Assembly (NCBI GenBank): GCA_017649605.1
Contig: JAGCGL010000060.1
Span: 15,459 to 79,458, forward strand
Direction: 5' to 3'
DNA length: 64,000 bases
Source: Spirochaetia bacterium
Lineage (GTDB): Bacteria; Spirochaetota; Spirochaetia; CADAEX01
Numbering within the stretch: position 1 is the first letter of the stretch; each line of letters begins with the position of its first letter. Below are positions 1 to 64,000 of the stretch, piece by piece. Under the pieces are notes generated by a model that was not told the DNA's origin, searched no databases, and saw only the letters and a list, made by a program, of their open reading frames with translations. The position numbers were made by a program, and so were the translations under genes.

Positions 1-125
1 TTGTCGTTGAATATTCCGCCCCAGGCCGCAGCCATCAGATCAGGTTTATCTTTTTTATCGTAGGTCCCCACCATCAGCACCGGCATAGGGTAGAGAATTG
101 TCTTTCTTCCAAGGTCGATCTTCAT
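1..125 (-). CDS. flavin reductase-like (FMN-binding split barrel) protein; only the N-terminal 41 codons are present, and the gene continues left of the window
   Basis: Minus-strand ATG at 125-123 is preceded by GGAGGAAACT. Hand translation [42 protein letters not shown] is open to the window edge and resembles flavin reductase family N-termini. Confidence 0.55.
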
Positions 126-196
126 AGTTTCCTCCGCAGACAGTATAGCACATTATCCCGTAGATGTGCCACTATTTAATTTGACAACTTAACAAC

Positions 197-225
197 TTGA
201 CATCTTGACAAGTTAGAGCTATAAT
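197..225 (+). promoter_or_regulatory. sigma70-type promoter of the antitoxin/toxin operon; implies a leaderless transcript
   Basis: TTGACA at 197-202, a 17-nt spacer, TATAAT at 220-225, then exactly 6 nt to ATG 232. No SD is present. Two more TTGACA copies lie at 181-186 and 205-210. Confidence 0.6.
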
Positions 226-231
226 ATAATC

Positions 232-498
232 ATGACACAGATGACAGTTGGAGAACTTAAAGCTCAGTTTTCAGAAGTATTGGAAAAGGTAAAGCGGGGC
301 GAGACCGTGCAGATTCTCTATGGCCGCAACAAGAAGCCGGTGGCACAGATTGTGAACATGGAAAAGCCCAAAAAGAAGCGCAGAATTCTTGGTACTTATG
401 CTCATTTAGGTCCTTTCACAGAGGTGGATGATGGTAAAATCACACTGGAGGAGTTCTTCGGGGTGAAATCTTTAGATGAGGTTAAACCGCTGCCATGA
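232..498 (+). CDS. type II antitoxin, Phd/YefM-like
   Basis: 88 aa. The N-terminus MTQMTVGELKAQFSEVLEKVKRGETVQI is typical of Phd/YefM. An ATGA overlap joins it to the downstream PIN gene. Confidence 0.75.
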   Translation: MTQMTVGELKAQFSEVLEKVKRGETVQILYGRNKKPVAQIVNMEKPKKKRRILGTYAHLGPFTEVDDGKITLEEFFGVKSLDEVKPLP

Positions 499-896
499 AA
501 TACTTGCTCGATACCCACGCATTCATCTGGAGTTTTATGGATACATCCAAGCTCTCGAGAAAAGCTTTTTCTGAGGCTTCCGACACAAACAACACAATAT
601 ATGTCAGCCCCATATCATTCTGGGAAATTGCCATAAAACACCAGCTTGGAAAGCTTGATTTAGGAAAAGTGAACATACTGCACCTACCCAATATTGCATC
701 AGAATATGACTTCTCAATTCTACCTCTTGATGTTTATGACTATGTTTCTGTGCACAATCTCCCACTCAAGGAAAACCATCGCGATCCATTTGACCGGATG
801 CTTATCCACACCGCTATCCGGAATAACCTTATCCTCTTGAGCGGCGATAAGATGTTCCAGCAGTACGAGAAGGACGGCCTCCAGCTGCTGTGGTGA
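495..896 (+). CDS. vapC: type II toxin, PIN-domain ribonuclease (VapC family)
   Basis: 133 aa. The N-terminus MKYLLDTHAFIW and acidic residues (DPFDRMLI) fit a PIN domain. It is translationally coupled to the antitoxin. Confidence 0.8.
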   Translation: MKYLLDTHAFIWSFMDTSKLSRKAFSEASDTNNTIYVSPISFWEIAIKHQLGKLDLGKVNILHLPNIASEYDFSILPLDVYDYVSVHNLPLKENHRDPFDRMLIHTAIRNNLILLSGDKMFQQYEKDGLQLLW

Positions 897-972
897 AGGA
901 GGAGAAATATGAAAGAGCAGATTATGGGAAACGTCAGATTGAGCGTTCAAGATATTTTTTTTCTTACTTATC

Positions 973-1001
973 CAATTGCGAACGCAGTGCGTTCGCAATT
1001 G
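973..1001. repeat. perfect 13-bp inverted repeat with a 3-nt loop
   Basis: CAATTGCGAACGC-AGT-GCGTTCGCAATTG read directly. It sits between vapC and the DUF1810 gene, and no T-tract follows it on the plus strand. Confidence 0.8.
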
Positions 1002-1038
1002 AACTGCCCAAAATAATTGGACGATTAAAGGATAAAGC

Positions 1039-1554
1039 ATGATAAACCGATTCAGAGATCCACAGAAAAACTACTTTGAGCAAGCCTGTAAAGAGCTTAG
1101 GAACGGCAGAAAGACTAGCCACTGGATATGGTATATTTTCCCACAGATAAAGGGCTTAGGGTACAGCTATAATTCCAACTACTATGGGCTTAAGGATATA
1201 GCAGAGGCTATGGAATACCTGGCAGACAGAGAGCTGCATGACCACCTGATACAGGCATGCCAGATACTGATTGATCTGAACGCCCCTGATATTGAGAAGG
1301 TCATGGGCTATATTGATGCCATAAAGCTTAAATCTTCCATGACCTTATTCTACCTTGCCAGCAAGGAGGATATCTTCAAGCAGGTGCTGGATATGTACTT
1401 CGGCGGGCAGATGTGCCAGAAGACTGTGGACATGGTGGGGAAAGATAATCGCAACCAGGAATACATATCAAAACTTGAACATTCTGTAGAAGAAACAAAA
1501 AAAGGATTTGCTGCCGAGAAAAGCCTAAAAGAACTTCGGGAAATGGAGAAATAA
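1039..1554 (+). CDS. DUF1810 family protein
   Basis: 171 aa. The motif RKTSHWIWYIFPQIKGLGYS matches the conserved DUF1810 core as I remember it. Confidence 0.75.
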   Translation: MINRFRDPQKNYFEQACKELRNGRKTSHWIWYIFPQIKGLGYSYNSNYYGLKDIAEAMEYLADRELHDHLIQACQILIDLNAPDIEKVMGYIDAIKLKSSMTLFYLASKEDIFKQVLDMYFGGQMCQKTVDMVGKDNRNQEYISKLEHSVEETKKGFAAEKSLKELREMEK

Positions 1555-1575
1555 AACAGAGATACTATATTTTTC

Positions 1576-1604
1576 TTGAAAAAGCACCATAACAGTTATA
1601 GAAT
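1576..1604 (+). promoter_or_regulatory. promoter of the MazG/DUF2075 operon; implies a leaderless transcript
   Basis: TTGAAA at 1576-1581, 17 nt, TAGAAT at 1599-1604, 6 nt, then ATG 1611. No SD is present. Confidence 0.55.
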
Positions 1605-1610
1605 ATTCGT

Positions 1611-1952
1611 ATGAGTGATTCTATTAAAGCAATTCAAGAAAAAATCATTAAATTCAGAGATGCCCGGAATTGGAAACAATTTCACAACCCTAAAGACCTC
1701 GCAATATCTATATCCATTGAAGCCGCTGAACTGTTAGAAGTTTTTCAATGGTCCGGAAGCGATGTCACTGCTGATAACAAATTAGACAAAATAAAAGAAG
1801 AACTCGCAGATGTCTTGATTTACAGCACATTGATGGCAACCGACCTTGGGCTTGATATAGACGAAATCATAACAAAGAAAATTGACGCCAATGATAAAAA
1901 ATATCCTGTAGACAAAGCGAAGAACAAAAGTACAAAATACACTCAATTATAG
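1611..1952 (+). CDS. MazG-like nucleoside triphosphate pyrophosphohydrolase (small single-domain type)
   Basis: 113 aa. Motifs EAAELLEVFQW and EELADVLIY are the paired acidic helices of the MazG fold. Confidence 0.75.
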   Translation: MSDSIKAIQEKIIKFRDARNWKQFHNPKDLAISISIEAAELLEVFQWSGSDVTADNKLDKIKEELADVLIYSTLMATDLGLDIDEIITKKIDANDKKYPVDKAKNKSTKYTQL

Positions 1953-1960
1953 GTTAGCAA

Positions 1961-3907
1961 ATGTTAGTATACGAAGGTATTAAATCAAGCTTTATTAATG
2001 ATGTAGATGATGGGATTATTGCTGATAAAATATTAACTCGATTTAAAGAATCTTTCCACAGAAGTACTGGTGAATCAGAAATTAATTCTTGGCGAGAATC
2101 CATGCTGAGAATGAGAGTAATATTAGCTGATACTGGGATTCCAGAAAATTCTGGAGTTGCTGTTGAATTCAACATTCCTCATACTTCAAATAGAATCGAC
2201 TTTCTTTTATCTGGATATGATAATAATAAAAATAATTCAATTATTATAATAGAATTAAAACAGTGGGCTCATGCTAATGCGGTAGAAGGAAAAGATGGCA
2301 TTGTCTCCACAATTATAGGAAAATCATTAAGAGAAGTAACGCACCCATCATATCAAGCATGGAGTTATGCAAGTTTAATAAACAATTATAATCAAGAAGT
2401 CTATGATAGGAATGTAGGATTACATCCATGTGCTTTTTTACATAATTATAATTTGACTGATGATGACCCTATTAATGGAGAACAATATAAAGATTATATA
2501 AATGCAGCACCTATGTTTGGGGCAAAAGATTTTGAAAAATTAAGAGCATTTATAAAAAGATTTGTTACCAAAGGCGATGAAAAAAAAGGATTATATATCA
2601 TAGAGAAAGGTAAAATTAAACCTTCAAAAATGCTGCAAGAGTCATTTTCATCAGTATTAAAAGGCAAAAAAGAATTTGTTTTAATTGATGATCAGAAAGT
2701 TATTTTTGAAGAAGCTTTAAAGATAGGAACTGCATCTTGTTATCATAAAAATAAAAGTGTATTAGTCGTAGAAGGCGGGCCTGGCACGGGTAAATCCGTA
2801 TTAGCAATCAATTTATTAAAACAATTCCTAAATAAAAGCTTAAACAGCTTCTATGTAACCAAAAACAGTGCACCAAAAGCTGTTTTTAAAGCAAAACTAA
2901 AAATAGATAAAATGAGTGGATTGAACAATCTATTCAAAGGATCAGGTTGTTTTTATGATTCCAAATCTAATTCCTTTGATGTTTTAATTGTTGATGAAGC
3001 ACATCGATTAAATGCAAAATCAGGGATTTTTCACAATATAGGGGAAAATCAAATTAAAGAAATAATCAATTCGTCTTTTTTTTCAATCTTCTTTGTTGAT
3101 GAAAACCAACGAGTAACGTTAAAAGATATTGGTTCTCTTAAGGAAATAGAAGATTTTGCTAATTTCTATAAAGCTACAATTTATAAAACAAAATTAAAAA
3201 GTCAGTTCAGATGCAATGGTTCAGATGGTTATTTAGCGTGGCTTGATAATATACTCGAAATAAGAGAAACAGCAAATTATGATTTAGATGGCAAATATGA
3301 TTTTAAAGTATTTGATAGTCCTAATGAATTAAGGGAAGAAATAATTAAGAAGAATATTGCCAGCAATAAATCAAGATTAGTGGCTGGCTATTGTTGGAAT
3401 TGGATAACTGATGGGAAAAATGATACAAATGTTCATGATATTACTATTCCTGAGTACAATTTCGAAATAAGTTGGAATCTTGGCAATTCTACGACTTGGG
3501 CAATTGATCCTCTATCTGTAAATGAGGCCGGATGTATTCACACATGCCAAGGGCTAGAATTTGATTATGTTGGAGTTATTATAGGTCAAGACTTACAATA
3601 TAAAAATGGGCATATAGTAACAGATTATACAAAAAGAGCAAAAACCGACAAATCACTAGATGGAATTAAAAAGATTGCCAAAGAAAAAGGAAAAGAAACA
3701 GCATATAAAATTGCTGATACTATTATAAAAAACACCTACAGAACATTAATGACTCGCGGTATGAAAGGATGTTATGTTTATATTTGCGATGAAGGTTTAA
3801 GGGAATATATAAAAGAAGCTGTTAGAAAAATGGAGCCTTTTGAATATCCCAAAACTACTGCTACATATGCAGCTGTAGCAGAAAACAGTCCTAAATATTT
3901 AGAGTAA
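1961..3907 (+). CDS. DUF2075-type ATP-binding protein: N-terminal PD-(D/E)XK-like nuclease motif plus SF1 helicase-like ATPase
   Basis: 648 aa. Motifs seen are RIDFLL...IIIELKQW (D...ExK), Walker A GGPGTGKS, Walker B LIVDEAHRL, FFVDENQRV, and the C-terminal CQGLEFDYVGVIIG. The gene starts 8 nt after the MazG stop and is visibly AT-rich. Confidence 0.75.
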   Translation: MLVYEGIKSSFINDVDDGIIADKILTRFKESFHRSTGESEINSWRESMLRMRVILADTGIPENSGVAVEFNIPHTSNRIDFLLSGYDNNKNNSIIIIELKQWAHANAVEGKDGIVSTIIGKSLREVTHPSYQAWSYASLINNYNQEVYDRNVGLHPCAFLHNYNLTDDDPINGEQYKDYINAAPMFGAKDFEKLRAFIKRFVTKGDEKKGLYIIEKGKIKPSKMLQESFSSVLKGKKEFVLIDDQKVIFEEALKIGTASCYHKNKSVLVVEGGPGTGKSVLAINLLKQFLNKSLNSFYVTKNSAPKAVFKAKLKIDKMSGLNNLFKGSGCFYDSKSNSFDVLIVDEAHRLNAKSGIFHNIGENQIKEIINSSFFSIFFVDENQRVTLKDIGSLKEIEDFANFYKATIYKTKLKSQFRCNGSDGYLAWLDNILEIRETANYDLDGKYDFKVFDSPNELREEIIKKNIASNKSRLVAGYCWNWITDGKNDTNVHDITIPEYNFEISWNLGNSTTWAIDPLSVNEAGCIHTCQGLEFDYVGVIIGQDLQYKNGHIVTDYTKRAKTDKSLDGIKKIAKEKGKETAYKIADTIIKNTYRTLMTRGMKGCYVYICDEGLREYIKEAVRKMEPFEYPKTTATYAAVAENSPKYLE

Positions 3908-3914
3908 AACCACT

Positions 3915-4008
3915 ACAAAATGTCCACCTGTCAACATTTTGTATATGTAAAAATGTCCATGTATCAACATTTTGTGGTATACAAAATGTCCGCCAATCAA
4001 CATTTTGT
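3915..4008. repeat. three tandem 28-bp palindromic sites with a 33-bp period
   Basis: ACAAAATGTCCACCTGTCAACATTTTGT (3915-3942), TAAAAATGTCCATGTATCAACATTTTGT (3948-3975) and ACAAAATGTCCGCCAATCAACATTTTGT (3981-4008). The outer arms AAAATGT/ACATTTT are inverted. Confidence 0.85.
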
Positions 4009-4023
4009 AATATTTTTTCACCC

Positions 4024-4052
4024 TTGATTATTTGCCTAAGCCTGTTGATAAT
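4024..4052 (+). promoter_or_regulatory. promoter of the DUF1848 gene; implies a leaderless transcript
   Basis: TTGATT at 4024-4029, 17 nt, GATAAT at 4047-4052, 6 nt, then ATG 4059. No SD is present. Confidence 0.5.
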
Positions 4053-4058
4053 TGAACT

Positions 4059-4988
4059 ATGATCATCAATACTGGCCAGCGTACCGATATCCCAGCCTTC
4101 TACTCACAATGGTTTGCAAACCGTCTTAAGGCCGGGTTTGTGCTGGTACGTAATCCATACAATCCCAAGAGTGTGATCCGCTATCGGCTTGCTCCTGATG
4201 TCGTTGACCTAATCGGGTTCTGCACCAAGAACCCGGCCCCGATGCTGCCCTATATGCCGCTTCTTGAGCCTTTCAGCCAGTACTGGTATGTCACTATCAC
4301 ACCGTATGGCAAGGATATCGAGCCTAACGTTCCAGACAAGCTTGTGTTGCTAAAGAGCTTTAAGCAGCTGTCCAAGACTGTGGGTGCTGACAGGATGGGA
4401 TGGCGCTACGACCCTATATTTATCAGTTCTGAATGGCCTATAGAACGGCATATTAAGGCCTTTGAATATATGACACGGACTCTGGAAGGTTATACCCATA
4501 CTGCAGTCATCAGCTTTATAGATCTGTACGAGAAGACCAAAAAGAAATTCCCTTCTGTGCAGAGCGTGCCTCGCGAAGAACGCTTGCGCCTAGGCAAAGC
4601 TTTTGTAGAGATTGCCGCAAAATACGGTATGACAGTGCGTCCTTGTGCTGAGGGAACAGAGCTTGCCCAGTTCGGTGCGGACTGCAGAGGCTGCATGACT
4701 GTATCAATGTACGAGAAAGCTCTTGGCCGCCCCCTTGCGGTTCCCCGTTTTGCACCGGCCAGAAAGGAGTGCGCCTGCTACCTAGGCTGCGATATCGGAG
4801 CATACAATACATGTGGCCATCTGTGTAAGTACTGTTATGCCAATTATGATGCTGCCACAGTACGGCACAACATGAAGCTGCACGACCCAGAGTCGCCGCT
4901 TTTAATCGGTCATCTGCTGCCGGATGATGAGGTGCATGATGCTGTTCAGGAAAGCTGGATAGATCCTAATCCAGTGCTGGGGCTGTAG
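4059..4988 (+). CDS. DUF1848 domain protein
   Basis: 309 aa. The N-terminus MIINTGQRTDIPAFYSQWFANRLKAGFVLVRNPYNP and a C-terminal Cys cluster (CACYLGCD...CGHLCKYCYA) fit DUF1848. Confidence 0.7.
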   Translation: MIINTGQRTDIPAFYSQWFANRLKAGFVLVRNPYNPKSVIRYRLAPDVVDLIGFCTKNPAPMLPYMPLLEPFSQYWYVTITPYGKDIEPNVPDKLVLLKSFKQLSKTVGADRMGWRYDPIFISSEWPIERHIKAFEYMTRTLEGYTHTAVISFIDLYEKTKKKFPSVQSVPREERLRLGKAFVEIAAKYGMTVRPCAEGTELAQFGADCRGCMTVSMYEKALGRPLAVPRFAPARKECACYLGCDIGAYNTCGHLCKYCYANYDAATVRHNMKLHDPESPLLIGHLLPDDEVHDAVQESWIDPNPVLGL

Positions 4989-5588
4989 TTATCCCCTTCT
5001 CCAGATTTTTCCATCCCGCTTGAAGCCAATGTGCTTAAGGTATGAGCGGTGCCAGAAGGAGCAGTCTGCTACTGTTAGCTTGGTCAGTCCCCTTTCCGCA
5101 AGATAGCGGTACAGGTGCTTTCCTGCAGAGCAGTCGCGGTATGTCGGGGTCGCATAGTCCACTGCCACGTTGATCTCCCCTTCCTCGCCATCGTTTCCTA
5201 TAAGGATTCCTGCGGCATCGGTCTTGCAGCAGATCATATACATCTTGGAATATGCGGCATTCTTGTCAAAGTTGGGGAAGAACCTGCGGATATTCTTTTC
5301 AAAGCGGTTCAGGAAGTACTGGTAGAAAGCCTCGTCAGCAGAGACGGGAATTACGGAGTAATCCTTCTGCACCTTGAGAAGCCTGTAAAGGTTGTAGATG
5401 TTGATGATCACCAGGGAGAAGTTCATCAGCGCAGTCGGATATGACTTGATGATGAGCGCATAAATAGTGAATATAAAGCTTCCGGTCAGGTTGATGAACC
5501 TCAACTTTATCACCGAGGTCATGAGCATTGATACTACAACTAAAAGTGATCCTATATAACCTACAAGTTCAACAATATTGATATTCAT
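4989..5588 (-). CDS. YgjV-like membrane protein with a soluble C-terminal domain
   Basis: 199 aa. The N-terminal 75 aa hold three hydrophobic helices. An SD (AGGAAG) lies upstream. The stop abuts the DUF1848 stop, so the two genes converge. Confidence 0.5.
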   Translation of the reverse strand: MNINIVELVGYIGSLLVVVSMLMTSVIKLRFINLTGSFIFTIYALIIKSYPTALMNFSLVIINIYNLYRLLKVQKDYSVIPVSADEAFYQYFLNRFEKNIRRFFPNFDKNAAYSKMYMICCKTDAAGILIGNDGEEGEINVAVDYATPTYRDCSAGKHLYRYLAERGLTKLTVADCSFWHRSYLKHIGFKRDGKIWRRG

Positions 5589-5668
5589 AATACTTCCTAT
5601 TCTTCAGAATAATAAAAAAACTTTATTATTACTAAAAATCTTTATATAATAGTTTTAGAGGAAAATCA

Positions 5669-6259
5669 ATGAAAAAGCAAATAGAAATAATAACACCATG
5701 TAAAGAGGAGGTTCAAAGGTATTTAGATAAATGGGATAATCTTGGAAATTATGTAATTCAAGAAGAGGCTCTGGATAAATTATATAGAGAAACTTATCCT
5801 AAGAATAATGAGATTCATGAAATAATCATTAAAGCTTCTGCGTTAAACGATTTTTATTCAACCAATATATTCTCCATTTATCCTGTAGCAAAACATATTT
5901 TAGACTTGAATATCGATGAATCATTAAAAGAATCAGATCCAAATCTTGTAAATGAAATAGCACATGTAAAAATAAAAGATAAGGACAAAAATTTTTATTC
6001 TTTTGCCACAAAATATTGTAGCCGTCACAAGCCAAAAGATTATCCTATTTATGATTACTTTGTTGATAAACTTTTACGCTATTTCAAAGACAGAGACCAC
6101 TTTACAACTTTTAAAAATGAGGATCTAAAAGACTATTGCAAGTACAAAGAAATTCTTATTACATTCAGACTGTTCTATAATTTAACAGAGTTTGATTTAA
6201 AACAAATAGATAAATATTTATGGCAGTTAGGTAAAGAAAAATTTCCGAGAAAATATTAA
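5669..6259 (+). CDS. hypothetical protein (AT-rich orphan)
   Basis: 196-aa ORF with SD AGAGGAAAA and an upstream TATAAT. I recognise no family, and G+C is very low. Confidence 0.55.
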   Translation: MKKQIEIITPCKEEVQRYLDKWDNLGNYVIQEEALDKLYRETYPKNNEIHEIIIKASALNDFYSTNIFSIYPVAKHILDLNIDESLKESDPNLVNEIAHVKIKDKDKNFYSFATKYCSRHKPKDYPIYDYFVDKLLRYFKDRDHFTTFKNEDLKDYCKYKEILITFRLFYNLTEFDLKQIDKYLWQLGKEKFPRKY

Positions 6260-6260
6260 A

Positions 6261-6422
6261 TCATCCCTGTTTTTCCACAAACTCAAAGTCCTCGGGATGC
6301 CTGATATCCGGCTCTATAGTTCTATCTCTTTCAGAAATTCGATCAATCTCTTCATTTGTAAAAAGAGAGCTATATTTTTTCTGCCATTCAGCAAGGTCTT
6401 TTTTAAAATCATCTTTTTTCAT
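6261..6422 (-). CDS. hypothetical small protein (53 aa)
   Basis: Not in the ORF track. SD AGGAGGG lies 6 nt before the ATG at 6422-6420. Hand translation MKKDDFKKDLAEWQKKYSSLFTNEEIDRISERDRTIEPDIRHPEDFEFVEKQG. It starts 36 nt downstream of the HIRAN gene on the same strand. Confidence 0.35.
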   Translation of the reverse strand: MKKDDFKKDLAEWQKKYSSLFTNEEIDRISERDRTIEPDIRHPEDFEFVEKQG

Positions 6423-6458
6423 ATAGCCCTCCTATTTTTAAAAATACTATCTTATTTT

Positions 6459-7382
6459 TTAAATCATAACAACATAGCTGTTGTCGGCTATCCGCACAAG
6501 GCAGCCGCCCCAGCTCATCCGCTTAGGCTGTGCATCCCTCAGGAGCTTTGCACCGATTGCCCTGACATAGCCAGCTTTCTTCATGCCGCAGTTACCCGCA
6601 AACTTTGAGCAAGTGTCCTCGATAAAGACTGCAATGGCGTTTTTATCAGCATTGTTATAGGGCTCTGCCTGGACAGAACACTCAAGGCCTGCGTAGAAAT
6701 CATGAGTTGCCTTGCGGATTGCCTCCAGCTGGCTGGAGAGATCCTCTGCCTTGATATTATTGGCCAGGTTTCCTAGATATGGTGTGCATGGATCCCAATT
6801 GTAATGCTGTGTTCCAACAATCTGAACAGTGATGTTCTCCTTCCGGTCTGCAAGGTATCTTACAAGGGCCTGCTCCAGGGACTCCTTGGCCGGGTCGAAG
6901 GAAAGCTGTTTCTTTGCCGCATCGTATACAAGGGGAATTGCATCCGGAGCAATATTGTTGATCCTGCCGTAGCATATGGAGAAAAGAATCCCGGCAGCCG
7001 CTTTTCCGAGGATATACTTTGTAAGCTGGCTTTGTCTGTTGAACACATCCCTGCGCCGCAGGTAAAGCTCGCCGGCCAAAAGGGTATCGCCAGATTCCAC
7101 TGCATCAAGAAGAGGACCTACATGTGTAAGGAAAGAGATGACATCGGGGTTTGAGATATCTGCATCTTTAAAGTATACAGCACACTTGTGGTTGAGTTTA
7201 TCATCAAGGTAAGTGTAGTAGCATGGTGTGAAGTAAGGGCTTGATACAATACGCTCGTAGTCAGATAAATCAGGATGCTTAAGGAATTCCTGCTTGCCCT
7301 GGTAGTCCAACTGTCCAGTTTCGCTCATAGAGAAGCCGTAGTAGTTCTTGCCGGCTTCGATTAAAATCTGTGTCTTGTTCAT
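6459..7382 (-). CDS. HIRAN-domain protein with an unknown N-terminal domain
   Basis: The C-terminus VQIVGTQHYN...VQAEPYNNADKNAIAVFIED...AGYVRAIGAKLL is HIRAN-like. The start was moved to MNKTQ (ATG 7382), which has GGAGG 7 nt upstream; the track start at 7439 lacks an SD. Confidence 0.65.
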   Translation of the reverse strand: MNKTQILIEAGKNYYGFSMSETGQLDYQGKQEFLKHPDLSDYERIVSSPYFTPCYYTYLDDKLNHKCAVYFKDADISNPDVISFLTHVGPLLDAVESGDTLLAGELYLRRRDVFNRQSQLTKYILGKAAAGILFSICYGRINNIAPDAIPLVYDAAKKQLSFDPAKESLEQALVRYLADRKENITVQIVGTQHYNWDPCTPYLGNLANNIKAEDLSSQLEAIRKATHDFYAGLECSVQAEPYNNADKNAIAVFIEDTCSKFAGNCGMKKAGYVRAIGAKLLRDAQPKRMSWGGCLVRIADNSYVVMI

Positions 7383-7553
7383 AAAAACCTCCGTTTTACA
7401 ACCCCAATATAAAACGGTAGGTGTGTCATACAATGACACAGTAAAAAATTTTTTTATTTTTTTCTATTTTTCTTCATATTAGCTGAAATTTTCCTTTGAC
7501 AAATTAGAAATTCTTACTTTATTATAAATTATATTTATTACAGGGGAAAAGAA

Positions 7554-8771
7554 ATGAAAGAAAAATGCAAGTTATCATTAGCTTCTCAGATCTTTATTGC
7601 ACTTATCCTGGCTGTCATAGTGGGATTGTGCATGCAGAAGGTGCCTGACATTGCGTCAGAGTACATCAAACCATTCGGAACTATCTTCCTTAATATGGTC
7701 AAATTCATTGTAGGTCCTATTGTGCTTTTCTCCATCATGGCCGGTATTGTCTCAATGAAAGATATCAAGAAGGTTGGAGCCATCGGCGGAATGACTGTTG
7801 TATACTATCTCTGCACCACAGCTGTTGCAGTAACCATCGGTCTTGTTGCTGCAAACCTGGCAAAAGGTATCTTCCCTGTCCTGGCTACATCAAGCCTTTC
7901 CTACGAAGCACCTAAGGGAAAAGCTCCTCTTGAGGTAATAGTGAACATCTTCCCTTCCAACTTTGTAAATCCTATTTCCTCCGCCAATATGCTTCAGATC
8001 ATCGTTATGGCTATTCTGGTAGGCTTTGCCATCATCCTTATAGGCGAAAAAGTGAGAGCTGCAGCTGAGACCATCAACCGGTGGAACGATATTTTCATGA
8101 AGGTCATGGAGATGATCCTGGCCCTTTCTCCTATCGGTGTTTTCTGTCTGCTCACTCCTGTAATCGCTATCAACGGAACTATGATAATCGGCTCACTGGC
8201 CAAGATTCTTCTTGTGGCATATATCTGCTATGTGCTCCACATGCTTATAGTCTACTCGGCTGCCCTGGCTGTGAACAAATGCTCACCCAGGAAATTCTTC
8301 AAGGAGATGCTCCCTGCAATCGTCTTTGCATTCTCAAGCGCATCCTCTGTCGGCACCCTGCCTCTTAACATGAAATGCTCACAGAATGCCGGAGCTTCCA
8401 ACGAAGTTTCATCCTTCGTCCTTCCACTGGGTGCAACAATCAACATGGACGGAACTGCAATCTATCAGGGTGTCTGCACAATCTTCATCGCAGCCTGCTA
8501 CGGCATTGACCTGACATTTGCTCAGATGGTGACTATAGTCCTTACTGCAACCCTGGCATCTATCGGAACAGCCGGAGTACCCGGTGCCGGTATGGTCATG
8601 CTGGCAATGGTTCTCACCTCTGTAGGACTTCCTATCGACGGTATTGCACTTGTTGCAGGTGTTGACCGTATCTTTGATATGGGAAGAACAGCTGTCAACA
8701 TCACCGGTGATGCATCCTGTGCAGTTATTGTTACAAAGCGGCTTGCAGGAAAGAATAAGAAGTCTGCCTGA
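7554..8771 (+). CDS. dicarboxylate/amino acid:cation symporter (DAACS family)
   Basis: 405 aa, polytopic. Motifs SSASSVGTLP and GATINMDGTA are typical of GltP/SstT-type carriers. Confidence 0.85.
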   Translation: MKEKCKLSLASQIFIALILAVIVGLCMQKVPDIASEYIKPFGTIFLNMVKFIVGPIVLFSIMAGIVSMKDIKKVGAIGGMTVVYYLCTTAVAVTIGLVAANLAKGIFPVLATSSLSYEAPKGKAPLEVIVNIFPSNFVNPISSANMLQIIVMAILVGFAIILIGEKVRAAAETINRWNDIFMKVMEMILALSPIGVFCLLTPVIAINGTMIIGSLAKILLVAYICYVLHMLIVYSAALAVNKCSPRKFFKEMLPAIVFAFSSASSVGTLPLNMKCSQNAGASNEVSSFVLPLGATINMDGTAIYQGVCTIFIAACYGIDLTFAQMVTIVLTATLASIGTAGVPGAGMVMLAMVLTSVGLPIDGIALVAGVDRIFDMGRTAVNITGDASCAVIVTKRLAGKNKKSA

Positions 8772-9530
8772 TTAAAAGCCGATTATAATCTTGGCAAGAA
8801 GCAGGGCCAGCACAACTATGATGATGGGTCTTACAACCTTGACCCCCTTGGTGAGCACAAGCCCTGCGCCAAGATAATTTCCAAGCATATTCGAAAGTGC
8901 GGCGGCAATTCCGACTGTTATAAGCACCTGCCCATGAAGCAGGAATACAGTCAGCGCCGCCACATTTGTTGACAGGTTTATAACCTTTGCATTTGCATTG
9001 GCCTGGGCTATGCTGAGCCTGGCTCCCACAGTGAATGCTATGATCAGGAAGGTCCCGGTCCCTGGGCCATACATTCCATCATAAATCCCGATCAATAAAG
9101 CGCAGATTGAGGCCACCACAATATTATGTGTTGTGATGGACACAGAACCGTTGCCATGATCCCTGAACAGTCTTTTATTAAGGACACAGAAGGCAGCAAC
9201 GGGCAGCACCACCAGAAGCATAGCCAGAAGCACCTTCTCCGAGATAACCATGGAGAGCTTGGCTCCTGCCGCAGAACCGACTATGCCGCATATCACGGCA
9301 GGAAGGGCAAGGCGAAGGCTGACCATGCCGCTTTTTATGAAGCGGGCAACTGCGATCACTGTACCGAAGGAAGATGAGAATTTGTTTGTAGCTATGGCGC
9401 TGTGTATAGGAAGCCCCGCCAGAAGATAGGCAGGAAGGGAAATAAGCCCACCGCCCCCTGCTATTGAATCGACAAAACCGGCCAGAAACAGCAGCGGACA
9501 CACGATAAGATATGTGGTTATGGAGATCAC
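8772..9530 (-). CDS. TauE/SafE (TSUP) family anion exporter
   Basis: VDSIAGGGGLISLPAYLL motif. The start is set at GTG 9530, which forms a GTGA overlap with the upstream MFS stop. The longer track ORF (to 9911) overlaps the MFS gene. Confidence 0.8.
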   Translation of the reverse strand: MISITTYLIVCPLLFLAGFVDSIAGGGGLISLPAYLLAGLPIHSAIATNKFSSSFGTVIAVARFIKSGMVSLRLALPAVICGIVGSAAGAKLSMVISEKVLLAMLLVVLPVAAFCVLNKRLFRDHGNGSVSITTHNIVVASICALLIGIYDGMYGPGTGTFLIIAFTVGARLSIAQANANAKVINLSTNVAALTVFLLHGQVLITVGIAAALSNMLGNYLGAGLVLTKGVKVVRPIIIVVLALLLAKIIIGF

Positions 9531-10693
9531 TTCTTTGGCTCCTGGAGGAAGAAGCCGATGACAAAGGTGCAGAACGAGATGGCGGCGCAGATTATGAACA
9601 TCTTTTCGATTCCCCATGCAGCAGCCGCGATGCCCAGTATCAATGGTGATACAGTCTCGGCCCCGTTGTAAAGCACCGAATAGAAGGAGTAGATGCCGTC
9701 TATGTTCACCTTCATCTCCTTGGCAGTGTCGGCCAGGAAGGTGCTCAGCACAGGGACAGTGCCCTTGGAGAGGATTCCCATGAAGATGAGGAGCCCTATA
9801 AGCAAGCAGATATTGCCTGTGAATGCAAGGCTGAATACAGTGAGCGCAAGCAGAAGCTCTGCCGCAAGGAAGACCTTCTTTACCCCTTTGAGCTCCACTA
9901 TGCGTCCGCACACCATCTTTCCCAGATAGTTACCTACAAAGAATACGCCGGTGAGGGATCCTATGATGGCTGTGTCAAACCCTTTGGCCTGGAACAGGAA
10001 CGGGAGGAACAGGAAAAGCGAAGCCACCGAGAAGGCATCCAGGAAGATAGCTCCGTAGAGTATCAGAAGCCGCTTTGTGGGGCGGACAAACACTGAATGA
10101 TGCTCCTTCTTCTCCTCCGGGCCGAACTGTGCCACCTCGTTACGGTACCGCCCTGAAAGGAGCACGGCAAGGCCTGCAAACAGAGGGAGGAATGCGTAGA
10201 TGAACGCTGTTGTTCCCCACGAGAGCTTTGCTATCATAAAGGTAAGAAGCGCCGATAGTGCTATGCGCCCTATATCGCCGTTGGCGGTGAAGTTTCCCAT
10301 CTGGGTTCCCAGCTTGGTCTGGCTGGTCTTGGCCACTGCCGAGAATGCTACAGGATGGAACACTCCGAACCCAAGGCTCCCCACCAGGAATGCCAAGAGG
10401 ACCCATGCATAGCTTTTTGCCATGAACATGAGGATGTAGGATGCGAATATGAAGAGAGCCGCATAGCCCAATGTGTGGAAGCTGCCCAGGTATGTGCCCA
10501 GGAATGCGGCCGGGAATGCCAGCACAACGCCTGAGAAGTGGAGTATGCCGCCCAGGAAGCCGGCCTGCGACAGCGTTATGTTGATGTCCTGTGTGATGAA
10601 TGGAAGAAAGAGCGGCAGACAGGCCACATAGCCGTCGTTGACCATGTGGAGCGCCGAAAGGACAAAGCCGTCTGTCAGCAGTCTCTTCCTCAT
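9527..10693 (-). CDS. MFS transporter
   Basis: 12-TM-like hydrophobic profile. The start is at MRKRLL (ATG 10693), which forms an ATGA overlap with the upstream PP-loop gene stop. Confidence 0.8.
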   Translation of the reverse strand: MRKRLLTDGFVLSALHMVNDGYVACLPLFLPFITQDINITLSQAGFLGGILHFSGVVLAFPAAFLGTYLGSFHTLGYAALFIFASYILMFMAKSYAWVLLAFLVGSLGFGVFHPVAFSAVAKTSQTKLGTQMGNFTANGDIGRIALSALLTFMIAKLSWGTTAFIYAFLPLFAGLAVLLSGRYRNEVAQFGPEEKKEHHSVFVRPTKRLLILYGAIFLDAFSVASLFLFLPFLFQAKGFDTAIIGSLTGVFFVGNYLGKMVCGRIVELKGVKKVFLAAELLLALTVFSLAFTGNICLLIGLLIFMGILSKGTVPVLSTFLADTAKEMKVNIDGIYSFYSVLYNGAETVSPLILGIAAAAWGIEKMFIICAAISFCTFVIGFFLQEPKK

Positions 10694-11454
10694 GAATCCT
10701 CCCCTAAGTCGGTGGGAAGGTATTCCTTGTTTATGTTCCACGGCGCCTCGAATATGTGCTCCCTGAGCCGCCTGTTATCCTTTGAGAGCATTGCAACTAT
10801 AGGTTTCATCTTCAGACGCATATTAGTGCTCTTGTATGGACAGCCTGTGTTATAGACCGGGAATTCAAGGCGTTCTGCAAGCAGACGGAGTTTAGACTCG
10901 TACACCAAGCACATGGGGCGAATCAGGGTAAGCTTGCCGCCGAAAAACTGCTGCACAGGCATCATGGTTGAGAAGTTGCCCCGATAGCACAGATTTATGA
11001 GTGTGGTGGTTATGATATCGTCCAGATGGTGACCGGTGGCAATCTTCTTGAAGCCAAGCTCCGCCGCCTTGTCAAAGAGCATCCGCTTACGGTTGCGGGC
11101 ACAGAGGTAGCAGTTGAAATCGCCCTTGAATGACGGCGGGAACATGTCAGCCTTCATCACCTCGTAAGGGACTTCCAGCTGGTCGAAGAACTCCTCCATC
11201 TTCTTGGCATCGGGATCGGGCATGGGGTACTGGTTCCAGTCTATCCGCATGGCATGGAGCTGATATTTTATAGGAAGCCACCGCCGCCGCACCGCAAGGG
11301 TGAAGGCCAGAGCAAGGGAATCCTTGCCTCCGGAGATAGCCAAGAGGACCTTGTCTCCATCCTCAATCATATTGAAGCGGTTTATCCCCCGGCCAGTCTC
11401 CTTGACTATCCGCATAAGCCAGTTAGGCATCTTCTCTATGGTCTTTAAATCCAT
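10690..11454 (-). CDS. PP-loop ATP pyrophosphatase, TtcA-like (tRNA 2-thiocytidine synthase family)
   Basis: 254 aa. Motifs seen are the SGGKDS PP-loop, CYLCARNRKR and GHHLDD. Confidence 0.75.
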   Translation of the reverse strand: MDLKTIEKMPNWLMRIVKETGRGINRFNMIEDGDKVLLAISGGKDSLALAFTLAVRRRWLPIKYQLHAMRIDWNQYPMPDPDAKKMEEFFDQLEVPYEVMKADMFPPSFKGDFNCYLCARNRKRMLFDKAAELGFKKIATGHHLDDIITTTLINLCYRGNFSTMMPVQQFFGGKLTLIRPMCLVYESKLRLLAERLEFPVYNTGCPYKSTNMRLKMKPIVAMLSKDNRRLREHIFEAPWNINKEYLPTDLGEDS

Positions 11455-12695
11455 CTGAAATCCTTAAGGCCGGCGCTTTTGATGGAATCAAAAACTGCAG
11501 GATCCACAAACACCCGGAGGCGCCTGAGAGGATCTGAGAAATTCTCAAGTCCCCTGCTTCCCGAGAAGGTGCGGAAACTACCGTTCTCAAACACTGGCAG
11601 CGTAGTCTCGAAGGTAATATGCTCAGGTACATCTATGATCACACAGGATGAGTCGCACTCTATACCGGTACCGGAGAGCTTTTCTGCCAGAGCCTTTTCT
11701 GCAGCGCCCCGTTTTTTCAGGTCCAGGAGTGCAGTATGTTCAGGGTTGCTGTCGTCAAAGACAACCTCGTATGTCATCTTGAAAAGCTGTCTGCTGTGCA
11801 CCATGTCAAACAGCCGCAGGTCAGAGCCCCCCTTCCCTGCCAGGAAGAGCGATTCATCGTCAAGGCCATAGAGGTCCTGAGGAGTCAGGAGATGTGAATC
11901 AAGGGCTGCGATGATCGCTTTTTTGATCATGCCTGTGGCGCAGCGCACCGCCTTGTGCCAGTAGACTGTCTTGTACATCAGATATTTAGAGAAAAGGATG
12001 TTCTCCACCGCTGGAATTCCTGCAGGAAGAATGCTTATCCCCTTCTCTGGATGAGGATAGATTGCAGAAAGGACAAACTCGATATCCTGTGTTCCATAGG
12101 GAACGCCGCAGAACCAGGCATCCCTGGTCAGGTAGTCCAGCTTGTCGGGGTCAAGACTTCCCGAAAGGATGTTGCGGAAGAACTGCACTGTAGCGCTCTC
12201 TGTCGGGAGCGATGTATCAACAATGGCTGCAGGTACAGCCGGGTCTATTTCCAGGGCATCTCGGATCAAAGAAGCCAGAGGCTCGGCCATAATATATTCG
12301 CCGGTGAGGGCCTCGTGTTTTTTAAGAGGGAGCTCCTTGAGTGAGTGTGTATACGGGAAGTGCCCCAGATCGTGGAGAAGGCATGCGCAGAGAAAAGCCT
12401 TCACATCGGCTTCGGAAAGGGATGGACAGGAATCGATGGCCAGAAGCCGCCGTATCATCCGGTATCCGATATGGTAAACACCAAGGCTGTGTATGAACCT
12501 GGTATGCACTGCTCCCGGATAGACCAGGTAGGTAGGGCCCAGCTGCTTTATGCGGTTCATCTTCTGAAGCACCGGAGAAGATACTATCTTCTTGAACCCC
12601 GGGGAGAGCATTATGTTGCCCCACACCGGATCCCGCACCGGATAGCTGAAGGAGGTGTCCAGATATGCTGCCGCAGCGCTGTTCTTACCAGCCAT
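11445..12695 (-). CDS. HD-domain metal-dependent phosphohydrolase (dNTPase/SAMHD1-like superfamily)
   Basis: 416 aa. Motifs HTRFIHSLGV and LLHDLGHFPYTH are present. It overlaps the downstream gene by 10 nt and starts 2 nt after the aconitase stop. Confidence 0.75.
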   Translation of the reverse strand: MAGKNSAAAAYLDTSFSYPVRDPVWGNIMLSPGFKKIVSSPVLQKMNRIKQLGPTYLVYPGAVHTRFIHSLGVYHIGYRMIRRLLAIDSCPSLSEADVKAFLCACLLHDLGHFPYTHSLKELPLKKHEALTGEYIMAEPLASLIRDALEIDPAVPAAIVDTSLPTESATVQFFRNILSGSLDPDKLDYLTRDAWFCGVPYGTQDIEFVLSAIYPHPEKGISILPAGIPAVENILFSKYLMYKTVYWHKAVRCATGMIKKAIIAALDSHLLTPQDLYGLDDESLFLAGKGGSDLRLFDMVHSRQLFKMTYEVVFDDSNPEHTALLDLKKRGAAEKALAEKLSGTGIECDSSCVIIDVPEHITFETTLPVFENGSFRTFSGSRGLENFSDPLRRLRVFVDPAVFDSIKSAGLKDFRWI

Positions 12696-12697
12696 AA

Positions 12698-14626
12698 TTA
12701 TTTCCTTGTGTTGAAGATATAGTTGAGCATTCCTCCTGCCTCAATCAGGTCCACACCCTTTTTCTCAAGGTCGTGGACAAAGTAGAATTCACGGCCGGTT
12801 GCTGTATCAACAGCTTTAACTCTCTTGCCGCTCTTGATGTCCGATAAGAAGCTTGGGAAGCTTAAGCTCATCCCTTCTTTGATTATATCATAGTCTGCCG
12901 GATTTTCAAACACAAGCGGAACAATTCCGAAGTTGATGAGGTTGGCCTTGTGGATCCGGGCAAAGCTCTTGGTGATGACCGCTTTTACACCCAGGTACAT
13001 AGGTGCAAGTGCAGCATGCTCGCGGGAAGATCCCTGACCGTAGTTCTCGCCTCCGATGATCACACCGGTGCCAGCCTTCATGGCTCTGTCGTAGAAGCCT
13101 GGTGATACTGCCTCGAACACAAACTTGGCGATCTCGGGGATGTTGGATCTGTATGGAAGAACTCTGGTTCCAGCAGGCATTATGTGGTCTGTGGTGATGT
13201 TGTCACCAGTCTTTATGAGCACCTCTGCAGTGAATGATTCAGGCGCAGGAGATGCCTTAGGACACGGCTTGATGTTAGGTCCGCGGATTATCTCGATGGA
13301 GTCGAAGTCGGCCTCTGGTGCCGGTTTCTCTATCATGTTGTCGTTGATCTCGGTCTTTGCAGAATAGTCGGTGAACTTTACCTTCACTTTGCGCGGGTCG
13401 GTGATGCAGCCATAGAGGGCCGATGCTGCCGCAGTCTCTGGCGATGCTAGGTAGATCTCGGCTGTGGCGGTGCCGCTCCTGCCCTTGAAGTTGCGGTTGA
13501 AGGTGCGGACGCTGGCCCCACCGGAGGCAGGAGCGAAGCCCATGCCTATGCATGGGCCGCATGCGCTCTCGAGCATGCGGGCGCCGCTTTTTACCAGCTT
13601 CTTGATTATGCCGGCCTCTATGGCGCTTGTGTAAACCTGCTTGGAGCCCGGTGCCACACCCAGCGATACGTTAGGTGCCACAGTCTTGCCATCCAGGATG
13701 TCGGCCGCTATTCCCAGGTCGTTGATGGAGGAGTTTGTGCAGGATCCGATGGCGGCCTGGACAATCTTCTTCCCCTCAATCTCCCGCACAGGAACAACCA
13801 GGTCAGGCATGTGGGGCTGTGCAATCATAGGTTCTATCTTAGTAAGGTCTATATCAATTATTTCGTCATACTCCGCTCCGTCGTCGGCTGCCAGTTCCTG
13901 CCAGCCCTCCCGCTTCTGGAGTGCAAGCCACTCCTTGGTCACCCGGTCACTCGGGAAGATGGAGGTGGTGACCCCCAGCTCTGCTCCCATGTTGGTTATT
14001 GTGGCCCGCTGGGGCACGGAGAGGCTTGCGACGCCGTCGCCAAAGTATTCAAACACCTTGCCTACTCCGTTCTTCACGGTGCACCGGCGCAAAAGCTCAA
14101 GGATGACATCCTTTGCGCTGCACATGCTCTGCAGGGAACCTGTAAGGTGGATACCGATAACTTTAGGCATATTCAATGTGAACGGCGCACCAGCCATAGC
14201 GCAGGCTATATCAAGGCCGCCGGCACCGATTGCCAGCATTCCGAGGCCGCCACCAGTAGGTGTGTGGGAGTCGGATCCTAAAAGAGTCTTTCCAGGGAGG
14301 CCGAACCGCTCCAGATGCACCTGGTGGCAGATTCCGTTTCCCGGCCGTGAGAAATAGAGGCCATACTTCTTTGCAAAGCTCTGGAGGAACAGGTGGTCGT
14401 CCGGGTTCTTGTAGTCGGTCTGGATAGTATTGTGATCCACATAGGAGACAGAAAGCTCGGTCTGCACCCTCTTTATCCCGATAGCCTCGAACTGCAGGTA
14501 GACCATGGTCCCAGTCGCATCCTGGGTCAGCGTCTGGTCTATCTTGATCGCAATCTCTTTGCCCGCCTTCATCTCGCCAGAGACAAGGTGTTTCTCGATG
14601 ATTTTGTAAGTAAGGTTCTTTTTCAT
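12698..14626 (-). CDS. aconitate hydratase (about 640-aa type)
   Basis: 642 aa. The aconitase Fe-S cluster motifs GSCTNSS and CGPCIGMG are present, with a swivel domain at the C-terminus. SD AGAGGTGAG lies upstream. Confidence 0.9.
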   Translation of the reverse strand: MKKNLTYKIIEKHLVSGEMKAGKEIAIKIDQTLTQDATGTMVYLQFEAIGIKRVQTELSVSYVDHNTIQTDYKNPDDHLFLQSFAKKYGLYFSRPGNGICHQVHLERFGLPGKTLLGSDSHTPTGGGLGMLAIGAGGLDIACAMAGAPFTLNMPKVIGIHLTGSLQSMCSAKDVILELLRRCTVKNGVGKVFEYFGDGVASLSVPQRATITNMGAELGVTTSIFPSDRVTKEWLALQKREGWQELAADDGAEYDEIIDIDLTKIEPMIAQPHMPDLVVPVREIEGKKIVQAAIGSCTNSSINDLGIAADILDGKTVAPNVSLGVAPGSKQVYTSAIEAGIIKKLVKSGARMLESACGPCIGMGFAPASGGASVRTFNRNFKGRSGTATAEIYLASPETAAASALYGCITDPRKVKVKFTDYSAKTEINDNMIEKPAPEADFDSIEIIRGPNIKPCPKASPAPESFTAEVLIKTGDNITTDHIMPAGTRVLPYRSNIPEIAKFVFEAVSPGFYDRAMKAGTGVIIGGENYGQGSSREHAALAPMYLGVKAVITKSFARIHKANLINFGIVPLVFENPADYDIIKEGMSLSFPSFLSDIKSGKRVKAVDTATGREFYFVHDLEKKGVDLIEAGGMLNYIFNTRK

Positions 14627-14727
14627 TTCTCACCTCTTTTATTGTGAATAAGAGTACATTAAATTTTTGTTACAGTCAACAGATTTTCCCTCTCTTCTAT
14701 GATATAATAGCGGAAAAGGAGGATCCT

Positions 14728-15378
14728 ATGCCCAACAAGACAGGTGCCACCACCAAGGCCAAGCTGGCAGAGTCTGCCTGGAAGCTGTTCTACGAGAAGG
14801 GATACGAGAACACCACTATAGAGGATATCGTGGACGATTCCGGCACATCAAAAGGTTCCTTCTACCACTACTTCAAGGGAAAGGATGACCTTCTTGGAAC
14901 CCTCTCCATGCTCTTCGACGCCAAGTATGAGGAGCTGAAGGAGGCAATGGATCCCGGCTCCAATTCAGTGGACAAGCTGATATTCCTGAACCACGAGCTT
15001 TTCACAATGATAGACAACAGCATATCGATGGACCTGCTGGCCCGCCTCTTCTCATCGCAGCTGACAACCAAGGGGGAAAAATCCCTTCTGGACCGGAACC
15101 GCACCTACTTCAAGCTGCTGTGGAAAATAATAAAGGAGGGGCAGGAGAGGAAAGAGCTCCGCGCAGACCTTTCGGTGAACGAGATTGTGGACAGCTACGC
15201 CATGTTCGAGCGGGCCCTTATGTACGACTGGTGCCTCTGCAACGGCAAGTATGCGCTGGCCCGGTATGCAGACCAGATGATGCCCATGTTCCTGGAGGGA
15301 TTCAGGGCCGAGAAGAAGAACAATAGAAAAAATTATCCAAAGTACAAGCATATATCCTATAAAACGACTATTGCCTAA
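14728..15378 (+). CDS. TetR/AcrR family transcriptional regulator
   Basis: HTH region TTIEDIVDDSGTSKGSFYHYFKGK. The start was moved to ATG 14728, which has AAGGAGG upstream. Confidence 0.85.
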   Translation: MPNKTGATTKAKLAESAWKLFYEKGYENTTIEDIVDDSGTSKGSFYHYFKGKDDLLGTLSMLFDAKYEELKEAMDPGSNSVDKLIFLNHELFTMIDNSISMDLLARLFSSQLTTKGEKSLLDRNRTYFKLLWKIIKEGQERKELRADLSVNEIVDSYAMFERALMYDWCLCNGKYALARYADQMMPMFLEGFRAEKKNNRKNYPKYKHISYKTTIA

Positions 15379-15514
15379 TTCTTTGTGTTATAATGTTTAA
15401 TCTTGTTTTTTCTCAATAATAGTCTAATAAAAGTATAAACTTTATTCTGTATTTACGTTCAGTCAAAAGTATGCTATAAAAAAGAACATTTTTATTTTTT
15501 AGGAGAAATGAGAG

Positions 15515-16975
15515 ATGAAAAGTAATACCTCCGAGATTATTGTTTTCACACTATATCTTATCTTCATGATCTCCATCGGAATCTACTTCTTCCTTAAGAA
15601 CAAGAGCGGTGGAGACAAGACTTACTTCCTGGGCGGAAGAAAGATGGGTGCATGGGTATCGGCCCTCTCTGCAGGTGCATCCGACATGAGCGCATGGGTT
15701 CTGATGGGACTCCCGGCATCTGTATATGCACTGGGAATGGGACAGGCATGGATTGCATTAGGCCTTGCGCTTGGATATGCATTGAGCTGGATCTACGAGG
15801 CTCCGCGGCTCAGGACCTTCTCCATCGAGTGCAACGACTCCATCACAATCCCGCAGTACCTGACCAACCGGTTCCTCTCAAAGAGCATGGCGCTGCAGAT
15901 CATCTGCGCTATCATCTTCATCTTCGCATACACAATCTATGCGGCATCATCAATCAAGGCATGCGGAACCCTGTTCAACACTGTAATCGGAATCGATGCA
16001 AGGATCGCTATGTACGGCGCAGCGATCATCATAATCAGCTACACATTCCTGGGCGGCTTCTCAGCTGTATGCTGGACCGACTTCTTCCAGGGAATGCTTA
16101 TGCTCGGCGCACTCCTTATCGCACCGCTGTTCGCAACATTCGTGCTGGAAGCTCCTGCTGCCGCCGTTGCTCTTCCTGAGAACTACTGGAACCCGGTTGC
16201 AAGCTGGCAGGATATTGTATCCGGTCTGGCATGGGGCTTGGGCTACTTCGGAATGCCGCACATCATCATCCGGTTCATGGCTGTTGAGTCCCAGGCTTCC
16301 CTTAAAAAATCTGCAAAGATCGGTATCACCTGGACAACTCTTATCCTTATCTTTGCTGTAGTTGTAGGAATTGTAGGACGTACACACCTTGGCTTCGACG
16401 AGAACATCAACAAGAACTCACTGGTGTTCATCACTATGGTAAGGGCTATCTTCCCTGGCCTTATCTCCGGTATCCTCCTCTCTGCAATCCTTGCGGCAGC
16501 TATGTCTACAGCCGACAGCCAGCTCCTCTCCGCAGCATCTGCATTTGCAAGTGATGTATACAAGCCTGTGATCAGAAAAGGCAACGCCGGCGACAGAGAG
16601 ATGCTCTGGGGCGGACGTATCATCGTTCTTATCATTGCTCTGGCAGCTGTATCTATCGCAGCAAACCCGAACTCAGGATCCATCATGAGCCTGGTATCCA
16701 ACGCATGGGGCGTATTCGGCGCATCATTCGGACCTGCAATCCTCCTCTCCCTCTTCTGGAAGCGGCTTACCTTCAGCGGCGCTGTAGCTGGAATCACAGC
16801 AGGTGCAGTTGTGGATATCTACTGGATGCTCAACCTTGGCTCCACCGGTGTCTACGAGCTCTTCCCAGGCTTTGTGGCAGGACTGATTCTTGCAGTTGTA
16901 GTATCTGTCTTCTCAAAAGAGCCGGAAAAAGAAGTTTTAGATCTTTTTGATAGAGCATTAAATTCAAAAAAGTGA
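15515..16975 (+). CDS. putP: sodium:proline symporter (SSS family)
   Basis: 486 aa, about 13 TM helices. The N-terminal YFLGGRKMG and overall SSS-family similarity support the call. Confidence 0.8.
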   Translation: MKSNTSEIIVFTLYLIFMISIGIYFFLKNKSGGDKTYFLGGRKMGAWVSALSAGASDMSAWVLMGLPASVYALGMGQAWIALGLALGYALSWIYEAPRLRTFSIECNDSITIPQYLTNRFLSKSMALQIICAIIFIFAYTIYAASSIKACGTLFNTVIGIDARIAMYGAAIIIISYTFLGGFSAVCWTDFFQGMLMLGALLIAPLFATFVLEAPAAAVALPENYWNPVASWQDIVSGLAWGLGYFGMPHIIIRFMAVESQASLKKSAKIGITWTTLILIFAVVVGIVGRTHLGFDENINKNSLVFITMVRAIFPGLISGILLSAILAAAMSTADSQLLSAASAFASDVYKPVIRKGNAGDREMLWGGRIIVLIIALAAVSIAANPNSGSIMSLVSNAWGVFGASFGPAILLSLFWKRLTFSGAVAGITAGAVVDIYWMLNLGSTGVYELFPGFVAGLILAVVVSVFSKEPEKEVLDLFDRALNSKK

Positions 16976-16987
16976 TATAATCCCTAT

Positions 16988-18574
16988 ATGGGGAAAAAAG
17001 AAGTTAAAAAAAATAACCGTACTGTGGTAGGCTACAAGGTCAATAATCTGATAATAGAGATTGACAAGCCTACCGCAGCAAATTCTGTCAAGGAGCCTAT
17101 TTACCTGGATTCCCGGGAGGGCTCCAAAATTTACCGCAACACATTCTGTTTTGTCATTGCAATGGCTGCAAAGGAGTTATTTCCCGACCGCCGTCTTATC
17201 ATCGGAAACACTATAGGACACAGCTTCTCTTTCTATTTTGAGGGGATAAAGCATATTCCCGAGGGCGAGCTTGAGGCGCTTAACAAGAAGCTGAAGGAGA
17301 TAATCGATGCCGACGAGCCTATAGTGCAGACTGTCACATCCTACCAAGAGGCCGAGAAGCTTTTCAAGGAGCAGAATATGACCGGGGCATCGCAGCTTCT
17401 GATGACTGCCAACGAGCCCGAGGTGATGATAGCGAAGTGCAGGAAGTACACCGACCTGGACCACCATGTGCTCTACCCTTCCACCGGAATCCTCAAGTAT
17501 TACAGGATCCAGGGCTACAGAAGCGGCTTTGTGGTGCTGTTCCCTCGGGAAGGAACTGTGGACGACATGGGCGAGTTCTACGACATTCCTGTGATCGCAT
17601 CCATATTCGATGAATACAGGACACGCGGCAGTATACTCCATTTCAGCAATGTGGGAGAGATGAACCAGCTGGTGGCGGCACGGAAGGAGAAGAATGTGAT
17701 CCTGATGTGCGAGACTCTGCAGAACAAGAAGATCGCACAGATCGCAGAGCAGATCCAGACCAAGAAGGATGCCATCAAGGTGGTGCTTATCGCAGGGCCG
17801 TCGTCATCGGGAAAGACAACATTCATCAGAAAGCTCTCCATACAGCTTGAGCTTCTGGGAATAAAGACCATGCCTCTCTCCTTCGACGATTATTATGTTC
17901 CGAGAGAGCTGACCCCGAAGGACGAGAACGGAGAATACGACTATGAGTGCCCGGAGGCTATCGACCGGGAGCTCCTGAACAAGGACCTTATTGATTTCTT
18001 CGACGGAAAGGAAGTGAACCTGCCCACATACAACTTCCTCACAGGACTGCGGGAATACCACAACAACAAGATAAAGCTTGCCAAGGACACTATCCTGCTG
18101 ATGGAGGGAATCCACGGTCTGAACGACAATCTGACATATCTGGTGCCCAAGGAGCAGAAGTTCAAGATCTACATCTCTGCCCTTACCCCAATGAACCTGG
18201 ATGACCATAACAAGATAAGCACATCGGACAACCGGCTGCTCCGCCGCATGGTGCGCGACTACAGGACCCGGGGCTACAACGCCATCGACACCCTGTCGCG
18301 CTGGCCTTCGGTAAAGTCGGGCGAGAACAAGTACATATTCCCGTACCAGAACGATGCCGACGCAGTGTTCAACACAGCGCTTGAGTACGAGTTCGGCGTG
18401 CTGCGGAACCTGGCTATGCCGCTTTTAAAGTCGGTGAAGCCTTATCATGCGGAGTATTCCGAGGCCAAGAGGCTTGAATACCTTTTGGGAAATTTCCTGA
18501 ACATGGGAATGGAATTCATACCACAGGACTCTATCCTGAGGGAATTTATAGGAGGAAGTGTATATGGTCACTAA
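16988..18574 (+). CDS. uridine kinase/phosphoribulokinase-family nucleoside kinase with a long N-terminal extension
   Basis: 528 aa. The P-loop AGPSSSGKTTF sits in the C-terminal half. Confidence 0.65.
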   Translation: MGKKEVKKNNRTVVGYKVNNLIIEIDKPTAANSVKEPIYLDSREGSKIYRNTFCFVIAMAAKELFPDRRLIIGNTIGHSFSFYFEGIKHIPEGELEALNKKLKEIIDADEPIVQTVTSYQEAEKLFKEQNMTGASQLLMTANEPEVMIAKCRKYTDLDHHVLYPSTGILKYYRIQGYRSGFVVLFPREGTVDDMGEFYDIPVIASIFDEYRTRGSILHFSNVGEMNQLVAARKEKNVILMCETLQNKKIAQIAEQIQTKKDAIKVVLIAGPSSSGKTTFIRKLSIQLELLGIKTMPLSFDDYYVPRELTPKDENGEYDYECPEAIDRELLNKDLIDFFDGKEVNLPTYNFLTGLREYHNNKIKLAKDTILLMEGIHGLNDNLTYLVPKEQKFKIYISALTPMNLDDHNKISTSDNRLLRRMVRDYRTRGYNAIDTLSRWPSVKSGENKYIFPYQNDADAVFNTALEYEFGVLRNLAMPLLKSVKPYHAEYSEAKRLEYLLGNFLNMGMEFIPQDSILREFIGGSVYGH

Positions 18575-19211
18575 TCAAAAGGTGAGATCTGAGTATTACA
18601 TGGCATGCGCAGACAAGATAATCGCTGCTATGCAGACCAGGCAGATGGAGTGTATCTATTTCGAGAAGAAGAAAGATATGCTTGAGTATCTGGAGGCAAC
18701 TATCCCTGCCAAGGCCACTGCCTCCTGGGGCGGCTCCATGTCGCTGTACGAGTCCGGAGTTGTAGACCTGCTCCGGGGCGGACTGTGCAAGATCATAGAC
18801 CGGGACAGCGCAAAGACACCGGAAGAGGCCCACAAATGCATGCACCAGGCTTTCAACGCAGACTATTACTTCCTCAGTGCAAATGCCATAACCATGGATG
18901 GAAAGCTGGTGAACATCGACGGCAACGGCAACCGGGTCGCAGCCCTTATCTACGGTCCTAAGACTGTGTATGTGGTCGCCGGTATGAACAAGGTGGTTAA
19001 GGATGAGGATGCTGCCATGGACAGGATAAAGAACATGGCTGCCCCTATGAACGCTATGCGTCTTACAACAGGCGCCCCATGCATCAAGACAGGAAACTGC
19101 ATGCACTGCAAGGGAAGCGGCACAATCTGCTGCCACACCGTGATCACCCGCTACTCACGCCACCCAGGCCGGATCAAGGTGCTGCTGGTGGGCGAGGAAC
19201 TTGGCTACTGA
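18564..19211 (+). CDS. LUD (lactate utilization, DUF162) domain protein
   Basis: About 215 aa with YkgG/LutC-like similarity. ATG 18564 has GGAGGA 7 nt upstream (the track start at 18558 is GTG). It overlaps the kinase gene end. Confidence 0.65.
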   Translation: MVTNQKVRSEYYMACADKIIAAMQTRQMECIYFEKKKDMLEYLEATIPAKATASWGGSMSLYESGVVDLLRGGLCKIIDRDSAKTPEEAHKCMHQAFNADYYFLSANAITMDGKLVNIDGNGNRVAALIYGPKTVYVVAGMNKVVKDEDAAMDRIKNMAAPMNAMRLTTGAPCIKTGNCMHCKGSGTICCHTVITRYSRHPGRIKVLLVGEELGY

Positions 19212-19252
19212 GCTTTTTTTTAGTATATTTAGGTGAAGATTTGGGAGGAAAA

Positions 19253-19804
19253 ATGAAAATAGGAAAAAATACTGTTGTTACATTTGATTATATCCTCAAG
19301 GACGAGGACGGCAATGTTCTCGAGGATACCGAAGGACAGGGCTCAAGCTATCTGCACGGCTACGGCAACCTGCTGCCTGCCCTGGAGGAGGCACTTGAGG
19401 GACTGGAGCCTGGCGACACACTTCAGAAGAAGCTGACTGTGGACGAGGGTTTCGGAGCTTACGACGATTCTCTGGTAATCTCTTTCCCTATTTCCGAGTT
19501 CGGCGACAACAAGCCGGAGGTGGGACAGGAGATCCTTATGCCTAACGACGAAGGTGATGATGTTATCTTCGAGGTAGTGGAGATTGAGGACGGCATGGTT
19601 ACACTGGACGGGAACCACCCTTATGCCGATATGCCATTGGATTTCGACATCTATATCACCGATGTGCGGGAAGCTACCCCCGAGGAGATTGCTAACGGCG
19701 ACATCGAGTATGATGACTGCTGCTGCGACGATGACTGCGACTGTGATGACGACTGCTGCAATGACGGACACGACTCAGGCTGCGACTGCGGCTGCTGCCA
19801 TTGA
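19253..19804 (+). CDS. slyD: FKBP-type peptidyl-prolyl isomerase SlyD with a Cys/Asp-rich tail
   Basis: MKIGKNTVVTFDYILKDEDGNVLEDT is a typical SlyD N-terminus. The start was moved to ATG 19253 (SD GGGAGGAAAA). The tail reads DDCCCDDDCDCDDDCCNDGHDSGCDCGCCH. Confidence 0.8.
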   Translation: MKIGKNTVVTFDYILKDEDGNVLEDTEGQGSSYLHGYGNLLPALEEALEGLEPGDTLQKKLTVDEGFGAYDDSLVISFPISEFGDNKPEVGQEILMPNDEGDDVIFEVVEIEDGMVTLDGNHPYADMPLDFDIYITDVREATPEEIANGDIEYDDCCCDDDCDCDDDCCNDGHDSGCDCGCCH

Positions 19805-19820
19805 GCTGTCCATCTGACTG

Positions 19821-20357
19821 TCAGAAGGTGGAGCAGAAATGCTCCACTTTTTTTTGCACCTCTGGATCATCCTTATAAGCAGGGCCGGTAGCCACAATAA
19901 TATCCTCCACCAAGAGGTTGTAGCCGTCCAGGGTCTTTTTGACCTGGCTCATCATATCCTTATAGTAAGCTTTATCTGTTGCCCCCTGGGCAAATACCAA
20001 AAGAGCCCTCTTGGGCTTGAGGCGCGGCTTACGGCTGGCATCCTTAAGGCAGTAGAGCCTGTCTATGAACATCTTCAGCTGGGCTGTGACATTGCCCATA
20101 TAGACTGGAGACCCGATCAGAACCACATCGGAGTCAGGGAGCTCCTCTATCAGCTTGGTAAGCTTGTCATCAACAGCACACTTATCCCCTTCCTTACGGC
20201 AATATCCACAGGCCTGGCAGCCATGGAGCTCAAACTGGTTAAGGACTACAACCTTGCCAAAATGCCCTTTCTCGGCCCCTTTCTCCAGTATGTCCAGGAG
20301 TATGGAATTGGTCACCCCCTCCACCCGCGGACTTCCAGAAACAGCTGTTATTCTCAT
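19821..20357 (-). CDS. flavodoxin-fold NAD(P)H-dependent FMN reductase, iron-sulfur flavoprotein-like
   Basis: 178 aa. It has a compact Cys motif CQACGYCRKEGDKC (CX2CX2CX6C) after the N-terminal flavodoxin-like strand MRITAVSGSPR. Confidence 0.65.
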   Translation of the reverse strand: MRITAVSGSPRVEGVTNSILLDILEKGAEKGHFGKVVVLNQFELHGCQACGYCRKEGDKCAVDDKLTKLIEELPDSDVVLIGSPVYMGNVTAQLKMFIDRLYCLKDASRKPRLKPKRALLVFAQGATDKAYYKDMMSQVKKTLDGYNLLVEDIIVATGPAYKDDPEVQKKVEHFCSTF

Positions 20358-20466
20358 GGTATCTCCAAAAATTTCATTTTTTCTTGATTATACTATGTAC
20401 TAAAACAAAAAAAAAGGTTAAACTCATTGAACGTGAAATAAAAATCTCTTAAAAAGGAGTCTGGCT

Positions 20467-20553
20467 ATGCCTTGCGGAAGAAAACGGAAAAGACATAAGA
20501 TCGCAACTCATAAAAGAAAGAAAAAGCTGAGAAAGAACAGACATAAGAAGTAA
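20467..20553 (+). CDS. 28-aa highly basic peptide (AURKAIP1/bS22-like small ribosome-associated protein candidate)
   Basis: Not in the ORF track. SD AAGGAG lies 8 nt upstream. Hand translation is MPCGRKRKRHKIATHKRKKKLRKNRHKK. Confidence 0.55.
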   Translation: MPCGRKRKRHKIATHKRKKKLRKNRHKK

Positions 20554-20565
20554 TTCCTCTTAGGT

Positions 20566-20595
20566 TTGACAATTACCGATTATACGGTGTATAAT
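20566..20595 (+). promoter_or_regulatory. sigma70-type promoter of the ferredoxin gene
   Basis: TTGACA at 20566-20571, an 18-nt spacer and TATAAT at 20590-20595. An SD (AAAGGAG) precedes ATG 20628. Confidence 0.6.
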
Positions 20596-20627
20596 ATTTA
20601 GGTTAATATTAATTAAAGGAGCATGAA

Positions 20628-20801
20628 ATGGCATATTCTATCAAGGCAGACGAATGTCTGAACTGCGGTGCTTGCGAAGGCGAATGCCCAAACGAAGCAA
20701 TCAGCGAACAGGATGGAAAGAGAGTAATTGCTGCTGACAAGTGTGTTTCTTGCGGTTGCTGCAAAGATGCATGCCCAGCTGATGCAATTGTAGAAGGCTG
20801 A
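20628..20801 (+). CDS. 2x[4Fe-4S] ferredoxin
   Basis: Not in the track as a plus-strand ORF (57 aa). Hand translation MAYSIKADECLNCGACEGECPNEAISEQDGKRVIAADKCVSCGCCKDACPADAIVEG contains two CxxCxxCxxxCP motifs. Confidence 0.85.
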   Translation: MAYSIKADECLNCGACEGECPNEAISEQDGKRVIAADKCVSCGCCKDACPADAIVEG

Positions 20802-20821
20802 TCATAAACCAATATGATGGA

Positions 20822-20847
20822 AGTCCCCGCAAGGGGACTTTTTTTTT
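20822..20847 (+). terminator. rho-independent terminator after the ferredoxin gene
   Basis: AGTCCCC-GCAA-GGGGACT followed by a run of 8 T. Confidence 0.8.
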
Positions 20848-20929
20848 GTCTTTTATACTTTTCTCAAAAATTTTCAACTTTTTTCAGGAAAATTGAAGCA
20901 AAATGATTTTTTTTGTTGTTAAGAAAGGT

Positions 20930-21586
20930 ATGAACATAAAGACAATGCCTCCTGAAGAGAGGCCAAGAGAAAAGTTATTATCCTGCGGGTCGGCCTACCT
21001 TTCCGATGTGGAGCTTATGGCAGTTATGCTGGGAAGCGGCATCAGGGGAAAGGATATTTTTGCTCTGTCGGAGGAGATTGTGCGGGAAATCGACAGCAGG
21101 GGTATCGGCATAGGGATTGAAGACCTGCTCCGGACCGAGGGGCTGGGGCTGGCCAAAGCCACAACCCTGGCTGCCTCCTTTGAGTTTGCAAGGCGGCGGC
21201 TTCTGCCCAGCACCATGCGGATACGGTTTCCAAAGGATATACTCCCGGCGGTGGCCCACTATGCCGACCGTCCACAGGAATATTTTATATGCCTCTCCCT
21301 GAACGGTGCCCACGAGATCACCCACACCAGGGTTGTCTCCATAGGGCTTGTGAACCGCACCATGGTCCACCCCCGGGAAGTGTTTGCAGACCCAATCAAG
21401 GACAGGGCCGCCGCCATTATATGCGCCCACAACCACCCCAGCGGCAGCACCGAGCCCAGCAGGGAGGACCGGGATGTGACCGAGATGATAAAGCAGGCCG
21501 GGAAGATTCTGGGGATAGAGCTCCTTGACCACATAATTTTTTCTCCCAGGGGCTATTATAGCTTTGCAGAAAAAAAGGAACTGTAG
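20930..21586 (+). CDS. radC: RadC-family (JAB/MPN domain) protein
   Basis: PEERPREKLL is the RadC N-terminus and HNHPSGSTEPSREDRDVT is the JAMM motif. The start was moved to ATG 20930 (MNIKT). Confidence 0.85.
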   Translation: MNIKTMPPEERPREKLLSCGSAYLSDVELMAVMLGSGIRGKDIFALSEEIVREIDSRGIGIGIEDLLRTEGLGLAKATTLAASFEFARRRLLPSTMRIRFPKDILPAVAHYADRPQEYFICLSLNGAHEITHTRVVSIGLVNRTMVHPREVFADPIKDRAAAIICAHNHPSGSTEPSREDRDVTEMIKQAGKILGIELLDHIIFSPRGYYSFAEKKEL

Positions 21587-21598
21587 TAATATAGCTTT

Positions 21599-21793
21599 AT
21601 GGATGATAAACTGATCTTTATTAACGGATTCAGCCGGGAAGAGGTGTTCGAGATAATGCGGGCCATCAAGAAGGTGGTCAAAGAGCCTCAGGATGTGGCT
21701 TTCTGCATGGGTACTCCCGACAATATGTCTTTTACTGTAAAGGAGCTGATCAGCCAGGTGACCGAAGAGCACCGGATGATGACAAAGAAATGA
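21599..21793 (+). CDS. DUF3783-like small protein
   Basis: 64 aa. The pattern INGFSREEVFEIMRAIKK...TPDNMSFTVKELISQVTEEH resembles the DUF3783 C-terminal region as I remember it. An ATGA overlap joins it to the CDF gene. Confidence 0.45.
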   Translation: MDDKLIFINGFSREEVFEIMRAIKKVVKEPQDVAFCMGTPDNMSFTVKELISQVTEEHRMMTKK

Positions 21794-22902
21794 ACCACAC
21801 AGACTATGGCAAAAGGGCCAGTATAATCGGAATCTGCTGCAATGTGCTCCTCTGTCTGGGCAAGCTGGCCGCAGGTTATATAAGCGGAAGTATCTCGATC
21901 GTGGCAGACGGTCTTAACAACTTATCAGATGCCTCCGGGAATGCAGTAAGTTTCCTGGGATTCAAGCTGGGGGAGAAGAAGCCTGATGCAGAGCACCCCT
22001 ATGGCCATGCCCGGTACGAGTATCTGGCAGGGCTAACTGTCTCTGTAATCGTCCTTGCCCTCGGTCTTTCCCTGTGCAAGGAGGCTGTCCTTAAGCTTAT
22101 CCATCCGGAACCCCTCACATTCAGCTGGCTCTCTATAGTTATTCTTGCCGTATCCATTGCAGTCAAGCTCTGGATGAGCCGTTACAGCCGGAAAGTTGGG
22201 GAGAAGATAGGCTCTGACACACTCAAGGCGGTGGCCATAGACAGCAGGAACGATGTTATCGCCACCTCTGCAGTCCTTGCGGGAATCATTTTCACATACA
22301 ACACAGACATACTTTGGCTGGATGGCTTACTGGGCCTTCTGGTGGCTCTTTTCATCATCTACAGCGGAGTAGAGCTGGTGCGGGAAATGCTATCTCCCCT
22401 TCTGGGCGAAAGTCCCGACCCTGAGCTGGTCAAACAGATAGAGGAGAAGGTGCTCAGCTACCCCAATGTGCTTGGAATCCACGACCTTATGGTGCACGAC
22501 TACGGCCCGGGACACACCTTTGCAAGCCTCCATGTGGAGATGCCTGCCGAGATGGATGTAATGGAGAGCCATGACCTGATAGACTGCATAGAGAACGACC
22601 TGACTGCAGAAGGAGTGCAGACCTCGATCCACTTTGACCCTATTGTGACCGAGGACAGCCGTGTGGCAGACATGCGCCTTGCCATAGCTGGAAAGGTCAA
22701 GGAGCTGGACAGCAGCCTTACTATACACGACCTGCGGCTTGTGATAGGCCCTTCCCACACAAATGTCCTCTTCGACCTGGTGTTCCCAGCCGGTTTCAAA
22801 GGAGATACATCCTATGTGGTCAAAGAGGTTGAGGCATTCATCAAGAGCCTGAGCGAGAAGAATATTCCTAAGATAAAGGTGGAACAGGGCTACACCCGGT
22901 AA
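21790..22902 (+). CDS. cation diffusion facilitator family transporter
   Basis: 370 aa. Motifs SIVADGLNNLSD and HPYGHARYEY are present, with 6 TM helices and a C-terminal cytoplasmic domain. Confidence 0.85.
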   Translation: MNHTDYGKRASIIGICCNVLLCLGKLAAGYISGSISIVADGLNNLSDASGNAVSFLGFKLGEKKPDAEHPYGHARYEYLAGLTVSVIVLALGLSLCKEAVLKLIHPEPLTFSWLSIVILAVSIAVKLWMSRYSRKVGEKIGSDTLKAVAIDSRNDVIATSAVLAGIIFTYNTDILWLDGLLGLLVALFIIYSGVELVREMLSPLLGESPDPELVKQIEEKVLSYPNVLGIHDLMVHDYGPGHTFASLHVEMPAEMDVMESHDLIDCIENDLTAEGVQTSIHFDPIVTEDSRVADMRLAIAGKVKELDSSLTIHDLRLVIGPSHTNVLFDLVFPAGFKGDTSYVVKEVEAFIKSLSEKNIPKIKVEQGYTR

Positions 22903-22904
22903 TG

Positions 22905-24248
22905 TCAGATATCCTGACCATCCTCTTTTGGAAGCCTGCCGAAGAAGTAGAGGACAAAAGGCAGCATCATAGGGGCTGACAGCAGGAGGGCCAGGGGCTG
23001 TGCCTCCTGGATACCTGCAAGACCCCGGAAGTAGGAAAGTATAAAAAGAATCGGTATAAAAAGCAGACCACTCCTGAGCGCAGAGACTATCGATGCAGAA
23101 AGCCGGTGCCCCGTGCTCTGGAACAGCATCTCGGTGGCCATACATGGCGGCAGAAGCAGAGATGCGGCGGCATGGAGACGCAGTGCCCTCTTTCCTATGA
23201 CTACAACAGAGGGGTCGTTTCTCAGAAGTCTTACCAGCTGGGGGGCAAAAACGATCAGAATTATAACACCCACCACAATAATGCTCTCTGCAGCCATGAT
23301 TGTAAAACGGTAACCCTGCCTGATCCGTGAATATCGTTTTGCCCCATAGTTATAGGCCGACACAGGCTGGAACCCCTGCCCCACCCCGAGGGCAAAGGAG
23401 AATGTGAAGAATGTGAGCCTGGAGACAATGCTCATGGCAGCCACAGCCGCATCGCCATAGATGGCACACTGGGCGTTGAGGAATACGGTGGTCAGGCTGT
23501 GGAGCCCCTGTCGGAGCAGGCTGGGAAAGCCTGTGGCCATAATATTGCCCACATGGGCAGGGGTTGCCTTCAGGGCCTGCTTTATAGAAAGTTGGGTCTC
23601 TGTCTTTCCCCGCTTGAACATGGAGACCAGGATAGACCAACTTATGAACTGGCTTATGGCTGTGGAAAGGCCTGCTCCGGCAATCCCCATCTTAAGGGCA
23701 AACATGAAGAGGGGATCCATGGCCATATTGAGGACAGCACCTGTCATCATACCCATCATTCCAAGCCTTGCCTTCCCTTCGTACCGGAGGAAGTTGTTCA
23801 GGGTAAAGCTGCTGGCCATAAATGGGGCGGCAATAAGGATGAAGGAGATATAAGTCTTGGCATAAGGAGCTATAGTGGGGGTGCTGCCCAGGAACATCAC
23901 TATAGGGTCAAGCCAGATAAAGCCGATTATAGCGATACACAGACCACAGAGCATACAGCTGAGGAAACCGGCCGACGCATGGAGGTTGGCTCTCTCCCTG
24001 TCCTTTGCCCCCAGGGCACGGGAAAGGATGCTGCCGCCCCCCTGACCGAACATGAAGCCGAAAGCCTGAATAATAGCCATAAAGCCGAAAACTATGCCTA
24101 CCGCACCGCTGGCACTGGTCCCCAACAGCCCTACAAAGGCAGTATCCACCATGTTGTAGAGGTTGCTCACCATCATGGTTATGATGCTTGGGACAGCCAG
24201 CCGGAGGATAAGCCCCGGAACTGGCATGTCTGTCATTCTGTCGTTCAT
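22905..24248 (-). CDS. MATE family efflux transporter
   Basis: 447 aa, about 12 TM helices, with a MATE-type N-terminus (LAVPSIITMMVSNLYNMVDTAFVG). Confidence 0.85.
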   Translation of the reverse strand: MNDRMTDMPVPGLILRLAVPSIITMMVSNLYNMVDTAFVGLLGTSASGAVGIVFGFMAIIQAFGFMFGQGGGSILSRALGAKDRERANLHASAGFLSCMLCGLCIAIIGFIWLDPIVMFLGSTPTIAPYAKTYISFILIAAPFMASSFTLNNFLRYEGKARLGMMGMMTGAVLNMAMDPLFMFALKMGIAGAGLSTAISQFISWSILVSMFKRGKTETQLSIKQALKATPAHVGNIMATGFPSLLRQGLHSLTTVFLNAQCAIYGDAAVAAMSIVSRLTFFTFSFALGVGQGFQPVSAYNYGAKRYSRIRQGYRFTIMAAESIIVVGVIILIVFAPQLVRLLRNDPSVVVIGKRALRLHAAASLLLPPCMATEMLFQSTGHRLSASIVSALRSGLLFIPILFILSYFRGLAGIQEAQPLALLLSAPMMLPFVLYFFGRLPKEDGQDI

Positions 24249-25375
24249 TTTGATACCCTGATCAGACGCAGAATATCAGCAGCTGTATGATGTAAGTTTT
24301 CTGCACTGAAAGTACAGCTCTCGGCCAGGGGAACCGGCAGACGGTTTATTGTGAAAACAGAGGTGACACCCTGCTCATAGGCACTTTGAATCTCTGAATC
24401 CCTTACACCGCCTACTATGGCAATCACAGGTTTATCCTGCAGCTTTGCCCGGCCCGCAATACCAGATACTACTTTTCCGCACAAACTCTGGCCATCTAAA
24501 AGACCTTCTCCTGTAAAAATATAATCTGCATCCTTTATCAAGGAATCGAAGTGGACAATATCCAGCACCACCTGGATTCCGGGGAGCAGCTTTGATCCAA
24601 GGAAGGCCAGCATACCGGCCCCCATAGCCCCGGCGGCACCAGCACCGCTTGCGGTGCTCACCGGATACCCGGTGTCCCTGTCAAGGAGAGCGCCCAGATG
24701 CCGGAGCCCGGCATCCAGCTCTTCCACCATGGCAGCATCAGCCCCCTTCTGGGGACCGAAGACATAGGCAGCCCCGGTCGGCCCATACATAGGGTTTGTG
24801 ATATCGCACATGGCCTGTATCTCGATGCCCTCAAGGAGGGGGCTTTTAGTGTAGTCTATGCGCTCAATCCTTGACAGGGTGCCGCCGGTGGGTACAAACT
24901 CCTGCCCTGCCCCATCATAGAACTTTATACCAAGGGCAGCGGCCAGGCCGCAGGCTGCATCGTTGGTGCAGGAACCTCCAAGCCCCACTATTATTCTTTT
25001 TATTCCCCGCAGGGCAGCATCCAGAATCTGTTCCCCGACTCCATAGGTGGTAGTCTTTAGAGGATTCTTCCTCCCCTCCACCATAGGAAGTCCAGCGCAG
25101 GAGGCCATCTCGATCACCGCAGTACAGCCATCCTTAAGAATGCCATAACTGCAGTCCACATCATCAAAGAACGGTCCCTTTACCCTGACAGGCACAGGGG
25201 TGCCACCCACAGCCTCAAGGAATGCTGCTACAGTTCCCTCGCCCCCATCTGCAACAGGAATGGAGATAACATCAGAACCGGGGAAGATTTTTTCAATCTC
25301 CTCCTTCAGTATTGAGCATATCTGAGAGGAACTGAGGGTCCCCTTGAACGAGTCGGGAATCAGGACAAACTTCAT
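24245..25375 (-). CDS. glycerate kinase
   Basis: 376 aa. The N-terminus MKFVLIPDSFKGTLSS and the GEG...DGQS motif are typical of GlxK/GarK-family kinases. Confidence 0.85.
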   Translation of the reverse strand: MKFVLIPDSFKGTLSSSQICSILKEEIEKIFPGSDVISIPVADGGEGTVAAFLEAVGGTPVPVRVKGPFFDDVDCSYGILKDGCTAVIEMASCAGLPMVEGRKNPLKTTTYGVGEQILDAALRGIKRIIVGLGGSCTNDAACGLAAALGIKFYDGAGQEFVPTGGTLSRIERIDYTKSPLLEGIEIQAMCDITNPMYGPTGAAYVFGPQKGADAAMVEELDAGLRHLGALLDRDTGYPVSTASGAGAAGAMGAGMLAFLGSKLLPGIQVVLDIVHFDSLIKDADYIFTGEGLLDGQSLCGKVVSGIAGRAKLQDKPVIAIVGGVRDSEIQSAYEQGVTSVFTINRLPVPLAESCTFSAENLHHTAADILRLIRVSK

Positions 25376-25376
25376 T

Positions 25377-26654
25377 TTATTCCTTCACCATAACTGCTAC
25401 CCCGTCGGGAATGGCAGTCACACTATAATTATCTCTCTTGATAAGGGATTTTGCAAGTTCAAAAGCTTCTTCCAGGCTATGGGCCGGCATCAGGTGCATA
25501 TCCTTAACCATCTGGTCCGGACAGGAGGAGACAAAAATGACAGTGGCCTTAAGGAGCACCCGGGCCAGAATCTGGGACTGCCACTGGTCAGATTCGGTCT
25601 CCTCCGGCTTACGCATGGAGAAAGTCTTAAGCATATTGGTAAGGGACGGTTCGTCCCTGAAAGTCTGGTAGAAAGCCGGGGCACCATGGCCATCCACTGC
25701 TTCGGCGCACATTATTATGACACCACCCTCCTTTACCGAAGCCTCTGCCGCTGTCATTCCCTTGACAGCCTGGTAGATGTTCCTATCCATGGGGTAGCCG
25801 CCGTTGGTGGTGACAACTATGTCGGCCTTAACTGCATCGACCTGGCACTCCTTGATCAGGAAGTCGGTTCCCACCTTATGGGCCGCACCGCAGTCCCCCG
25901 CTACAGCAAAAACCGGCTTGTGCTCTGCATCGATTATGACATTGACTATGAAAGCCAGCTTTGCCTTCTCTGCAGCATAGAGCATATCCCTGTGAATTGG
26001 ATTATCCTTTAGAAGCCCGGTGCGGGCATGGTCGGAGGCGATGAACCTGTAGTTGTGATTGTAGGAGACTGACTCCCGGCTGGCAACTCCTGGCAGCACA
26101 CTTTTGCGCCCGCCTGAGAAACCTGCGAAGAAATGGGGCTCGATAAACCCTTCTGCCACCAGGAGGTCGGCCTCCACTGCCAGCCGGTTCAGCACAAGAC
26201 GCCCACCCGAGGGGAGCTCTCCTACATAAACCAGGTTGGCCTCATCATCGCAGTCGTGGACCACTATTTTCTCATTCTTTACAATATCGCAGCCGAACTT
26301 CTCCTCCAGCTCCTCTCGGGTGGTGGCCCGGTGCAAGCCGGTGGCTATAAGGATTGTTATATCGGCATCTGGGTTCTTGAGCCGTATCTCCTTTAGTATC
26401 TGTGGCATTATGATCCGGCTGGGCACGGGCCTGGTATGATCTGATGATATGACCACAATGCGTTTTTTTCCGGCAGCCAGGTCACATAACCGCCCGGTTC
26501 CTATAGGGTGTGTCAGTGCATGATACACCAGTTCAGCACCATCTGCTTCAGGCACATATTCATGAAGATGAGGTGTTATTATTCCTGCCAGATGTTCCTC
26601 TGGAACCTCTAATTTCAGGCTGCTTTTTCCATAGGGAAGAACAATAGTTCTCAT
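25377..26654 (-). CDS. LarA-family (DUF2088) nickel-pincer-dependent 2-hydroxyacid racemase/epimerase homolog
   Basis: 425 aa. Motifs LPYGKSSLKLEVP and SSDHTRPVP are typical of the LarA N-terminal domain. Confidence 0.75.
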   Translation of the reverse strand: MRTIVLPYGKSSLKLEVPEEHLAGIITPHLHEYVPEADGAELVYHALTHPIGTGRLCDLAAGKKRIVVISSDHTRPVPSRIIMPQILKEIRLKNPDADITILIATGLHRATTREELEEKFGCDIVKNEKIVVHDCDDEANLVYVGELPSGGRLVLNRLAVEADLLVAEGFIEPHFFAGFSGGRKSVLPGVASRESVSYNHNYRFIASDHARTGLLKDNPIHRDMLYAAEKAKLAFIVNVIIDAEHKPVFAVAGDCGAAHKVGTDFLIKECQVDAVKADIVVTTNGGYPMDRNIYQAVKGMTAAEASVKEGGVIIMCAEAVDGHGAPAFYQTFRDEPSLTNMLKTFSMRKPEETESDQWQSQILARVLLKATVIFVSSCPDQMVKDMHLMPAHSLEEAFELAKSLIKRDNYSVTAIPDGVAVMVKE

Positions 26655-27310
26655 GCATCCACCAGCCCTATATGGATAGCATATTTGATAAGCTCCACCA
26701 TGTTGGAGCAGTTAAGTTTCTGCATGATGTTGGTGCGGTGGTTTATAACTGTCTTTGAGCTTATGCAGAGCTCCTTGGCAATTTCGCGGATCTCCCGTCC
26801 TTCGGCAAGAAGCCTGAGCACCTCCTGCTCCCTCGAAGAGAGTGTATCGTAGGTGCTGTCGTCGGAGGCAAGCTCCATATTCTCCTCCGGTGCAATAAGG
26901 CTGGCGATAACCTTGCTGCTTATCCTGCTGTCCACATATGTCTCGCCGGAAAGAACCTTCTTTATCCCATCTATTATGCTCTCCATATCAGCTTCCTTGA
27001 GGATATAGCCTTTTGCCCCTGCCTTGAGGGATTCGGTTATGTAGATCACCTTGGAATACATAGAGAGCATGACTATCTTTATGCTCGGTTTTTTCTGGAG
27101 AATCTTTCTGGTCAGCTCTATGCCTGAGGCTCCGTAGAGAGATATATCCATCACTATAAGGTCGGGATTGAGGGTCATAGCCTTGTCATAGCCCTCTTCG
27201 CTGTTCCCAGCCTCGTATATTTTCCCCGCAATGTTTTTCTTTAACAGTTCCGAACCGATACTGGCCCTGATAGCCGGGTGGTCATCCACCAGTAAAATAG
27301 TATTAGCCAT
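26651..27310 (-). CDS. response regulator, NarL/LuxR family
   Basis: The receiver reads ILLVDDHPAIR...DLIVMDISL. The C-terminal LuxR HTH reads LSSREQEVLRLLAEGREIREIAKELCISSKTV. Confidence 0.85.
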   Translation of the reverse strand: MANTILLVDDHPAIRASIGSELLKKNIAGKIYEAGNSEEGYDKAMTLNPDLIVMDISLYGASGIELTRKILQKKPSIKIVMLSMYSKVIYITESLKAGAKGYILKEADMESIIDGIKKVLSGETYVDSRISSKVIASLIAPEENMELASDDSTYDTLSSREQEVLRLLAEGREIREIAKELCISSKTVINHRTNIMQKLNCSNMVELIKYAIHIGLVDA

Positions 27311-28580
27311 TTTCTTTCCCCTTGAACGGAATTCTCACGCTTATCTTGGTCCCCTGCTGAGGCTTTGAAGTGACTGTGAATGTTCCGCCGTAATACTTTA
27401 CCCGCTCCTGCATACCATAGAATCCGATATGCTCCTTGGTCAGGCTTACCCCTATGCTGCTGTCTGGAAGCCCTACTCCATCGTCTGCTACAGAAAACAT
27501 CACATAAGGATACGAGTAGATGAACTTCATTGTCACCCTGGATGCTTTCGCATACTTCACCACATTGTTCAGGATCTCCTGGATTATCCGGAACATGCTT
27601 ATTCGCATATCCTCCGGCAGAGATATCCTGTTGAAGCCGGTGCTGGAGATTGAAAGCTGCACATTCTTGGCCATAAGAATCTCGGCCGCATAGCTTTTAA
27701 TGACATCCACAAAATCCTCTCCCGATTCGCTGGAAGAGATGAATGGAATAAGATTGAATGATATATCCCTGGCCTCGTCTATTATGGCAGAAATCTCGCT
27801 TGAGATATGCTCCTTGCATCTGTCTGTCATTTCGGAATCTGCATATCCTTTAAGCTCCCTGAGGCGGTGCACCAGGCTATCGTGGATATCCATGGCAATT
27901 CGCTTCCGCTCGTCATCCCGAATATGGATGATTGTCTTTGTCAGTTCCTGCAGTTTCTCCTCCTGCTCCAGCCTGTGCTCTATCCTGGCATTCCTTAAGA
28001 AGGCAAAAGAGGAAATAAACATAAGAATAACAACAATTGCATAGGAGACGAGAAGATTCCGCCGCTGCTGTGTCCTGTTGACCTGCTGGCAGAAATGACG
28101 CAGGAGCCCGAAGAACCGGTCCATCTCCTGGGTATCCCTGGAAACCCACAGGATAAGGGTGGCAAACTCGGTCAGATTCTCTCCAGCCTGCAGAAGTCCG
28201 GTCAGCTTATACTGGATATTCTGCCAGTTGTATACCAGGACCTGCCTTATATCCCTGACCTGAGGATAACGCCGCTCTATCTTCTTGAATGTCTGGTCGT
28301 CGGAAATCTGAGCCATGGAAAAGTCAAAATTCTCGAAGTCACGGATCAGCTGCTCCCTCTCTGTCATGTGATTAGGAGATGGGGATGAGAGATAAGAGAA
28401 GACAGAGGTCCGCATGATAAGCCAGTTCTCATACATGCTGTCGACCTGGGAATTCTTGATTATAAAGCTTTCCTGGCTGTAGAAAGAGGTGGTGATTGTA
28501 TAGGCTACAATGCCAATCAGTAAGATCTCAAAACAAAGAAGCACTGAGATTTTCTTAAGATTCTTTATGTCGATCACCAC
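27303..28580 (-). CDS. sensor histidine kinase (HisKA_3 type)
   Basis: 425 aa. It has an N-terminal TM sensor region, the H-box IAMDIHDSLVHRL and a HATPase C-terminus (DDGVGLP). Confidence 0.8.
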   Translation of the reverse strand: MVIDIKNLKKISVLLCFEILLIGIVAYTITTSFYSQESFIIKNSQVDSMYENWLIMRTSVFSYLSSPSPNHMTEREQLIRDFENFDFSMAQISDDQTFKKIERRYPQVRDIRQVLVYNWQNIQYKLTGLLQAGENLTEFATLILWVSRDTQEMDRFFGLLRHFCQQVNRTQQRRNLLVSYAIVVILMFISSFAFLRNARIEHRLEQEEKLQELTKTIIHIRDDERKRIAMDIHDSLVHRLRELKGYADSEMTDRCKEHISSEISAIIDEARDISFNLIPFISSSESGEDFVDVIKSYAAEILMAKNVQLSISSTGFNRISLPEDMRISMFRIIQEILNNVVKYAKASRVTMKFIYSYPYVMFSVADDGVGLPDSSIGVSLTKEHIGFYGMQERVKYYGGTFTVTSKPQQGTKISVRIPFKGKENG

Positions 28581-28595
28581 TCTGAACTCCCCTTG

Positions 28596-28640
28596 AAAAT
28601 AAAAAACCTTGTACTACAGTATACACCATAATACAAGGTT
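28596..28640 (-). terminator. rho-independent terminator ending the TRAP/M20 operon
   Basis: On the minus strand, AACCTTGTA...TACAAGGTT forms a 9-bp stem followed by TTTTTTATTTT. Confidence 0.7.
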
Positions 28641-28662
28641 ATGTCTTGAAAGGAAAATATTT

Positions 28663-30021
28663 TTATTTACACCAGCGGTAGATAGTGACAGCCAGAACCT
28701 TAATTCCCTTGATATAGTCGTCAAGGTTTATGCATTCATCGGTGCTGTGGGCCATCTTGATATCGCCCGGGCCATATACGATGGCTGGGATACCGCCTTG
28801 GTTGCCGAAATGCCGGGCATCGCAGCCGCCGCCCAGCTGGGTTATGACAGGCTCCTTGCCAAGCACATCGCGGATAGCATCCTCGGTGAATCTCTTGATC
28901 TCCTGCTTGTCGGCCGGGAGCATATATGCATCATCGTAGTGCTGGAACTTGATGACAGGCGGATTTGCCCTGAGCCATGCATCATCCACGTTAAGGGCTG
29001 CATCCTTGAGCATCTTCTTGACCTTAACTATTCCATCCTTTCCTGTACCAAGGTCTGGGGAGAAATAAGCCACACCATTGATCACACACTCTGCGGCTGT
29101 TGCAGTAGCGTATGTGCCGCCCTTGATTGTGCCGATGCACAGAGACATCATTGTCTTATCCTTATTAAGCCCTTTCTCCAGGCTTATAAGGCTGTCTACA
29201 ACCAGAGCCGCCTTCTCTATTGCGCTTATACCGAAAGGCTTGTTGTTCTGCCACCGGGATCCGGCATGGGTCTCGTGTCCTTTTATCCGTACTTCCCAGT
29301 AGACTCCGCCGCCGTTTCCATTCAGGATCACGTTTCCACCAGGGCCTGAAGGCTCAGCCACAATAGCTGCATCTGCCTTATATCCTGCTGCAATATTGCC
29401 TAGTGCACCGCCACCTGCATGCTCCTCGTTCACAACTGTCTGGAACATAAGGTCGCCGGCAAGGGGAGCCTTGATTGCTGTAAGTGCCTCCACAGCTCCG
29501 ACCATTGCTGCAACACCGCCCTTCATATCCACAGCGCCACGGCCATAGAGGTAGCCATCCTTGATATCGGAACCGAAAGGATCATGGGTCCACTTGCTTC
29601 TGTCTCCGACTGGAACAGTATCGATATGACCGTTGATTATAAGGGATTTTCCCCCTCCCTTCCCTTTCAGCTTTCCAATCAGGTTAGGCCTGTCCTTGTA
29701 GGACTTAAGCCTGTCATAAGGGGATGCCATAAGCTGCTCGTAGGTGAACTTGTCCTCTGTCATCAGCGGCATATCAAGCCCTTCCTCGCCTATGGAAGGA
29801 ACCTGTGCCACCTCGGGGAACATCTCGAACATCTTCTTGACATCCGGCTCAACCAGCTCGGTCTCAAAGCCGTAGCCTTTAATCCTGTCCCGGACAAACT
29901 CCTGGGCCTTCTTCTCATAGCCTGTAATGCTGTTGATCTTTACCAGGTCTCCAAGGAACTTGATAAACTCTTCCTTGTGATCATCAACATACTGCAAAAG
30001 CTGCTGTTCAATCTTATCCAT
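28663..30021 (-). CDS. M20 family metallopeptidase (ArgE/DapE/ACY1 type), paralog 1 of 3
   Basis: Motifs LIINGHIDTVP and GRGAVDMKGG are present. The start is set at MDKIEQQ (ATG 30021, GGAG upstream), 1 nt after the paralog-2 stop. Confidence 0.85.
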   Translation of the reverse strand: MDKIEQQLLQYVDDHKEEFIKFLGDLVKINSITGYEKKAQEFVRDRIKGYGFETELVEPDVKKMFEMFPEVAQVPSIGEEGLDMPLMTEDKFTYEQLMASPYDRLKSYKDRPNLIGKLKGKGGGKSLIINGHIDTVPVGDRSKWTHDPFGSDIKDGYLYGRGAVDMKGGVAAMVGAVEALTAIKAPLAGDLMFQTVVNEEHAGGGALGNIAAGYKADAAIVAEPSGPGGNVILNGNGGGVYWEVRIKGHETHAGSRWQNNKPFGISAIEKAALVVDSLISLEKGLNKDKTMMSLCIGTIKGGTYATATAAECVINGVAYFSPDLGTGKDGIVKVKKMLKDAALNVDDAWLRANPPVIKFQHYDDAYMLPADKQEIKRFTEDAIRDVLGKEPVITQLGGGCDARHFGNQGGIPAIVYGPGDIKMAHSTDECINLDDYIKGIKVLAVTIYRWCK

Positions 30022-30022
30022 G

Positions 30023-31384
30023 TCAAACTCCATTACACCAGCGGTAGATAGCTACCGCAAGAACTTTTATAGCCTTGATATAATCATCAAGCTCGATAAA
30101 CTCATCTGTACTGTGGGCCAATGCCGCACTGCCGGGGCCATATACTATGGCTGGAATACCCCCCTGGTTCCCAAGGTGACGGGCATCGCACCCGCCCCCG
30201 GCAACCTTTACTTTATGATCCAGCCCCAGCACATCCTTTATGCTTCCTGCAACATTCTTAAAGATCGCATCCCTGCTGTAATCCAGCTTGTAGGCGTCGT
30301 CGTAATGCTGGAACTTAAGCTCCGGCGGATTTGCCTTGAGCCATGGGTCGTCCACACCGAACACCGCATCCCGAATAAGCTTTTTAACCTTGTTTATTCC
30401 GGCAGGGCCTGTCCCCAGCTGAGGATAGAAGTATGCCACACCGTTGATCACGCACTCTGGCGCTGTGGCTGTGGCGTATGTTCCGCCATGCAGCTTGCCC
30501 ACGCAGAAGGACATGCGGGTTCCCTCCTTGTTCACCTCGCTCTCCATCTTAAGCAGGTTTGCGATTATGAAGGCGCTCTTCTCGTTGGCACTTACACCGA
30601 ACTGCTCGCCTCCCTTCCAGCGGTATCCGGCATGAGCCTCCCGCCCTTTTATGACAACCTGCCAGTAGACACCGCCGTTGGAGCCATCCTCGATTGTCCC
30701 GCTGTTTCCAGAAGGCTCAGTGACAATAGCGGCATCGGCAGTAAGCCCTGCGGCAACAGCACCCAGAGTACCGCCGCCGGCGTGTTCCTCGTTCACCACA
30801 GACTGCATCATAAGGTCGCCCTTGAGCTTTATTCCAAGCTTCTGCAGGGCCTCCACCGCAAAGAGCATGGTGGCAATACCCCCTTTCATATCCACAGAGC
30901 CACGGCCGTACATCTTGCCATCTTCGATCTCTGCACCGAACGGATCGTGTTTCCACTTGCTTGCATCGCCTATAGGAACAGTATCGATATGGCCGTTCAG
31001 GATAAGTGACCTTCCTCCGCCTGTTCCTTTGATACGGCCTATAACATCAGGCCTGTCCTTGTAGGATTTAAGCCTGTCGAATGGGGATGCCATAATCTGC
31101 TCGTAGGTGAACTTGTCGTCGGTCATCAGAGGCATATCAAGCCCCTCTTCTCCGATTGAAGGCAGCTGGGCAACCTCTGGGAACTTCTCGAACATCTGCT
31201 TCAGATCAGGCTCAAGAAACTCTGTCTCGGCCCCAATCTCATCCATTTTTTTTCTGACAAATTCCTGGGCTTCTTTCTCGTAGCCGGTTATGCTGTTGAT
31301 CTTTACCAGATCGCCGAGGAACTTGATCATCTCTTCCTTGTGGTCATCAACATACTGCAGAAGCTGCTGTTCAATCTTATCCAT
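30023..31384 (-). CDS. M20 family metallopeptidase, paralog 2 of 3
   Basis: It has the same motifs and length as paralog 1. The start is set at MDKIEQQ (ATG 31384), 1 nt after the paralog-3 stop. Confidence 0.85.
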   Translation of the reverse strand: MDKIEQQLLQYVDDHKEEMIKFLGDLVKINSITGYEKEAQEFVRKKMDEIGAETEFLEPDLKQMFEKFPEVAQLPSIGEEGLDMPLMTDDKFTYEQIMASPFDRLKSYKDRPDVIGRIKGTGGGRSLILNGHIDTVPIGDASKWKHDPFGAEIEDGKMYGRGSVDMKGGIATMLFAVEALQKLGIKLKGDLMMQSVVNEEHAGGGTLGAVAAGLTADAAIVTEPSGNSGTIEDGSNGGVYWQVVIKGREAHAGYRWKGGEQFGVSANEKSAFIIANLLKMESEVNKEGTRMSFCVGKLHGGTYATATAPECVINGVAYFYPQLGTGPAGINKVKKLIRDAVFGVDDPWLKANPPELKFQHYDDAYKLDYSRDAIFKNVAGSIKDVLGLDHKVKVAGGGCDARHLGNQGGIPAIVYGPGSAALAHSTDEFIELDDYIKAIKVLAVAIYRWCNGV

Positions 31385-31385
31385 G

Positions 31386-32750
31386 TCAGACTCCATTGCA
31401 CCAGCGGTATACAGCTACCGCAAGAACTTTTATTCCTTTGATATAATCATCAAGATCGATAAACTCATCTGTGCTGTGGGCTACAGCTGCATTGCCCGGA
31501 CCGTAGTAGATTGCGGGGATTCCTCCCTGGTTTCCAAGATGACGGGCATCTCCGCCGCCCCCTGCGATCGCCACACTCGGGTTCTGATTGCCCAGGACAT
31601 CTGCAATGCTGCCTGCAACTGTCTTCAATACAGCATCCTTGCTGCTGTCAAGCTCATAGGCATCATCATAGTGCTGGAACTTTACTGTGGGTGGATTTGC
31701 CTTGAGCCATGGGTCGTCCACGCTTAAGACTGCATCCCGTATAAGCTTTTTCACCTTGTTTATTCCGGCAGGGCCTGTCCCCAGCTTGGGGTAGAAGTAT
31801 GCCACGCCGTTCATTACGCACTCAGGGGCAGAGGCTGTGGCGTATGTTCCGCCATGCAGCTTGCCGATGCAGAAGGACATGAGAGTCTCTTCCCTGTTCA
31901 CCTCTCTCTCCATATTGAGGAGATTTGAGATTATGCAGGCGCATTTCTCGTTGGCGCTTACACCATATTGCTCCCTGCCTCTCCAGCGGGCGCCGGCATG
32001 AGCCTCGAAACCTTTTATCCGCACTTCCCAGTAGACTCCGCCACAAGATCCCTTCTGTATAGTCTCGCTGTTTCCGGAAGGCTCCACCACGATTGCGGCA
32101 TCGGCAGTAAGCCCTGCGGCAACAGCACCAAGTGCACCACCGCCGGCATGCTCCTCGTTCACCACAGACTGCATCATAAGGTCGCCCTTGAGCTTTATTC
32201 CAAGCTTCTGCAGGGCCTCCACCGCAAAGATCATGGTAGCAATTCCGCCCTTCATATCAACAGTTCCACGGCCGTACATCTTTCCGTCCTCGATCTCGCC
32301 GCCGAACGGGTCGTGTTTCCACTTGCTCTCATCTCCAACTGGAACGGTGTCGATATGGCCATTCAGGATAAGCGATCTTCCACCACCTGTTCCTTTTATG
32401 CGGCCTATAACATCAGGCCTGTCCTTGTAGGATTTAAGCCTGTCGTATGGGGATGCCATGATCTGCTCGTAAGTGAACTTGTCGTCGGTCATCAGAGGCA
32501 TATCCAAGCCTTCTTCTCCAATTGAAGGAACCTGAGCCACCTCCGGGAACTTCTCGAACATCTTCTTTAAATCGGGCTCAAGAAACTCTGCCTCTGCTCC
32601 GATTTCCGATATCTTCTTTCTAACAAACTCCTGAGCTTTCTTCTCGTAGCCTGTTATACTGGGTATTCTGATTAAATCCTGCAGGAAAGCGATATAGCTC
32701 TCCTTGTGTTCTTCAATATATTGAACAATCTGACTTTCTATTTTGTCCAT
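31386..32750 (-). CDS. M20 family metallopeptidase, paralog 3 of 3
   Basis: It has the same motifs as the other two. The start is set at MDKIESQ (ATG 32750); the longer track ORF to 32936 runs through the upstream hairpin and the TRAP gene end. Confidence 0.85.
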   Translation of the reverse strand: MDKIESQIVQYIEEHKESYIAFLQDLIRIPSITGYEKKAQEFVRKKISEIGAEAEFLEPDLKKMFEKFPEVAQVPSIGEEGLDMPLMTDDKFTYEQIMASPYDRLKSYKDRPDVIGRIKGTGGGRSLILNGHIDTVPVGDESKWKHDPFGGEIEDGKMYGRGTVDMKGGIATMIFAVEALQKLGIKLKGDLMMQSVVNEEHAGGGALGAVAAGLTADAAIVVEPSGNSETIQKGSCGGVYWEVRIKGFEAHAGARWRGREQYGVSANEKCACIISNLLNMEREVNREETLMSFCIGKLHGGTYATASAPECVMNGVAYFYPKLGTGPAGINKVKKLIRDAVLSVDDPWLKANPPTVKFQHYDDAYELDSSKDAVLKTVAGSIADVLGNQNPSVAIAGGGGDARHLGNQGGIPAIYYGPGNAAVAHSTDEFIDLDDYIKGIKVLAVAVYRWCNGV

Positions 32751-32763
32751 ATTATTCCTGAAT

Positions 32764-32796
32764 AAAAAAACTGCCCTATGCAAGAGCACAGGGCAG
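32764..32796 (-). terminator. intra-operon hairpin plus T-tract (attenuator or partial terminator) between the TRAP permease and the M20 genes
   Basis: On the minus strand, CTGCCCT-GTGCTCTTGCAT-AGGGCAG is followed by TTTTTTT. Confidence 0.6.
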
Positions 32797-32806
32797 GAAA
32801 GTTGAA

Positions 32807-34777
32807 TTATGCGGCAACTGCCTTGGCTTTTTTCTCCTTGAGATATCTGGACCAGTGCATGAAAGCACCCAGAGCAAAGAGAACTGCCATAGAGGCAAGT
32901 GCGTACTGCTTGAATATGAAGAAGCTCAGTGTGCACAGAGTGAACAGAACCATCTCCACAACAGTCATTTTTGTCATCCAGAATCTCTGTGGAACGATGA
33001 TCAGTGGGAACATAAAGAGCATAAACTCAACTACGCACTTTAATACCACCAGGAGCGGAGCGTTGAACAGAAGTCCCGGCCATACTACGAACATGAATGG
33101 CAGAACATAGATGAACGGTGCCATTGTCATAGCGGTAAGACCAACTTTCATCGGCCTTGCTCCGGCAATACCGGCTCCAACGTATGCCGACAGACATACA
33201 GGAGGGGTGATTGCGGAAAGAATAGCCACATAGAATACAAACAGGTGTGCTGCAAGCATAGGAGCGCCAAGCTGTACCAGAGCCGGTACACCGAGGGCTG
33301 CCAGAACTATGTATGCTGCCAGTGTAGGAAGTCCCATTCCAAGGATTACGCACATAAGTGCTGTGAACGCCAATCCGATATAGAGGTTTCCGTTGGCAAC
33401 AGCCAGAATTCCATATGCAAGTCTCTCGCCGAAACCTGTCATTGACATAACTCCGACAATAAGTCCACATCCAACGCAGGAGGTGGTTACCGGAATCATG
33501 ATCTTAGATCCAAGAGCCAAGCCCTTCAGAATCTTTCTTATTCCGACTCTCTTTGCCTTGAACGGCAGATAGCTGACTATCAGGGCTACGATAGAGTACA
33601 TTACCGCAAACTGGGTACTGAACTGAAGTGCCAGCAGTATAACCAGTACAGTGATAGGAATAAGCAGAGGAACAACCTTCTTAAGGGATTCCTTGAAATC
33701 TGGAAGCTGGTCCTTTGGAAGTCCAGTCATTCCCTGTTTTCTTGAGCGCACATCAACTACAAAGAACATACAGGTGAAATACAGAAGCGATGGGAGGAAT
33801 GCTGCTATGCAGACTGCCCAGTAGGTATTTCCTGTATACTCTGCAATTACGAATGCGGCGGCACCCATAATAGGCGGCATAAACTGTCCTGCAGTCGAGG
33901 ATACAGCCTCAATTGCAGCAGCCACATGGCGCTTGAAGCCCATGGAAATCATAAGCGGAATTGTTACAGAACCTGTGGTCGCAACGTTACCGCTGGCACT
34001 TCCGGAGAGCATGCCCATGAAGCCGCTGGATACTACAGCAACCTTTGCAGGTCCACCGGTAAGGTGGCCTGCAATGGCTTTAGAGAAATCCATAAATAGG
34101 TTTGTGGCGTCAGAAATTTTCAGGAAAGCGGCGAACAGCATGAAGAATACAATCTGGGTACAGCCTGTTGACATGAGGTCGCCCATCATTCCCTCGGTTC
34201 CAATTACAATCTGAGTAACCAGATCTTTAGGAGTAAATCCGACATGAGCAAAGAACCTTGGCATATACCGGCCGAAGAACGAATAGAGAAGGAAACAGAG
34301 TGCTATTATTGCCATAGCGCTTCCGATAGACCTTCTTATCGCCTCCAGTGTAAGCACAATAAAGCTCATTGCCAGAAAAACTTCATATGGCTGTACCTCT
34401 GGGAATATGTAAAGAGCTATCCATCGCTTGTTTGCCCAGACCGCAATGCATACTACTATTGTTATCAACAGCAGGTTCAGGATCGTCTCCACTTTGTTGT
34501 TCTTGAACAGCCTGGATGGATATACAATGAATATGATTGTATACATCAGCAGGACGTGAAGTGGTCTCTGCCAGTGCGGCGGAAGAGCAAACGCGAAAAT
34601 CTCGAATACAGGAATACCTGTTGCCAAGACTCCGAAGACAAAGAGGAACTTCTTGATCCAATCATGCTTGAAAAAAGCTGTAACTCCCTTGAAGTCGTCG
34701 TCGTCATAGATGTTTATACCCATCTCTTTTTCGAGTTCTTCAAGCTCTTCTTTGTTGAAAGTTTTTACTTCAGCCAT
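32807..34777 (-). CDS. TRAP transporter fused permease subunit (TAXI-associated type)
   Basis: 656 aa, highly polytopic, and adjacent to the TAXI binding-protein gene. Confidence 0.85.
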   Translation of the reverse strand: MAEVKTFNKEELEELEKEMGINIYDDDDFKGVTAFFKHDWIKKFLFVFGVLATGIPVFEIFAFALPPHWQRPLHVLLMYTIIFIVYPSRLFKNNKVETILNLLLITIVVCIAVWANKRWIALYIFPEVQPYEVFLAMSFIVLTLEAIRRSIGSAMAIIALCFLLYSFFGRYMPRFFAHVGFTPKDLVTQIVIGTEGMMGDLMSTGCTQIVFFMLFAAFLKISDATNLFMDFSKAIAGHLTGGPAKVAVVSSGFMGMLSGSASGNVATTGSVTIPLMISMGFKRHVAAAIEAVSSTAGQFMPPIMGAAAFVIAEYTGNTYWAVCIAAFLPSLLYFTCMFFVVDVRSRKQGMTGLPKDQLPDFKESLKKVVPLLIPITVLVILLALQFSTQFAVMYSIVALIVSYLPFKAKRVGIRKILKGLALGSKIMIPVTTSCVGCGLIVGVMSMTGFGERLAYGILAVANGNLYIGLAFTALMCVILGMGLPTLAAYIVLAALGVPALVQLGAPMLAAHLFVFYVAILSAITPPVCLSAYVGAGIAGARPMKVGLTAMTMAPFIYVLPFMFVVWPGLLFNAPLLVVLKCVVEFMLFMFPLIIVPQRFWMTKMTVVEMVLFTLCTLSFFIFKQYALASMAVLFALGAFMHWSRYLKEKKAKAVAA

Positions 34778-34788
34778 AAACTATCCTT

Positions 34789-35763
34789 TTATTTGATGAT
34801 TCCTTTCTCCTTGAAGTACTTTTCGGAACCTGGGTGCAGTGGGAATGGAAGGTCTCCCTTAGGATTGTTTCTGTTGATGTAAGGAACGTTGCTTGGAAGA
34901 GCATCTTCCAGGAATTTCCAGTTTTCCCACCATACTTTTGTGAACTCGTAAGCCTGGTCAGCTGGGAGTGTGTCGAGACATGCGATGAAGTATGGAGAAA
35001 TGAACTGCTGCTCATCTGGAACACCGAACTCGGAACCGAACTGCTCAGATGTATAGAATGGATACTTCTCGATGAACTTCTTTACATTAGCATCATCTGT
35101 AGGAAGGAATCTAACCTTTCTTGCAGTTGTGATCTCTTTCAGTTTTGCATGGCCGTGACCGAATGCATAGATAAGACAGTCAGCCTGTCCGTCGATGAAC
35201 ATTCTGGTTGCATCGTTCTTCATGATTCTGTAAACTCTGGAGTTCTTGTCTGTAACGCCAACCCAGCTTAAGAGGTCCATGAATGCGATTCCAGAAGGCT
35301 CGCCTTCTACGTATGTTGCAATACTCTTGCCCTTAAGGTCAGCAAGTGTGTTGATGTTGGTGTCTGCACCTACGATTACGTTGAATACTCCAGGCCAGAT
35401 TGTGAACAGGTTGTTTACAGCAACTGGAGCTGTCCAAGGATCTTTTCCCTTGAATGCTGCATAAGCTGCCTCTGCGTCTGCAAGACCCAGCTGAGCCTTT
35501 CCGTCCATCATAGCCTTGATACTCTCGTTGGTAAGTCCAGGTGATGCACTGTTCATAGCAACATATTTTGTGTTGTCAGAGATCAGTTTTGCGAATGCTG
35601 CACCGCATGCATACCATGATCCACCGATTGATGATGACTTGATAACGATGAACTGCTTTCCACCGTCAGCTGCATCACCCTCTCCTTTCTCTTTGCTTCC
35701 ACCGGCAAATACCATGCCAGCTGCAAGAAGAAGAACTAAAGTAAACAGTAATACTTTTTTCAT
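34789..35763 (-). CDS. TAXI family TRAP transporter solute-binding subunit
   Basis: 324 aa with a signal peptide (MKKVLLFTLVLLLAAGMVFAGG) and the SSSIGGSWYACG motif typical of the TAXI/Imp family. Confidence 0.8.
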   Translation of the reverse strand: MKKVLLFTLVLLLAAGMVFAGGSKEKGEGDAADGGKQFIVIKSSSIGGSWYACGAAFAKLISDNTKYVAMNSASPGLTNESIKAMMDGKAQLGLADAEAAYAAFKGKDPWTAPVAVNNLFTIWPGVFNVIVGADTNINTLADLKGKSIATYVEGEPSGIAFMDLLSWVGVTDKNSRVYRIMKNDATRMFIDGQADCLIYAFGHGHAKLKEITTARKVRFLPTDDANVKKFIEKYPFYTSEQFGSEFGVPDEQQFISPYFIACLDTLPADQAYEFTKVWWENWKFLEDALPSNVPYINRNNPKGDLPFPLHPGSEKYFKEKGIIK

Positions 35764-35827
35764 TTTTCTCTCCTTTTTGTATTTATATACATTATATATG
35801 ATAAAACCCCGAATTTCTACCGTAAAT

Positions 35828-35868
35828 GGGAAAATTTCCCAAATTCCCGAAGGTGGAAAACATTTTCC
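35828..35868. promoter_or_regulatory. two GGAAAA-N-TTTTCC type palindromes upstream of the TAXI-TRAP/M20 operon
   Basis: GGGAAAATTTCCC lies at 35828-35840 and GGAAAACATTTTCC at 35855-35868, 65-105 nt upstream of the TAXI start codon. Confidence 0.45.
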
Positions 35869-35919
35869 CGAAAGGTTTACAGACTCTCTGTTAGCATATA
35901 TAGTAAAGTAGAGGATAAT

Positions 35920-36135
35920 ATGAACAACAAGGTAAGCAAATTAGGCGTCCTTTTCGTTGTAGTGGGCTTTTTCATGCTGTGTGCCAGCTACATCATCGAC
36001 AACTTCACCTACTCCGAATCGGGGTACATCCTGGCCCTGGGCTGGTACTCCATAATCTCCGGCATGCTGGTGCTGGCTGTCACCGGAACCATCTATATCC
36101 TCAAGATGCTGGTCAAGCGTTTTACCCGGAAATAA
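35920..36135 (+). CDS. small membrane protein (2 TM helices)
   Basis: 71 aa with two hydrophobic helices. An SD-like GAGGA lies upstream. Confidence 0.5.
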   Translation: MNNKVSKLGVLFVVVGFFMLCASYIIDNFTYSESGYILALGWYSIISGMLVLAVTGTIYILKMLVKRFTRK

Positions 36136-36143
36136 GAACCACA

Positions 36144-36172
36144 TTGACAACAAAGCCTGCTTCCCCTAAAAT
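36144..36172 (+). promoter_or_regulatory. sigma70-type promoter of tRNA-Gly
   Basis: TTGACA at 36144-36149, a 17-nt spacer and TAAAAT at 36167-36172. The tRNA starts 12 nt downstream. Confidence 0.7.
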
Positions 36173-36183
36173 ATTAGGCAACT

Positions 36184-36254
36184 GCGGGCGTCGTATAGTG
36201 GTAATACCTAAGCTTCCCAAGCTTATGTCGGGGGTCCGATTCCCCTCGCCCGCT
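36184..36254 (+). tRNA. tRNA-Gly (anticodon CCC), no encoded CCA
   Basis: Hand-folded cloverleaf. The acceptor is GCGGGCG/CGCCCGC with discriminator T. The D arm is GTAT-AGTGGTA-ATAC. The anticodon arm is TAAGC-TTCCCAA-GCTTA. The T arm is GGGGG-TCCGATT-CCCCT. Confidence 0.85.
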
Positions 36255-36263
36255 TAATTTATT

Positions 36264-37109
36264 ATGACTGGACTGGTGATGGAAGGCGGAGCCATGCGGG
36301 GTATGTTCACCGCTGGTGTCTGCGATGTGCTTATGGAGCACAGAATAAAATTCGACGGCGCAATAGGTGTCTCGGCCGGCGCCACCTTCGGCTGCAACTA
36401 TAAATCACACCAGATAGGCCGCGTGATACGGTACAACAAACGTTTTGCCCGCAACTGGCGGTACTGCAGCCTCCGTTCCCTTTTCCTCACCGGCGACCTG
36501 TATGGCGCCGACTTCTGCTACGTTAAAATTCCTGAAAAACTGGATCCTTTCGACTACGAGACCTACCGGAATGACCCCATGCGTTTTTATGCTGTTGTCT
36601 CCGACTGCATGACAGGAGAACCTATCTACAAGGAGCTTAAGACCGGCGACAGGAACGACCTTGAATGGATGCGGGCAAGCGCAAGCATGCCCCTGGTCTC
36701 AAAGCCTGTTAAAATTGATGGGTATACACTTTTGGACGGCGGCATGACCGATTCTATCCCTCTGGCCAAATTCCAGGAGATGGGCTATCAGAAGAATATC
36801 GTTATACTGACCCAGCCAAAAATCTTTATTAAAGAACCAGATTCACTCATAAAGCTTATGCGCCTTTCTCTGCGTAAATACCCTAAGCTGCTGGCCAAGA
36901 TGGAGGACCGTCACATCGATTACAACCGGCAGCACGATTATGCCCTCCAGCAGGAGAAAGAGGGAAAAGCCATAGTGATCTGTCCCGAAAAGCCCCTGGG
37001 GATATCACGGGTCGAACACAATCCAGACGAGCTCCAACGGTGCTACGATGAAGGCCGTCAGGTAGCTGAGAAACGGCTTGAAGAGATTAAAAACTTTTTA
37101 AATAAATAA
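36264..37109 (+). CDS. patatin-like phospholipase family protein
   Basis: 281 aa. It has the GGAMRG oxyanion motif, GVSAGA (GxSxG) and DGG. Confidence 0.8.
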   Translation: MTGLVMEGGAMRGMFTAGVCDVLMEHRIKFDGAIGVSAGATFGCNYKSHQIGRVIRYNKRFARNWRYCSLRSLFLTGDLYGADFCYVKIPEKLDPFDYETYRNDPMRFYAVVSDCMTGEPIYKELKTGDRNDLEWMRASASMPLVSKPVKIDGYTLLDGGMTDSIPLAKFQEMGYQKNIVILTQPKIFIKEPDSLIKLMRLSLRKYPKLLAKMEDRHIDYNRQHDYALQQEKEGKAIVICPEKPLGISRVEHNPDELQRCYDEGRQVAEKRLEEIKNFLNK

Positions 37110-37111
37110 GC

Positions 37112-37588
37112 TTATTTTTCTTTTATTGCTTTCCCGGTGATATGTTCGGGAATCAGCTCCAGGCATGTGACCCTGGGACCGCTTTTCTCAATAGTCTTCT
37201 CAATGAATTCAGGTGCAAAGTTGAACTTATAACAAAGCTTGCGGCAGATATCAAGAGCCTTATCGTGATCCTCGACAATCTTGATGCGGCCGAACACAAT
37301 CACGCTCCTGAAATGGAGGAACCAGCCCTCTGCATCGGGAGTTCCCCTATCCATTACGCAGAAAGAGACTTTGTCATGTTTTTTGATGGAATCAATTTTA
37401 TGCCCTTCCCCTGCACCGTGGAAATAGATGCGGTCATCCTCCTCGGAATAGTAGAAGTCCAGAGGGATGCCATAGGGGTAATCGTCGTCGCCAAGGACCG
37501 AGAGGATGCCCAGCACCTCGCTCTTCAAAATAGCAATGCACTCCTCCCGGGGAAGCTGCTGATTTATCCGACGCATAGGTCTGAACAT
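37112..37588 (-). CDS. pyridoxamine 5'-phosphate oxidase family (FMN-binding split barrel) protein
   Basis: 158 aa. MRRINQQLPREECIAILKSEVLGILSV...YPYGIPLDFYY is typical of the family. Confidence 0.7.
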   Translation of the reverse strand: MFRPMRRINQQLPREECIAILKSEVLGILSVLGDDDYPYGIPLDFYYSEEDDRIYFHGAGEGHKIDSIKKHDKVSFCVMDRGTPDAEGWFLHFRSVIVFGRIKIVEDHDKALDICRKLCYKFNFAPEFIEKTIEKSGPRVTCLELIPEHITGKAIKEK

Positions 37589-37589
37589 G

Positions 37590-38231
37590 CTACCTCCTGC
37601 GGCCGAAAAGGCGGTCGGCCGGATTCACTCTGAACCGGATCACAAAGTAGAGATAAGCAAAAGCAAAACCCCCAAGATGAGTCAGGTGGGCAACCCCTGC
37701 GTTGTAGCCTGTGAGCTGGTAGACAATCTCAAGGACTGTATAGCCCAGTATCAGCATCCGGGCCGACATAGGGACAATACCGAACAAGAACACGGTGGAA
37801 TCGGGGAATATCACGGCATAAGCAAGGAGCACTGCAAAAAGGGCTCCGGAGGCACCGAGAAGGAAGACGCGGAAATAGCCGGTGTTCACATAGACAAAAT
37901 AGGAGAAGACCCCTGCCAGTGCGCCGCAGAGCAGGTAGAACAGGAGGAATTCCTTGCTGCCGACAGACTGCTCCACCGCTGTGCCGAAGAAGTAGAGACC
38001 CAGCATATTGAAGAAAAGGTGGCTGAAGCTGCCGTGTACAAACATGTAGGTGATAAACTGCCAGTACATGTTGTGATGAGCCACATTTATCGGGTTCATG
38101 GCAAGGTAAGATGCAAGACGGCTGTTCATGGATGTGAGCAGAAACACAATCACATTTGCTATGATTATATAGAGACAACAGTTCTTGTAAACATATCTGA
38201 ACCTGGTGGAAAGAAGGTCGCGGATCTTCAT
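37590..38231 (-). CDS. rhomboid family intramembrane serine protease
   Basis: 213 aa with 6 TM helices. Motifs HGSFSHLFFNM, GASGALFA and a C-terminal AHLTHLGG are present. Confidence 0.8.
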   Translation of the reverse strand: MKIRDLLSTRFRYVYKNCCLYIIIANVIVFLLTSMNSRLASYLAMNPINVAHHNMYWQFITYMFVHGSFSHLFFNMLGLYFFGTAVEQSVGSKEFLLFYLLCGALAGVFSYFVYVNTGYFRVFLLGASGALFAVLLAYAVIFPDSTVFLFGIVPMSARMLILGYTVLEIVYQLTGYNAGVAHLTHLGGFAFAYLYFVIRFRVNPADRLFGRRR

Positions 38232-39265
38232 TATTTTTCTCCTTTGAATGGCTTAAGGAATGAGTCGAAGAGAGCGCTTATATCGTCCAGAACTGGACTT
38301 GGCTGATAGGAGTCTAAGATAGCCTCCCTGCTCTCTTTAAGGATAGCGACAGCCTTTTCCTTGGCAGTATCAATAGCGCCGGTGGCCTTGATAAGGGTTA
38401 TAGCCTCCTCCACCTCGGAGCCGGCTTTCTCTATGCCATGCTCGCCTGCATAGGCAAAGATCTCTTTAAGACGGGTCATATCACCGCCAGACTGACTGCA
38501 CAGGATCACTGGGAGGCTCTTCTTCCCCTCCACAATGTCGTCGCCCCTCTTTTTGCCAGGGTTTCCGACAGTCAGGTTGATGACATCATCCAGAATCTGG
38601 AAGCCCACACCCATCTTCTGGCAGGCATCGCCTATAGCCTTGGCCCTCTCCTCAGAGTCGCCTCCGGCACGCACTCCAAGCCGTCCTGAAAGCTGAGAAA
38701 GTCCGCCTGTCTTGAAGCTGCACATAGTCATATATTCATCTGTTGACGGGATGTAGTCCTTGTCCCGGTGCCACAGGATATCAAGCCCCTGCCCCACATG
38801 GAGCTTTGTCATGCTGTCGTTGTAGTATCGGTAGGCTGCAAGCTTAATATCGTCCGGGAATGGGCTTGAGTCGATGCACACATGCGGCAGGAAGAAAAGG
38901 AAATTGCCTGTGTTGATTGAGAGATCGGTGCCATAGAGCAGGTGTACTGCCGGTTTGCCACGGCGGAAATCGGAGGAATCCTCGATATCGTCCACTATCA
39001 GAGTGCCGTTATGAGGCAGTTCCACCAGCGGAGTAAAAGCAAGGATATCATCATCAGCCCGATACAGCTGGTAAAGGAGCATCATAAGAAGAGGGCGCCA
39101 CCGCTTGCCACCACGGCTCAGAAGATCCCTGGCCGGTGCATTTATCTGGTTTAGAAACTCATCCTTGACCACTGCAGGGCCCATGACAGACTCTTTCCAG
39201 CATTTATTAACTTTTTCTGGGAGAATGGTCTGTAAATATTCCTCGATTTTTGCTAATCTCATCAT
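38231..39265 (-). CDS. polyprenyl diphosphate synthase family protein
   Basis: 344 aa. The first Asp-rich motif is LIVDDIEDSSDFRRG and the second is FQILDDVINL. Confidence 0.8.
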   Translation of the reverse strand: MMRLAKIEEYLQTILPEKVNKCWKESVMGPAVVKDEFLNQINAPARDLLSRGGKRWRPLLMMLLYQLYRADDDILAFTPLVELPHNGTLIVDDIEDSSDFRRGKPAVHLLYGTDLSINTGNFLFFLPHVCIDSSPFPDDIKLAAYRYYNDSMTKLHVGQGLDILWHRDKDYIPSTDEYMTMCSFKTGGLSQLSGRLGVRAGGDSEERAKAIGDACQKMGVGFQILDDVINLTVGNPGKKRGDDIVEGKKSLPVILCSQSGGDMTRLKEIFAYAGEHGIEKAGSEVEEAITLIKATGAIDTAKEKAVAILKESREAILDSYQPSPVLDDISALFDSFLKPFKGEK

Positions 39266-39298
39266 ATATAATGTAAGGGTAATGGGGATTTAGTTCAA

Positions 39299-39895
39299 GT
39301 GAAAAAAGGAACCTGGGACGACGATTTTTATACCAAAAAGGCACAGAAGGAGGGCTACCCTGCCCGTTCTGTCTATAAACTGCAGGAAATCCAGCAGAAG
39401 TTTGGCGTTATAAAAAAAGATTTCAAGGTGCTTGATGTAGGGGCCGCCCCCGGCAGCTGGACCATGTACATAATGAAGATGCTGGGCGAGTCCGGATATC
39501 TTTCTGCCATCGATTTGAAGCCGCTGAGCATAACTATAAAGAACCCTAACTTCTTCTTTGTCCAGGGTGATGCCTTCGACCAGGCCAATATCCAGATGCT
39601 GGCGGAAAAAGGGCCTTATAATGCAGTGGTGAGCGACGCAGCCCCCTCCACCACCGGCAACAAGATAGTGGATACCGAGCGCTCAATTCAGCTTATAGAA
39701 TCGATTTATAACACTGCACTCCAGGTGCTGATTCCAGGCGGCAACTTTGTGTTCAAGATGTTCCAGGGGGGCAAGGAGAAAGAGATTCTTGAGGATATGA
39801 AAAAACACTTCAATGCAGTGAAGATATTGAAGCCACAGGCTTCAAGGAGCAATTCTTTCGAAACCTTTGTCATAGGGCTGGGGAAAAAGGCTTAA
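39299..39895 (+). CDS. rlmE: 23S rRNA (uridine-2'-O)-methyltransferase RlmE/FtsJ
   Basis: 198 aa with a GTG start. Motifs RSVYKLQEIQQKF and LDVGAAPGSW are present. Confidence 0.85.
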   Translation: MKKGTWDDDFYTKKAQKEGYPARSVYKLQEIQQKFGVIKKDFKVLDVGAAPGSWTMYIMKMLGESGYLSAIDLKPLSITIKNPNFFFVQGDAFDQANIQMLAEKGPYNAVVSDAAPSTTGNKIVDTERSIQLIESIYNTALQVLIPGGNFVFKMFQGGKEKEILEDMKKHFNAVKILKPQASRSNSFETFVIGLGKKA

Positions 39896-40356
39896 AGAAG
39901 GCCTTTACCACCCTTCCCACCCAGAATCTTGCCCCCGGCGGCAAGACCCAAGGCAATGGCGGCCACGCCTACCACTGCCTTCAGGACCGTGTTCACCTGG
40001 CTCGACTCTTTAGTGCCGTATTTGCACCAGTGGGTAAAGTGCTCGCAATTGTTGAATGCAATGTTGTACTCGCCATGGAGGCGGCCAACCATGGACTTGG
40101 CCCTCTCCACCACACGGTCCGGTGGGAAGGCGCCCGGCTCATCCGTCTCCTCCACATAGAGCCCTGATCCATCCAGAAACTCTGCAAGAGAAGTCTCGAT
40201 TATCTTAGCCCTGGCCGCATCCAGCTCTATCCCGATGCCAGCCGAATAGTGGATGACCCGGGCGTTGCCGATGTAGATGCCATAGTGTTTGTATAAACCC
40301 CGGTCTGCAACTACTACATCACCGGGAAGTGGAACTTTTTCAGTAATACTCTTCAT
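39892..40356 (-). CDS. LRAT/NlpC-P60 superfamily (PLAAT-like) protein with a C-terminal glycine-zipper tail
   Basis: YKHYGIYIGN is the His box and NCEHFTHWC holds the catalytic Cys. The tail reads AVVGVAAIALGLAAGGKILGGKGGKG. The start is set at ATG 40356 (MKSITEK); the track start at 40371 is TTG. Confidence 0.7.
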   Translation of the reverse strand: MKSITEKVPLPGDVVVADRGLYKHYGIYIGNARVIHYSAGIGIELDAARAKIIETSLAEFLDGSGLYVEETDEPGAFPPDRVVERAKSMVGRLHGEYNIAFNNCEHFTHWCKYGTKESSQVNTVLKAVVGVAAIALGLAAGGKILGGKGGKGLL

Positions 40357-40362
40357 ATTTAA

Positions 40363-40391
40363 AATATACAAAAAAAGTCATGTGGAAACAA
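40363..40391 (-). promoter_or_regulatory. promoter of the LRAT-like gene; implies a leaderless transcript
   Basis: On the minus strand: TTGTTT, 17 nt, TATATT, 6 nt, then ATG 40356. No SD is present. Confidence 0.45.
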
Positions 40392-40419
40392 TACTGAGAC
40401 AAGCTCAGCATGAAAGCGT

Positions 40420-41493
40420 TCACAGCAGGCTGATCAGGAAAGAGCGGCAATAGTCAACCAGCTGCCGTCTCCTGCCCCAAGCCCGGCGGAAGTTGGTGGG
40501 GTCGATAAGCCTTATATGCCTGGTTATATTGTTCTCCTGGAACCGCCAGCCATGGTATTCGGCCAGCTCGTGCCAGAACACCTCGCCCCCGACAGTAGGT
40601 AGGTCGATGTTGAAATACCCCTGTATCTCCTTAAGTTGCTCAGGATGTTCAGAAATCACTTCCAATGTTTTCTGAAGGATTGCCTCATCAGCCATGGCAT
40701 TTATCTTCTTGGCCTTTAGACCGCTCAGACTGAAGCTCATATATCCACGCAATGTCCTTAAAAGAGGGGCAAACCGCTTCCTGCAGTCATCATAACCCTT
40801 CTTCATCCGCCGATGCGCGCCAGAGGCTGAGAAGTCCAGAATGCCGAACCAGTTGTCACCCAGATTGACAGTAGGATGGATAACCACTGTGTTGATGCCG
40901 AGCCCGGAATAATCCACATGATAGCTCCGCTTAAGATTCACCACTATGGCATCGGTACAGCCCTCATCCAGAAGAGGCTTTATAGGAACTTCATCACCCC
41001 AGCCTCCATCAATATAATTGTTGCCGAAAATCTTCTCCCCCTGAAACACAAGGGGAATGGCGCTGGTGGCGCACAAAAGCTGCTTCACAGTCTCTTCATC
41101 ATAATTGTTCAGGCAGAAACTTTCAGCCTTTTTAGTATCGGTATTGAGGCATGTGGCATACAGTTTTTTCTTAAGGCCAGGAAGCTTGCCGAAATCCAGC
41201 TGATTCATGATCTTATAAAGGCCTTCCCTGCTGAAGATAGCACCAGAGCGCTTGGTGGTCGATTTGAAATCCAGGATATTGTCCTCAAGCTGAGTTGTCC
41301 AAATATTTACAGCCGTGTCGAAATCACAGAGGCTCAGCAGTATGGCATTAAGCGCCCCCACCGAAGAGCCTGAGATAACTGATATTTTCTTTGTAAGGCC
41401 TATCTCTGTCAGATACTTCCAGACACCCAGCTCATAGCTGCCTTTGCCTCCACCACCCGCCAGTACCAGCCCTATTTTACGCTTGAAGAACAT
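40420..41493 (-). CDS. patatin-like phospholipase with an unknown C-terminal domain, paralog 1 (host-like G+C)
   Basis: 357 aa. Motifs seen are AGGGGKGSYELG, GSSVG (GxSxG) and DGGWGD. The C-terminal 150 aa are unassigned. Confidence 0.8.
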   Translation of the reverse strand: MFFKRKIGLVLAGGGGKGSYELGVWKYLTEIGLTKKISVISGSSVGALNAILLSLCDFDTAVNIWTTQLEDNILDFKSTTKRSGAIFSREGLYKIMNQLDFGKLPGLKKKLYATCLNTDTKKAESFCLNNYDEETVKQLLCATSAIPLVFQGEKIFGNNYIDGGWGDEVPIKPLLDEGCTDAIVVNLKRSYHVDYSGLGINTVVIHPTVNLGDNWFGILDFSASGAHRRMKKGYDDCRKRFAPLLRTLRGYMSFSLSGLKAKKINAMADEAILQKTLEVISEHPEQLKEIQGYFNIDLPTVGGEVFWHELAEYHGWRFQENNITRHIRLIDPTNFRRAWGRRRQLVDYCRSFLISLL

Positions 41494-41499
41494 ACCAAC

Positions 41500-41528
41500 A
41501 GTTTACACCAAACAAAAATGCCCTGCAA
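41500..41528 (-). promoter_or_regulatory. promoter of patatin paralog 1; implies a leaderless transcript
   Basis: On the minus strand: TTGCAG, 17 nt, TAAACT, 6 nt, then ATG 41493. It lies inside a 30-nt block identical to 43696-43725. Confidence 0.5.
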
Positions 41529-41661
41529 TTACCCACCCCCATGCGAAAAACGCTGGTATTGTAAGCAATTACAAAGTTTTTCAAACTTTTTTCTCCAAAA
41601 TTGAAGCAAAACGCATTTTTTTCCAGTAATACATGTAGAAACTTTTTAAAGGAGGCATACT

Positions 41662-42525
41662 ATGCCACATAAATTTTTTATTCCAAAGGACAAGAATCTG
41701 CTTGATCCTAAAAAGGACAGTATCTTTAAGACACTGTTCACAAAGAGCAGCCAGGGAACGAAGAATGCACTTAAGAGCCTGGTCAAGGCAATCGTGGGCT
41801 ACGAGCCCAAGGATGTAGAGGTCATCAACAATGAGCTGACAAAGGATATAACCTGTGCCAAGGACATAAGACTCGACCTCCAGTGCAAGATGGAGGACGG
41901 AAGCAGGGTCAATGTGGAGATACAGACCTGCCCCAGCAATGACAACCTGAAGGCCCGCACCCTCTATTACGGCTGCAGGATGCTCTCCGATTTTGATATG
42001 AAGGGTAAGAAATATCGCATTCTCCCCAAGGTATATCAGGTCATGTTCACCGACTTCCACCTGTTCAAGGAAAGCGATAGCTACATCCGGACCTTCACTA
42101 TGAAGAGCGAGGAGACAGTGCTGGCCGACAACCTCAGGATCATCTTTATCCAGATGCCGTTGTTCAAGGAAGAAGACAAAGATGAGGAAAACTTGCAAGA
42201 TATAGAAAAGTGGGTTATATTTTTAAGAGACAGCACGAACAAAAAGAAAAGAGACCTCTTGAACAGCATAATCAATACGGACGAGGGGATAAAAGAGGCG
42301 GGAGAGATACTGATGTATATAAGCGATGATGAGAGAGAACGGGCAATACAGGAAAGCCACTACAAGGCCGAAGTGGACAGGCAGGCAGAACTCCTGGCAA
42401 CTCATGACCAGGGCGTTGAGGAAGGCCTGGAAACCGCAGCCCGTGGCATGAAAGCCAAGAATATTCCTGTTGAAACTATTATTGAGATTACAGGCCTGAC
42501 CGCCGAGCAGGTGGCAGCGCTGTAA
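41662..42525 (+). CDS. Rpn/YhgA-like PD-(D/E)XK recombination-promoting nuclease (putative transposase family)
   Basis: 287 aa. Motifs seen are DSIFKTLF, DIRLDLQCKMEDGSRVNVEIQ (D...ExQ/K core) and a C-terminal helical repeat. SD AAAGGAGG lies upstream. Confidence 0.75.
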   Translation: MPHKFFIPKDKNLLDPKKDSIFKTLFTKSSQGTKNALKSLVKAIVGYEPKDVEVINNELTKDITCAKDIRLDLQCKMEDGSRVNVEIQTCPSNDNLKARTLYYGCRMLSDFDMKGKKYRILPKVYQVMFTDFHLFKESDSYIRTFTMKSEETVLADNLRIIFIQMPLFKEEDKDEENLQDIEKWVIFLRDSTNKKKRDLLNSIINTDEGIKEAGEILMYISDDERERAIQESHYKAEVDRQAELLATHDQGVEEGLETAARGMKAKNIPVETIIEITGLTAEQVAAL

Positions 42526-42540
42526 AGAACAAAAAAGTTC

Positions 42541-42572
42541 AAAGCCTCTGGGAAAACCAGAGGCTTTTTTAT
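42541..42572 (+). terminator. rho-independent terminator after the Rpn gene
   Basis: AAAGCCTCTGG-GAAAA-CCAGAGGCTTT followed by TTTAT. Confidence 0.8.
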
Positions 42573-42619
42573 GATTCTAAACTATAAAAAAATAGAGTAC
42601 AGGAAAAATAAAATAATTA

Positions 42620-43690
42620 TTATAACTGTCCAAACAGAATAGAACGGCAGAAATCAATCATCTGCTGTCTGGATCCACGGGCCAAACGGAGATCAGTGGG
42701 ATCCAGAAGACGTACATATGACATAAATTTATGCTCTTGGAAACGCCAGCCTCTGTATTCTGCTAAATCGTCCCAGAAAAAATTACCCCCCGCAGTAATA
42801 AAAGGAATATTGAACATACCTTGAATCTCTTCTAATAGCTCAGGATCTTCTACAATTTTTTTAAGGGCTTTTTGCAGAACAGTCTCATCATCCATCTTGT
42901 TAATTCTTTTAGCCTTAAGGTCTTCAATGCTAAATCCGCCACGTAACGTCTTAAAAATTGGAGCAAAAGTTACTTTACTGTCGAGATAACCAAGTTCAAG
43001 TCTTTTTTCAACATATTCAGAAGAAAAATCCAGCATGTCAAAGAATCCATCACCTAGACTTGTCGAAGGATGAATTACTATTGTATTTATCCCATAATTC
43101 GAATAATCCACATGATAACTTCTATTCAGATTCACAATGATAGCATCAGTACATTTCTCATATAAGAGGGGATCAATAGGAACATTATCACCCACGCCAC
43201 CATCAATATAGTAATTACCATCTATTAACTCGCCTCGGAATATAACTGGAATTGCACTAGTAGCGCATAATAACTTCTTTATCGTTTTGATATCACAGTC
43301 ATTGAGACAAAAACTTTCGGTTCGAAGTCCATTAACATTATAACAGGTCACATATATTTTCTTTTTTAATGTGGTAATGTCATCTAAATTTACATATTCA
43401 TCAATAATTTTAAGAAGGCCGGAACGACTGAACAATGCCCATTCTTTCTTCTTCAGAGATTTTACATCAAGGATATTCCCTTCAAGTCGTGTAGTCCAAA
43501 TCCACTCTGCAGTTTCATAATCGCACAAGCTCAGCAGAACAGCATTTAGTCCACCTACCGAAGTACCTGAAATAACTGAGATTTTTTTGGTTAAACCTAT
43601 CTCTTTCAGGTACTTCCAGACACCCAGCTCGTAGCTGCCCTTTCCGCCACCCCCAGCAAAAACAAGACCTATTTTTCGTTTAAAAACCAT
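42620..43690 (-). CDS. patatin-like phospholipase with an unknown C-terminal domain, paralog 2 (AT-rich)
   Basis: 356 aa and collinear with paralog 1 over the full length. Motifs seen are AGGGGKGSYELG, GTSVG and DGGVGD. One hand-counted line gives about 28% G+C. Confidence 0.8.
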   Translation of the reverse strand: MVFKRKIGLVFAGGGGKGSYELGVWKYLKEIGLTKKISVISGTSVGGLNAVLLSLCDYETAEWIWTTRLEGNILDVKSLKKKEWALFSRSGLLKIIDEYVNLDDITTLKKKIYVTCYNVNGLRTESFCLNDCDIKTIKKLLCATSAIPVIFRGELIDGNYYIDGGVGDNVPIDPLLYEKCTDAIIVNLNRSYHVDYSNYGINTIVIHPSTSLGDGFFDMLDFSSEYVEKRLELGYLDSKVTFAPIFKTLRGGFSIEDLKAKRINKMDDETVLQKALKKIVEDPELLEEIQGMFNIPFITAGGNFFWDDLAEYRGWRFQEHKFMSYVRLLDPTDLRLARGSRQQMIDFCRSILFGQL

Positions 43691-43696
43691 AATATC

Positions 43697-43725
43697 AGTT
43701 TACACCAAACAAAAATGCCCTGCAA
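43697..43725 (-). promoter_or_regulatory. promoter of patatin paralog 2; implies a leaderless transcript
   Basis: On the minus strand: TTGCAG, 17 nt, TAAACT, 6 nt, then ATG 43690. The -35 overlaps the upstream terminator hairpin. Confidence 0.5.
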
Positions 43726-43735
43726 GAAGCAGGGC
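43707..43735 (-). terminator. hairpin plus T-rich tract after the DUF697-like gene
   Basis: On the minus strand, GCCCTGC-TTCTT-GCAGGGC is followed by ATTTTTGTTT. Confidence 0.55.
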
Positions 43736-43748
43736 CTTCAATCATCAA

Positions 43749-44111
43749 TCATGCACATTCCCGCTCAAACTGATGCGCCACTGACCAGCCAGCAGCCTCA
43801 ATCATAGCAATGCTGATAGCCGGTGCCACAATCTGACCAAGTCCAGGCACAAGCTTTGACAACTCCTTTGCCATCACCTTCATAGGCTGCTTCAAGGTTG
43901 TCCGCTTGATTGCCGCAATCGCAATCCCTTCAGCCACAGACTCGGTGACACTGCCTCCAAAGACCCCTGCCAGAGCCATTGTCATGGTAGTCATAGCAAC
44001 AAGGTCTGCTGCCACCCCAAGCCCAGGAACAGGGATGGCGTTTCCTGCCCCACAAGCAACTGCGTGTCCGTGGATAATCCCATGGCACATATTCATCTGT
44101 TCTTCAGTCAT
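43749..44111 (-). CDS. DUF697-like Gly/Ala-rich protein
   Basis: 120 aa. The pattern NAIPVPGLGVAADLVAMTTMTMALAGVFGG...LVPGLGQIVAPAISIAMIEAAGWSVAHQF matches the DUF697 consensus as I remember it. SD AAGGAG lies upstream. Confidence 0.55.
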   Translation of the reverse strand: MTEEQMNMCHGIIHGHAVACGAGNAIPVPGLGVAADLVAMTTMTMALAGVFGGSVTESVAEGIAIAAIKRTTLKQPMKVMAKELSKLVPGLGQIVAPAISIAMIEAAGWSVAHQFERECA

Positions 44112-44112
44112 A

Positions 44113-44301
44113 TCAATTCTCCTTTCTTAATTCGAGTTCTACACGGCTTAAGCCATGTCTGTTTTTCATTGTTCCTATCCGGTAGTCCCAGATTCTTTTC
44201 CAACCAAAGTTTCTACGCGAGTACAAAAACTTAATCGAAGTGAAGTACCTGCTTCCAATCATCTCAATTTCATTTTTGTTAAAACTTTTTAATCTAATCA
44301 T
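44113..44301 (-). CDS. hypothetical basic 62-aa protein, first gene of the orf62/DUF697-like unit
   Basis: A canonical promoter with leaderless geometry lies directly upstream. Its last codons carry the SD of the next gene. I recognise no family. Confidence 0.5.
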   Translation of the reverse strand: MIRLKSFNKNEIEMIGSRYFTSIKFLYSRRNFGWKRIWDYRIGTMKNRHGLSRVELELRKEN

Positions 44302-44307
44302 AACTTT

Positions 44308-44336
44308 ATATTAAGATAATAAAGTTTTTATGTCAA
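44308..44336 (-). promoter_or_regulatory. consensus promoter of orf62; implies a leaderless transcript
   Basis: On the minus strand: TTGACA (44336-44331), 17 nt, TAATAT (44313-44308), 6 nt, then ATG 44301. Confidence 0.6.
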
Positions 44337-44415
44337 GCGATTTTTTAGAATTTTTTATAAAGTTTTTGTTGCACTCAAGAAAAAATAAGTGTATATTATA
44401 AAAAAGGAAAGAATT

Positions 44416-44874
44416 ATGAAACCAAATAGCAACCTTGAAAAAGAAGTTTCCATAATGCAAGACCATTTACAAGAACTTAGAAAATTGGCAGGTTGGTCAG
44501 TGGACGAACTCAGCCAAAAAATGGGCTTAACTAGGCAGGCGGTTTACGCCCTGGAGAACGGCCAAGCCAAGATGAACCAACTTCATTATCTGGCATTAAT
44601 TCATTTATTCTCAATTGAATGTGATTACCACAAAGAAAACAAAGCCCTTGCAGCTGTCTTAAATCTTCTGTTCAACGATACTGATAATTACATTGCCAAG
44701 AAAGAAGAATATGACCAAAAAATTTTCGGAATAGCATCGATGGGAGCTGTAACAACCAGTACCACTGCCATTGTCCTTGGCGCATTACTCGGGCCACTTG
44801 GCCTTATAGGCGCCAGTGCAGTCGGCCTTTCATCTGCGTTATCTACAAAACTACTGGGGCTCGGCAAGAAATAA
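44416..44874 (+). CDS. XRE-family HTH regulator with a C-terminal glycine-zipper/hydrophobic tail
   Basis: The HTH reads LRKLAGWSVDELSQKMGLTRQAVYALENGQ. The tail reads GAVTTSTTAIVLGALLGPLGLIGASAVGLSSALSTKLLGLGKK. The start was moved to ATG 44416 (SD AAGGAAAG). Confidence 0.7.
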   Translation: MKPNSNLEKEVSIMQDHLQELRKLAGWSVDELSQKMGLTRQAVYALENGQAKMNQLHYLALIHLFSIECDYHKENKALAAVLNLLFNDTDNYIAKKEEYDQKIFGIASMGAVTTSTTAIVLGALLGPLGLIGASAVGLSSALSTKLLGLGKK

Positions 44875-45255
44875 CAATCAGACGCACTTAAGCGTCTCAA
44901 TGCTATCCTCCTCTTTATCACCACAAATCACCATAATCGCAATAATCATAGTAGCAACGGAAAATCATCTCTATACTGCCCCTGGGGGCAACCATAAAAA
45001 TCATCCCAATAACTACAATCCTGACAATGGCAGTAGTAGCTTGCCTTACAGTTGTCATCATCTTCAGTTTTTCATAGTACTATAATTCAATAGAAGAGTA
45101 GAATTTCTGTTACAAGAAATAAGATATCTAAAACAATTCAAGTTCCTTCATAACGAACTTTATATAAGGTATTTCTTCTTTGAAAAGGCAAATAGAAAAT
45201 AGATAATATAAAAATAAAGTTTTATACAGATGTCATTAATTCAGATATTAGACTT

Positions 45256-47706
45256 TTAATTCATCAATAAATCATACATTAATTCCGCAGTCAAATCTAT
45301 AGGAGTTTTATGACCATCTAATAAATCTTTATATAAATCATTCTTTCCTTTTTGTAATTGTTGTACTTTCTCTTCAATAGAATCCTCAACAATCATCTTG
45401 TATATCATTACATTTTTTTTCTGACCAATCCGATATATTCTATCTTCTGCTTGTTTTTCAATTGCTGGATTCCACCATGGATCATATATTATAGCCGTAT
45501 CGGCAGAAACAAGATTCAACCCTGTACCTCCTGCTTTTAAACTGATAAGGAACACCCCATTCTTACTAGCCTCAAATTCATTCACGAGATCCATTCGATT
45601 GTTTGTTTTACCATCCAAATAAAAGCAATTATAATGTCGTCGAATAATACATTTCTCTATAATTTTAAGCATTTTGGTAAATCGGCTAAAAATAACAACT
45701 TTATGCCCTGATACATATAAGCTTTCTAAAATTTCTAAGAGTAAATCAAATTTAGCAGACTCTCTGCAACCGGTTGGGTTCAGTTCTTTATCAAGAAGCT
45801 GTGGATGACAGCATATTTCCTGCAGATACAACAACCCATTCAACATAATGCTATTAGTTTTTATTTCAAATCTATCGTTTTTTCTATTTATTTCATGCCG
45901 AATACTAAATAACATGTTGTCATATAATTCTTTTTGGCATGTATCCATCTTACAATATAATATCTGTTTTTGCTTTTTGGGGAGATCTTTAAGAACATCT
46001 TCCTTCATCCTCCGGAGAAGAAATGGTGAGGTAATTCGCTTGATCTTCTCAATTCTATGCTGATTATTAGTATCTTTCAAAATAAAACTTACTTTGCTCA
46101 AAATATTGGGATTAATAAGCTGCATAAGCCCCAAGTATTCCATAATATTATTTTCAACTGGAGTTCCAGTAAGAATAATTCTTGTCTTTGCCTTGATTTT
46201 CTTTATTGCTCTATATATTTTTGTTTTTGAATTTTTTATGTTCTGTGCTTCATCAATTATAAGATTTTCAAATTCAATTTTTATAAGTTTTCCAATATCA
46301 TTTAAAATTGTTCCATATGTTGTGATTATTACTTTATGTTTCTGAATGTCACTCTCATTTCTTCCAATTCCATGATAAATAAAGAAATCAGTATTCGGAG
46401 AAAATTTTAAAAATTCCTTTTCCCAGTTGGCTAATAGAGTTTTGGGTACAATAATAATACTTTTTGTATCTTTCATACTACTATCAGATAGATATGCTAT
46501 TATCTGCAAGGTCTTCCCTAAACCCATATCATCTGCAAGGCATCCGCCAAATCCATTCTTACGAAGAGAAAGCAACCACCTTACACCATTTTTTTGATAT
46601 CCTCGTAATATTTTTATCAACTTATCATCAATAACCATTGAAACAGCATCATAATCAACCAATCTATCAAGATCCTTTATAATACCATTGCCACATTCTT
46701 GAGCTATTTCTATCGCATCAACTAGTTTATTTTTATTTATACGAAGTGTATTCCCTAATCTATCACCTGTTTTTAATGCAGAGCCTAAAGCCTCTGGAAC
46801 AATTATCATTTTTCCATTGAATTCCAACCAAGTATCTCTCTTTAGCCGAAAATTGACTAAATCAGCTATATTTACCTTTTCATCTTCAAGTTCAATATCT
46901 CCTTTTATATCAAACCAATCTATCCCATATGAAATATGAATATTAGAAAAATCGCTTTTAACAATTTGAGTTTTCTTATCAATAAAAACACTAATCCCCT
47001 CGGAAACCAAGTTTGCAATATCTCTATTAAAGTTTTTTCCGCTGTAAATAAATCCCGTCCCCCGAACATAACTCCAATTATGCTTCTTAATAATTATGAC
47101 GACACTCTCTTCAAATCCATAATCACGATAATTGGAATCCAACTGTCGCTCTTTATCCTCATAATTAACGCTAATGTCATCATAGTCAAATACTAATTCT
47201 AATGGATGTTCTTTCATATTGATATTTACATATGCTTTAGCTATAATCTGTCTAGCAGTATCAATTACATCAGTTTCTTTTATAAGTAAAAACAAATTCG
47301 TCTTATCATATGCAATCTTAACTTTTCCAATCTGTAAATAGTCAAGACCCGAATGTTCTTTATAATAAACGTTATTCACTTGGAACATTGGTGTGGTTTT
47401 ATCATGGTAAAAAAGGCAGCCCATTTGGGCAAATTGAATTAATTTATACAAATTGGAATCAGAAATTATATGTTGATATTTATTAATTTGGACATTGATT
47501 GGAGAAAACAAGAATTCTTTTATTGAATTAAACTCATAGGGAGAAAGATTATCCACTTGATTTATTCCATAAATATTAGCATTCCGTAGCAAACCAGAAA
47601 ACTGTTGCTTCTTTAGGTGCGGAATTGTTCCTTCATAAGTTTCAAGAACAATTTTCCCTTTTTTTTTGCTTTCTGATATGTTAATATTTAGTATCAAATC
47701 TGCCAT
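45256..47706 (-). CDS. SNF2-family helicase/ATPase with an N-terminal extension of about 370 aa
   Basis: 816 aa. Motifs seen are LADDMGLGKTLQ, DEAQNIKN, TGTPVEN, SLKAGGTGLNL and DPWWNPAIEKQAEDRIYRIGQ. G+C is very low. Confidence 0.85.
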   Translation of the reverse strand: MADLILNINISESKKKGKIVLETYEGTIPHLKKQQFSGLLRNANIYGINQVDNLSPYEFNSIKEFLFSPINVQINKYQHIISDSNLYKLIQFAQMGCLFYHDKTTPMFQVNNVYYKEHSGLDYLQIGKVKIAYDKTNLFLLIKETDVIDTARQIIAKAYVNINMKEHPLELVFDYDDISVNYEDKERQLDSNYRDYGFEESVVIIIKKHNWSYVRGTGFIYSGKNFNRDIANLVSEGISVFIDKKTQIVKSDFSNIHISYGIDWFDIKGDIELEDEKVNIADLVNFRLKRDTWLEFNGKMIIVPEALGSALKTGDRLGNTLRINKNKLVDAIEIAQECGNGIIKDLDRLVDYDAVSMVIDDKLIKILRGYQKNGVRWLLSLRKNGFGGCLADDMGLGKTLQIIAYLSDSSMKDTKSIIIVPKTLLANWEKEFLKFSPNTDFFIYHGIGRNESDIQKHKVIITTYGTILNDIGKLIKIEFENLIIDEAQNIKNSKTKIYRAIKKIKAKTRIILTGTPVENNIMEYLGLMQLINPNILSKVSFILKDTNNQHRIEKIKRITSPFLLRRMKEDVLKDLPKKQKQILYCKMDTCQKELYDNMLFSIRHEINRKNDRFEIKTNSIMLNGLLYLQEICCHPQLLDKELNPTGCRESAKFDLLLEILESLYVSGHKVVIFSRFTKMLKIIEKCIIRRHYNCFYLDGKTNNRMDLVNEFEASKNGVFLISLKAGGTGLNLVSADTAIIYDPWWNPAIEKQAEDRIYRIGQKKNVMIYKMIVEDSIEEKVQQLQKGKNDLYKDLLDGHKTPIDLTAELMYDLLMN

Positions 47707-47773
47707 AATATATCTTCACCTAACAATTTTGAAAAAAAATAATATGCAACGCCAGCATAAATCCAATCATCTT

Positions 47774-49111
47774 TTATTCATAAAAAAAATCATTACATTT
47801 TATCATTTTATCATATATTACTTCTTTTTTATCACATATGTAGTGCCATTCCCCCCGATGAATACCAACGTCTTTAATTCCTTCATATTCTAATCGGCAA
47901 CCACCACCACAAATATAACGAATTTCACAATTCTTGCATTCTGCTGTATTATCTACAGAAGTATCCATCATTATTTTATCTGATTCTGCAAACAATTCTT
48001 TAAAGTTTGTATTAAGTATATTAATTCTGCTGACCAATTCATGTATTCTATTACACCAAAAGACCTGCCCATCTGCCGAAATACTAATTCCCCCGAAGCC
48101 ACAGTTTTTTCTTAAAAAGTGATTCTCATAATTTAAAACAAAAGTCTCAGTATAATAATTGGGATATAGTCTTTCTACAAGATTTCTTAAGATTTGCTTA
48201 TAGTTTTTATTTTCTTCCTTTGTCATACAAACTTCCCTTCCAGGAATAAGTTCTAAATTGAACTTAATAAATACTTGAGGATACTTTTTAATTAATTTTC
48301 TTGCAAAAGGTTCAAAATTATCAACAAATTCAGTTAAATTATCATACAATGGAGTAACAGCAACAGATACTTTTGTTCCAAGTGCACTAAAATCTTTCAC
48401 ACATTGAATTGCCTTGTCAAATCCATCATATTGCCTTACTTTATAGTAAGATTCCTTGTCGTAGCCATCTATACTAATTTGTATTTCGTCTATATAACTT
48501 CCCAATTCTTGGATTTTCTTTTCATCCCATAATACCCCGTTACTAAGGACAGTAACTACAAGTCCTATCTCGTGAGCATGTTTAATAACTTTCTCAAACC
48601 CCTTATATACCGTCACTTCGCCACCAGTAAACGAAACACCATGTCCACCGTTTTCCTTAAAATCATTAAGTACTTTCATCCATTGCTCACATGGTAATTC
48701 ATTCACAATGATGTCTCCTGCAAACATATAGCAATGCTTACAATGTTGATTGCAATTATTTGTTAGGTATATGTATATGTCCCTAACTTTATTATCTTTG
48801 CATATAGGATTCTCAAATTTTTTTGCCTCAATTTGGGTTATAACATTAATAACAGCTTCCTCTTTCCCTATTTTCAAAGTTTCTTCTACAGTATATCCTT
48901 CGGTAAGTAATTGAAAAGCCCTGAATTCTTCATAGTCCTTAAGGACTAGCCAAGAGATACCCTCTGAGTTAATTATTAGATAAAAACCCTTATACTTGCA
49001 TGTCACAAGCCCTTTAGGGAAGTGATATACCTTATTTATTTCTATTTCAGTTTCTCGGTCATTTTCTTCATAGCCGAGATTTTTCTTCTTGTTTTTCATC
49101 ATATAGACCAT
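47774..49111 (-). CDS. radical SAM/SPASM-domain peptide maturase with an N-terminal PqqD/RRE-like domain
   Basis: 445 aa. It has CNQHCKHCY (CX3CX2C) and C-terminal SPASM cysteines (CGFGG...WC and CKNCEIRYICGGGC). The N-terminal 100 aa (WLVLKDYEEFRAFQLLTEGYTVEETL) look like an RRE. Confidence 0.75.
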   Translation of the reverse strand: MVYMMKNKKKNLGYEENDRETEIEINKVYHFPKGLVTCKYKGFYLIINSEGISWLVLKDYEEFRAFQLLTEGYTVEETLKIGKEEAVINVITQIEAKKFENPICKDNKVRDIYIYLTNNCNQHCKHCYMFAGDIIVNELPCEQWMKVLNDFKENGGHGVSFTGGEVTVYKGFEKVIKHAHEIGLVVTVLSNGVLWDEKKIQELGSYIDEIQISIDGYDKESYYKVRQYDGFDKAIQCVKDFSALGTKVSVAVTPLYDNLTEFVDNFEPFARKLIKKYPQVFIKFNLELIPGREVCMTKEENKNYKQILRNLVERLYPNYYTETFVLNYENHFLRKNCGFGGISISADGQVFWCNRIHELVSRINILNTNFKELFAESDKIMMDTSVDNTAECKNCEIRYICGGGCRLEYEGIKDVGIHRGEWHYICDKKEVIYDKMIKCNDFFYE

Positions 49112-49129
49112 TTATACATCGATAACTAA

Positions 49130-49161
49130 AGAAAAGCGTGACAATAATGCCACGCTTTTCT
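49130..49161 (-). terminator. 11-bp hairpin (attenuator candidate) between the precursor ORF and the maturase gene
   Basis: On the minus strand, AGAAAAGCGTG-GCATTATTGT-CACGCTTTTCT is followed by TTAGTTAT. Confidence 0.5.
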
Positions 49162-49189
49162 CAATACGAGTCAAGTTGTCAAATCAAAG

Positions 49190-49291
49190 TTAGTTTTGAT
49201 TTTTATCACAACTTTTGAAGCAGTACATGCTATTAATCCTAGCATCTTTCTTCACTTTCTTGTTCTTCCAAGTGATCTTGATTTTCTTCAT
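49190..49291 (-). CDS. 33-aa candidate RiPP precursor peptide
   Basis: Not in the ORF track. GGAGG lies 9 nt before the ATG at 49291-49289. Hand translation is MKKIKITWKNKKVKKDARINSMYCFKSCDKNQN. It lies 78 nt upstream of the rSAM gene on the same strand. Confidence 0.5.
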   Translation of the reverse strand: MKKIKITWKNKKVKKDARINSMYCFKSCDKNQN

Positions 49292-49383
49292 GGAAGTGTA
49301 CCTCCAAATATAAAAATTTAAAGTTTAGCTATAAAAAACAAACTTGTCGTTTATACTATTTATAATACATTCTTCATAAAAAA

Positions 49384-50340
49384 TCAAATCTCTGATATCA
49401 AATATGACAAATACCTTCGGCACTCCGCGATATCATCCTTATGCATTATAGAATTCGCACTGTGTATATGACTGCATGGAATAGAAATTCCCAATTCCTC
49501 ATAACCATTATCTACTTCATTAGAAATAACAAGTTCGCTTGTACCACAATCGCTTACTTCCATCTGAAATATTATTCCATTGTTAGAAGCAATTTCTATT
49601 GCTCGTCCAACACATGCAGGACTTGATAATCCCATGCTATCTGAAATCTTTATGCCAACTCCATTTGAAAGTTTAAGGCTATTTCTATCTCCAACACACG
49701 ATGCGTCAATAGTAATACATATATCTGGTTGAATTGAAGTATTAAGAACACGGGCTCCTCGCATATTTGTTTCTTCCATAACAGAAAAGCAAAAATATGT
49801 GTCATTTTTCAATGATTTGCATTTTGATATAATATCCCACAAACAAAAACACGATGCCCTATTGTCTAAAGCTTTTCCTATAAAGAACTCTTCCGTTTCT
49901 TGCAATGGAATATCAAAGGTGAAAACATCTCCCGGCGACACTTTATCTAAAGCATAACTATCATTTATCTCTAAAACAAGATTATCATAATTATAAGGTT
50001 TCATTTGTAATGGATCTTTAGCATATATTACTCCTTTTAATCCATTATCAGAAATAACCCTTTGCTGATGTGCATTCCAAGTTTTAATATTCCCTAAACT
50101 CTTCAAAGAGTATTGCCCTTTGGAAATTTCCGCAATAATCTGAAACCCCACTTCATCTACATGAGCTCGAGCCAATATCTTTTTTTTGCTATCTTCTCCC
50201 TTAATAAAAAACACTAAATTTCCCACACTATCAATGTGTATTTTACCATAGTCCAAAGTTTCTAGCTTTTGATAAAGAAAGTTTATTAATTGTTTCTCAT
50301 AACCTGAAACAGCAATCATATTACATAATGCTTCAAGCAA
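49384..50340 (-). CDS. M42 family aminopeptidase (FrvX/glutamyl aminopeptidase-like)
   Basis: 318 aa. Motifs VSGYEKQLINFL and AHVDEVGFQI are present. The start is TTG with a GGGGA SD-like element upstream, and the gene is AT-rich. Confidence 0.7.
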   Translation of the reverse strand: MLEALCNMIAVSGYEKQLINFLYQKLETLDYGKIHIDSVGNLVFFIKGEDSKKKILARAHVDEVGFQIIAEISKGQYSLKSLGNIKTWNAHQQRVISDNGLKGVIYAKDPLQMKPYNYDNLVLEINDSYALDKVSPGDVFTFDIPLQETEEFFIGKALDNRASCFCLWDIISKCKSLKNDTYFCFSVMEETNMRGARVLNTSIQPDICITIDASCVGDRNSLKLSNGVGIKISDSMGLSSPACVGRAIEIASNNGIIFQMEVSDCGTSELVISNEVDNGYEELGISIPCSHIHSANSIMHKDDIAECRRYLSYLISEI

Positions 50341-50451
50341 ATCTTTCCCCGCCCTTTATAAATGAATAATAATCTAATAATAGCTTAATTATATTATTTA
50401 TATTATTTTATGTTAATCACTCATTTTGTTCAAGGCTAATACATTTTTTCA

Positions 50452-50485
50452 ACAAAAAAAATCACCCCAGGAAGCACCCGGGGTG
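50452..50485 (-). terminator. rho-independent terminator after dapA
   Basis: On the minus strand, CACCCC...GGGGTG is followed by ATTTTTTTT. It marks the right border of the AT-rich island. Confidence 0.7.
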
Positions 50486-50526
50486 GTATAGTCCATGAAC
50501 CAAAGTTTAGGGTGACAGTTCGGTGA

Positions 50527-51402
50527 TTACAGTCCCAGCTTGGCCATTGCTGCATCCATCTGAGCCTTGACAGCATCAGAGGTCTCGCACAGCGGCAGGC
50601 GGTAAGCTTCCTGGATCATGCCGGCCTTAGCCATTGCATATTTGATTGGAACTGGGTTTGTGTCGGCAAACTCTGCTCTGAAGAATGGGAGCAGCTTGTA
50701 GTGGAGTGCCTTAGCCTCTTCCAGCTTGCCAGCCAGTGTTGCGTTGCACAGTGCATTCATCTCCTTTGGAATAAGGTTGGATGCTACAGATACAATTCCC
50801 TTTCCGCCCATGGCGATAAGGAGGAATCCCAGGTTGTCGTCGCCAGAAAGAACTGTGAATGTGTCTGGCTTTGCAGCGATAAGGTTCATCATCTGGTTTA
50901 CGTCGCCGCTTGCTTCCTTTACAGCCTGAATATTAGGGTGCTTAGCCAGGCGGAGCATTGTTGCGTTGTCTATATTCTTTCCTGTCCGTCCAGGAATGTT
51001 GTATACAACCATTGGGATGTCAACTGCATCTGCGATAGTCATGAAGTGGCGGTAGAAGCCCTCCATGCTCGGCTTGTTATAGTATGGTGCAACCTGCAGT
51101 GTTGCGTCTACTCCAAAGCTTGCTGCAACCTTGGACATGTGCAGAGCCTCGGCTGTGCTGTTGGAGCCTGCCCCTGCGATAATCTGGCAGCGGCCTGCAG
51201 CCTGTCTTGCAACAAACTCGATGATCTTAAGGTGATCCTCGTGGATGATTGTCGGGCTTTCGCCTGTTGTGCCCATAGGTGCGATTCCGGCAACGCCAGA
51301 CTCCACCTGGAAATCTACAAGGGCCTTGAGTGCGCCCCAGTCGATCGATTCGTCCTTATTGAATGGTGTGATAAGGGCGGTATAAATTCCTTCAAACTTC
51401 AT
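50527..51402 (-). CDS. dapA: 4-hydroxy-tetrahydrodipicolinate synthase
   Basis: 291 aa. Motifs GIYTALITPF and GTTGESPT are present, with the catalytic Lys region. Confidence 0.9.
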   Translation of the reverse strand: MKFEGIYTALITPFNKDESIDWGALKALVDFQVESGVAGIAPMGTTGESPTIIHEDHLKIIEFVARQAAGRCQIIAGAGSNSTAEALHMSKVAASFGVDATLQVAPYYNKPSMEGFYRHFMTIADAVDIPMVVYNIPGRTGKNIDNATMLRLAKHPNIQAVKEASGDVNQMMNLIAAKPDTFTVLSGDDNLGFLLIAMGGKGIVSVASNLIPKEMNALCNATLAGKLEEAKALHYKLLPFFRAEFADTNPVPIKYAMAKAGMIQEAYRLPLCETSDAVKAQMDAAMAKLGL

Positions 51403-51414
51403 TATTTTCTCCTA

Positions 51415-52158
51415 TTACGGTAAAATCTCTTTTATAAAATCCTCTACACTGTAGAAGCCTTTTTTGCCCTTGATCCACTCTGCTGCCATAACTGCACCCA
51501 ATGCAAAACCTCCGCGGCTCCGTGCATTATGGGTAATTTCGATGGTGTCGGCAGGTGAATCCATATACATAGTGTGGATTCCTGGAATGCTTCCCCCTCT
51601 TGTGGATGACACGTGGAGCTCGTTCGGTTCAATACGCCGGTCGAGGCACTGGGTCACAATCTTGGTCTTTCTGTCACAGTTGGCCAGAATCTTCTCTGCC
51701 AGTGTGATTGCTGTGCCGGATGGGGAATCTTTCTTAAGCTTATGATGCAGCTCGTGAACCATGATGTCGTAGTCGGGAACAGCGTTTGCCAAAGATGCGG
51801 CATAGCTTGCCAGCTTGAACAGCATGTGTGCTCCGATGGAGAAGTTGGATCCCCATACAAAGCCGATGCCCGCTTTCTCGATCATAGCCTTGATCTGATC
51901 ATACTTGTCGCCCCAGCCAGTGGTACCAAGCACAACAGGTGTGGAACCCTGCGCATAAGCGGTGCAGTTTTTAAGCACAGCTGCTGGTGATGAGAAGTCG
52001 ATTACTACATCTGCATCAGCCAGTACAGCAGCTGATATCTCCTTGTGAGCAGTCTCTACCATCGGGTCTACAACGGCAGACACAATATGACCCCGGGAAA
52101 GGAGAATCTTTTCGATTTCCTTTCCCATCTGGCCGTAGCCTGATAATAAAACTTTCAT
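51415..52158 (-). CDS. dapB: 4-hydroxy-tetrahydrodipicolinate reductase (short form)
   Basis: 247 aa. It has the N-terminal Rossmann motif GYGQMGK and EITHNARSR-type C-terminal motifs, and lies adjacent to dapA. Confidence 0.8.
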   Translation of the reverse strand: MKVLLSGYGQMGKEIEKILLSRGHIVSAVVDPMVETAHKEISAAVLADADVVIDFSSPAAVLKNCTAYAQGSTPVVLGTTGWGDKYDQIKAMIEKAGIGFVWGSNFSIGAHMLFKLASYAASLANAVPDYDIMVHELHHKLKKDSPSGTAITLAEKILANCDRKTKIVTQCLDRRIEPNELHVSSTRGGSIPGIHTMYMDSPADTIEITHNARSRGGFALGAVMAAEWIKGKKGFYSVEDFIKEILP

Positions 52159-52162
52159 GTTT

Positions 52163-53134
52163 TTATTTTAATATTCTAAAGTCAACATCGTCAACTGGGT
52201 TAAGACCAAGTTCTGCGGTGATCACTGGAACCCCTTCCTTCTCGAAGGTGCCTGCAATCTTAGCCTGCATATCCAGGTCCTTTACCAGAGCAACCATGTA
52301 ACCGCCTCTTCCGCCGCCTGTGAGCTTTGCACCATAAGCACCCATCTTGATGGAGCGCTCGCAGAGCTCGATAAGGCGTGGGTGGCTCATGTTAAGCTCG
52401 ATAAGAAGCTGATGGTTTGCTGTCATGATCTCGCCTACTGCGTCGTAGTCGCCTGCTGTAAGAGCTGCTTTGAGTGCATATACCTGCTCTGCAGTCTTGT
52501 TCAGTCTCTTGTAGAAGAAACCAGCATCTTTCTTGATAAGAGCTTCGATCTCTGCATCCATAAGAGCTGTGTCATAGGTTACGCCGCTGTTTGCCAGTAC
52601 TACATAGAGTGGCTTCGGAGGCTTGATCCGCTCGTACATCTTCTTGCCGTCCCGGATCTGATACATCATGATTCCGCCGAAGGAAGATGCTGTGTTGTCA
52701 ACACCGCTTGGCTCGCCATGGTATGGGAACTCGCCCTGGAAACCAACCCAGTTCTGCTCCACCAGGTCCAGACCCAGCTTGAACTCGTCGTTGCATGCAC
52801 GGCCGAAAGATACGCTGATAGCTGCGCTTGCTCCTACACCGCTTCCTGCCAGAAGGTCGCCGCCTACTGTGATCTTCATAGGGTTCTTCTTGATATCAAG
52901 ACCCATCTTCTCGATCATTCTTTCATAGGAAAGACGGCATTTTGCCGCTTTTTTTTGAATATATCCGGGAACCTCGGTTCTGTGGTCCTCGATAATAAGG
53001 TCTGATCCGGCTGGCAGACGCTCTACTTTTGTCTCTGTCCTGAAAGGAAGAGCTGATACAATTGCTGGTACGCCGTTAAGTACAAACTGGTCACCGATCA
53101 GAATGTTTTTTCCAAATGCATATCCAATACCCAT
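52163..53134 (-). CDS. GHMP kinase, mevalonate kinase-like
   Basis: 323 aa. Motifs seen are GKNILIGDQFVL, LAGSGVGASAA and KLTGGGRGG. Confidence 0.7.
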   Translation of the reverse strand: MGIGYAFGKNILIGDQFVLNGVPAIVSALPFRTETKVERLPAGSDLIIEDHRTEVPGYIQKKAAKCRLSYERMIEKMGLDIKKNPMKITVGGDLLAGSGVGASAAISVSFGRACNDEFKLGLDLVEQNWVGFQGEFPYHGEPSGVDNTASSFGGIMMYQIRDGKKMYERIKPPKPLYVVLANSGVTYDTALMDAEIEALIKKDAGFFYKRLNKTAEQVYALKAALTAGDYDAVGEIMTANHQLLIELNMSHPRLIELCERSIKMGAYGAKLTGGGRGGYMVALVKDLDMQAKIAGTFEKEGVPVITAELGLNPVDDVDFRILK

Positions 53135-53158
53135 TTTTATCCTCCGTTTACTAACGTT

Positions 53159-54388
53159 TTATTTATCCATAAGCTTTTTCAGAACGTTCTCGCATTCATC
53201 CATAAGCTGTGATTCCATTCCAATTTTAATTGTGGTTGCTGCCGCCACTCTATGGCATGCATCGGCAAATCCACCCAGATTCAATGTCGCCTCGGGCAGG
53301 AAAGCGTTAAGGCCGGGAATCTCCTCCTTGAGCACCCGCTCGGTCACAGGGATAGAGGTACGCATGGAGACCTTAGTCTCTCCCATATCCACCATGCCGA
53401 AACCAGGAACCTCGTCCGGAATCTGCTGATAGCCTGCAAGGTACTTATCCTTTGGCACCAATCCGCTGTCGGTGAGAGCCTCGCAGAAAAGGCCTATCAT
53501 CTTGACACCCATGGGCTTGAACCGGTCTTTCACATCAAACCAGACAATATGCTCGGTCTCGTGGAACTCCCCTTTCTTGATCCGCTCAAACTCCTGGTTG
53601 AACTTCTCTTCCTTCATGCTGCAGAACTTCTCGATAGTCTTCTTATCCGCCTCGTCTGTCCCATGGAGCAGCATCTTTATTCCAAGCTCCGGGCCGCCGC
53701 CGTAGAAGCCTACGCCGCCGATAATATCCATAAGGGTGTAGAGCTCGATAATCTCGTATTCACGGTCTGGGAGGGTGATGTAGAAGACATCCTTGCCATC
53801 CTTTTTCTCGATGCGCATAGTCCCCTGCTTCACAGCCTCTTCCACGCACTTCCAGTTCTCGCCATGAACCTGCCAGTCGATATAGAAGAAATCGGCTATA
53901 CCGCCCAGAGCGGCAATGTGGGCCATCTTCTTGTTGGCTGGATTCAGGCGGCATGCGAAGTACCAGCAGGTGACAGATGCCGATATATCCTTGTCTCCCT
54001 TGAGGCCGTAGAGGTCTGGATCCAGGTTGATGACAGAGTCTGATACTGATTTCTCTGCCTTGTGGTGGTCCAGAAGGATAACCAGGTTCCGGTCGCCGTT
54101 GAGCTTGCAGATAAGGGGTGCAATCTTTCCGGCAAAGTCGGCAAATACAATAAGCTTGCCTGAGTTTTCGGCAAACAGCTTCTCCAGCACCTTTGGATAG
54201 GGCTTTTCCAGAGAGAACCGCTGCACCTTGTAGCCTTCGTCCAGGAATGCCTTGTACAGCACAGAGCCTGAGGTAAGACCGTCGGTATCGTTATGATGGA
54301 GAAGAACTATCTCTTTTGATGGATAGCTCTTCATGCGGACTATTGCCTTGTCCACATCAGCAAAGTATGTTTCAAGTGTTGAGCTCAT
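53159..54388 (-). CDS. DHH-family phosphoesterase-like protein
   Basis: 409 aa. Motifs LLHHNDTDGLTSG and LLDHHK (DHH) are present. The C-terminal half is unassigned. Confidence 0.6.
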   Translation of the reverse strand: MSSTLETYFADVDKAIVRMKSYPSKEIVLLHHNDTDGLTSGSVLYKAFLDEGYKVQRFSLEKPYPKVLEKLFAENSGKLIVFADFAGKIAPLICKLNGDRNLVILLDHHKAEKSVSDSVINLDPDLYGLKGDKDISASVTCWYFACRLNPANKKMAHIAALGGIADFFYIDWQVHGENWKCVEEAVKQGTMRIEKKDGKDVFYITLPDREYEIIELYTLMDIIGGVGFYGGGPELGIKMLLHGTDEADKKTIEKFCSMKEEKFNQEFERIKKGEFHETEHIVWFDVKDRFKPMGVKMIGLFCEALTDSGLVPKDKYLAGYQQIPDEVPGFGMVDMGETKVSMRTSIPVTERVLKEEIPGLNAFLPEATLNLGGFADACHRVAAATTIKIGMESQLMDECENVLKKLMDK

Positions 54389-54405
54389 TTGTTTTTGCTT
54401 CCTTC

Positions 54406-55263
54406 TCAGTCTTCTTTCTTCTTCCTCGAGATAATCAGGTTAACCATAGCGCAGACAGATGTAGCAAAGATAAGCAGGAACGATATTGCGTTGATTACCG
54501 GTGTCGAACCATCACGCACACGGTTGAACAGTGCTATTGGCAGCGGGAATTCAGCTCCTACTAGGAACAGTGTGGTGTTGAAGTTCTCGAACGACAGCAG
54601 GAAAGAGAGTGCAAGTCCTCCGATAATGGATGGCCGCAGATACTTAAGGGTTATGTACCAGATCACCTGGAACCGGTTTGCACCTAAGTTGTATGCTGCA
54701 TCCTCCAATGTCCTGTCAAACTTCTTGAGCCGGGCAGAAACTACCATAGCCACATAGGTGGATATGAAGGAGAACTGTCCGAAAGCCACCAGCCAGAAAC
54801 TTGGCCGTATAAAGTCCAGCCGGATTCCGAAGTTGTTCTTGAAGAATTCGGCAACCGAAGTTGTGAATGACAGAATTGAGATACCCAGGATTACACCAGG
54901 AATAACGATAGGTGCAATCATCAGCAGGTACATAAGGTTCTTGAGCGGGAAGTTCTCCTGCTCGAAGAGGAACGCCGCACAGGTTCCCATAGCTGTTGAC
55001 ATAAGGGAAACTGCAATAGCCAGCCGGAACGATACACCGAAAGCCCTGAGGTTCAATGGGTCATGGAAGAAACCTGTCTTTTTACCTGTTCCGAAGAACC
55101 AGTCCAGGGTAAAGCCCTTCCATGGAAGGGTCGGAATCATAGAGTCGTTGAAAGCCAGGATACAGGTTATCAGAAGCGGTGCGAACAGGAACACAAAATA
55201 AAGCACGATAAATGTGTTGAAGGTGATGGTATAAAGCTTGGAATTAGGCAGTGAGCGTATCAT
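54406..55263 (-). CDS. potC: spermidine/putrescine-type ABC transporter permease
   Basis: 285 aa with 6 TM helices and an EAA-loop region (LEDAAYNLGANRF). Confidence 0.75.
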   Translation of the reverse strand: MIRSLPNSKLYTITFNTFIVLYFVFLFAPLLITCILAFNDSMIPTLPWKGFTLDWFFGTGKKTGFFHDPLNLRAFGVSFRLAIAVSLMSTAMGTCAAFLFEQENFPLKNLMYLLMIAPIVIPGVILGISILSFTTSVAEFFKNNFGIRLDFIRPSFWLVAFGQFSFISTYVAMVVSARLKKFDRTLEDAAYNLGANRFQVIWYITLKYLRPSIIGGLALSFLLSFENFNTTLFLVGAEFPLPIALFNRVRDGSTPVINAISFLLIFATSVCAMVNLIISRKKKED

Positions 55264-56126
55264 TTTACCACCTCCTTAAGGCTCTGTCCGGAGAGTTTGA
55301 GCGCTACCCAGATTATGATTGAGGACATAAAGAGCAGCAGGAATCCGAAGGCGGAACCCATGTTCCAGTTACGGTAAAGGATAAACTGGTTGTAGATCTG
55401 CTCGGTGAACCACATGGAGTTCTTTCCACCCATCAGGTTAGGTGTAAGGTAGCTTCCCAGGACCATCATGAACACAATGATACAGCCGGAGATAATACCA
55501 GGCATGCAGTGCGGGATGATGATCTGACGCCAGATAACATTTTTCTTGGCACCCAGGTCGTAGGCCGCCTCGATAAGCGAGTTGTCCAAGCTGTCCATAA
55601 CGCCGATAATAGGCACAACCATAAAGAGGATCGATGTATAGACCAGACCCATGATCATGGCCGCATCGTTATACAGCATCTCGATAGGCTGCTTCCATAT
55701 GCCATATTTGGTCATAAAGTGGTTTATGATACCGCTTTCCCTGAGGATGATTGTCCATCCGTATACTCTGATAAGCTCGCTTACCCAGAATGGAATAAGG
55801 ATAAGGATAGTCAGGAAGCCGCGGGTCTTGAAGCTTGCAACCTTGGTGATATAGAAGGCTACAGGAAGACCGATGATCAGAACAATCATTGTAACTGTGA
55901 TGGAATACATGGCTGTGCGGAAGAATGTGTTCCAATAGATAGGCTCTTTGAAGAACTCTATATAGTTGGACAAAGTGAATCCAGGCTGCTTAAGATAGGC
56001 TGGTCTTGCGAAGGACATCCGCAGAAGCTCTATATGCGGCAGCACTATAAGAAGCATCAGCCACAGGAATACCGGGATAAAGAATATAAAGAAGCCCCAG
56101 CTGAGCCTTTTAGATTTCGTCATCAT
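55260..56126 (-). CDS. potB: spermidine/putrescine-type ABC transporter permease
   Basis: 288 aa with an EAA loop (LIEAAYDLGAKK). It overlaps potC by 4 nt. Confidence 0.75.
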   Translation of the reverse strand: MMTKSKRLSWGFFIFFIPVFLWLMLLIVLPHIELLRMSFARPAYLKQPGFTLSNYIEFFKEPIYWNTFFRTAMYSITVTMIVLIIGLPVAFYITKVASFKTRGFLTILILIPFWVSELIRVYGWTIILRESGIINHFMTKYGIWKQPIEMLYNDAAMIMGLVYTSILFMVVPIIGVMDSLDNSLIEAAYDLGAKKNVIWRQIIIPHCMPGIISGCIIVFMMVLGSYLTPNLMGGKNSMWFTEQIYNQFILYRNWNMGSAFGFLLLFMSSIIIWVALKLSGQSLKEVVK

Positions 56127-57219
56127 ACATCTTCGCTCCTGTTTCCTTGAAACATACAGAAGAAGCTGGATCCCAGCCGATCATGATGTCATCGCCCTTC
56201 TTGATATAGTCGAACTGATGGTTCTGAGGCAGGGCAACAAGCACTTCCTGGCCGGTAGGTGTGACTACCAGAAGCCTTGAGTTTCCGCCGTCGAACAGCA
56301 CAGCCTTCACATGAACTCCGGTGCGGTTGAAGAATGTCTTGTCCTCGGCCGGGTTGATTATGATAGCCTCCGGACGGGTATACATTCCTACAATATCGCC
56401 CTCTCTGCAGTCCTTTATAGTGCTGATGGCATACTTAAGCTGGTTCTTGTCCTGCACATAGAACTTGCCGCTCTCGTCCTTGGCCAGGACGCCGGTAACC
56501 TTGTTGTTGTTTCCTACGAACATAGCAACAAAGGAGGATGCAGGGTTGTTGTACAGGTTGCTTGGGCTGTCGATCTGCTCGAAATGGCCGTTGTTCATGA
56601 CAGCCACATGGTCGCTCATAACCATAGCCTCGGACTGGTCATGGGTAATGTATACGAATGTGGTGCCTATCTCGGCCTGCAGCTTCTTAAGCTCAACCTT
56701 CATGTGCTCACGGAGCTTGAGGTCCAGGGCACCCAGCGGCTCGTCCAGAAGCAGTACAGCAGGCTCCAGAACCAGACAGCGGGCAATTGCCACACGCTGC
56801 TTCTGACCGCCAGAAAGCTGGTCGATGCGCTTGTCGGCATACTCAGGAAGACCTACTCTTTCCAGAATGTTATGCACTTTTTTCATAACCTCGGGTGTCT
56901 TCTCGCCACGGCGGCGGAGTCCAAAGGCTATATTCTCCTTGACATCCATCATAGGGAAAAGTGCAAGATGCTGAAAAACAAGGTTTACAGGCCGTTTGTT
57001 CGGTGGTACGTTTGCCATATTCTTTCCGCGGATCTCGATGGAACCTGCGGTAGGCTCGAAGAAGCCTGCGATCATTCTTAGAAGCGTTGTTTTTCCACAT
57101 CCAGAAGGTCCCAGAATAGAGAAGAACTTTCCATCCTCTACATCAAAGGACACATCATTCACTGCAGTAAAATCTCCATATTTCTTTACTACATTTTTTA
57201 CCGAAAGAGCAATTTCCAT
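56110..57219 (-). CDS. potA: spermidine/putrescine-type ABC transporter ATP-binding protein
   Basis: 369 aa. It has Walker A GPSGCGKTT, the signature LSGGQKQR, Walker B LLLDEP and a C-terminal TOBE-like domain. Confidence 0.85.
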   Translation of the reverse strand: MEIALSVKNVVKKYGDFTAVNDVSFDVEDGKFFSILGPSGCGKTTLLRMIAGFFEPTAGSIEIRGKNMANVPPNKRPVNLVFQHLALFPMMDVKENIAFGLRRRGEKTPEVMKKVHNILERVGLPEYADKRIDQLSGGQKQRVAIARCLVLEPAVLLLDEPLGALDLKLREHMKVELKKLQAEIGTTFVYITHDQSEAMVMSDHVAVMNNGHFEQIDSPSNLYNNPASSFVAMFVGNNNKVTGVLAKDESGKFYVQDKNQLKYAISTIKDCREGDIVGMYTRPEAIIINPAEDKTFFNRTGVHVKAVLFDGGNSRLLVVTPTGQEVLVALPQNHQFDYIKKGDDIMIGWDPASSVCFKETGAKMYDDEI

Positions 57220-57244
57220 ATTATACCTGCACTATTTTAAAGAT

Positions 57245-57278
57245 AAAAAAAGCAAAGCCGGCACTGGGCCAGCTTTGC
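57245..57278 (-). terminator. hairpin plus T-tract between potD and potA
   Basis: On the minus strand, GCAAAGC...GCTTTGC is followed by TTTTTTT. Confidence 0.6.
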
Positions 57279-57292
57279 CTAAGAATGAAAAC

Positions 57293-58399
57293 TTATTTTG
57301 CAGCTCTCATCTTGTCGAGAGTCTTTCCTTCCATTGACTCAAGGCCGTCTGGAACGGTTGGATACCAGTTCATGTTAGCCATAACTTCTGGTGTGAAACA
57401 TCTCTCGAAGTTTGCTTTTGCTTCTGGCTCATAGTACTTAACTGCGTCCTTTGATGCTGTACCATAACCCTCAGCGTTTGTGAACTCTGCAGCGTTCTTT
57501 GGCTCAAGAACGAAGTTGATCCACTTGTAAGCGCCGTCAACATTCTCTGACTTTGAAGGAATAGCAAATGTATCGATAAATGCCATTGATCCGCTCTTTG
57601 GTGCTACGTAGTCGATGTCTGGGTTCTCTTTGTAGAGCTTCCATGCTCCCTGCTCCCAGCCTTTTGCAATCCAGATCTCTTCTGACTGCATACCCTGCAG
57701 CAGCTGATCTCCGTTTTCCCAGTAATATTTAAGAACTTTCTTGCCTTCAATCAGCTTAGCTCCAACTGCATCAAGCATCTTCTGGTATTCTGCTGGCTTG
57801 TTGTAGAGATCCCATACGTCATAACCAAGAGCAAATCCCATAGCGCAGAGGATAGGTCTCTTGCATCTGTAGGAAACGTGTCCTGCATATGCTGGGTCCA
57901 GAAGGTCTGTGTAGTCCAGTTCTTTTGGATCTTTCTTAACATATTTCTTGTTTACAACAAGTCCGGATGTTCCGAATACGTGTGGAACAGCGTAGATCTT
58001 GCCTTCGTACTCTGTGAACTTCTTTGTGGAAGCAACCAGAGCTGGATCAAGCTGATCCTCGTTGATCTTTGAGTAGTCGATTGGCTGATAGATGCCGTTT
58101 GACTTTACAACAGATACAATTCTGTCCTGGGATGGCTGTGCCAGGTCGAATCCGCTTCCGCCGGTAGCGATCAGTTTGGAGATCATCTCCTCGTTGCTGG
58201 ATGGTGTAGCTTCAACCTTAATACCATACAGTCTCTCGAACTCGTCGATCTGTGACTGTGGAGCATATCCTGTCCATGTCAACATTCTAAGAACTTTGTT
58301 TCCTTCAGCTGCCTCTTTTTTACCGCCTGCAAATGCAACAGATGCACATACGAGGACAATAAGAAGAACAAGTAAAGCTTTTTTCATTTTTTCCTCCAT
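57293..58399 (-). CDS. potD: spermidine/putrescine-type ABC transporter substrate-binding protein
   Basis: 368 aa with a signal peptide and PotD/PotF-family similarity. Confidence 0.8.
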   Translation of the reverse strand: MEEKMKKALLVLLIVLVCASVAFAGGKKEAAEGNKVLRMLTWTGYAPQSQIDEFERLYGIKVEATPSSNEEMISKLIATGGSGFDLAQPSQDRIVSVVKSNGIYQPIDYSKINEDQLDPALVASTKKFTEYEGKIYAVPHVFGTSGLVVNKKYVKKDPKELDYTDLLDPAYAGHVSYRCKRPILCAMGFALGYDVWDLYNKPAEYQKMLDAVGAKLIEGKKVLKYYWENGDQLLQGMQSEEIWIAKGWEQGAWKLYKENPDIDYVAPKSGSMAFIDTFAIPSKSENVDGAYKWINFVLEPKNAAEFTNAEGYGTASKDAVKYYEPEAKANFERCFTPEVMANMNWYPTVPDGLESMEGKTLDKMRAAK

Positions 58400-58517
58400 T
58401 TAGATATATGTCCTTCTATTTTCCCCGATTTTTGTTGGTAAGTCAACCTTTTTTAACCCTTTATTTATATATATTTTTTATATTGATTATAACTTTAGTA
58501 ATGATTAAAATGTATTT

Positions 58518-59249
58518 ATGGAACGGTTTTCCAGGATTATTCAGGTTATAGGTGATGACTCTTTCCAGAGGCTCCAGAAATCACGGATAACTATATTTGG
58601 ACTGGGGGCTGTAGGGGCCTGGGCGGCCGAGATGCTGGCCCGGAGCGGAGTGGGGCATTTTACCCTGGTGGATTTCGACCAGATTGTCAAGACAAATATA
58701 AACAGGCATGTGTGTGCCGCAGAATCCACCATAGGAATTCCAAAGGTAGAAGCAGTCAAGGCCAGGATTCTGGATATAAACCCAAAAGCCGAGGTAAAGG
58801 CACTAAGGCTCTTTGCCGACTACACCAACCGTGACCAGATTCTGGACGAGAAACCCGATATTGTCATTGATGCCATTGATTCACTGGGGCCGAAGGCTTC
58901 GCTTCTGGAAGCTATCTACAACAAAGGGCTCCGGGTCATCTCCTCCATGGGGGCCGCCCTCAAGACCGACATTACAACTATCCGCACCGGCGACCTGTTC
59001 AAGACCACAGTCTGCCCTCTGGCCCGAAATCTGCGTAAATACTTACGCCGCCGTGGGATAGATCACGGCATCCTGTGCGTCTACTCCACCGAGCTGCCCG
59101 ATCCGGAAGCCCTTAAAGCCCCGGAGGAAGAGGCCGGTGATGAACGGTACCAGCGGGGCCGTGAGCGGAATATACTGGGGACATATCCTCCGGTTACTGC
59201 AGTGTTTGGAATAACTATCGCCGACCTGGCTGTAAAGATGCTTAAATAA
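58518..59249 (+). CDS. tcdA: ThiF-family tRNA threonylcarbamoyladenosine dehydratase
   Basis: 243 aa. It has the Rossmann motif ITIFGLGAVGAWAAEMLARSGVG and FTLVDFD. Confidence 0.8.
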   Translation: MERFSRIIQVIGDDSFQRLQKSRITIFGLGAVGAWAAEMLARSGVGHFTLVDFDQIVKTNINRHVCAAESTIGIPKVEAVKARILDINPKAEVKALRLFADYTNRDQILDEKPDIVIDAIDSLGPKASLLEAIYNKGLRVISSMGAALKTDITTIRTGDLFKTTVCPLARNLRKYLRRRGIDHGILCVYSTELPDPEALKAPEEEAGDERYQRGRERNILGTYPPVTAVFGITIADLAVKMLK

Positions 59250-59270
59250 AAAAACCTCCCGAAAGGGAGG
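59248..59270 (-). terminator. hairpin with a T-tract on the minus strand, at the left border of the mobile element
   Basis: CCTCCC-GAAA-GGGAGG is preceded on the plus strand by A7, which becomes a T7 tail for leftward transcripts. It may also stop tcdA. Confidence 0.6.
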
Positions 59271-59526
59271 CGTTAGGCCCTATAATTTAGGGCTTGTTAT
59301 CACTTGTCTTTAGTTGACTTTGTTCTTCTATATTCTATTATACTCCATTAGGGGGCTTTACGCAATATTTATTTTATTGTTTTTTGTGGTTTTTTATATT
59401 TTTGTTTTGTGTAGTTCTATTTTTGAATGAGTACAATTTTGAGTACAGGTAAACGGCCGCCTCTTATTAATCCCCCAGGGGGACACGTTAGTTAGTTTTA
59501 CTAACTAACTATTTTCCAGGTTTGGG

Positions 59527-59738
59527 GAAATATCGTTAATCCGATTTTTTGCAATTATCGATCTTTTGAATTTTCGATCATACCGATTTTTGCGTATTTT
59601 CGACAATTTGATTTTTGCGGAAAGTCGTTAATCCCGTTTTTTCTGAATTGTCGTTAATTCGGATTTTTGCGAAATGTCGTTAATCTGAAATTTTGCCGAT
59701 TGTCGATAATTTCACTTTTTGCGAAATGTCGTTAATTG
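59527..59738. repeat. tandem array of about nine imperfect 24-26-nt repeats, approximate consensus AAWTGTCGTTAATYNGRATTTTTGCG
   Basis: The units start at 59528, 59553 (truncated), 59571, 59595, 59620, 59646, 59672, 59698 and 59724 (partial). The last five are in exact 26-nt register, and the last one overlaps the TerS stop codon. Confidence 0.85.
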
Positions 59739-60181
59739 TTTATTTCAACATTAGGATCATTTTCAAGATCTTCTAATGTCATTGGGGTAAATACAATCCT
59801 TAGTGGTTCATCTTCTCCGTTGAGGATTTCCTCTTTATAAAGTCCGTGTATTCTTATAAGCATATCTAACGCCCTGGTTCTGGTGTAATTATCTCTTGCT
59901 TGTCCAGTCTTTTGGCCTTTATAAATTATATCACTATTGGCGGCCAACAGTTCATTAAGGCAAGAAAAAACCCTGTCCACATTAAGGTTGTAAAGATCCA
60001 TGCGGTCTTGGTCTGATAGCTTCTCCCTTGCCCTCTTGAAAAATTTATAGGCATTGGCGGCGGCGGTTGCCTGGCTTGCCCTCGGGTGTGTTTCTCTATA
60101 GGCTTCCACGTCTGTTTTACCAGCAAGGACAAGCCGCAAGGCTTCTCCCTCTATAGGTGTAAGTTTTTCTATATGCTCCAT
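59732..60181 (-). CDS. phage terminase small subunit-like protein (Terminase_2-type pattern)
   Basis: 149 aa. LTPIEGEALRLVLAGKTDVEAYRETHP...ATAAANAYKFFKR...VDRVFSCLNELL...RTRALDMLIRIHGLYKEE follows the TerS pattern as I remember it. No large terminase gene lies nearby. Confidence 0.55.
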   Translation of the reverse strand: MEHIEKLTPIEGEALRLVLAGKTDVEAYRETHPRASQATAAANAYKFFKRAREKLSDQDRMDLYNLNVDRVFSCLNELLAANSDIIYKGQKTGQARDNYTRTRALDMLIRIHGLYKEEILNGEDEPLRIVFTPMTLEDLENDPNVEINN

Positions 60182-60293
60182 AATTCAACCATACCTCACT
60201 TTATAAGAAAGTCATAAAGGAACATCAAAAAGCCTTGCGGCGTTGCTCTGTGCAATTCCTCGCCGCCCAGGGGCCAAAATCACTATAAAGGTA

Positions 60294-60704
60294 ATGGATA
60301 TTGGGAACAATCAAAAATTACTTAACTACCAGAATGAGTATTTAGCTACGGGTTCACAAAGTGCCTGGGCTTCCCTCTGGCTACTTTCTCTTGAAATCTG
60401 TAAAAATATCATCTGGGGAGAGATTAAAAGAAAAGGTATCTTTCTTTCTGAAATGGATTTTGAAGATAAGGTACATAATGCGGTGTTGTATGTATTGAGA
60501 AGATACAAGACACGGCCAGGGTATCGCATAGAAAAAGCATTTATAACGGCTCTTGCCATGGGCTGCAAACATTCTCTCTATTATCAAACAATGGAGAGCA
60601 AAATTTATAATGCTGCTATTCGTCTGGGAGATCCAAAGAATTCTTGGATTTCAACTGATAAGGTCATAGATATAAAAGATTTTGACTTCTCTCTTTATAA
60701 GTAA
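60294..60704 (+). CDS. hypothetical protein; the only plus-strand gene of the element
   Basis: 136 aa counted from ATG 60294 (the track ORF starts at TTG 60243). I recognise no family confidently. Confidence 0.45.
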   Translation: MDIGNNQKLLNYQNEYLATGSQSAWASLWLLSLEICKNIIWGEIKRKGIFLSEMDFEDKVHNAVLYVLRRYKTRPGYRIEKAFITALAMGCKHSLYYQTMESKIYNAAIRLGDPKNSWISTDKVIDIKDFDFSLYK

Positions 60705-60759
60705 ATAATAGGCTCTTTAGCATTACTTAGACAGAACAAAACATTAGCATTACAGTAAC

Positions 60760-60794
60760 TTGTCAAGGCAAAACCTTAACATTTGCCTTGACAA
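60760..60794. repeat. perfect 13-bp inverted repeat between convergent genes
   Basis: TTGTCAAGGCAAA-ACCTTAACA-TTTGCCTTGACAA. Confidence 0.8.
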
Positions 60795-60796
60795 TT

Positions 60797-60820
60797 ACAT
60801 ATACATATACATATACATAC
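60797..60820. repeat. hexanucleotide microsatellite (ACATAT)n, about 4 units
   Basis: ACATATACATATACATATACATAC read directly. Confidence 0.85.
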
Positions 60821-60849
60821 TAACCATTGTTAACGGGCGTTATCGGTTG

Positions 60850-61245
60850 TTATCGCTCGTCAGGCGGTATATATTGATACTTAGCCCCCTGTCTGTTTGC
60901 TCTTGCCTGTAGTCTTGCCGCCGCCCATTTTTTATAATTTATCATGGTGTCTTTTTTTACTTTTTGCCATAATTTATTTAATGGTCTGGCAGCTTCTCCA
61001 TAACTTGAAAAGTCTGGATCTTCAAAGTTTTCTTTATCGCTTGATCTGTCATAATCTCTTAGAGCAAAAAGGAGCTTTGCTACCCCTGGGCTTTCTCCTA
61101 TGAATTCTTCTAAAAGGTCGGTGTAGTCATGCCGTAATAGCATGGCTTCCTTGTCCTGGGCGTATGCAGCCAAAACCTCGCCAGGCACTTTTTCAATATC
61201 GATCTTTCCCGTTTCTCGGTCAAGCCACTCTCTCTGTATAATCAC
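60850..61245 (-). CDS. hypothetical protein
   Basis: 131-aa ORF with a 4-nt overlap to the upstream ORF. No family recognised. Confidence 0.5.
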   Translation of the reverse strand: MIIQREWLDRETGKIDIEKVPGEVLAAYAQDKEAMLLRHDYTDLLEEFIGESPGVAKLLFALRDYDRSSDKENFEDPDFSSYGEAARPLNKLWQKVKKDTMINYKKWAAARLQARANRQGAKYQYIPPDER

Positions 61246-61706
61246 AACATAGCCTCTATATCTTTCAACCAGCCCTTAAAGATTTCCTCTGCCCGTTTCT
61301 GTCTTTGATAGTAGAAAATAACATCTAGCAACATACAATCTTTAGACAACTGAACAAGTACAAGATAATTATTAGTATTCCCAAAACCCCTAAATTGGCC
61401 GTCTTTGCATTGAATTAAGGATAAACCCAGGAAACGCCGCTGGCGTTCAAAATCAAGAGAATATGGCATATCTGCAAGCCCTGTTTCCCTAAGGATTAAA
61501 TACTCTTGGCCCTTGTACTTGCCTTCTCGGTACTTGCTGGGAAAAGCTGGTACAGGTTTCCCCTCGTAACATTGCAAGATATAAACCCCTGTTTCCTCGA
61601 TATGTTTGAAATGGTAAATACTATCGGGCAAGTATGATTTTACTATTGCTTCCCCTGGCTGGGGTTCTCCTTTCATCTTGTTCATTAAATCATCAAGCCC
61701 CGCCAT
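61242..61706 (-). CDS. hypothetical protein
   Basis: 154-aa ORF coupled to its neighbours. No family recognised. Confidence 0.5.
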   Translation of the reverse strand: MAGLDDLMNKMKGEPQPGEAIVKSYLPDSIYHFKHIEETGVYILQCYEGKPVPAFPSKYREGKYKGQEYLILRETGLADMPYSLDFERQRRFLGLSLIQCKDGQFRGFGNTNNYLVLVQLSKDCMLLDVIFYYQRQKRAEEIFKGWLKDIEAML

Positions 61707-61863
61707 GCTCCCCCCTCTCTATTAACATATTTATAGGTTCTAGTAGTTCCTTTGCCCTGATAATAATTTCTTTAGGGGTCAAGGCGGCGTTGTCGCTTTC
61801 TTCAATCATCTTTTCCAGGTTGTGTTTTATCTCTTTTAGTTCGTCAAGGTCTGATTTTGTCAT
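61693..61863 (-). CDS. hypothetical small protein (56 aa)
   Basis: Not in the track. An ATGA overlap joins it to the Xis-like gene. Hand translation is MTKSDLDELKEIKHNLEKMIEESDNAALTPKEIIIRAKELLEPINMLIERGEHGGA. Confidence 0.4.
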   Translation of the reverse strand: MTKSDLDELKEIKHNLEKMIEESDNAALTPKEIIIRAKELLEPINMLIERGEHGGA

Positions 61864-62039
61864 GCCACTACCTCTCTTGAATTGCTCTTGATCCAGGCTT
61901 CAATATCCTCTTCTTTAAAGCGAATACGCCGCCCCACTTTCACACATGGCAACTTTCCAGCGTTGACATACTGGTACACAGTTGAAATCTTAACCTGTAA
62001 AGCTGCTGCAACTTCCCCTACTGATAACAATTTAATCAT
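61860..62039 (-). CDS. excisionase/AlpA-type helix-turn-helix DNA-binding protein
   Basis: Not in the track (59 aa). Hand translation is MIKLLSVGEVAAALQVKISTVYQYVNAGKLPCVKVGRRIRFKEEDIEAWIKSNSREVVA, which has the classic excisionase-family HTH pattern. SD AAGGGG lies upstream. Confidence 0.7.
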   Translation of the reverse strand: MIKLLSVGEVAAALQVKISTVYQYVNAGKLPCVKVGRRIRFKEEDIEAWIKSNSREVVA

Positions 62040-62250
62040 GTTATACCCCTTGTAATTAAGTTTCTTTGAAAGATTTTCATTGTCTTTCAGTTGACACCTT
62101 TAATCTAAAGTTGGTTGATACTTTTAACAATTTCAGAAATATTTAGGGTCGGTGGGTAAACTATCAGAAAAAAATGGTATGCTTTTGCGTACTTTGCCGA
62201 TTTTATGGGATAAAAAGACTATCAGAATTATTAATAAAAAAACAGAAATA

Positions 62251-62808
62251 TTATACTAGCCAGATAAGAATATTTCCAAATTCTTGCTTTAAGTTCTCCA
62301 ACGTCCCTTTGGTTGCCCTAGGGCCGCCAGTAGTGTGTTTCATAGTTTCACTTTCTAGCCCAAATATATCATCTAGATCGGATAATTTTAAAGGATTTCT
62401 GCCCTTGTTACGTGGTTCTGGTACTGTCTTATATAAATTATAAAATTTACGATATGATAAATTTTCAAGTGATAAACATTTCCTCTTATCATCTATGGTA
62501 ATATAGGAATTTTCATATAAACCACCAAATAATAAAGCAAAAAGCGGCTGCCAGTTTACCAGGTTTTCAAGTTTAGTATAGAGCTCTTCTTTTATATTTC
62601 CAGAAAAGGGCTTTATGCTCTTTAAACAATTATCCTTGGACATAAGGTAGGTTTTTAATAACCCCTTACAATAAAGGGCGTTGCCACCCCATTTCTGGGA
62701 AAAATAATCTATTGCCGCCCATACATCAAGTCCTACTCTCTCCCATAATCCTGTCATTGCTGCATAGCATAAAATTGTGTCTTTCTGATCATCTGTTATT
62801 GTGTTCAT
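62251..62808 (-). CDS. hypothetical protein
   Basis: 185-aa ORF with a 4-nt overlap to the upstream ORF. It is AT-rich and matches no family I recognise. Confidence 0.5.
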   Translation of the reverse strand: MNTITDDQKDTILCYAAMTGLWERVGLDVWAAIDYFSQKWGGNALYCKGLLKTYLMSKDNCLKSIKPFSGNIKEELYTKLENLVNWQPLFALLFGGLYENSYITIDDKRKCLSLENLSYRKFYNLYKTVPEPRNKGRNPLKLSDLDDIFGLESETMKHTTGGPRATKGTLENLKQEFGNILIWLV

Positions 62809-63287
62809 TGCTTCCCCCTCTCTGTTGCAAGAGCAATTACCGCCTTTTCTGTTCCCCTGTTAATCCATTCGTCCAGGTTTACAAGCATATGCTTGCGGCC
62901 TGTCTTTTCTTTTATATAACCTACAAGCTGATTATTAAATAAACGCTCTATATCTCTGAACATACGGGGTGGCATTAAGAATAACATTTTGCAAAGTGCA
63001 GCCCTTTCCCCTGGGCCTTTGTTTTCTCCCTCTATCTTTGGAGGCCAGGGCGGCGGCGTCAATGGGTCTTTATCGGCCCAAAAATCCAGGGGGAATTTAT
63101 CATTGGGCATATGTCCTGTTATATCCCGTATATGGCAATCCAGGCATAAATTAATATAACTATCTATTCTAATAAATATTTCTTTAGGGGCAAGAAACAA
63201 GGCCTTGCAAAGTGCTATTCTTCGCTTGATATGTTTATCTGACATCTTGGCCTGGCGGCGTTCTGTATCTGTTATAGTTTCAAGCAT
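62805..63287 (-). CDS. hypothetical protein with an internal duplication
   Basis: 160 aa. Two copies of an ALCK-LFL-P---F--I motif are present. It overlaps the integrase stop by 8 nt, and GGGGG lies 6 nt before the ATG. Confidence 0.5.
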   Translation of the reverse strand: MLETITDTERRQAKMSDKHIKRRIALCKALFLAPKEIFIRIDSYINLCLDCHIRDITGHMPNDKFPLDFWADKDPLTPPPWPPKIEGENKGPGERAALCKMLFLMPPRMFRDIERLFNNQLVGYIKEKTGRKHMLVNLDEWINRGTEKAVIALATERGKQ

Positions 63288-64000
63288 AGCAACCCCCTAT
63301 AATTGCCCTCTGTACTCCAGTAATCTCTAATAAATCGCCACTTGTGAAATGGGTGTATCTGTCTGTCATTCTTTCGTCTGCATGGCCTGTAATGGCTCTT
63401 ATTTTGGCTTCTGATACATTGCCAGCCCTTAACATTGTGTTGTAGAAGTGCCGCCAACTGTGGAAACATAAATTGCGGCGGCGGCGTTCATCTTCTGAAA
63501 TTCCCATTGCCTTAAGTGCATAGTAAAGGCCGCCCTCTTCTATTTGATAAACTGGCATGGGTGCTTGGCCGTCAAGGGAGAATATAAACCCCTCTGGTGT
63601 CGGTGCTATTTCAACCAGCATAGTTTTTATTTCATCTGTTACAGGTATAGGGCGGCTCTTGTGGTTCTTTGTGTCTTTAAGTCCAAAACTGCTCATGCTA
63701 TGCTCTACGTTCAAAAACCAGCCCTGTTTATCCTGTCTTATGTCTACACCTCTCAACGCCCTAACCTCGTTTAACCTCATGCCCGAAACGGCAGAAAGAA
63801 AATTTGCAGCATAGGCCAGGCGGTTGCCTTTCCAGTATATATTTATATTCTTTGGGTTAAAAAGTTCGCTTGCCTCTGCTGGGTCAAGTATGCCTCTTTC
63901 CTCGGGGCGGTCAATAAAAGGCTTTACAAGCCGCCCAGGGTTCGCCGCTAAATATCCTTGCTCTACTGCATAATCAAGCATAATATTTAAAAAAATCCTG
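63280..64000 (-). CDS. tyrosine recombinase/phage integrase, catalytic domain; the N-terminus lies outside the window
   Basis: Motifs seen are RLNEVRALR (Arg), HSWRHFYNT (HxxR) and GHADERMTDRYTH (His/Tyr). The reading frame stays open upstream of M at 63981 to the window edge. Confidence 0.8.
   Translation of the reverse strand, partial: RIFLNIMLDYAVEQGYLAANPGRLVKPFIDRPEERGILDPAEASELFNPKNINIYWKGNRLAYAANFLSAVSGMRLNEVRALRGVDIRQDKQGWFLNVEHSMSSFGLKDTKNHKSRPIPVTDEIKTMLVEIAPTPEGFIFSLDGQAPMPVYQIEEGGLYYALKAMGISEDERRRRNLCFHSWRHFYNTMLRAGNVSEAKIRAITGHADERMTDRYTHFTSGDLLEITGVQRAIIGGCYA

What the first reader, a model, noticed from the sequence alone, without database searches (positions are those of the whole stretch)
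45256..50340. AT-rich co-directional cluster: M42 peptidase, unannotated 33-aa peptide, RRE/radical-SAM/SPASM enzyme and SNF2 helicase
Four co-directional minus-strand genes sit in an island of about 30% G+C (hand count of a few lines).

**The peptide.** A 33-codon ORF (49190-49291) is missing from the supplied track. It has a GGAGG SD and encodes MKKIKITWKNKKVKKDARINSMYCFKSCDKNQN, a Lys-rich leader-like N-terminus followed by a CX3C C-terminus.

**The maturase.** The peptide lies 78 nt upstream of a 445-aa radical SAM enzyme. That enzyme has CX3CX2C, SPASM cysteines and an N-terminal PqqD/RRE-like peptide-binding domain. This is the standard layout of sactipeptide/ranthipeptide-type RiPP loci, and the M42 peptidase could act as leader peptidase.

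**What is unusual.** A full-length SNF2 ATPase follows only 67 nt downstream, and I can see no hairpin in that gap. No transporter or immunity gene is present. An rSAM-modified peptide coupled to a chromatin-remodeller-type helicase is not a combination I know from described RiPP or defence systems.
Basis: partly seen in the sequence, partly recalled or inferred. Interest (0 to 1): 0.7.

Follow-up and report, generated by a model that had tools for sequence, protein, structure and literature searches.

The report
Modified-peptide operon wedded to SNF2 helicase
A horizontally acquired operon encodes a 33-residue cysteine peptide, the radical-SAM enzyme that should cross-link it, an aminopeptidase and an SNF2 DNA motor; this set recurs as one unit in dozens of gut and rumen bacteria, and I found no description of the combination.

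Summary
A ~30% G+C island (45256-50460) sits in a ~50% G+C Spirochaetia genome. On the minus strand it carries an M42 peptidase, a 33-aa ORF, an RRE/radical-SAM/SPASM enzyme and an SNF2 ATPase.

- **The peptide is a real gene.** I found 32 distinct intact versions. W8, K11, R18, M22, C24, F25, K26, C28, N31 and Q32 never change, although their codons vary synonymously.
- **The radical SAM enzyme is a RiPP maturase.** RiPPs are ribosomally made, post-translationally modified peptides. It has the Cx3Cx2C motif, seven SPASM cysteines and a modelled RRE, and its best structural matches are CteB, SkfB and SuiB. It reaches no curated NCBIfam cutoff.
- **The linkage is strict.** Every rSAM relative at 36% identity or more has the peptide and the SNF2 gene. 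In 46 of 47 loci found from the SNF2 N-terminus the rSAM lies directly upstream. More distant branches keep the triad.
- **M42 is facultative.**
- **No transporter or immunity gene is conserved.**
- **Context.** Flanks are mobile-element cargo and defence islands.

Best reading: an intracellular cross-linked peptide acts together with the SNF2 translocase in a mobile conflict or defence system. This function is inferred, not shown. No paper or curated model describing it was found.

The parts
50388..50416 (-). Promoter-like site (TTAACA-17-TATAAT) at the upstream edge of the island, just after the terminator of the housekeeping dapA gene (50463-50485)
   Evidence: 11 of 12 consensus matches; terminator-like hairpin at 50485-50463. 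(50527-51402 is DHDPS/DapA). (G+C drops here).
49384..50340 (-). M42-family metallo-aminopeptidase (318 aa, TTG start). Candidate trimmer of the peptide's N-terminal leader, and an accessory part of the cassette.
   Evidence: Pfam PF05343, E = 1.4e-46. Metal-ligand motifs are kept in the alignment to PDB 2fvg: AHVDEVGF, LDNRA, MEETNMRG, IDAS, SHIHS. Present in most loci, absent in L011, L017/L041, L042, L062 and L070, and relocated in L015 and L081.
49301..49305 (-). GGAGG Shine-Dalgarno sequence of the peptide gene, 9 nt before the ATG
   Evidence: GGAGG or AGGAGG is conserved upstream of the peptide in nearly all intact loci listed (L018 has AAGGAG).
49190..49291 (-). Precursor peptide gene, 33 aa: MKKIKITWKNKKVKKDARINSMYCFKSCDKNQN. 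Leader roughly residues 1-21, conserved core M-Y-C-F-K-x-C-x-x-N-Q-N.
   Evidence: 32 distinct intact peptides; invariant W8, K11, R18, M22, C24, F25, K26, C28, N31, Q32. (synonymous codon variation at invariant residues). No Pfam, NCBIfam or PADLOC model matches.
49129..49162 (-). 15-bp hairpin followed by a U-run, immediately after the peptide gene. Attenuator or leaky terminator expected to give excess peptide mRNA over enzyme mRNA.
   Evidence: -27.3 kcal/mol, z = -4.8, 0 of 200 shuffles fold as well. Most of the 16 loci examined have an equivalent hairpin with a different stem sequence, 11 of them followed by a U-run.
47774..49111 (-). RRE / radical-SAM / SPASM peptide maturase (445 aa as an ORF; probably 442 aa starting at 49102)
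   Evidence: PF04055. Best NCBIfam hit is StsB at 110 bits, below its cutoff of 625. Cx3Cx2C plus 7 SPASM cysteines invariant. SkfB 2e-27. AlphaFold2 pLDDT 81 with RRE topology. Foldseek: CteB 1.5e-15, SkfB, SuiB.
45256..47706 (-). SNF2-family ATPase/translocase (816 aa). Residues 1-~135 form a family-specific domain, ~140-360 a divergent SNF2_assoc domain, and 366-800 the SNF2 motor.
   Evidence: PF00176 and PF00271. Closest solved motor is Sulfolobus Rad54-like 1z63, 1.9e-92. PADLOC DpdE/ZorD models match the motor only. Walker A GLGKT, DEAQ and motif VI are invariant in 33 orthologues. N-terminal model pLDDT 87 with no significant fold match. 7 of 21 members weakly hit PF08455. An exhaustive HMMER search shows residues 1-135 are restricted to this family.
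44880..44897 (-). Terminator-like hairpin downstream of SNF2, between the cassette and the convergent HTH_3 gene. Probable end of the transcription unit.
   Evidence: (44389-44874, + strand, is HTH_3).

Best explanation
This is a horizontally acquired, self-contained operon that belongs to a widespread but undescribed family. The family's core is a precursor peptide, an RRE-radical-SAM-SPASM maturase and an SNF2 ATPase. An M42 aminopeptidase is a frequent fourth gene.

**Proposed mechanism**
- The promoter at ~50.4 kb drives the operon. The hairpin after the peptide gene keeps peptide mRNA in excess over enzyme mRNA.
- The maturase binds the leader through its RRE, recognising the h-x-h-x-W-K-x-K...R motif. 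It then installs one or two radical-SAM cross-links in the invariant core (M-Y-C-F-K-x-C-x-x-N-Q-N), most likely Cys-derived thioethers.
- The M42 exopeptidase chews the unstructured leader from the N-terminus until it stalls at the cross-linked core.
- The product stays inside the cell, because no exporter is conserved. There it acts with the co-translated SNF2 dsDNA translocase, as a ligand or regulator. The most plausible docking site is the family-specific N-terminal domain of the SNF2 protein.
- Together they form a conflict or defence module carried as cargo by mobile elements.

**What is shown:** the genes, their motifs, the fold assignments, the strict synteny and the genomic context.

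**What is inferred:** the chemistry of the cross-link, the role of M42, that the product stays intracellular, the peptide-SNF2 interaction and the defence function.
For: **Reality and unity of the cassette**
- In all 14 intact loci from species-representative genomes where the rSAM is at least 36% identical, the peptide, the rSAM and both halves of the SNF2 protein occur together.
- In 46 of 47 metagenome loci found with the SNF2 N-terminus alone, the rSAM lies directly upstream. The 47th has no upstream DNA.
- The rSAM stop and SNF2 start are 4 nt apart in many loci.
- Gene order can change while the set is kept: L015 is pep-rSAM-M42-SNF2 and L081 is rSAM-SNF2-x-M42.
- Sister clades with 898-912-aa SNF2 proteins and a different N-terminus keep the rSAM directly upstream, and the peptide where upstream DNA could be read (L080, L082).
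- So does a 32%-identical rSAM version on Treponema saccharophilum pTS1. It has two precursors carrying the same LTWNV leader motif.

**RiPP nature**
- The peptide is under purifying selection.
- The hairpin after the precursor gene is conserved as a structure but not as a sequence.

**Intracellular, non-bacteriocin use**
- No transporter, double-glycine leader or immunity gene is present in the cassettes. ABC_tran occurs in only 2 of 149 flanking ORFs.
- The core is invariant across families and phyla.
- By contrast, the SNF2-less Bacteroidales relatives have variable cores.

**Conflict or defence context**
- The island is 30% G+C in a ~50% G+C genome and is inserted right after the dapA terminator.
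- Elsewhere the cassette lies between a relaxase and a restriction-modification system on an ICE.
- It also lies in an integrase/VapE/MobA element.
- It sits next to serine recombinases, Fic/DUF1016, AAA_15/21 and nSTAND3 genes.
- Flanking ORFs hit DndB, GmrSD, GajA, AriA, MADS, type II methyltransferases, PDC-S01/S02/M62 and HEC-06 models.
- Decayed copies exist (L017, L024, the BNJ* contigs).

**Precedent**
- rSAM-SPASM, peptide and metallopeptidase modules embedded in conflict systems were predicted by Kaur et al., eLife 2020 (PMC7159879).
Against: - No experiment bears on the function.
- 'Guilt by association' with defence genes was not compared with a matched random control.
- Some members sit among housekeeping genes (L082-84 between transketolase and ArgRS genes; L011 next to lysS).
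- The SNF2 protein has no recognisable nuclease or other effector domain. How it would stop an invader is therefore unclear.
- The PADLOC hits to DpdE and ZorD cover only the generic motor.
- No peptide-SNF2 contact could be modelled with the tools available.
- M42 is dispensable in a sub-clade, so leader removal may not be required, or a host peptidase may do it.
- The cassette was not found in phage or IMG/VR collections and only once, distantly, on a plasmid. It is therefore not a typical prophage-borne defence.
Confidence: 0.45

Rival explanations
1. A secreted or lysis-released antimicrobial RiPP (a bacteriocin of the sactipeptide/ranthipeptide kind) that targets DNA or a DNA-bound machine such as a topoisomerase or RNA polymerase. 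The SNF2 translocase would be the producer's self-immunity factor, stripping the peptide or the stalled complex from DNA.
For: - The maturase is closest to enzymes that make antimicrobial peptides (SkfB, StsB, AlbA).
- The hairpin after the precursor gene is what I would expect of a bacteriocin-type operon (own knowledge); it is present in most loci.
- Bacteroidales relatives without SNF2 look like ordinary variable RiPP clusters, sometimes with two precursors.
- This reading would explain why no other immunity gene is present.
- Helicase-like resistance proteins such as HelR and UvrA-like DrrC are established knowledge, not tested here.
- Carriage of bacteriocin-plus-immunity pairs on mobile elements is common.
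Against: - No exporter, C39 peptidase or double-glycine leader occurs in any of the >60 cassette loci compared.
- The core is invariant over wide phylogenetic distance, unlike peptides in an arms race.
- SNF2 is translationally coupled to the maturase rather than expressed separately.
Confidence: 0.2
2. A housekeeping or regulatory device rather than a conflict system. The modified peptide would be a cofactor, subunit or allosteric switch that lets the SNF2 ATPase remodel transcription or replication complexes, for example under particular redox or anaerobic conditions. This would be analogous to RapA/YwqA-type bacterial SNF2 proteins and to peptide-derived cofactors or subunits (PQQ, mycofactocin, QhpC).
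For: - The best NCBIfam hit of the SNF2 protein is 'pilus expression-regulating Snf2 family helicase', and its mid-region is the SNF2_assoc domain of YwqA-like proteins.
- The core peptide is as conserved as a cofactor precursor.
- A dedicated peptidase is present and there is no exporter, as in the mycofactocin and PQQ layouts (established knowledge).
- Some loci are in housekeeping neighbourhoods.
Against: - The distribution is patchy and horizontally transferred. Most copies are mobile-element cargo next to defence genes.
- Pseudogenised copies occur.
- No conserved partner oxidoreductase or regulon gene is present.
Confidence: 0.15
3. A function that serves the mobile element itself: anti-defence, establishment or exclusion. 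For example, the SNF2 motor could displace host restriction or nucleoid proteins from incoming element DNA, with the peptide as its regulator.
For: In several loci the cassette lies inside ICEs or IMEs, close to relaxase, ArdC-like, NikA and T4SS coupling-protein genes.
Against: - In the window and in several other loci it is not next to transfer genes.
- It shares islands with defence genes rather than with known anti-defence genes.
Confidence: 0.1
4. Chance adjacency. An ordinary RiPP cluster happens to sit next to an unrelated SNF2 helicase in one AT-rich island.
For: The 67-nt gap in the window, and the absence of any described functional link.
Against: - Co-occurrence is strict in both directions across more than 60 loci, several bacterial families and two phyla.
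- It persists through changes of gene order.
- It is retained in sister clades and in a 32%-identical version.
Confidence: 0.02

Closest known systems
Sactipeptide / ranthipeptide RiPP clusters (SkfA/SkfB, StsA/StsB, CteA/CteB, PapA/PapB)
   Same: - A short precursor with a leader and a Cys-containing C-terminal core.
- A maturase with an N-terminal RRE, a Cx3Cx2C radical-SAM core and a 7-Cys SPASM domain.
- The closest sequence and structure matches are SkfB, StsB and CteB.
- A hairpin follows the precursor gene.
   Different: - No curated family cutoff is reached: StsB 110 vs 625 bits, SkfB 81 vs 300, AlbA 51 vs 850.
- No transporter or immunity gene is present.
- The core is invariant across phyla.
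- An M42 exopeptidase takes the place of the usual endoprotease.
- There is an obligate SNF2 partner.
Defence-system SNF2 helicases: Zorya ZorD, Dpd DpdE, DISARM DrmD
   Same: - An SNF2 motor with strong PADLOC matches: DpdE 3e-119, ZorD 3e-111, the latter beginning at residue 259, before the motor.
- The best, though weak, fold hit of the N-terminal region is ZorD 8qy7.
- It lies in mobile and defence-island contexts.
   Different: - None of the partner genes is present: ZorABC, DpdA-C, DrmA/B/C or a methylase.
- There is no nuclease domain.
- NCBIfam scores are far below cutoffs: ZorD 205 vs 1500, DrmD 74 vs 950, DpdE 59 vs 500.
- The partners here are a peptide and its maturase.
Peptide-processing modules in NTP-dependent conflict systems (VMAP / FtsH ternary systems; Kaur, Burroughs, Iyer & Aravind, eLife 2020, PMC7159879)
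   Same: An rSAM-SPASM enzyme, a small conserved peptide and a metallopeptidase are embedded in a predicted intracellular conflict system rather than a secreted-antibiotic cluster.
   Different: - The ATPase partners differ (vWA-MoxR, AP-ATPase or FtsH versus SNF2).
- The peptide motifs differ.
- The peptidase family differs.
- The taxa differ (multicellular bacteria versus gut anaerobes).
Peptide-derived cofactors and subunits made by rSAM-SPASM enzymes (PqqA/PqqE/PqqD, MftA/MftB/MftC/MftE, QhpC/QhpD)
   Same: - Intracellular use of an rSAM-modified small peptide.
- A dedicated peptidase.
- A strongly conserved core.
- PqqE and the mycofactocin maturase appear among the sequence hits.
   Different: - No redox enzyme that would use such a cofactor is present.
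- The partner is a DNA translocase.
- The distribution is mobile and patchy.
YwqA-type bacterial SNF2 proteins (SNF2_assoc PF08455 + SNF2)
   Same: Residues ~140-360 are a divergent SNF2_assoc domain, and distant 1000-1200-aa relatives match this stretch.
   Different: - The first ~135 residues are unique to the peptide-linked family.
- The protein is shorter (816 aa).
- It is always preceded by the rSAM gene.

Membership tests
Radical-SAM/SPASM RiPP maturases (sactipeptide/ranthipeptide synthase type) | Cx3Cx2C motif for the radical-SAM [4Fe-4S] cluster | tested here: met
   C119-x3-C123-x2-C126 is invariant in 18 homologues. PF04055, E = 1.5e-21.
Radical-SAM/SPASM RiPP maturases (sactipeptide/ranthipeptide synthase type) | C-terminal SPASM domain with about 7 Cys for two auxiliary clusters | tested here: met
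   C336, C352, C391, C394, C400, C404 and C425 are invariant. Full-length structural alignment to CteB and SuiB. The Pfam SPASM model itself was not hit in the window protein, only weakly in a sister-clade homologue.
Radical-SAM/SPASM RiPP maturases (sactipeptide/ranthipeptide synthase type) | N-terminal RiPP recognition element (PqqD-like winged helix) | tested here: met
   The AlphaFold2 model has beta 34-39, 42-47 and 52-56, then alpha 59-69, 74-80 and 83-95, with block-mean pLDDT 86-97 across this domain. The best fold hits are the RRE-bearing CteB, SkfB and SuiB. The Pfam PqqD model is not hit.
Radical-SAM/SPASM RiPP maturases (sactipeptide/ranthipeptide synthase type) | Adjacent short precursor gene with a conserved Cys-containing core | tested here: met
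   A 33-aa ORF is present in all intact loci with invariant C24 and C28.
Radical-SAM/SPASM RiPP maturases (sactipeptide/ranthipeptide synthase type) | Membership of a named, curated subfamily (StsB, SkfB, AlbA, ScmE, WgkB, PqqE ...) | tested here: not met
   All NCBIfam scores are far below the curated cutoffs. The best is StsB at 109.6 bits against 625.
Radical-SAM/SPASM RiPP maturases (sactipeptide/ranthipeptide synthase type) | Formation of a Cys-S to C-alpha, C-beta or C-gamma thioether in the peptide | not testable with these tools
   Needs anaerobic co-expression followed by MS/NMR.
M42 (TET) aminopeptidases | Peptidase_M42 fold with the two-metal ligand set (His, Asp, Glu-Glu, Asp/Glu, His) | tested here: met
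   PF05343, E = 1.4e-46. The ligand motifs are kept in the alignment to 2fvg. NCBIfam equivalog cutoffs are not reached (119 vs 412).
SNF2-family ATPases | SNF2-related N-lobe plus Helicase_C lobe with Walker A, DExx and motif VI | tested here: met
   PF00176, E = 3e-65, and PF00271, E = 3e-21. GLGKT, DEAQ and QAxDRxxRxGQ are invariant in 33 orthologues. 1z63, E = 1.9e-92.
Zorya (ZorD) | ZorA/ZorB motor proteins and ZorC encoded with ZorD; ZorD carries a nuclease domain | tested here: not met
   No such genes occur in the window or in related loci. NCBIfam ZorD scores 205 bits against 1500. There is no nuclease domain.
DISARM (DrmD) / Dpd (DpdE) | Companion genes DrmA/DrmB/DrmC with a methylase, or DpdA/B/C with deazaguanine synthesis genes | tested here: not met
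   These genes are absent from the cassette neighbourhoods. NCBIfam DrmD scores 74 vs 950 and DpdE 59 vs 500.
Anti-phage defence systems in general | Protection against phage or foreign DNA when expressed in a host | not testable with these tools
   Only context evidence is available: mobile-element cargo and neighbours hitting DndB, GajA, AriA, MADS, GmrSD and PDC models. The peptide and the M42 match no PADLOC v2 model, and the rSAM only generic radical-SAM hits (pVip, PDC-S02).

The most novel reading that the evidence does not exclude
This is a new class of mobile immune or conflict system. In it, a ribosomally made, radical-SAM cross-linked micro-peptide is not a secreted antibiotic. Instead it is the dedicated intracellular ligand, switch or subunit of an SNF2 DNA translocase, docking on the motor's family-specific N-terminal domain. 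It would be the first case of a RiPP controlling a chromatin-remodeller-type motor.
Probability: 0.35. Interest if true: 0.9.

Novelty: new variant of a known kind. Interest (0 to 1): 0.8.

Why it matters
- **For RiPP research.** These peptides are studied almost entirely as secreted antibiotics or as cofactor precursors. A RiPP module inseparably linked to an SNF2 ATPase, with no exporter, points to an intracellular job for a cross-linked peptide on a DNA motor.
- **For bacterial SNF2 proteins.** They are abundant and, outside a few defence systems and RapA, poorly understood. A dedicated small-molecule-like partner would give a handle on how one of them is controlled.
- **For defence biology.** If the cassette proves to be a defence system, it adds a new architecture that is common in human-gut and rumen Firmicutes, which are under-sampled in defence discovery.
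- **For enzymology.** It offers a new precursor family (Y-C-F-K-x-C-x-x-N-x-N), a new rSAM subfamily and possibly new cross-link chemistry.
- **Tractability.** The system is compact, three to four genes in about 5 kb, and can be tested directly.

Tried and rejected
- **Search with the SNF2 N-terminus alone.** The word-index protein search returned only 4 fragments and was uninformative. The full-length search and the exhaustive HMMER search replaced it.
- **Fold searches of the SNF2 N-terminal model.** Searches against PDB and BFVD gave no significant match; the best were ZorD at E = 0.087 and an uncharacterised phage protein at E = 0.008. A profile search of PDB sequences also found nothing. 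The first ~135 residues therefore remain unassigned.
- **Lys-rich leader as a DNA-binding element.** Rejected, because L018 and L080 have neutral or acidic leaders with the same core.
- **rSAM as a sulfatase-maturase-type or nucleotide-modifying (viperin-type) enzyme.** anSME and viperin appear only as lower-ranked generic radical-SAM fold or HMM hits. They lack the RRE, and the peptide is conserved.
- **Prophage carriage.** No cassette was found in IMG/VR or the phage collection.
- **Plasmid carriage.** There was only one distant hit, on the Treponema saccharophilum chromid pTS1. It turned out to be a divergent version of the same triad.
- **Literature.** Eight full-text searches combining radical SAM/SPASM/RiPP with SNF2, M42 and defence terms returned nothing describing this system. 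Follow-up reading of four candidate papers also found no description of this system.
- **Not attempted.** Co-folding of the peptide with SNF2 or with the rSAM, because no multimer prediction was available.

Full report
**What is in the window**

Between 45256 and about 50460 the G+C content falls to 0.30-0.33, while the neighbouring 1-kb windows lie at about 0.41-0.54. The island starts immediately after the intrinsic terminator of a housekeeping dapA gene. That terminator is at 50485-50463, and dapA, dapB and a GHMP kinase gene lie upstream. A near-consensus promoter, TTAACA-17-TATAAT, lies at 50416-50388.

Four minus-strand genes follow:
- an M42 peptidase (49384-50340, TTG start);
- a 33-codon ORF (49190-49291; GGAGG lies 9 nt upstream);
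- a 445-aa radical SAM protein (47774-49111; the database copy starts three codons later, at 442 aa);
- an 816-aa SNF2 protein (45256-47706).

A terminator-like hairpin (44897-44880) and a convergent HTH_3 gene close the unit.

The window matches a goat-rumen Spirochaetia MAG (JAFSOR010000007.1) at 99-100% protein identity. The nearest relatives of all four proteins are in Lachnospiraceae and Oribacterium (66-73% identity). The island therefore looks like a transfer from low-G+C Firmicutes.

**The individual genes**

*The peptide is a real gene.*
- Across the fetched loci I recovered 37 distinct intact gene sequences encoding 32 distinct peptides of 33 residues (33-34 once the sister clades are included).
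- W8, K11, R18, M22, C24, F25, K26, C28, N31 and Q32 are invariant.
- Those invariant residues are encoded by alternating synonymous codons (TGC/TGT, TTC/TTT, AAA/AAG, AAT/AAC, CAA/CAG). This is the signature of selection on the protein.
- The consensus is M-K-x-h-x-h-x-W-K-x-K-K-x-K-x-S-x-R-h-x-x-M-Y-C-F-K-x-C-x-x-N-Q-N.
- Lysine richness is not essential: L018 reads MEKIVLSWEVKSIEDASRVAAMYCFKSCSANQN.
- No Pfam, NCBIfam or PADLOC model matches the peptide.

*The radical SAM protein is a peptide maturase.*
- It has C119x3C123x2C126 and seven conserved SPASM cysteines.
- Its best NCBIfam hits are the sactipeptide maturases StsB (110 bits) and SkfB (81 bits), both far below their curated cutoffs of 625 and 300.
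- Its best PDB sequence match is SkfB, at 2e-27.
- An AlphaFold2 model (pLDDT 81) shows a three-strand, three-helix N-terminal domain at residues 34-95, which is the RRE topology.
- Foldseek aligns the whole chain with CteB (1.5e-15), SkfB and SuiB.

*The M42 protein* keeps the metal-ligand motifs of the family.

*The SNF2 protein* has an intact motor. Walker A, DEAQ and motif VI are invariant in 33 orthologues, and the closest solved motor is Sulfolobus Rad54-like 1z63 at 1.9e-92.

Its N-terminal 362 residues fold confidently (pLDDT 87) but match no solved or viral structure significantly.
- Seven of 21 family members weakly hit Pfam SNF2_assoc.
- An exhaustive HMMER search of 1.84 billion representatives found only 143 hits.
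- In that search, residues ~140-360 are shared with ordinary 1000-1200-aa bacterial SNF2 proteins.
- Residues 1-~135 occur only in this family.

**Transcript signals**

The peptide-to-rSAM gap holds a 15-bp hairpin followed by a U-run (49129-49162, -27.3 kcal/mol, z = -4.8). Most of the 16 loci examined have an equivalent hairpin with a different stem sequence, and in 11 of them a U-run follows it. It is therefore a conserved structural feature. I read it as an attenuator that gives excess precursor mRNA; that reading is an inference.

The rSAM-to-SNF2 gap is unstructured (z = +0.89). It shrinks to 4 nt in many relatives, which argues for co-translation of the maturase and the motor.

**Is the gene set a unit?**

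*Starting from the rSAM.* Genome, metagenome and assembly look-ups show the peptide and both halves of the SNF2 protein alongside every homologue at 36% identity or more. Hosts include Lachnospiraceae, Oribacterium, Lachnospira, Ruminococcus, Megasphaera, Succiniclasticum, Erysipelotrichaceae, Paenibacillaceae and other Clostridia.

*Starting independently from the SNF2 N-terminus.* Of 47 metagenome loci, 46 have the rSAM directly upstream. The remaining contig has no upstream DNA.

*Rearrangements keep the set.* L015 is pep-rSAM-M42-SNF2. L081 is rSAM-SNF2-unknown-M42.

*More distant branches.*
- Sister clades whose SNF2 proteins (898-912 aa) have a different N-terminus still have the rSAM upstream.
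- Where upstream DNA could be read (L080, L082), the peptide is there too.
- Those peptides are L080 MKNITLTWKVVAKDNTSRVGAMYCFKSCEKNQN and L082 MTKKIKLKWKTKKLQDKSRIGVEYCFKTCGVNAN.
- A 32%-identical rSAM on the Treponema saccharophilum chromid pTS1 is followed within 3 nt by a 39%-identical SNF2 gene and then a methyltransferase.
- Two precursors follow, carrying the same L-T-W-N-V leader motif and Cys-rich cores.

*M42 is accessory.* It is present in roughly three quarters of the loci with enough upstream sequence. It is absent from a sub-clade comprising L011, L017/L041, L042, L062 and L070.

*Relatives without SNF2.* Bacteroidales relatives of the rSAM (about 33% identity) have precursors with an M-x-I-x-Y-x-V leader and variable C-[FY]-x-x-C cores, and L022 has an adjacent M42. 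None has an SNF2 gene. The peptide/rSAM(/M42) module therefore looks older, and the SNF2 link defines one large branch of it.

**Context**

No exporter, protease-transporter or immunity gene is conserved in or beside the cassette. Only 2 of 149 flanking ORFs from 24 loci hit ABC_tran.

The flanks are dominated by mobile-element and defence functions:
- relaxase, ArdC-like, topoisomerase and a restriction-modification system on an ICE of Lachnospiraceae bacterium C1.1;
- integrase, VapE and MobA;
- serine recombinases, Fic/DUF1016, AAA_15/21 and nSTAND3;
- a T4SS coupling protein;
- in the pooled flank scan: DndB, GmrSD, GajA, AriA, MADS, type II methyltransferases, PDC-S01/S02/M62, HEC-06 and RmrA.

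In the window the island continues downstream. There is an HTH gene, two small ORFs, a patatin gene, a PD-(D/E)XK transposase-like gene and a second patatin gene.

Some members do sit among housekeeping genes. Several copies are decayed. The cassette was not found in phage collections.

**How it most likely works**

*Shown:* a conserved operon encoding a leader-plus-core peptide, an RRE-bearing radical-SAM/SPASM maturase, an apparently active M42 exopeptidase and an apparently active SNF2 motor, with strict genetic linkage.

*Inferred:*
- The maturase cross-links the invariant core, most likely through C24 and/or C28 thioethers, as its nearest relatives do.
- M42 enzymes are processive exopeptidases of oligopeptides. 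The M42 would digest the leader from the N-terminus until the cross-link blocks it.
- The product remains in the cell.
- There it acts with the SNF2 translocase. The most economical docking site is the family-specific residues 1-135.
- All hosts identified are anaerobes, which fits an oxygen-sensitive maturase.

Given the mobile and defence-island context and the DpdE/ZorD-like motor, I rate a conflict or defence role as most likely, at about 0.45.

The rivals are:
- a DNA-targeting antimicrobial peptide with SNF2 as self-immunity (about 0.2);
- a regulatory or cofactor-like role (about 0.15);
- a function serving the mobile element itself, such as anti-defence or establishment (about 0.1).

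Chance adjacency is refuted.

**Comparison with what is known**

The maturase works like the sactipeptide and ranthipeptide synthases but meets no curated family threshold. The motor resembles defence SNF2 proteins, yet none of the Zorya, DISARM or Dpd partner genes is present.

The nearest conceptual precedent is the rSAM-SPASM/peptide/metallopeptidase modules predicted inside other conflict systems (PMC7159879). Another is the peptide-derived cofactors and subunits (PQQ, mycofactocin, QhpC; established knowledge).

Neither PADLOC v2 nor NCBIfam release 20 has models for the peptide or for this rSAM or M42 subfamily. Eight full-text searches found no description of the combination.

**Verdict**

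- The finding is a robust, widespread and apparently undescribed three-to-four-gene system whose function remains to be tested.
- I class it conservatively as a new variant of a known kind: a RiPP maturation module recruited to an SNF2 motor.
- There is a substantial chance that it represents a new kind of peptide-controlled DNA-motor system.
- Interest: 0.8.

Noticed in passing
window 40420-44874: Directly downstream of the cassette lie a divergent HTH_3 gene (44389-44874, +), two small ORFs (44113-44301, 62 aa; 43749-44111, 120 aa) and a patatin-like phospholipase (42620-43690). Further on are a PD-(D/E)XK transposase-like gene (41662-42525, +) and a second patatin paralogue (40420-41493). 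The HTH/small-ORF/patatin group travels with the cassette in contig L001 and may be a separate defence-like module.
   Followed up: partly
window 1039-4988: A second AT-rich island (about 30% G+C at 2001-4000) encodes a 648-aa Schlafen-group-3/DUF2075-type helicase (1961-3907). It is flanked by MazG-like (1611-1952), DUF1810 (1039-1554) and DUF1848 (4059-4988) genes. This may be another acquired defence-type gene.
   Followed up: partly
L019, L021, L022, L023 (Bacteroidales / Prevotella / Porphyromonadaceae): Relatives of the rSAM at about 33% identity have upstream precursors with leader M-x-I-x-Y-x-V and variable C-[FY]-x-x-C cores. An example is MNINYEVESEYEEISAFCYASCCVNYLTNSNGNSYD, and L021 has two copies. 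L022 has an M42 gene right after the rSAM. None has an SNF2 gene. This looks like an SNF2-free sister RiPP family.
   Followed up: partly
L085 (Treponema saccharophilum pTS1, NZ_AP025289.1 62536-75870): A divergent version of the system with the order FRG-domain protein, rSAM, SNF2 (ORF start 3 nt after the rSAM stop; the record annotates a shorter 692-aa protein), class I SAM methyltransferase. Two unannotated precursor ORFs follow (MVLTWNVAENELQNIKCFGCFNCCCVMANMGGGGPGSASENDNG and ...LTLTWNVELIPEKVYTAASGGCYYTFKNCNECEKTVHKNS).
   Followed up: partly
L080-L084: A sister clade of SNF2 proteins (898-912 aa) shares residues ~140-360 with the window protein but has a different N-terminus. It still follows a peptide and an rSAM. 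L082-L084 sit in a housekeeping neighbourhood (transketolase, ArgRS) next to a DUF8173 membrane protein. L081 has an unknown 386-aa gene between SNF2 and M42.
   Followed up: partly
L017/L041, L024, L072-L078: Frameshifted or fragmentary copies of the cassette. L024, from a Spirochaetales MAG, keeps the peptide beside decayed rSAM and M42 remnants and has lost SNF2. Some of these may be assembly errors in long-read MAGs (the BNJ* contigs).
   Followed up: no
L022 3270-3990: Overlapping ORFs recur with a period of about 347 nt upstream of the Prevotella rSAM locus, which suggests a tandem DNA repeat. Not examined.
   Followed up: no

Follow-up and report, generated by a model that had tools for sequence, protein, structure and literature searches.

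At the right-hand end of the window—the whole stretch of 64,000 nt analysed here—an integrase, an excisionase-like regulator, a diverged terS and six unknown genes lie together, raising the question of whether they form a phage satellite, some other small mobile element or the debris of a prophage. An earlier note had listed this gene set together with a regulatory gap and a repeat array, all of which were recovered (the gap being 211 bp long). The segment is an intact integrative mobile element of 5,304 bp, extending from window position 59273 to 64586, with its right part past the window edge and the 10-bp direct repeat TTAGGCCCTA on both sides. Its features are the following, positions beyond 64000 being window-equivalents.

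59273–59282: left att core, TTAGGCCCTA
59283–59447: AT-rich attP arm, ending in an arm-type site
59428–59447: arm-type site, the tandem heptamer pair TGAGTACAATTTTGAGTACA
59487–59509: palindrome with a 10-bp stem, GTTAGTTAGTTTTACTAACTAAC
59521–59745: 26-nt array of ~8.6 copies, consensus TTTTGCGAAATGTCGTTAAT plus a 6-nt spacer, with a 52-nt super-period
59732–60181, minus strand: terS, diverged small terminase homolog of the Terminase_2/phrog_51 type, 149 aa, assigned on transitive profile evidence
60243–60704, plus strand (ATG at 60294): ORF136/153, divergent from terS and convergent with ORF131
60760–60794: perfect 13-bp inverted repeat between convergent genes, followed by (TACATA)4 at 60796–60819
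60850–61245, minus strand: ORF131, family core gene, coupled to ORF154
61242–61706, minus strand: ORF154, family core gene with 17 homolog clusters
61693–61863, minus strand: ORF56, small and coupled
61860–62039, minus strand: HTH_17 excisionase/AlpA-like regulator, 59 aa
62040–62250: intergenic gap upstream of the HTH_17 operon
62251–62808, minus strand: ORF185, coupled, with a 4-nt overlap with ORF160
62805–63287, minus strand: ORF160, two copies of a ~50-aa domain, with an 8-nt overlap with int
63280–64000, minus strand, full gene to 64431: int, tyrosine integrase
64577–64586: second att core, TTAGGCCCTA, inside the tRNA-Arg(TCT) 3′ end, 586 nt past the window edge

The integrated element and its genes

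The insertion site is the 3′ end of a tRNA-Arg(TCT) gene in an uncultured rumen Spirochaetia bacterium, where the core is duplicated, with 5,304 bp between its two copies. Comparison of empty and occupied sites defines the junctions: the empty sites L008 and L009 hold the core just once, flanked by the tRNA and by the terminator hairpin on the tcdA side, and occupied sites carry it once at each junction. The left boundary proposed in the earlier note, 59271, lies within 2 nt of the true junction, and its expectation of an end just right of the window was borne out; the flanking direct repeat and the presence/absence polymorphism that it had proposed to look for were both found. The element is missing from contigs with the same TcdA protein sequence, as it is from four sister species, and copies from several samples are 99.9–100% identical. 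Its G+C content (39.8%) is lower, as had been remarked, than that of the window to its left (46.2%) and of the DNA to its right (49.5%). Rightward extension also yielded the integrase N-terminus: the window contains the C-terminal 240 codons (PF00589, E 4.6e-11; phrog_1, E 1.3e-29) of a 383-aa gene with a Phage_int_SAM_3 domain (L001 8857–10008, on the source contig). To the right of int come, in order, tRNA-Arg, an MFS transporter, recR, ybaB and dnaX instead of the structural genes of a prophage; no virion genes occur on either flank, and the element itself has no large terminase, capsid, portal, tail, lysis or recognisable replication gene.

The 20-mer TGAGTACAATTTTGAGTACA is an exact direct repeat, with a second copy upstream of int, outside the window (L001 8817–8836), 5,024 bp away. 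The spacing of this pair across the reconstructed attP (280 bp) is nearly that of a relative, L010 (281 bp), and analogous pairs with another heptamer are found in L046 and L041; the heptamer pairs are putative integrase-binding sites. The ORFs are all intact, as are the two att cores and the two arm-type sites. Next to int, ORF160 shares 62% identity with its L046 homolog, and single-domain forms of it adjoin int in L043 and L039. ORF185 has homologs in L052 (57%), L046 (32%) and, weakly, L010 (28%), with no significant match in family-model scans (Pfam, PHROG, NCBIfam). The adjoining gap is presumed to be the promoter/operator region of the HTH_17 operon; a 244-nt alignment to L010, spanning xis and the part of the gap nearest to it, shows 77% identity. 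The HTH_17 protein itself (PF12728, E 2.7e-18; TIGR01764, E 1.6e-14; phrog_66, E 7e-14) is 82% identical to its L010 counterpart.

Between the HTH_17 gene and terS lie small ORFs that are real genes, since their synteny is conserved across at least eight subtypes of the element family. ORF56 has equivalent-position ORFs in L046 (48 aa) and L052 (65 aa). Homologs of ORF154 share one synteny wherever their context was read; its AF2 model (pLDDT 80.8, pTM 0.75) displays a β-sheet domain and a C-terminal helix, with no PDB fold match (best TM 0.41) and no sequence match. In each of the eight family subtypes examined, an ORF131 homolog comes next after that of ORF154, and nothing resembling ORF131 was found in Pfam, PHROG or PDB. 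The inverted repeat at 60760–60794 is probably a bidirectional terminator. Beyond it, ORF136/153 has homologs (54–65% identity) at the same position in L010, L035, L046, L052 and L053—that is, in terS-bearing relatives plus L046 and L052—and no family (Pfam, PHROG, NCBIfam) or PDB match; its position hints at a possible regulatory role.

The terS homolog and the adjoining array

The 149-aa protein, assigned in the earlier note to the Terminase_2-like small terminases, has no direct match to any Pfam, PHROG or NCBIfam model, but the assignment held in deeper comparisons. A full HMMER search gave 76 relatives; among the 75 scanned, PF03592 was found in 12 (best E 2e-16) and phrog_51 in 29. The close relatives P0005 and P0016 match phrog_51 at 2.8e-6 and 2e-7. 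The nearest relative outside the element family, P0004, shares 52% identity over 115 aa (pairwise E 1e-43), and its gene is located directly upstream of a Terminase_3/3C large terminase gene (terL). Likewise, the gene for a more distant relative, P0082 (hhalign probability 96.7%, E 3.6e-10), directly precedes a Terminase_3 terL and a 540-aa gene. In a Foldseek search against BFVD, the named top matches were all small terminase subunits, with E values (0.025–0.2) none of which is individually significant. In the AF2 model, an N-terminal HTH is followed by helices and these by a short β region; a conserved motif, DN.TR..A.ELLAK..G, was also identified. In length, in this HTH–helices–β order and in the motif, the protein resembles the phage small terminases (PF03592/phrog_51, Terminase_3-paired), from which it differs in being an orphan, with no terL adjoining, and in being too diverged for curated models. 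Judged from these profile and neighbourhood comparisons, it is a real but diverged phage small-terminase homolog.

The 26-nt array next to terS, which had been put forward as a possible pac site, is real. TRF delimits it at 59586–59737 (5.9 copies, score 122), degenerate copies extend it to 59521, and its 20-nt consensus gave five matches at ≤3 mismatches against zero expected. We read the array as a likely protein-binding platform. That it is a pac site bound by the TerS which the element encodes, the DNA being wrapped round a TerS ring, is possible if rather doubtful. Small terminases of the SPP1/SF6 type bind bent, repetitive DNA close to the gene that encodes them, and here the array abuts terS, its last copy overlapping the stop codon; moreover, its homolog in L046 is 79% identical, above the 65–71% of coding DNA. 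However, the array does not track terS. L046–L048, which have the same attB as the window element, keep array and palindrome but no terS by tblastn or profile search, whereas the circular, terS-bearing L010 has no array and neither has L055 in the sequence downstream of its terS, the arm-type site following terS within ~30 nt instead; nor is the motif present on L054, the phage contig with the closest terS. The retention of the array in a terS-less relative and its absence from a circular terS-bearing one weaken the case for a pac site. A replication origin or a site for another protein is plausible, though short of probable, and some further role is unlikely; the array could also mimic the pac site of a helper phage.

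Relatives in ruminant gut metagenomes

Relatives from ruminant gut metagenomes form a family with the element, and wherever a host could be assigned it was a Spirochaetia bacterium of the rumen. The core of this family comprises int, a small gene next to it, the HTH_17 gene and two novel proteins (ORF154 and ORF131), and the compact 5.1–5.5 kb layout persists in lineages with integrase identity as low as 47% and with either of two tRNAs as target. Several subtypes (L046–48, L039–41, L043–44 and L049) have no terS, so that whatever mobilises the whole family does without it; by this comparison of gene content, terS is a swappable accessory module outside the core.

L010 (Int 69% and TerS 54% identity) was assembled as a 5.06-kb circle with the attP layout of the window element; its ends overlap by 55 bp within unique coding sequence, and its gene order is permuted to terS–attP–int. 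L055, an L010-type element, departs from it just after ATTGGGCATA, as expected if integrated. Taken together, these assemblies show a sister element in an integrated form and in a circular or tandem one, the attP layout being identical. The element, its TerS and ORF154 had no copy among IMG/VR viral contigs or INPHARED phages, the attP junction was not found in JGI metagenomes, and PLSDB gave no matches.

Candidate satellite or another kind of element

We lean towards reading the element as a minimalist phage satellite packaged through its own TerS. In such a cycle, Int and the HTH_17 protein, perhaps with ORF160, would excise the element, probably after infection or induction of a helper phage; the TerS would direct headful packaging of the element's DNA by pairing with the large terminase, of Terminase_3 type, that a helper akin to the L054 phage supplies. 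At 5.3 kb, the DNA would need to be packaged into a normal capsid as a multi-copy concatemer, as in PICMI and VEIME, and Int would reintegrate it at the tRNA-Arg of a new cell. Both concatemer packaging of 5–6 kb satellites and satellite-encoded TerS have precedents (PMC10803314, PMC9618062, PMC10085698). Against this reading stand the lack of copies in viral collections, the subtypes missing terS, the absence of a direct TerS model match and the sub-significant fold matches; no helper phage was identified, and the characterised satellites PICI, PICMI, P4 and PLE encode a replication gene, none being recognised here. All three findings that the earlier note had named as fatal to its proposal were looked for, and the results were host genes right of the integrase, a TerS assignment that holds in profile comparisons and a polymorphic locus with flanking repeats. 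The satellite proposal is thus partly supported, with its pac component weakened, terS outside the core and no IMG/VR copies. The element is a good but unproven candidate for a place among the smallest phage satellites and, as far as we found, the first such candidate in spirochetes.

A rather improbable alternative is that phage capsids have no part in the spread of this small integrative element, which would in effect be a plasmid-like episome able to integrate or an island mobilised by a helper; its TerS-like protein would have become a sequence-specific DNA binder, for instance an initiator or regulator at the neighbouring iterons, and ORF154 and ORF131 would serve replication or maintenance. 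The accessory status of terS, core proteins without known fold or family and the silence of viral contig collections would all suit it, as would the resemblance of an iteron-like array beside a small HTH protein to plasmid rep–ori modules. L010 was assembled as a free circle from a bulk metagenome, and a circular contig is compatible with a plasmid-like episome too, or with a tandem insertion. However, array and terS are not inherited together, which argues equally against a TerS–iteron initiator pair, and 52% identity, over almost the full length, to a phage terS upstream of terL leaves little room for functional change; scans of Pfam, PHROG and NCBIfam detected no relaxase, Rep or partition gene, and PLSDB matches were zero. 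That int, xis and terS, ordinary prophage genes, are what a deletion of structural genes left in a decayed, immobile prophage is scarcely credible in view of the intact ORFs, att cores and arm-type sites, the empty sites in conspecific contigs, the 100% identical copies across samples, the 5.1–5.5 kb layout conserved across lineages at two tRNA targets and the circular relative.

Among known systems, the phage-inducible chromosomal island logic invoked earlier applies in part. As in PICI of the SaPI type (SatelliteFinder definition, PMC10085698), int lies at one end, a regulator/excision module follows and terS, presumed to redirect the helper large terminase, sits at the far end, with no tail, holin or portal genes; in contrast, the element has no primase-replicase or capsid-morphogenesis gene and measures 5.3 kb against a PICI median of 9.5 kb. 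It has only three of the five PICI core components, and elements with so few are classed as 'Type C' and set aside as unreliable (PMC10085698); its terS would be invisible to standard profiles. Because it has no primase, the element is neither a PICI nor a PICMI. VEIMEs of marine habitats (PMC9618062) are small integrative elements, some with a tyrosine integrase, an excisionase and TerS homologs closest to those of co-occurring phages, and are packaged as concatemers. They are defined by recovery from virion DNA, whereas the window element is known here from sequence, and they differ in habitat and host phylum, sharing only the int, xis and TerS families. PICMI of Vibrionaceae carry a DUF3987/DUF5906 primase, insert next to fis and have no TerS—their description never uses the word 'terminase' (PMC10803314)—in contrast to the primase-free element at tRNA-Arg, with its TerS homolog and Spirochaetia host. 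As the earlier note had said of minimalist satellites in Vibrio, the sizes are close (5.3 kb against ~5–6 kb; PMC10803314), as are the gene count and the pairing of int with an AlpA/HTH_17 regulator; both are without capsid-remodelling or virion genes, and the size of both implies concatemer packaging. The PICMI gene iolg, required for excision (PMC10803314), overlaps or abuts int as ORF160 does, a likeness of position.

The tRNA-Arg(TCT) locus and its integrated element

With flanks taken from a 227-kb metagenome contig (ENA ERZ28653446 scaffold_37), the integrase gene (int) is followed on its right by tRNA-Arg(TCT), a gene for an MFS transporter, recR, ybaB and dnaX, and 146 nt separate the int start codon from the 3' end of the tRNA gene. 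The element is inserted at this tRNA gene, with tcdA on one side and the MFS gene on the other. A 10-bp att core, TTAGGCCCTA, is present at both junctions of the occupied site, 5,304 bp apart, and occurs once in two contigs from other samples (L008 and L009) that encode an identical TcdA protein and carry no element—there, TTAGGCCCTA and the tRNA come straight after the terminator hairpin on the tcdA side. Four MAGs of sister species (uncultured rumen Spirochaetia, TcdA 85-95% identical) likewise lack an insertion at precisely this position, and copies of the element on four other contigs share 99.9-100% identity with it. Rumen samples in which the element occurs are SAMN15830195, SAMN15830190, SAMN15830150 and SRR12529104, and the sister element occurs in SAMEA7016614. 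The tyrosine recombinase at the tRNA end, flanking repeats that correspond to attB, and empty relatives are the features of a tRNA-targeting tyrosine-integrase island; the element is an intact integrative element of this kind, polymorphic in the population.

Each of the features listed in an earlier note on this DNA was found where it had been placed, and the layout is as follows.

Features of the element, from the left to the right att core (window coordinates; ORFs are named by length in amino acids)
59273-59282: left att core, TTAGGCCCTA
59732-60181, minus strand: 149-aa ORF, TerS homolog; its stop codon lies within the last unit of the 26-nt array
60243/60294-60704, plus strand: opposite-strand ORF (ORF136/153)
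Past the HTH_17 gene, minus strand: three coupled ORFs of 56, 154 and 131 aa
61860-62039, minus strand: HTH_17/excisionase protein, 59 aa (PF12728, E 2.7e-18; TIGR01764, E 1.6e-14)
Between ORF185 and the HTH_17 gene: gap of 211 bp
62251-62808, minus strand: ORF185; 4-nt overlap, translationally coupled
62805-63287, minus strand: ORF160; overlaps int by 8 nt, translationally coupled
63280 to the window edge, minus strand: int, tyrosine integrase (PF00589, E 4.6e-11; phrog_1, E 1.3e-29)
64577-64586 (window-equivalent): right att core, TTAGGCCCTA

The G+C content of the element is 39.8%, against 46.2% on its left and 49.5% on its right. Inside each end, 105-146 nt from the cores, lies an exact 20-nt repeat, TGTACTCAAAATTGTACTCA, made of a tandem heptamer pair, and these repeats probably serve as arm-type integrase sites. 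The attP junction of the excised element is predicted to read ...CTTTCGAATATTAGGCCCTATAATTTAGGGCTTG..., a sequence to which an exact search of the JGI metagenomes returned no match. When all nine ORFs were compared with Pfam, PHROG, NCBIfam and PADLOC, only int and the HTH_17 protein were matched, and an Rfam scan returned nothing but the flanking tRNA.

Two further structures were observed in the DNA. The hairpin at 59255-59270 (CCTCCC-GAAA-GGGAGG), whose T-run lies on the minus strand, thus faces the right way to terminate transcripts of tRNA-Arg, and any minus-strand read-through, rather than tcdA; at empty sites it stands directly after the tRNA, and the insertion puts 5.3 kb between the two. 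Within the element, 60760-60819 holds a perfect 13-bp inverted repeat (TTGTCAAGGCAAA / TTTGCCTTGACAA, 9-nt loop) between the convergent ORF136 and ORF131, followed directly by a (TACATA)4 microsatellite; two relatives (L010 and L053) carry TATA-rich simple repeats in the equivalent place.

A diverged small terminase and the 26-nt array

Compared directly with curated HMMs, the 149-aa protein had no match in Pfam at a threshold of E<=1 and none in PHROG or NCBIfam at E<=0.1. A word-indexed protein search recovered almost nothing and an exhaustive HMMER search was needed, which yielded 76 relatives among 1.84 billion representative proteins. PF03592 (Terminase_2) was matched by 12 of the 75 relatives scanned (best E 2e-16), and the PHROG matches in the same set—phrog_51 (n=29), phrog_5334 (n=6) and phrog_2606 (n=5)—are all to small-terminase families. 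Two close relatives carry the link to phrog_51: P0005, 39-40% identical to the protein of the window, at 2.8e-6, and P0016, which matches along almost its entire length, at 2e-7. P0004 shares 52% identity with the 149-aa protein over 115 aa (pairwise E 1e-43), and its gene, on the phage-like contig L054, immediately precedes that of a Terminase_3/Terminase_3C large terminase; the gene for P0082 (hhalign probability 96.7%, E 3.6e-10), found on contigs L011-L013, overlaps the start of a Terminase_3 plus Terminase_3C gene, with a 540-aa ORF coming next.

The TerS fold comprises an HTH, oligomerisation helices and a beta barrel; an AF2 model of the protein (pLDDT 70) places an N-terminal helix-turn-helix before further helices and a hairpin. 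Foldseek found no significant match to this model in the PDB (G20c TerS at E about 4), and in BFVD the named top matches were all 'terminase small subunit', at E values of 0.025-0.2 that fall below significance. The position of the homologs upstream of terL confirms the assignment, and we take the 149-aa protein to be a true, though diverged, small terminase that stands as an orphan in the element.

A scan of GTDB genomes with the TerS alignment returned no relatives, scans of IMG/VR with TerS and with ORF154 were negative, and a scan of the JGI metagenomes with TerS gave only a 1-kb fragment. INPHARED, searched by DNA and by TerS protein, and PLSDB, searched by DNA, contained no match. The arm-site 20-mer did occur in three IMG/VR viral contigs, which we regard as chance matches because they carry no related genes. 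On the phage-like contig L054, a weak Lipase_3-like protein is encoded two genes upstream of terS (802-1458).

The array in which terS ends is well defined—with up to 3 mismatches allowed, its 20-nt consensus is matched 5 times where none would be expected—and had been proposed as a possible pac site for TerS. A 5.18-kb relative in a related species (contigs L046-L048), inserted at the same attB and devoid of terS, retains a homologous array, whose unit is TCATATTAACGACATTTCGAAAAAAA, together with the palindrome that lies next to the array in the window element, and this region is 79% identical to that of the window element, compared with 65-71% for coding DNA. In contrast, the array is absent from the whole circle of the terS-bearing relative L010 and from the 3.4-kb fragment of another, L055; in both, an arm site lies within about 30 nt after terS. 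The array is thus conserved and presumably functional, yet not co-inherited with terS, and its reading as the pac site of TerS is weakened accordingly. L054, the phage-like contig whose terS is the closest, does not contain the iteron motif either. The array could be a mimic of the pac site of a helper phage, a replication origin or a platform for another protein of the element. ORF160 in its two-domain form occurs in exactly the two array-bearing subtypes, which points faintly to ORF160 as the protein on such a platform—a weak pairing, as it is formed by two cases.

In the L046 contig, 6-8 copies of AATGGG(T) flank the array (9496-9615 and 9850-9891), in the slot occupied by terS in the window element; they are distinct from the arm-type sites of that contig, which are GTGGGTTCA pairs.

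The element family and an excised or tandem relative

Contig L010 (5,119 bp), assembled from a different cattle rumen metagenome, encodes homologs of Int (69% identity), the HTH_17 protein (82%), ORF154 (43%), ORF131 (38-47%), the opposite-strand ORF (54%) and TerS (54%). Its gene order is permuted to terS-attP-int and its ends share a 55-bp overlap that falls within a unique coding region, so that it represents a circle or a head-to-tail tandem. The attP of L010 has the same pair of arm sites, spaced 281 bp apart compared with 280 bp in the window element, and L055, of the same element type, departs from the L010 attP just after ATTGGGCATA, as expected if it is integrated. A sister element is therefore seen in excised or tandem form.

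Searching with ORF154 revealed further subtypes, inserted at tRNA-Arg(TCT) or tRNA-Leu(GAG). Common to all of them are int, a small int-adjacent gene, a variable gene, the HTH_17 gene, ORF154 and ORF131. A terS gene is carried by the window element and by L010, L035, L053 and L055, and was not found by tblastn and profile search in L046-48, L039-41, L043-44 or L049; with several subtypes lacking it, terS is an accessory module and not a core gene of the family. The second HTH_17 proteins of the terS-less subtypes were considered as TerS candidates and rejected, as they look like excisionases.

The subtypes also differ at their ends. Those at tRNA-Leu(GAG) duplicate about 52 nt of the 3' part of the tRNA (L041, 57-142 and far end; L043, 54-139), whereas those at tRNA-Arg duplicate only 10 bp. 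The left end of L049 holds a 102-codon ORF fragment (3-311), overlapping the int start by 4 nt, where other subtypes have an attP arm or a tRNA.

A probable satellite lifestyle, rival readings and proteins without a family

Of the interpretation in the earlier note, the element and its limits, the logic of its genes and the assignment of TerS hold, the pac reading of the array has lost ground, and the satellite lifestyle is one that we infer. On balance, we lean towards the view that the element is a phage satellite. Excision would be carried out by Int and the HTH_17 protein, possibly with ORF160, whose position is that of PICMI iolg, a gene required for excision (PMC10803314). The TerS of the element would then direct a helper phage's Terminase_3 large terminase to the element DNA, headful packaging would fill the capsid with a concatemer of ~5.3-kb units, and Int would reintegrate the element in the recipient cell.

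An unlikely but serious rival is an episome or mobilisable island that works independently of phage and has co-opted a TerS-like protein. None of the subtypes has a recognisable primase, Rep, relaxase or partition gene, and the largest ORF of the element other than int has 185 aa. The att-bounded element and its flanks hold no virion or lysis genes. A prophage remnant is very unlikely, given the intact att cores and arm-type sites, the empty sites of conspecific contigs and the circular or tandem relative. We also rejected an anti-phage defence island, the significant PADLOC matches being limited to the HTH_17 protein, which matches the HTH model of mad1 and, less strongly, a model for a Type II methyltransferase. 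Within the satellite reading, we tentatively propose, with rather less confidence, an undescribed family of ultra-small (5.1-5.5 kb) satellites of rumen Spirochaetia, with no primase or replicase, a core of int, int-adjacent gene, HTH_17, ORF154 and ORF131, and interchangeable hijack modules at the right end, which would be an orphan TerS in some and an iteron-like array in others.

By analogy, the element would act most like a cross of PICMI (the minimalist islands of Vibrionaceae) and SaPI-type PICI. It resembles PICMI in its co-localised int and alpA (PF05930/PF12728), its size, its int-adjacent gene and the concatemer packaging that it implies. However, PICMI are defined by a primase (DUF3987 / DUF5906) and integrate next to fis (PMC10803314), whereas no ORF of the element matches any primase or replicase model and its site is tRNA-Arg(TCT). 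With PICI it shares the strategy of an own TerS and the absence of the forbidden virion and lysis genes; of the five core components used by SatelliteFinder—int, regulator, primase-replicase, capsid morphogenesis and terS (PMC10085698)—it has only int, a regulator and a remote terS. Without the primase of PICMI and the pri-rep and cpm of PICI, and at a site other than that of PICMI, it falls in neither class. The closest concept is that of the marine VEIMEs, some of which carry int, xis and TerS (PMC9618062); these are defined by recovery from virions as concatemeric DNA, whereas the element is known from metagenome contigs, and scans of IMG/VR viral contigs with its TerS and ORF154 were negative.

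If the element is a satellite, a working satellite can do without its own replicase and needs little beyond integration, excision and a small terminase that has been redirected, and satellites would extend to Spirochaetota and the rumen. If the family is as proposed, its members would be the smallest satellites that encode TerS and, to the extent of our search, the first in the phylum; a literature search listed no paper joining the phrase 'phage satellite' with rumen, Treponema or spirochaete terms. To our knowledge, the interplay of phage, host and satellite in the rumen is almost unstudied. The family also constitutes a natural experiment: sister elements at the same attB differ in the presence of terS and of the 26-nt array, and the roles of both are therefore directly testable.

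Under the satellite reading, two conserved proteins of no known fold or family, ORF154 and ORF131, must carry the essential function of the family. The AF2 model of ORF154 (pLDDT 80.8, pTM 0.75) shows a beta sheet and a C-terminal helix; it matches no PDB fold (best TM 0.41), and a profile search of the PDB gave nothing significant. Likewise, ORF131, ORF185, ORF160 and the opposite-strand ORF136 have no significant family or PDB-sequence match; ORF136 had been suspected from its sequence to be sigma-like, an idea dropped when the PDB profile search gave no support. The slot of ORF185 is occupied in the tRNA-Leu subtypes by a protein of 344-374 aa (L039, 6508-7632; L043, 1793-2827) with no Pfam or PHROG match—the largest gene of the family without an assigned function, and a candidate for a replication function. 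Finally, ORF160 (62805-63287) contains two copies of a ~50-aa domain (RR.ALC.ALFL.P..F...). L043 and L039 carry this domain once, in the ORF next to int, and it is duplicated only in the two array-bearing subtypes; alongside this duplicated domain, the array itself has a 52-nt super-period.
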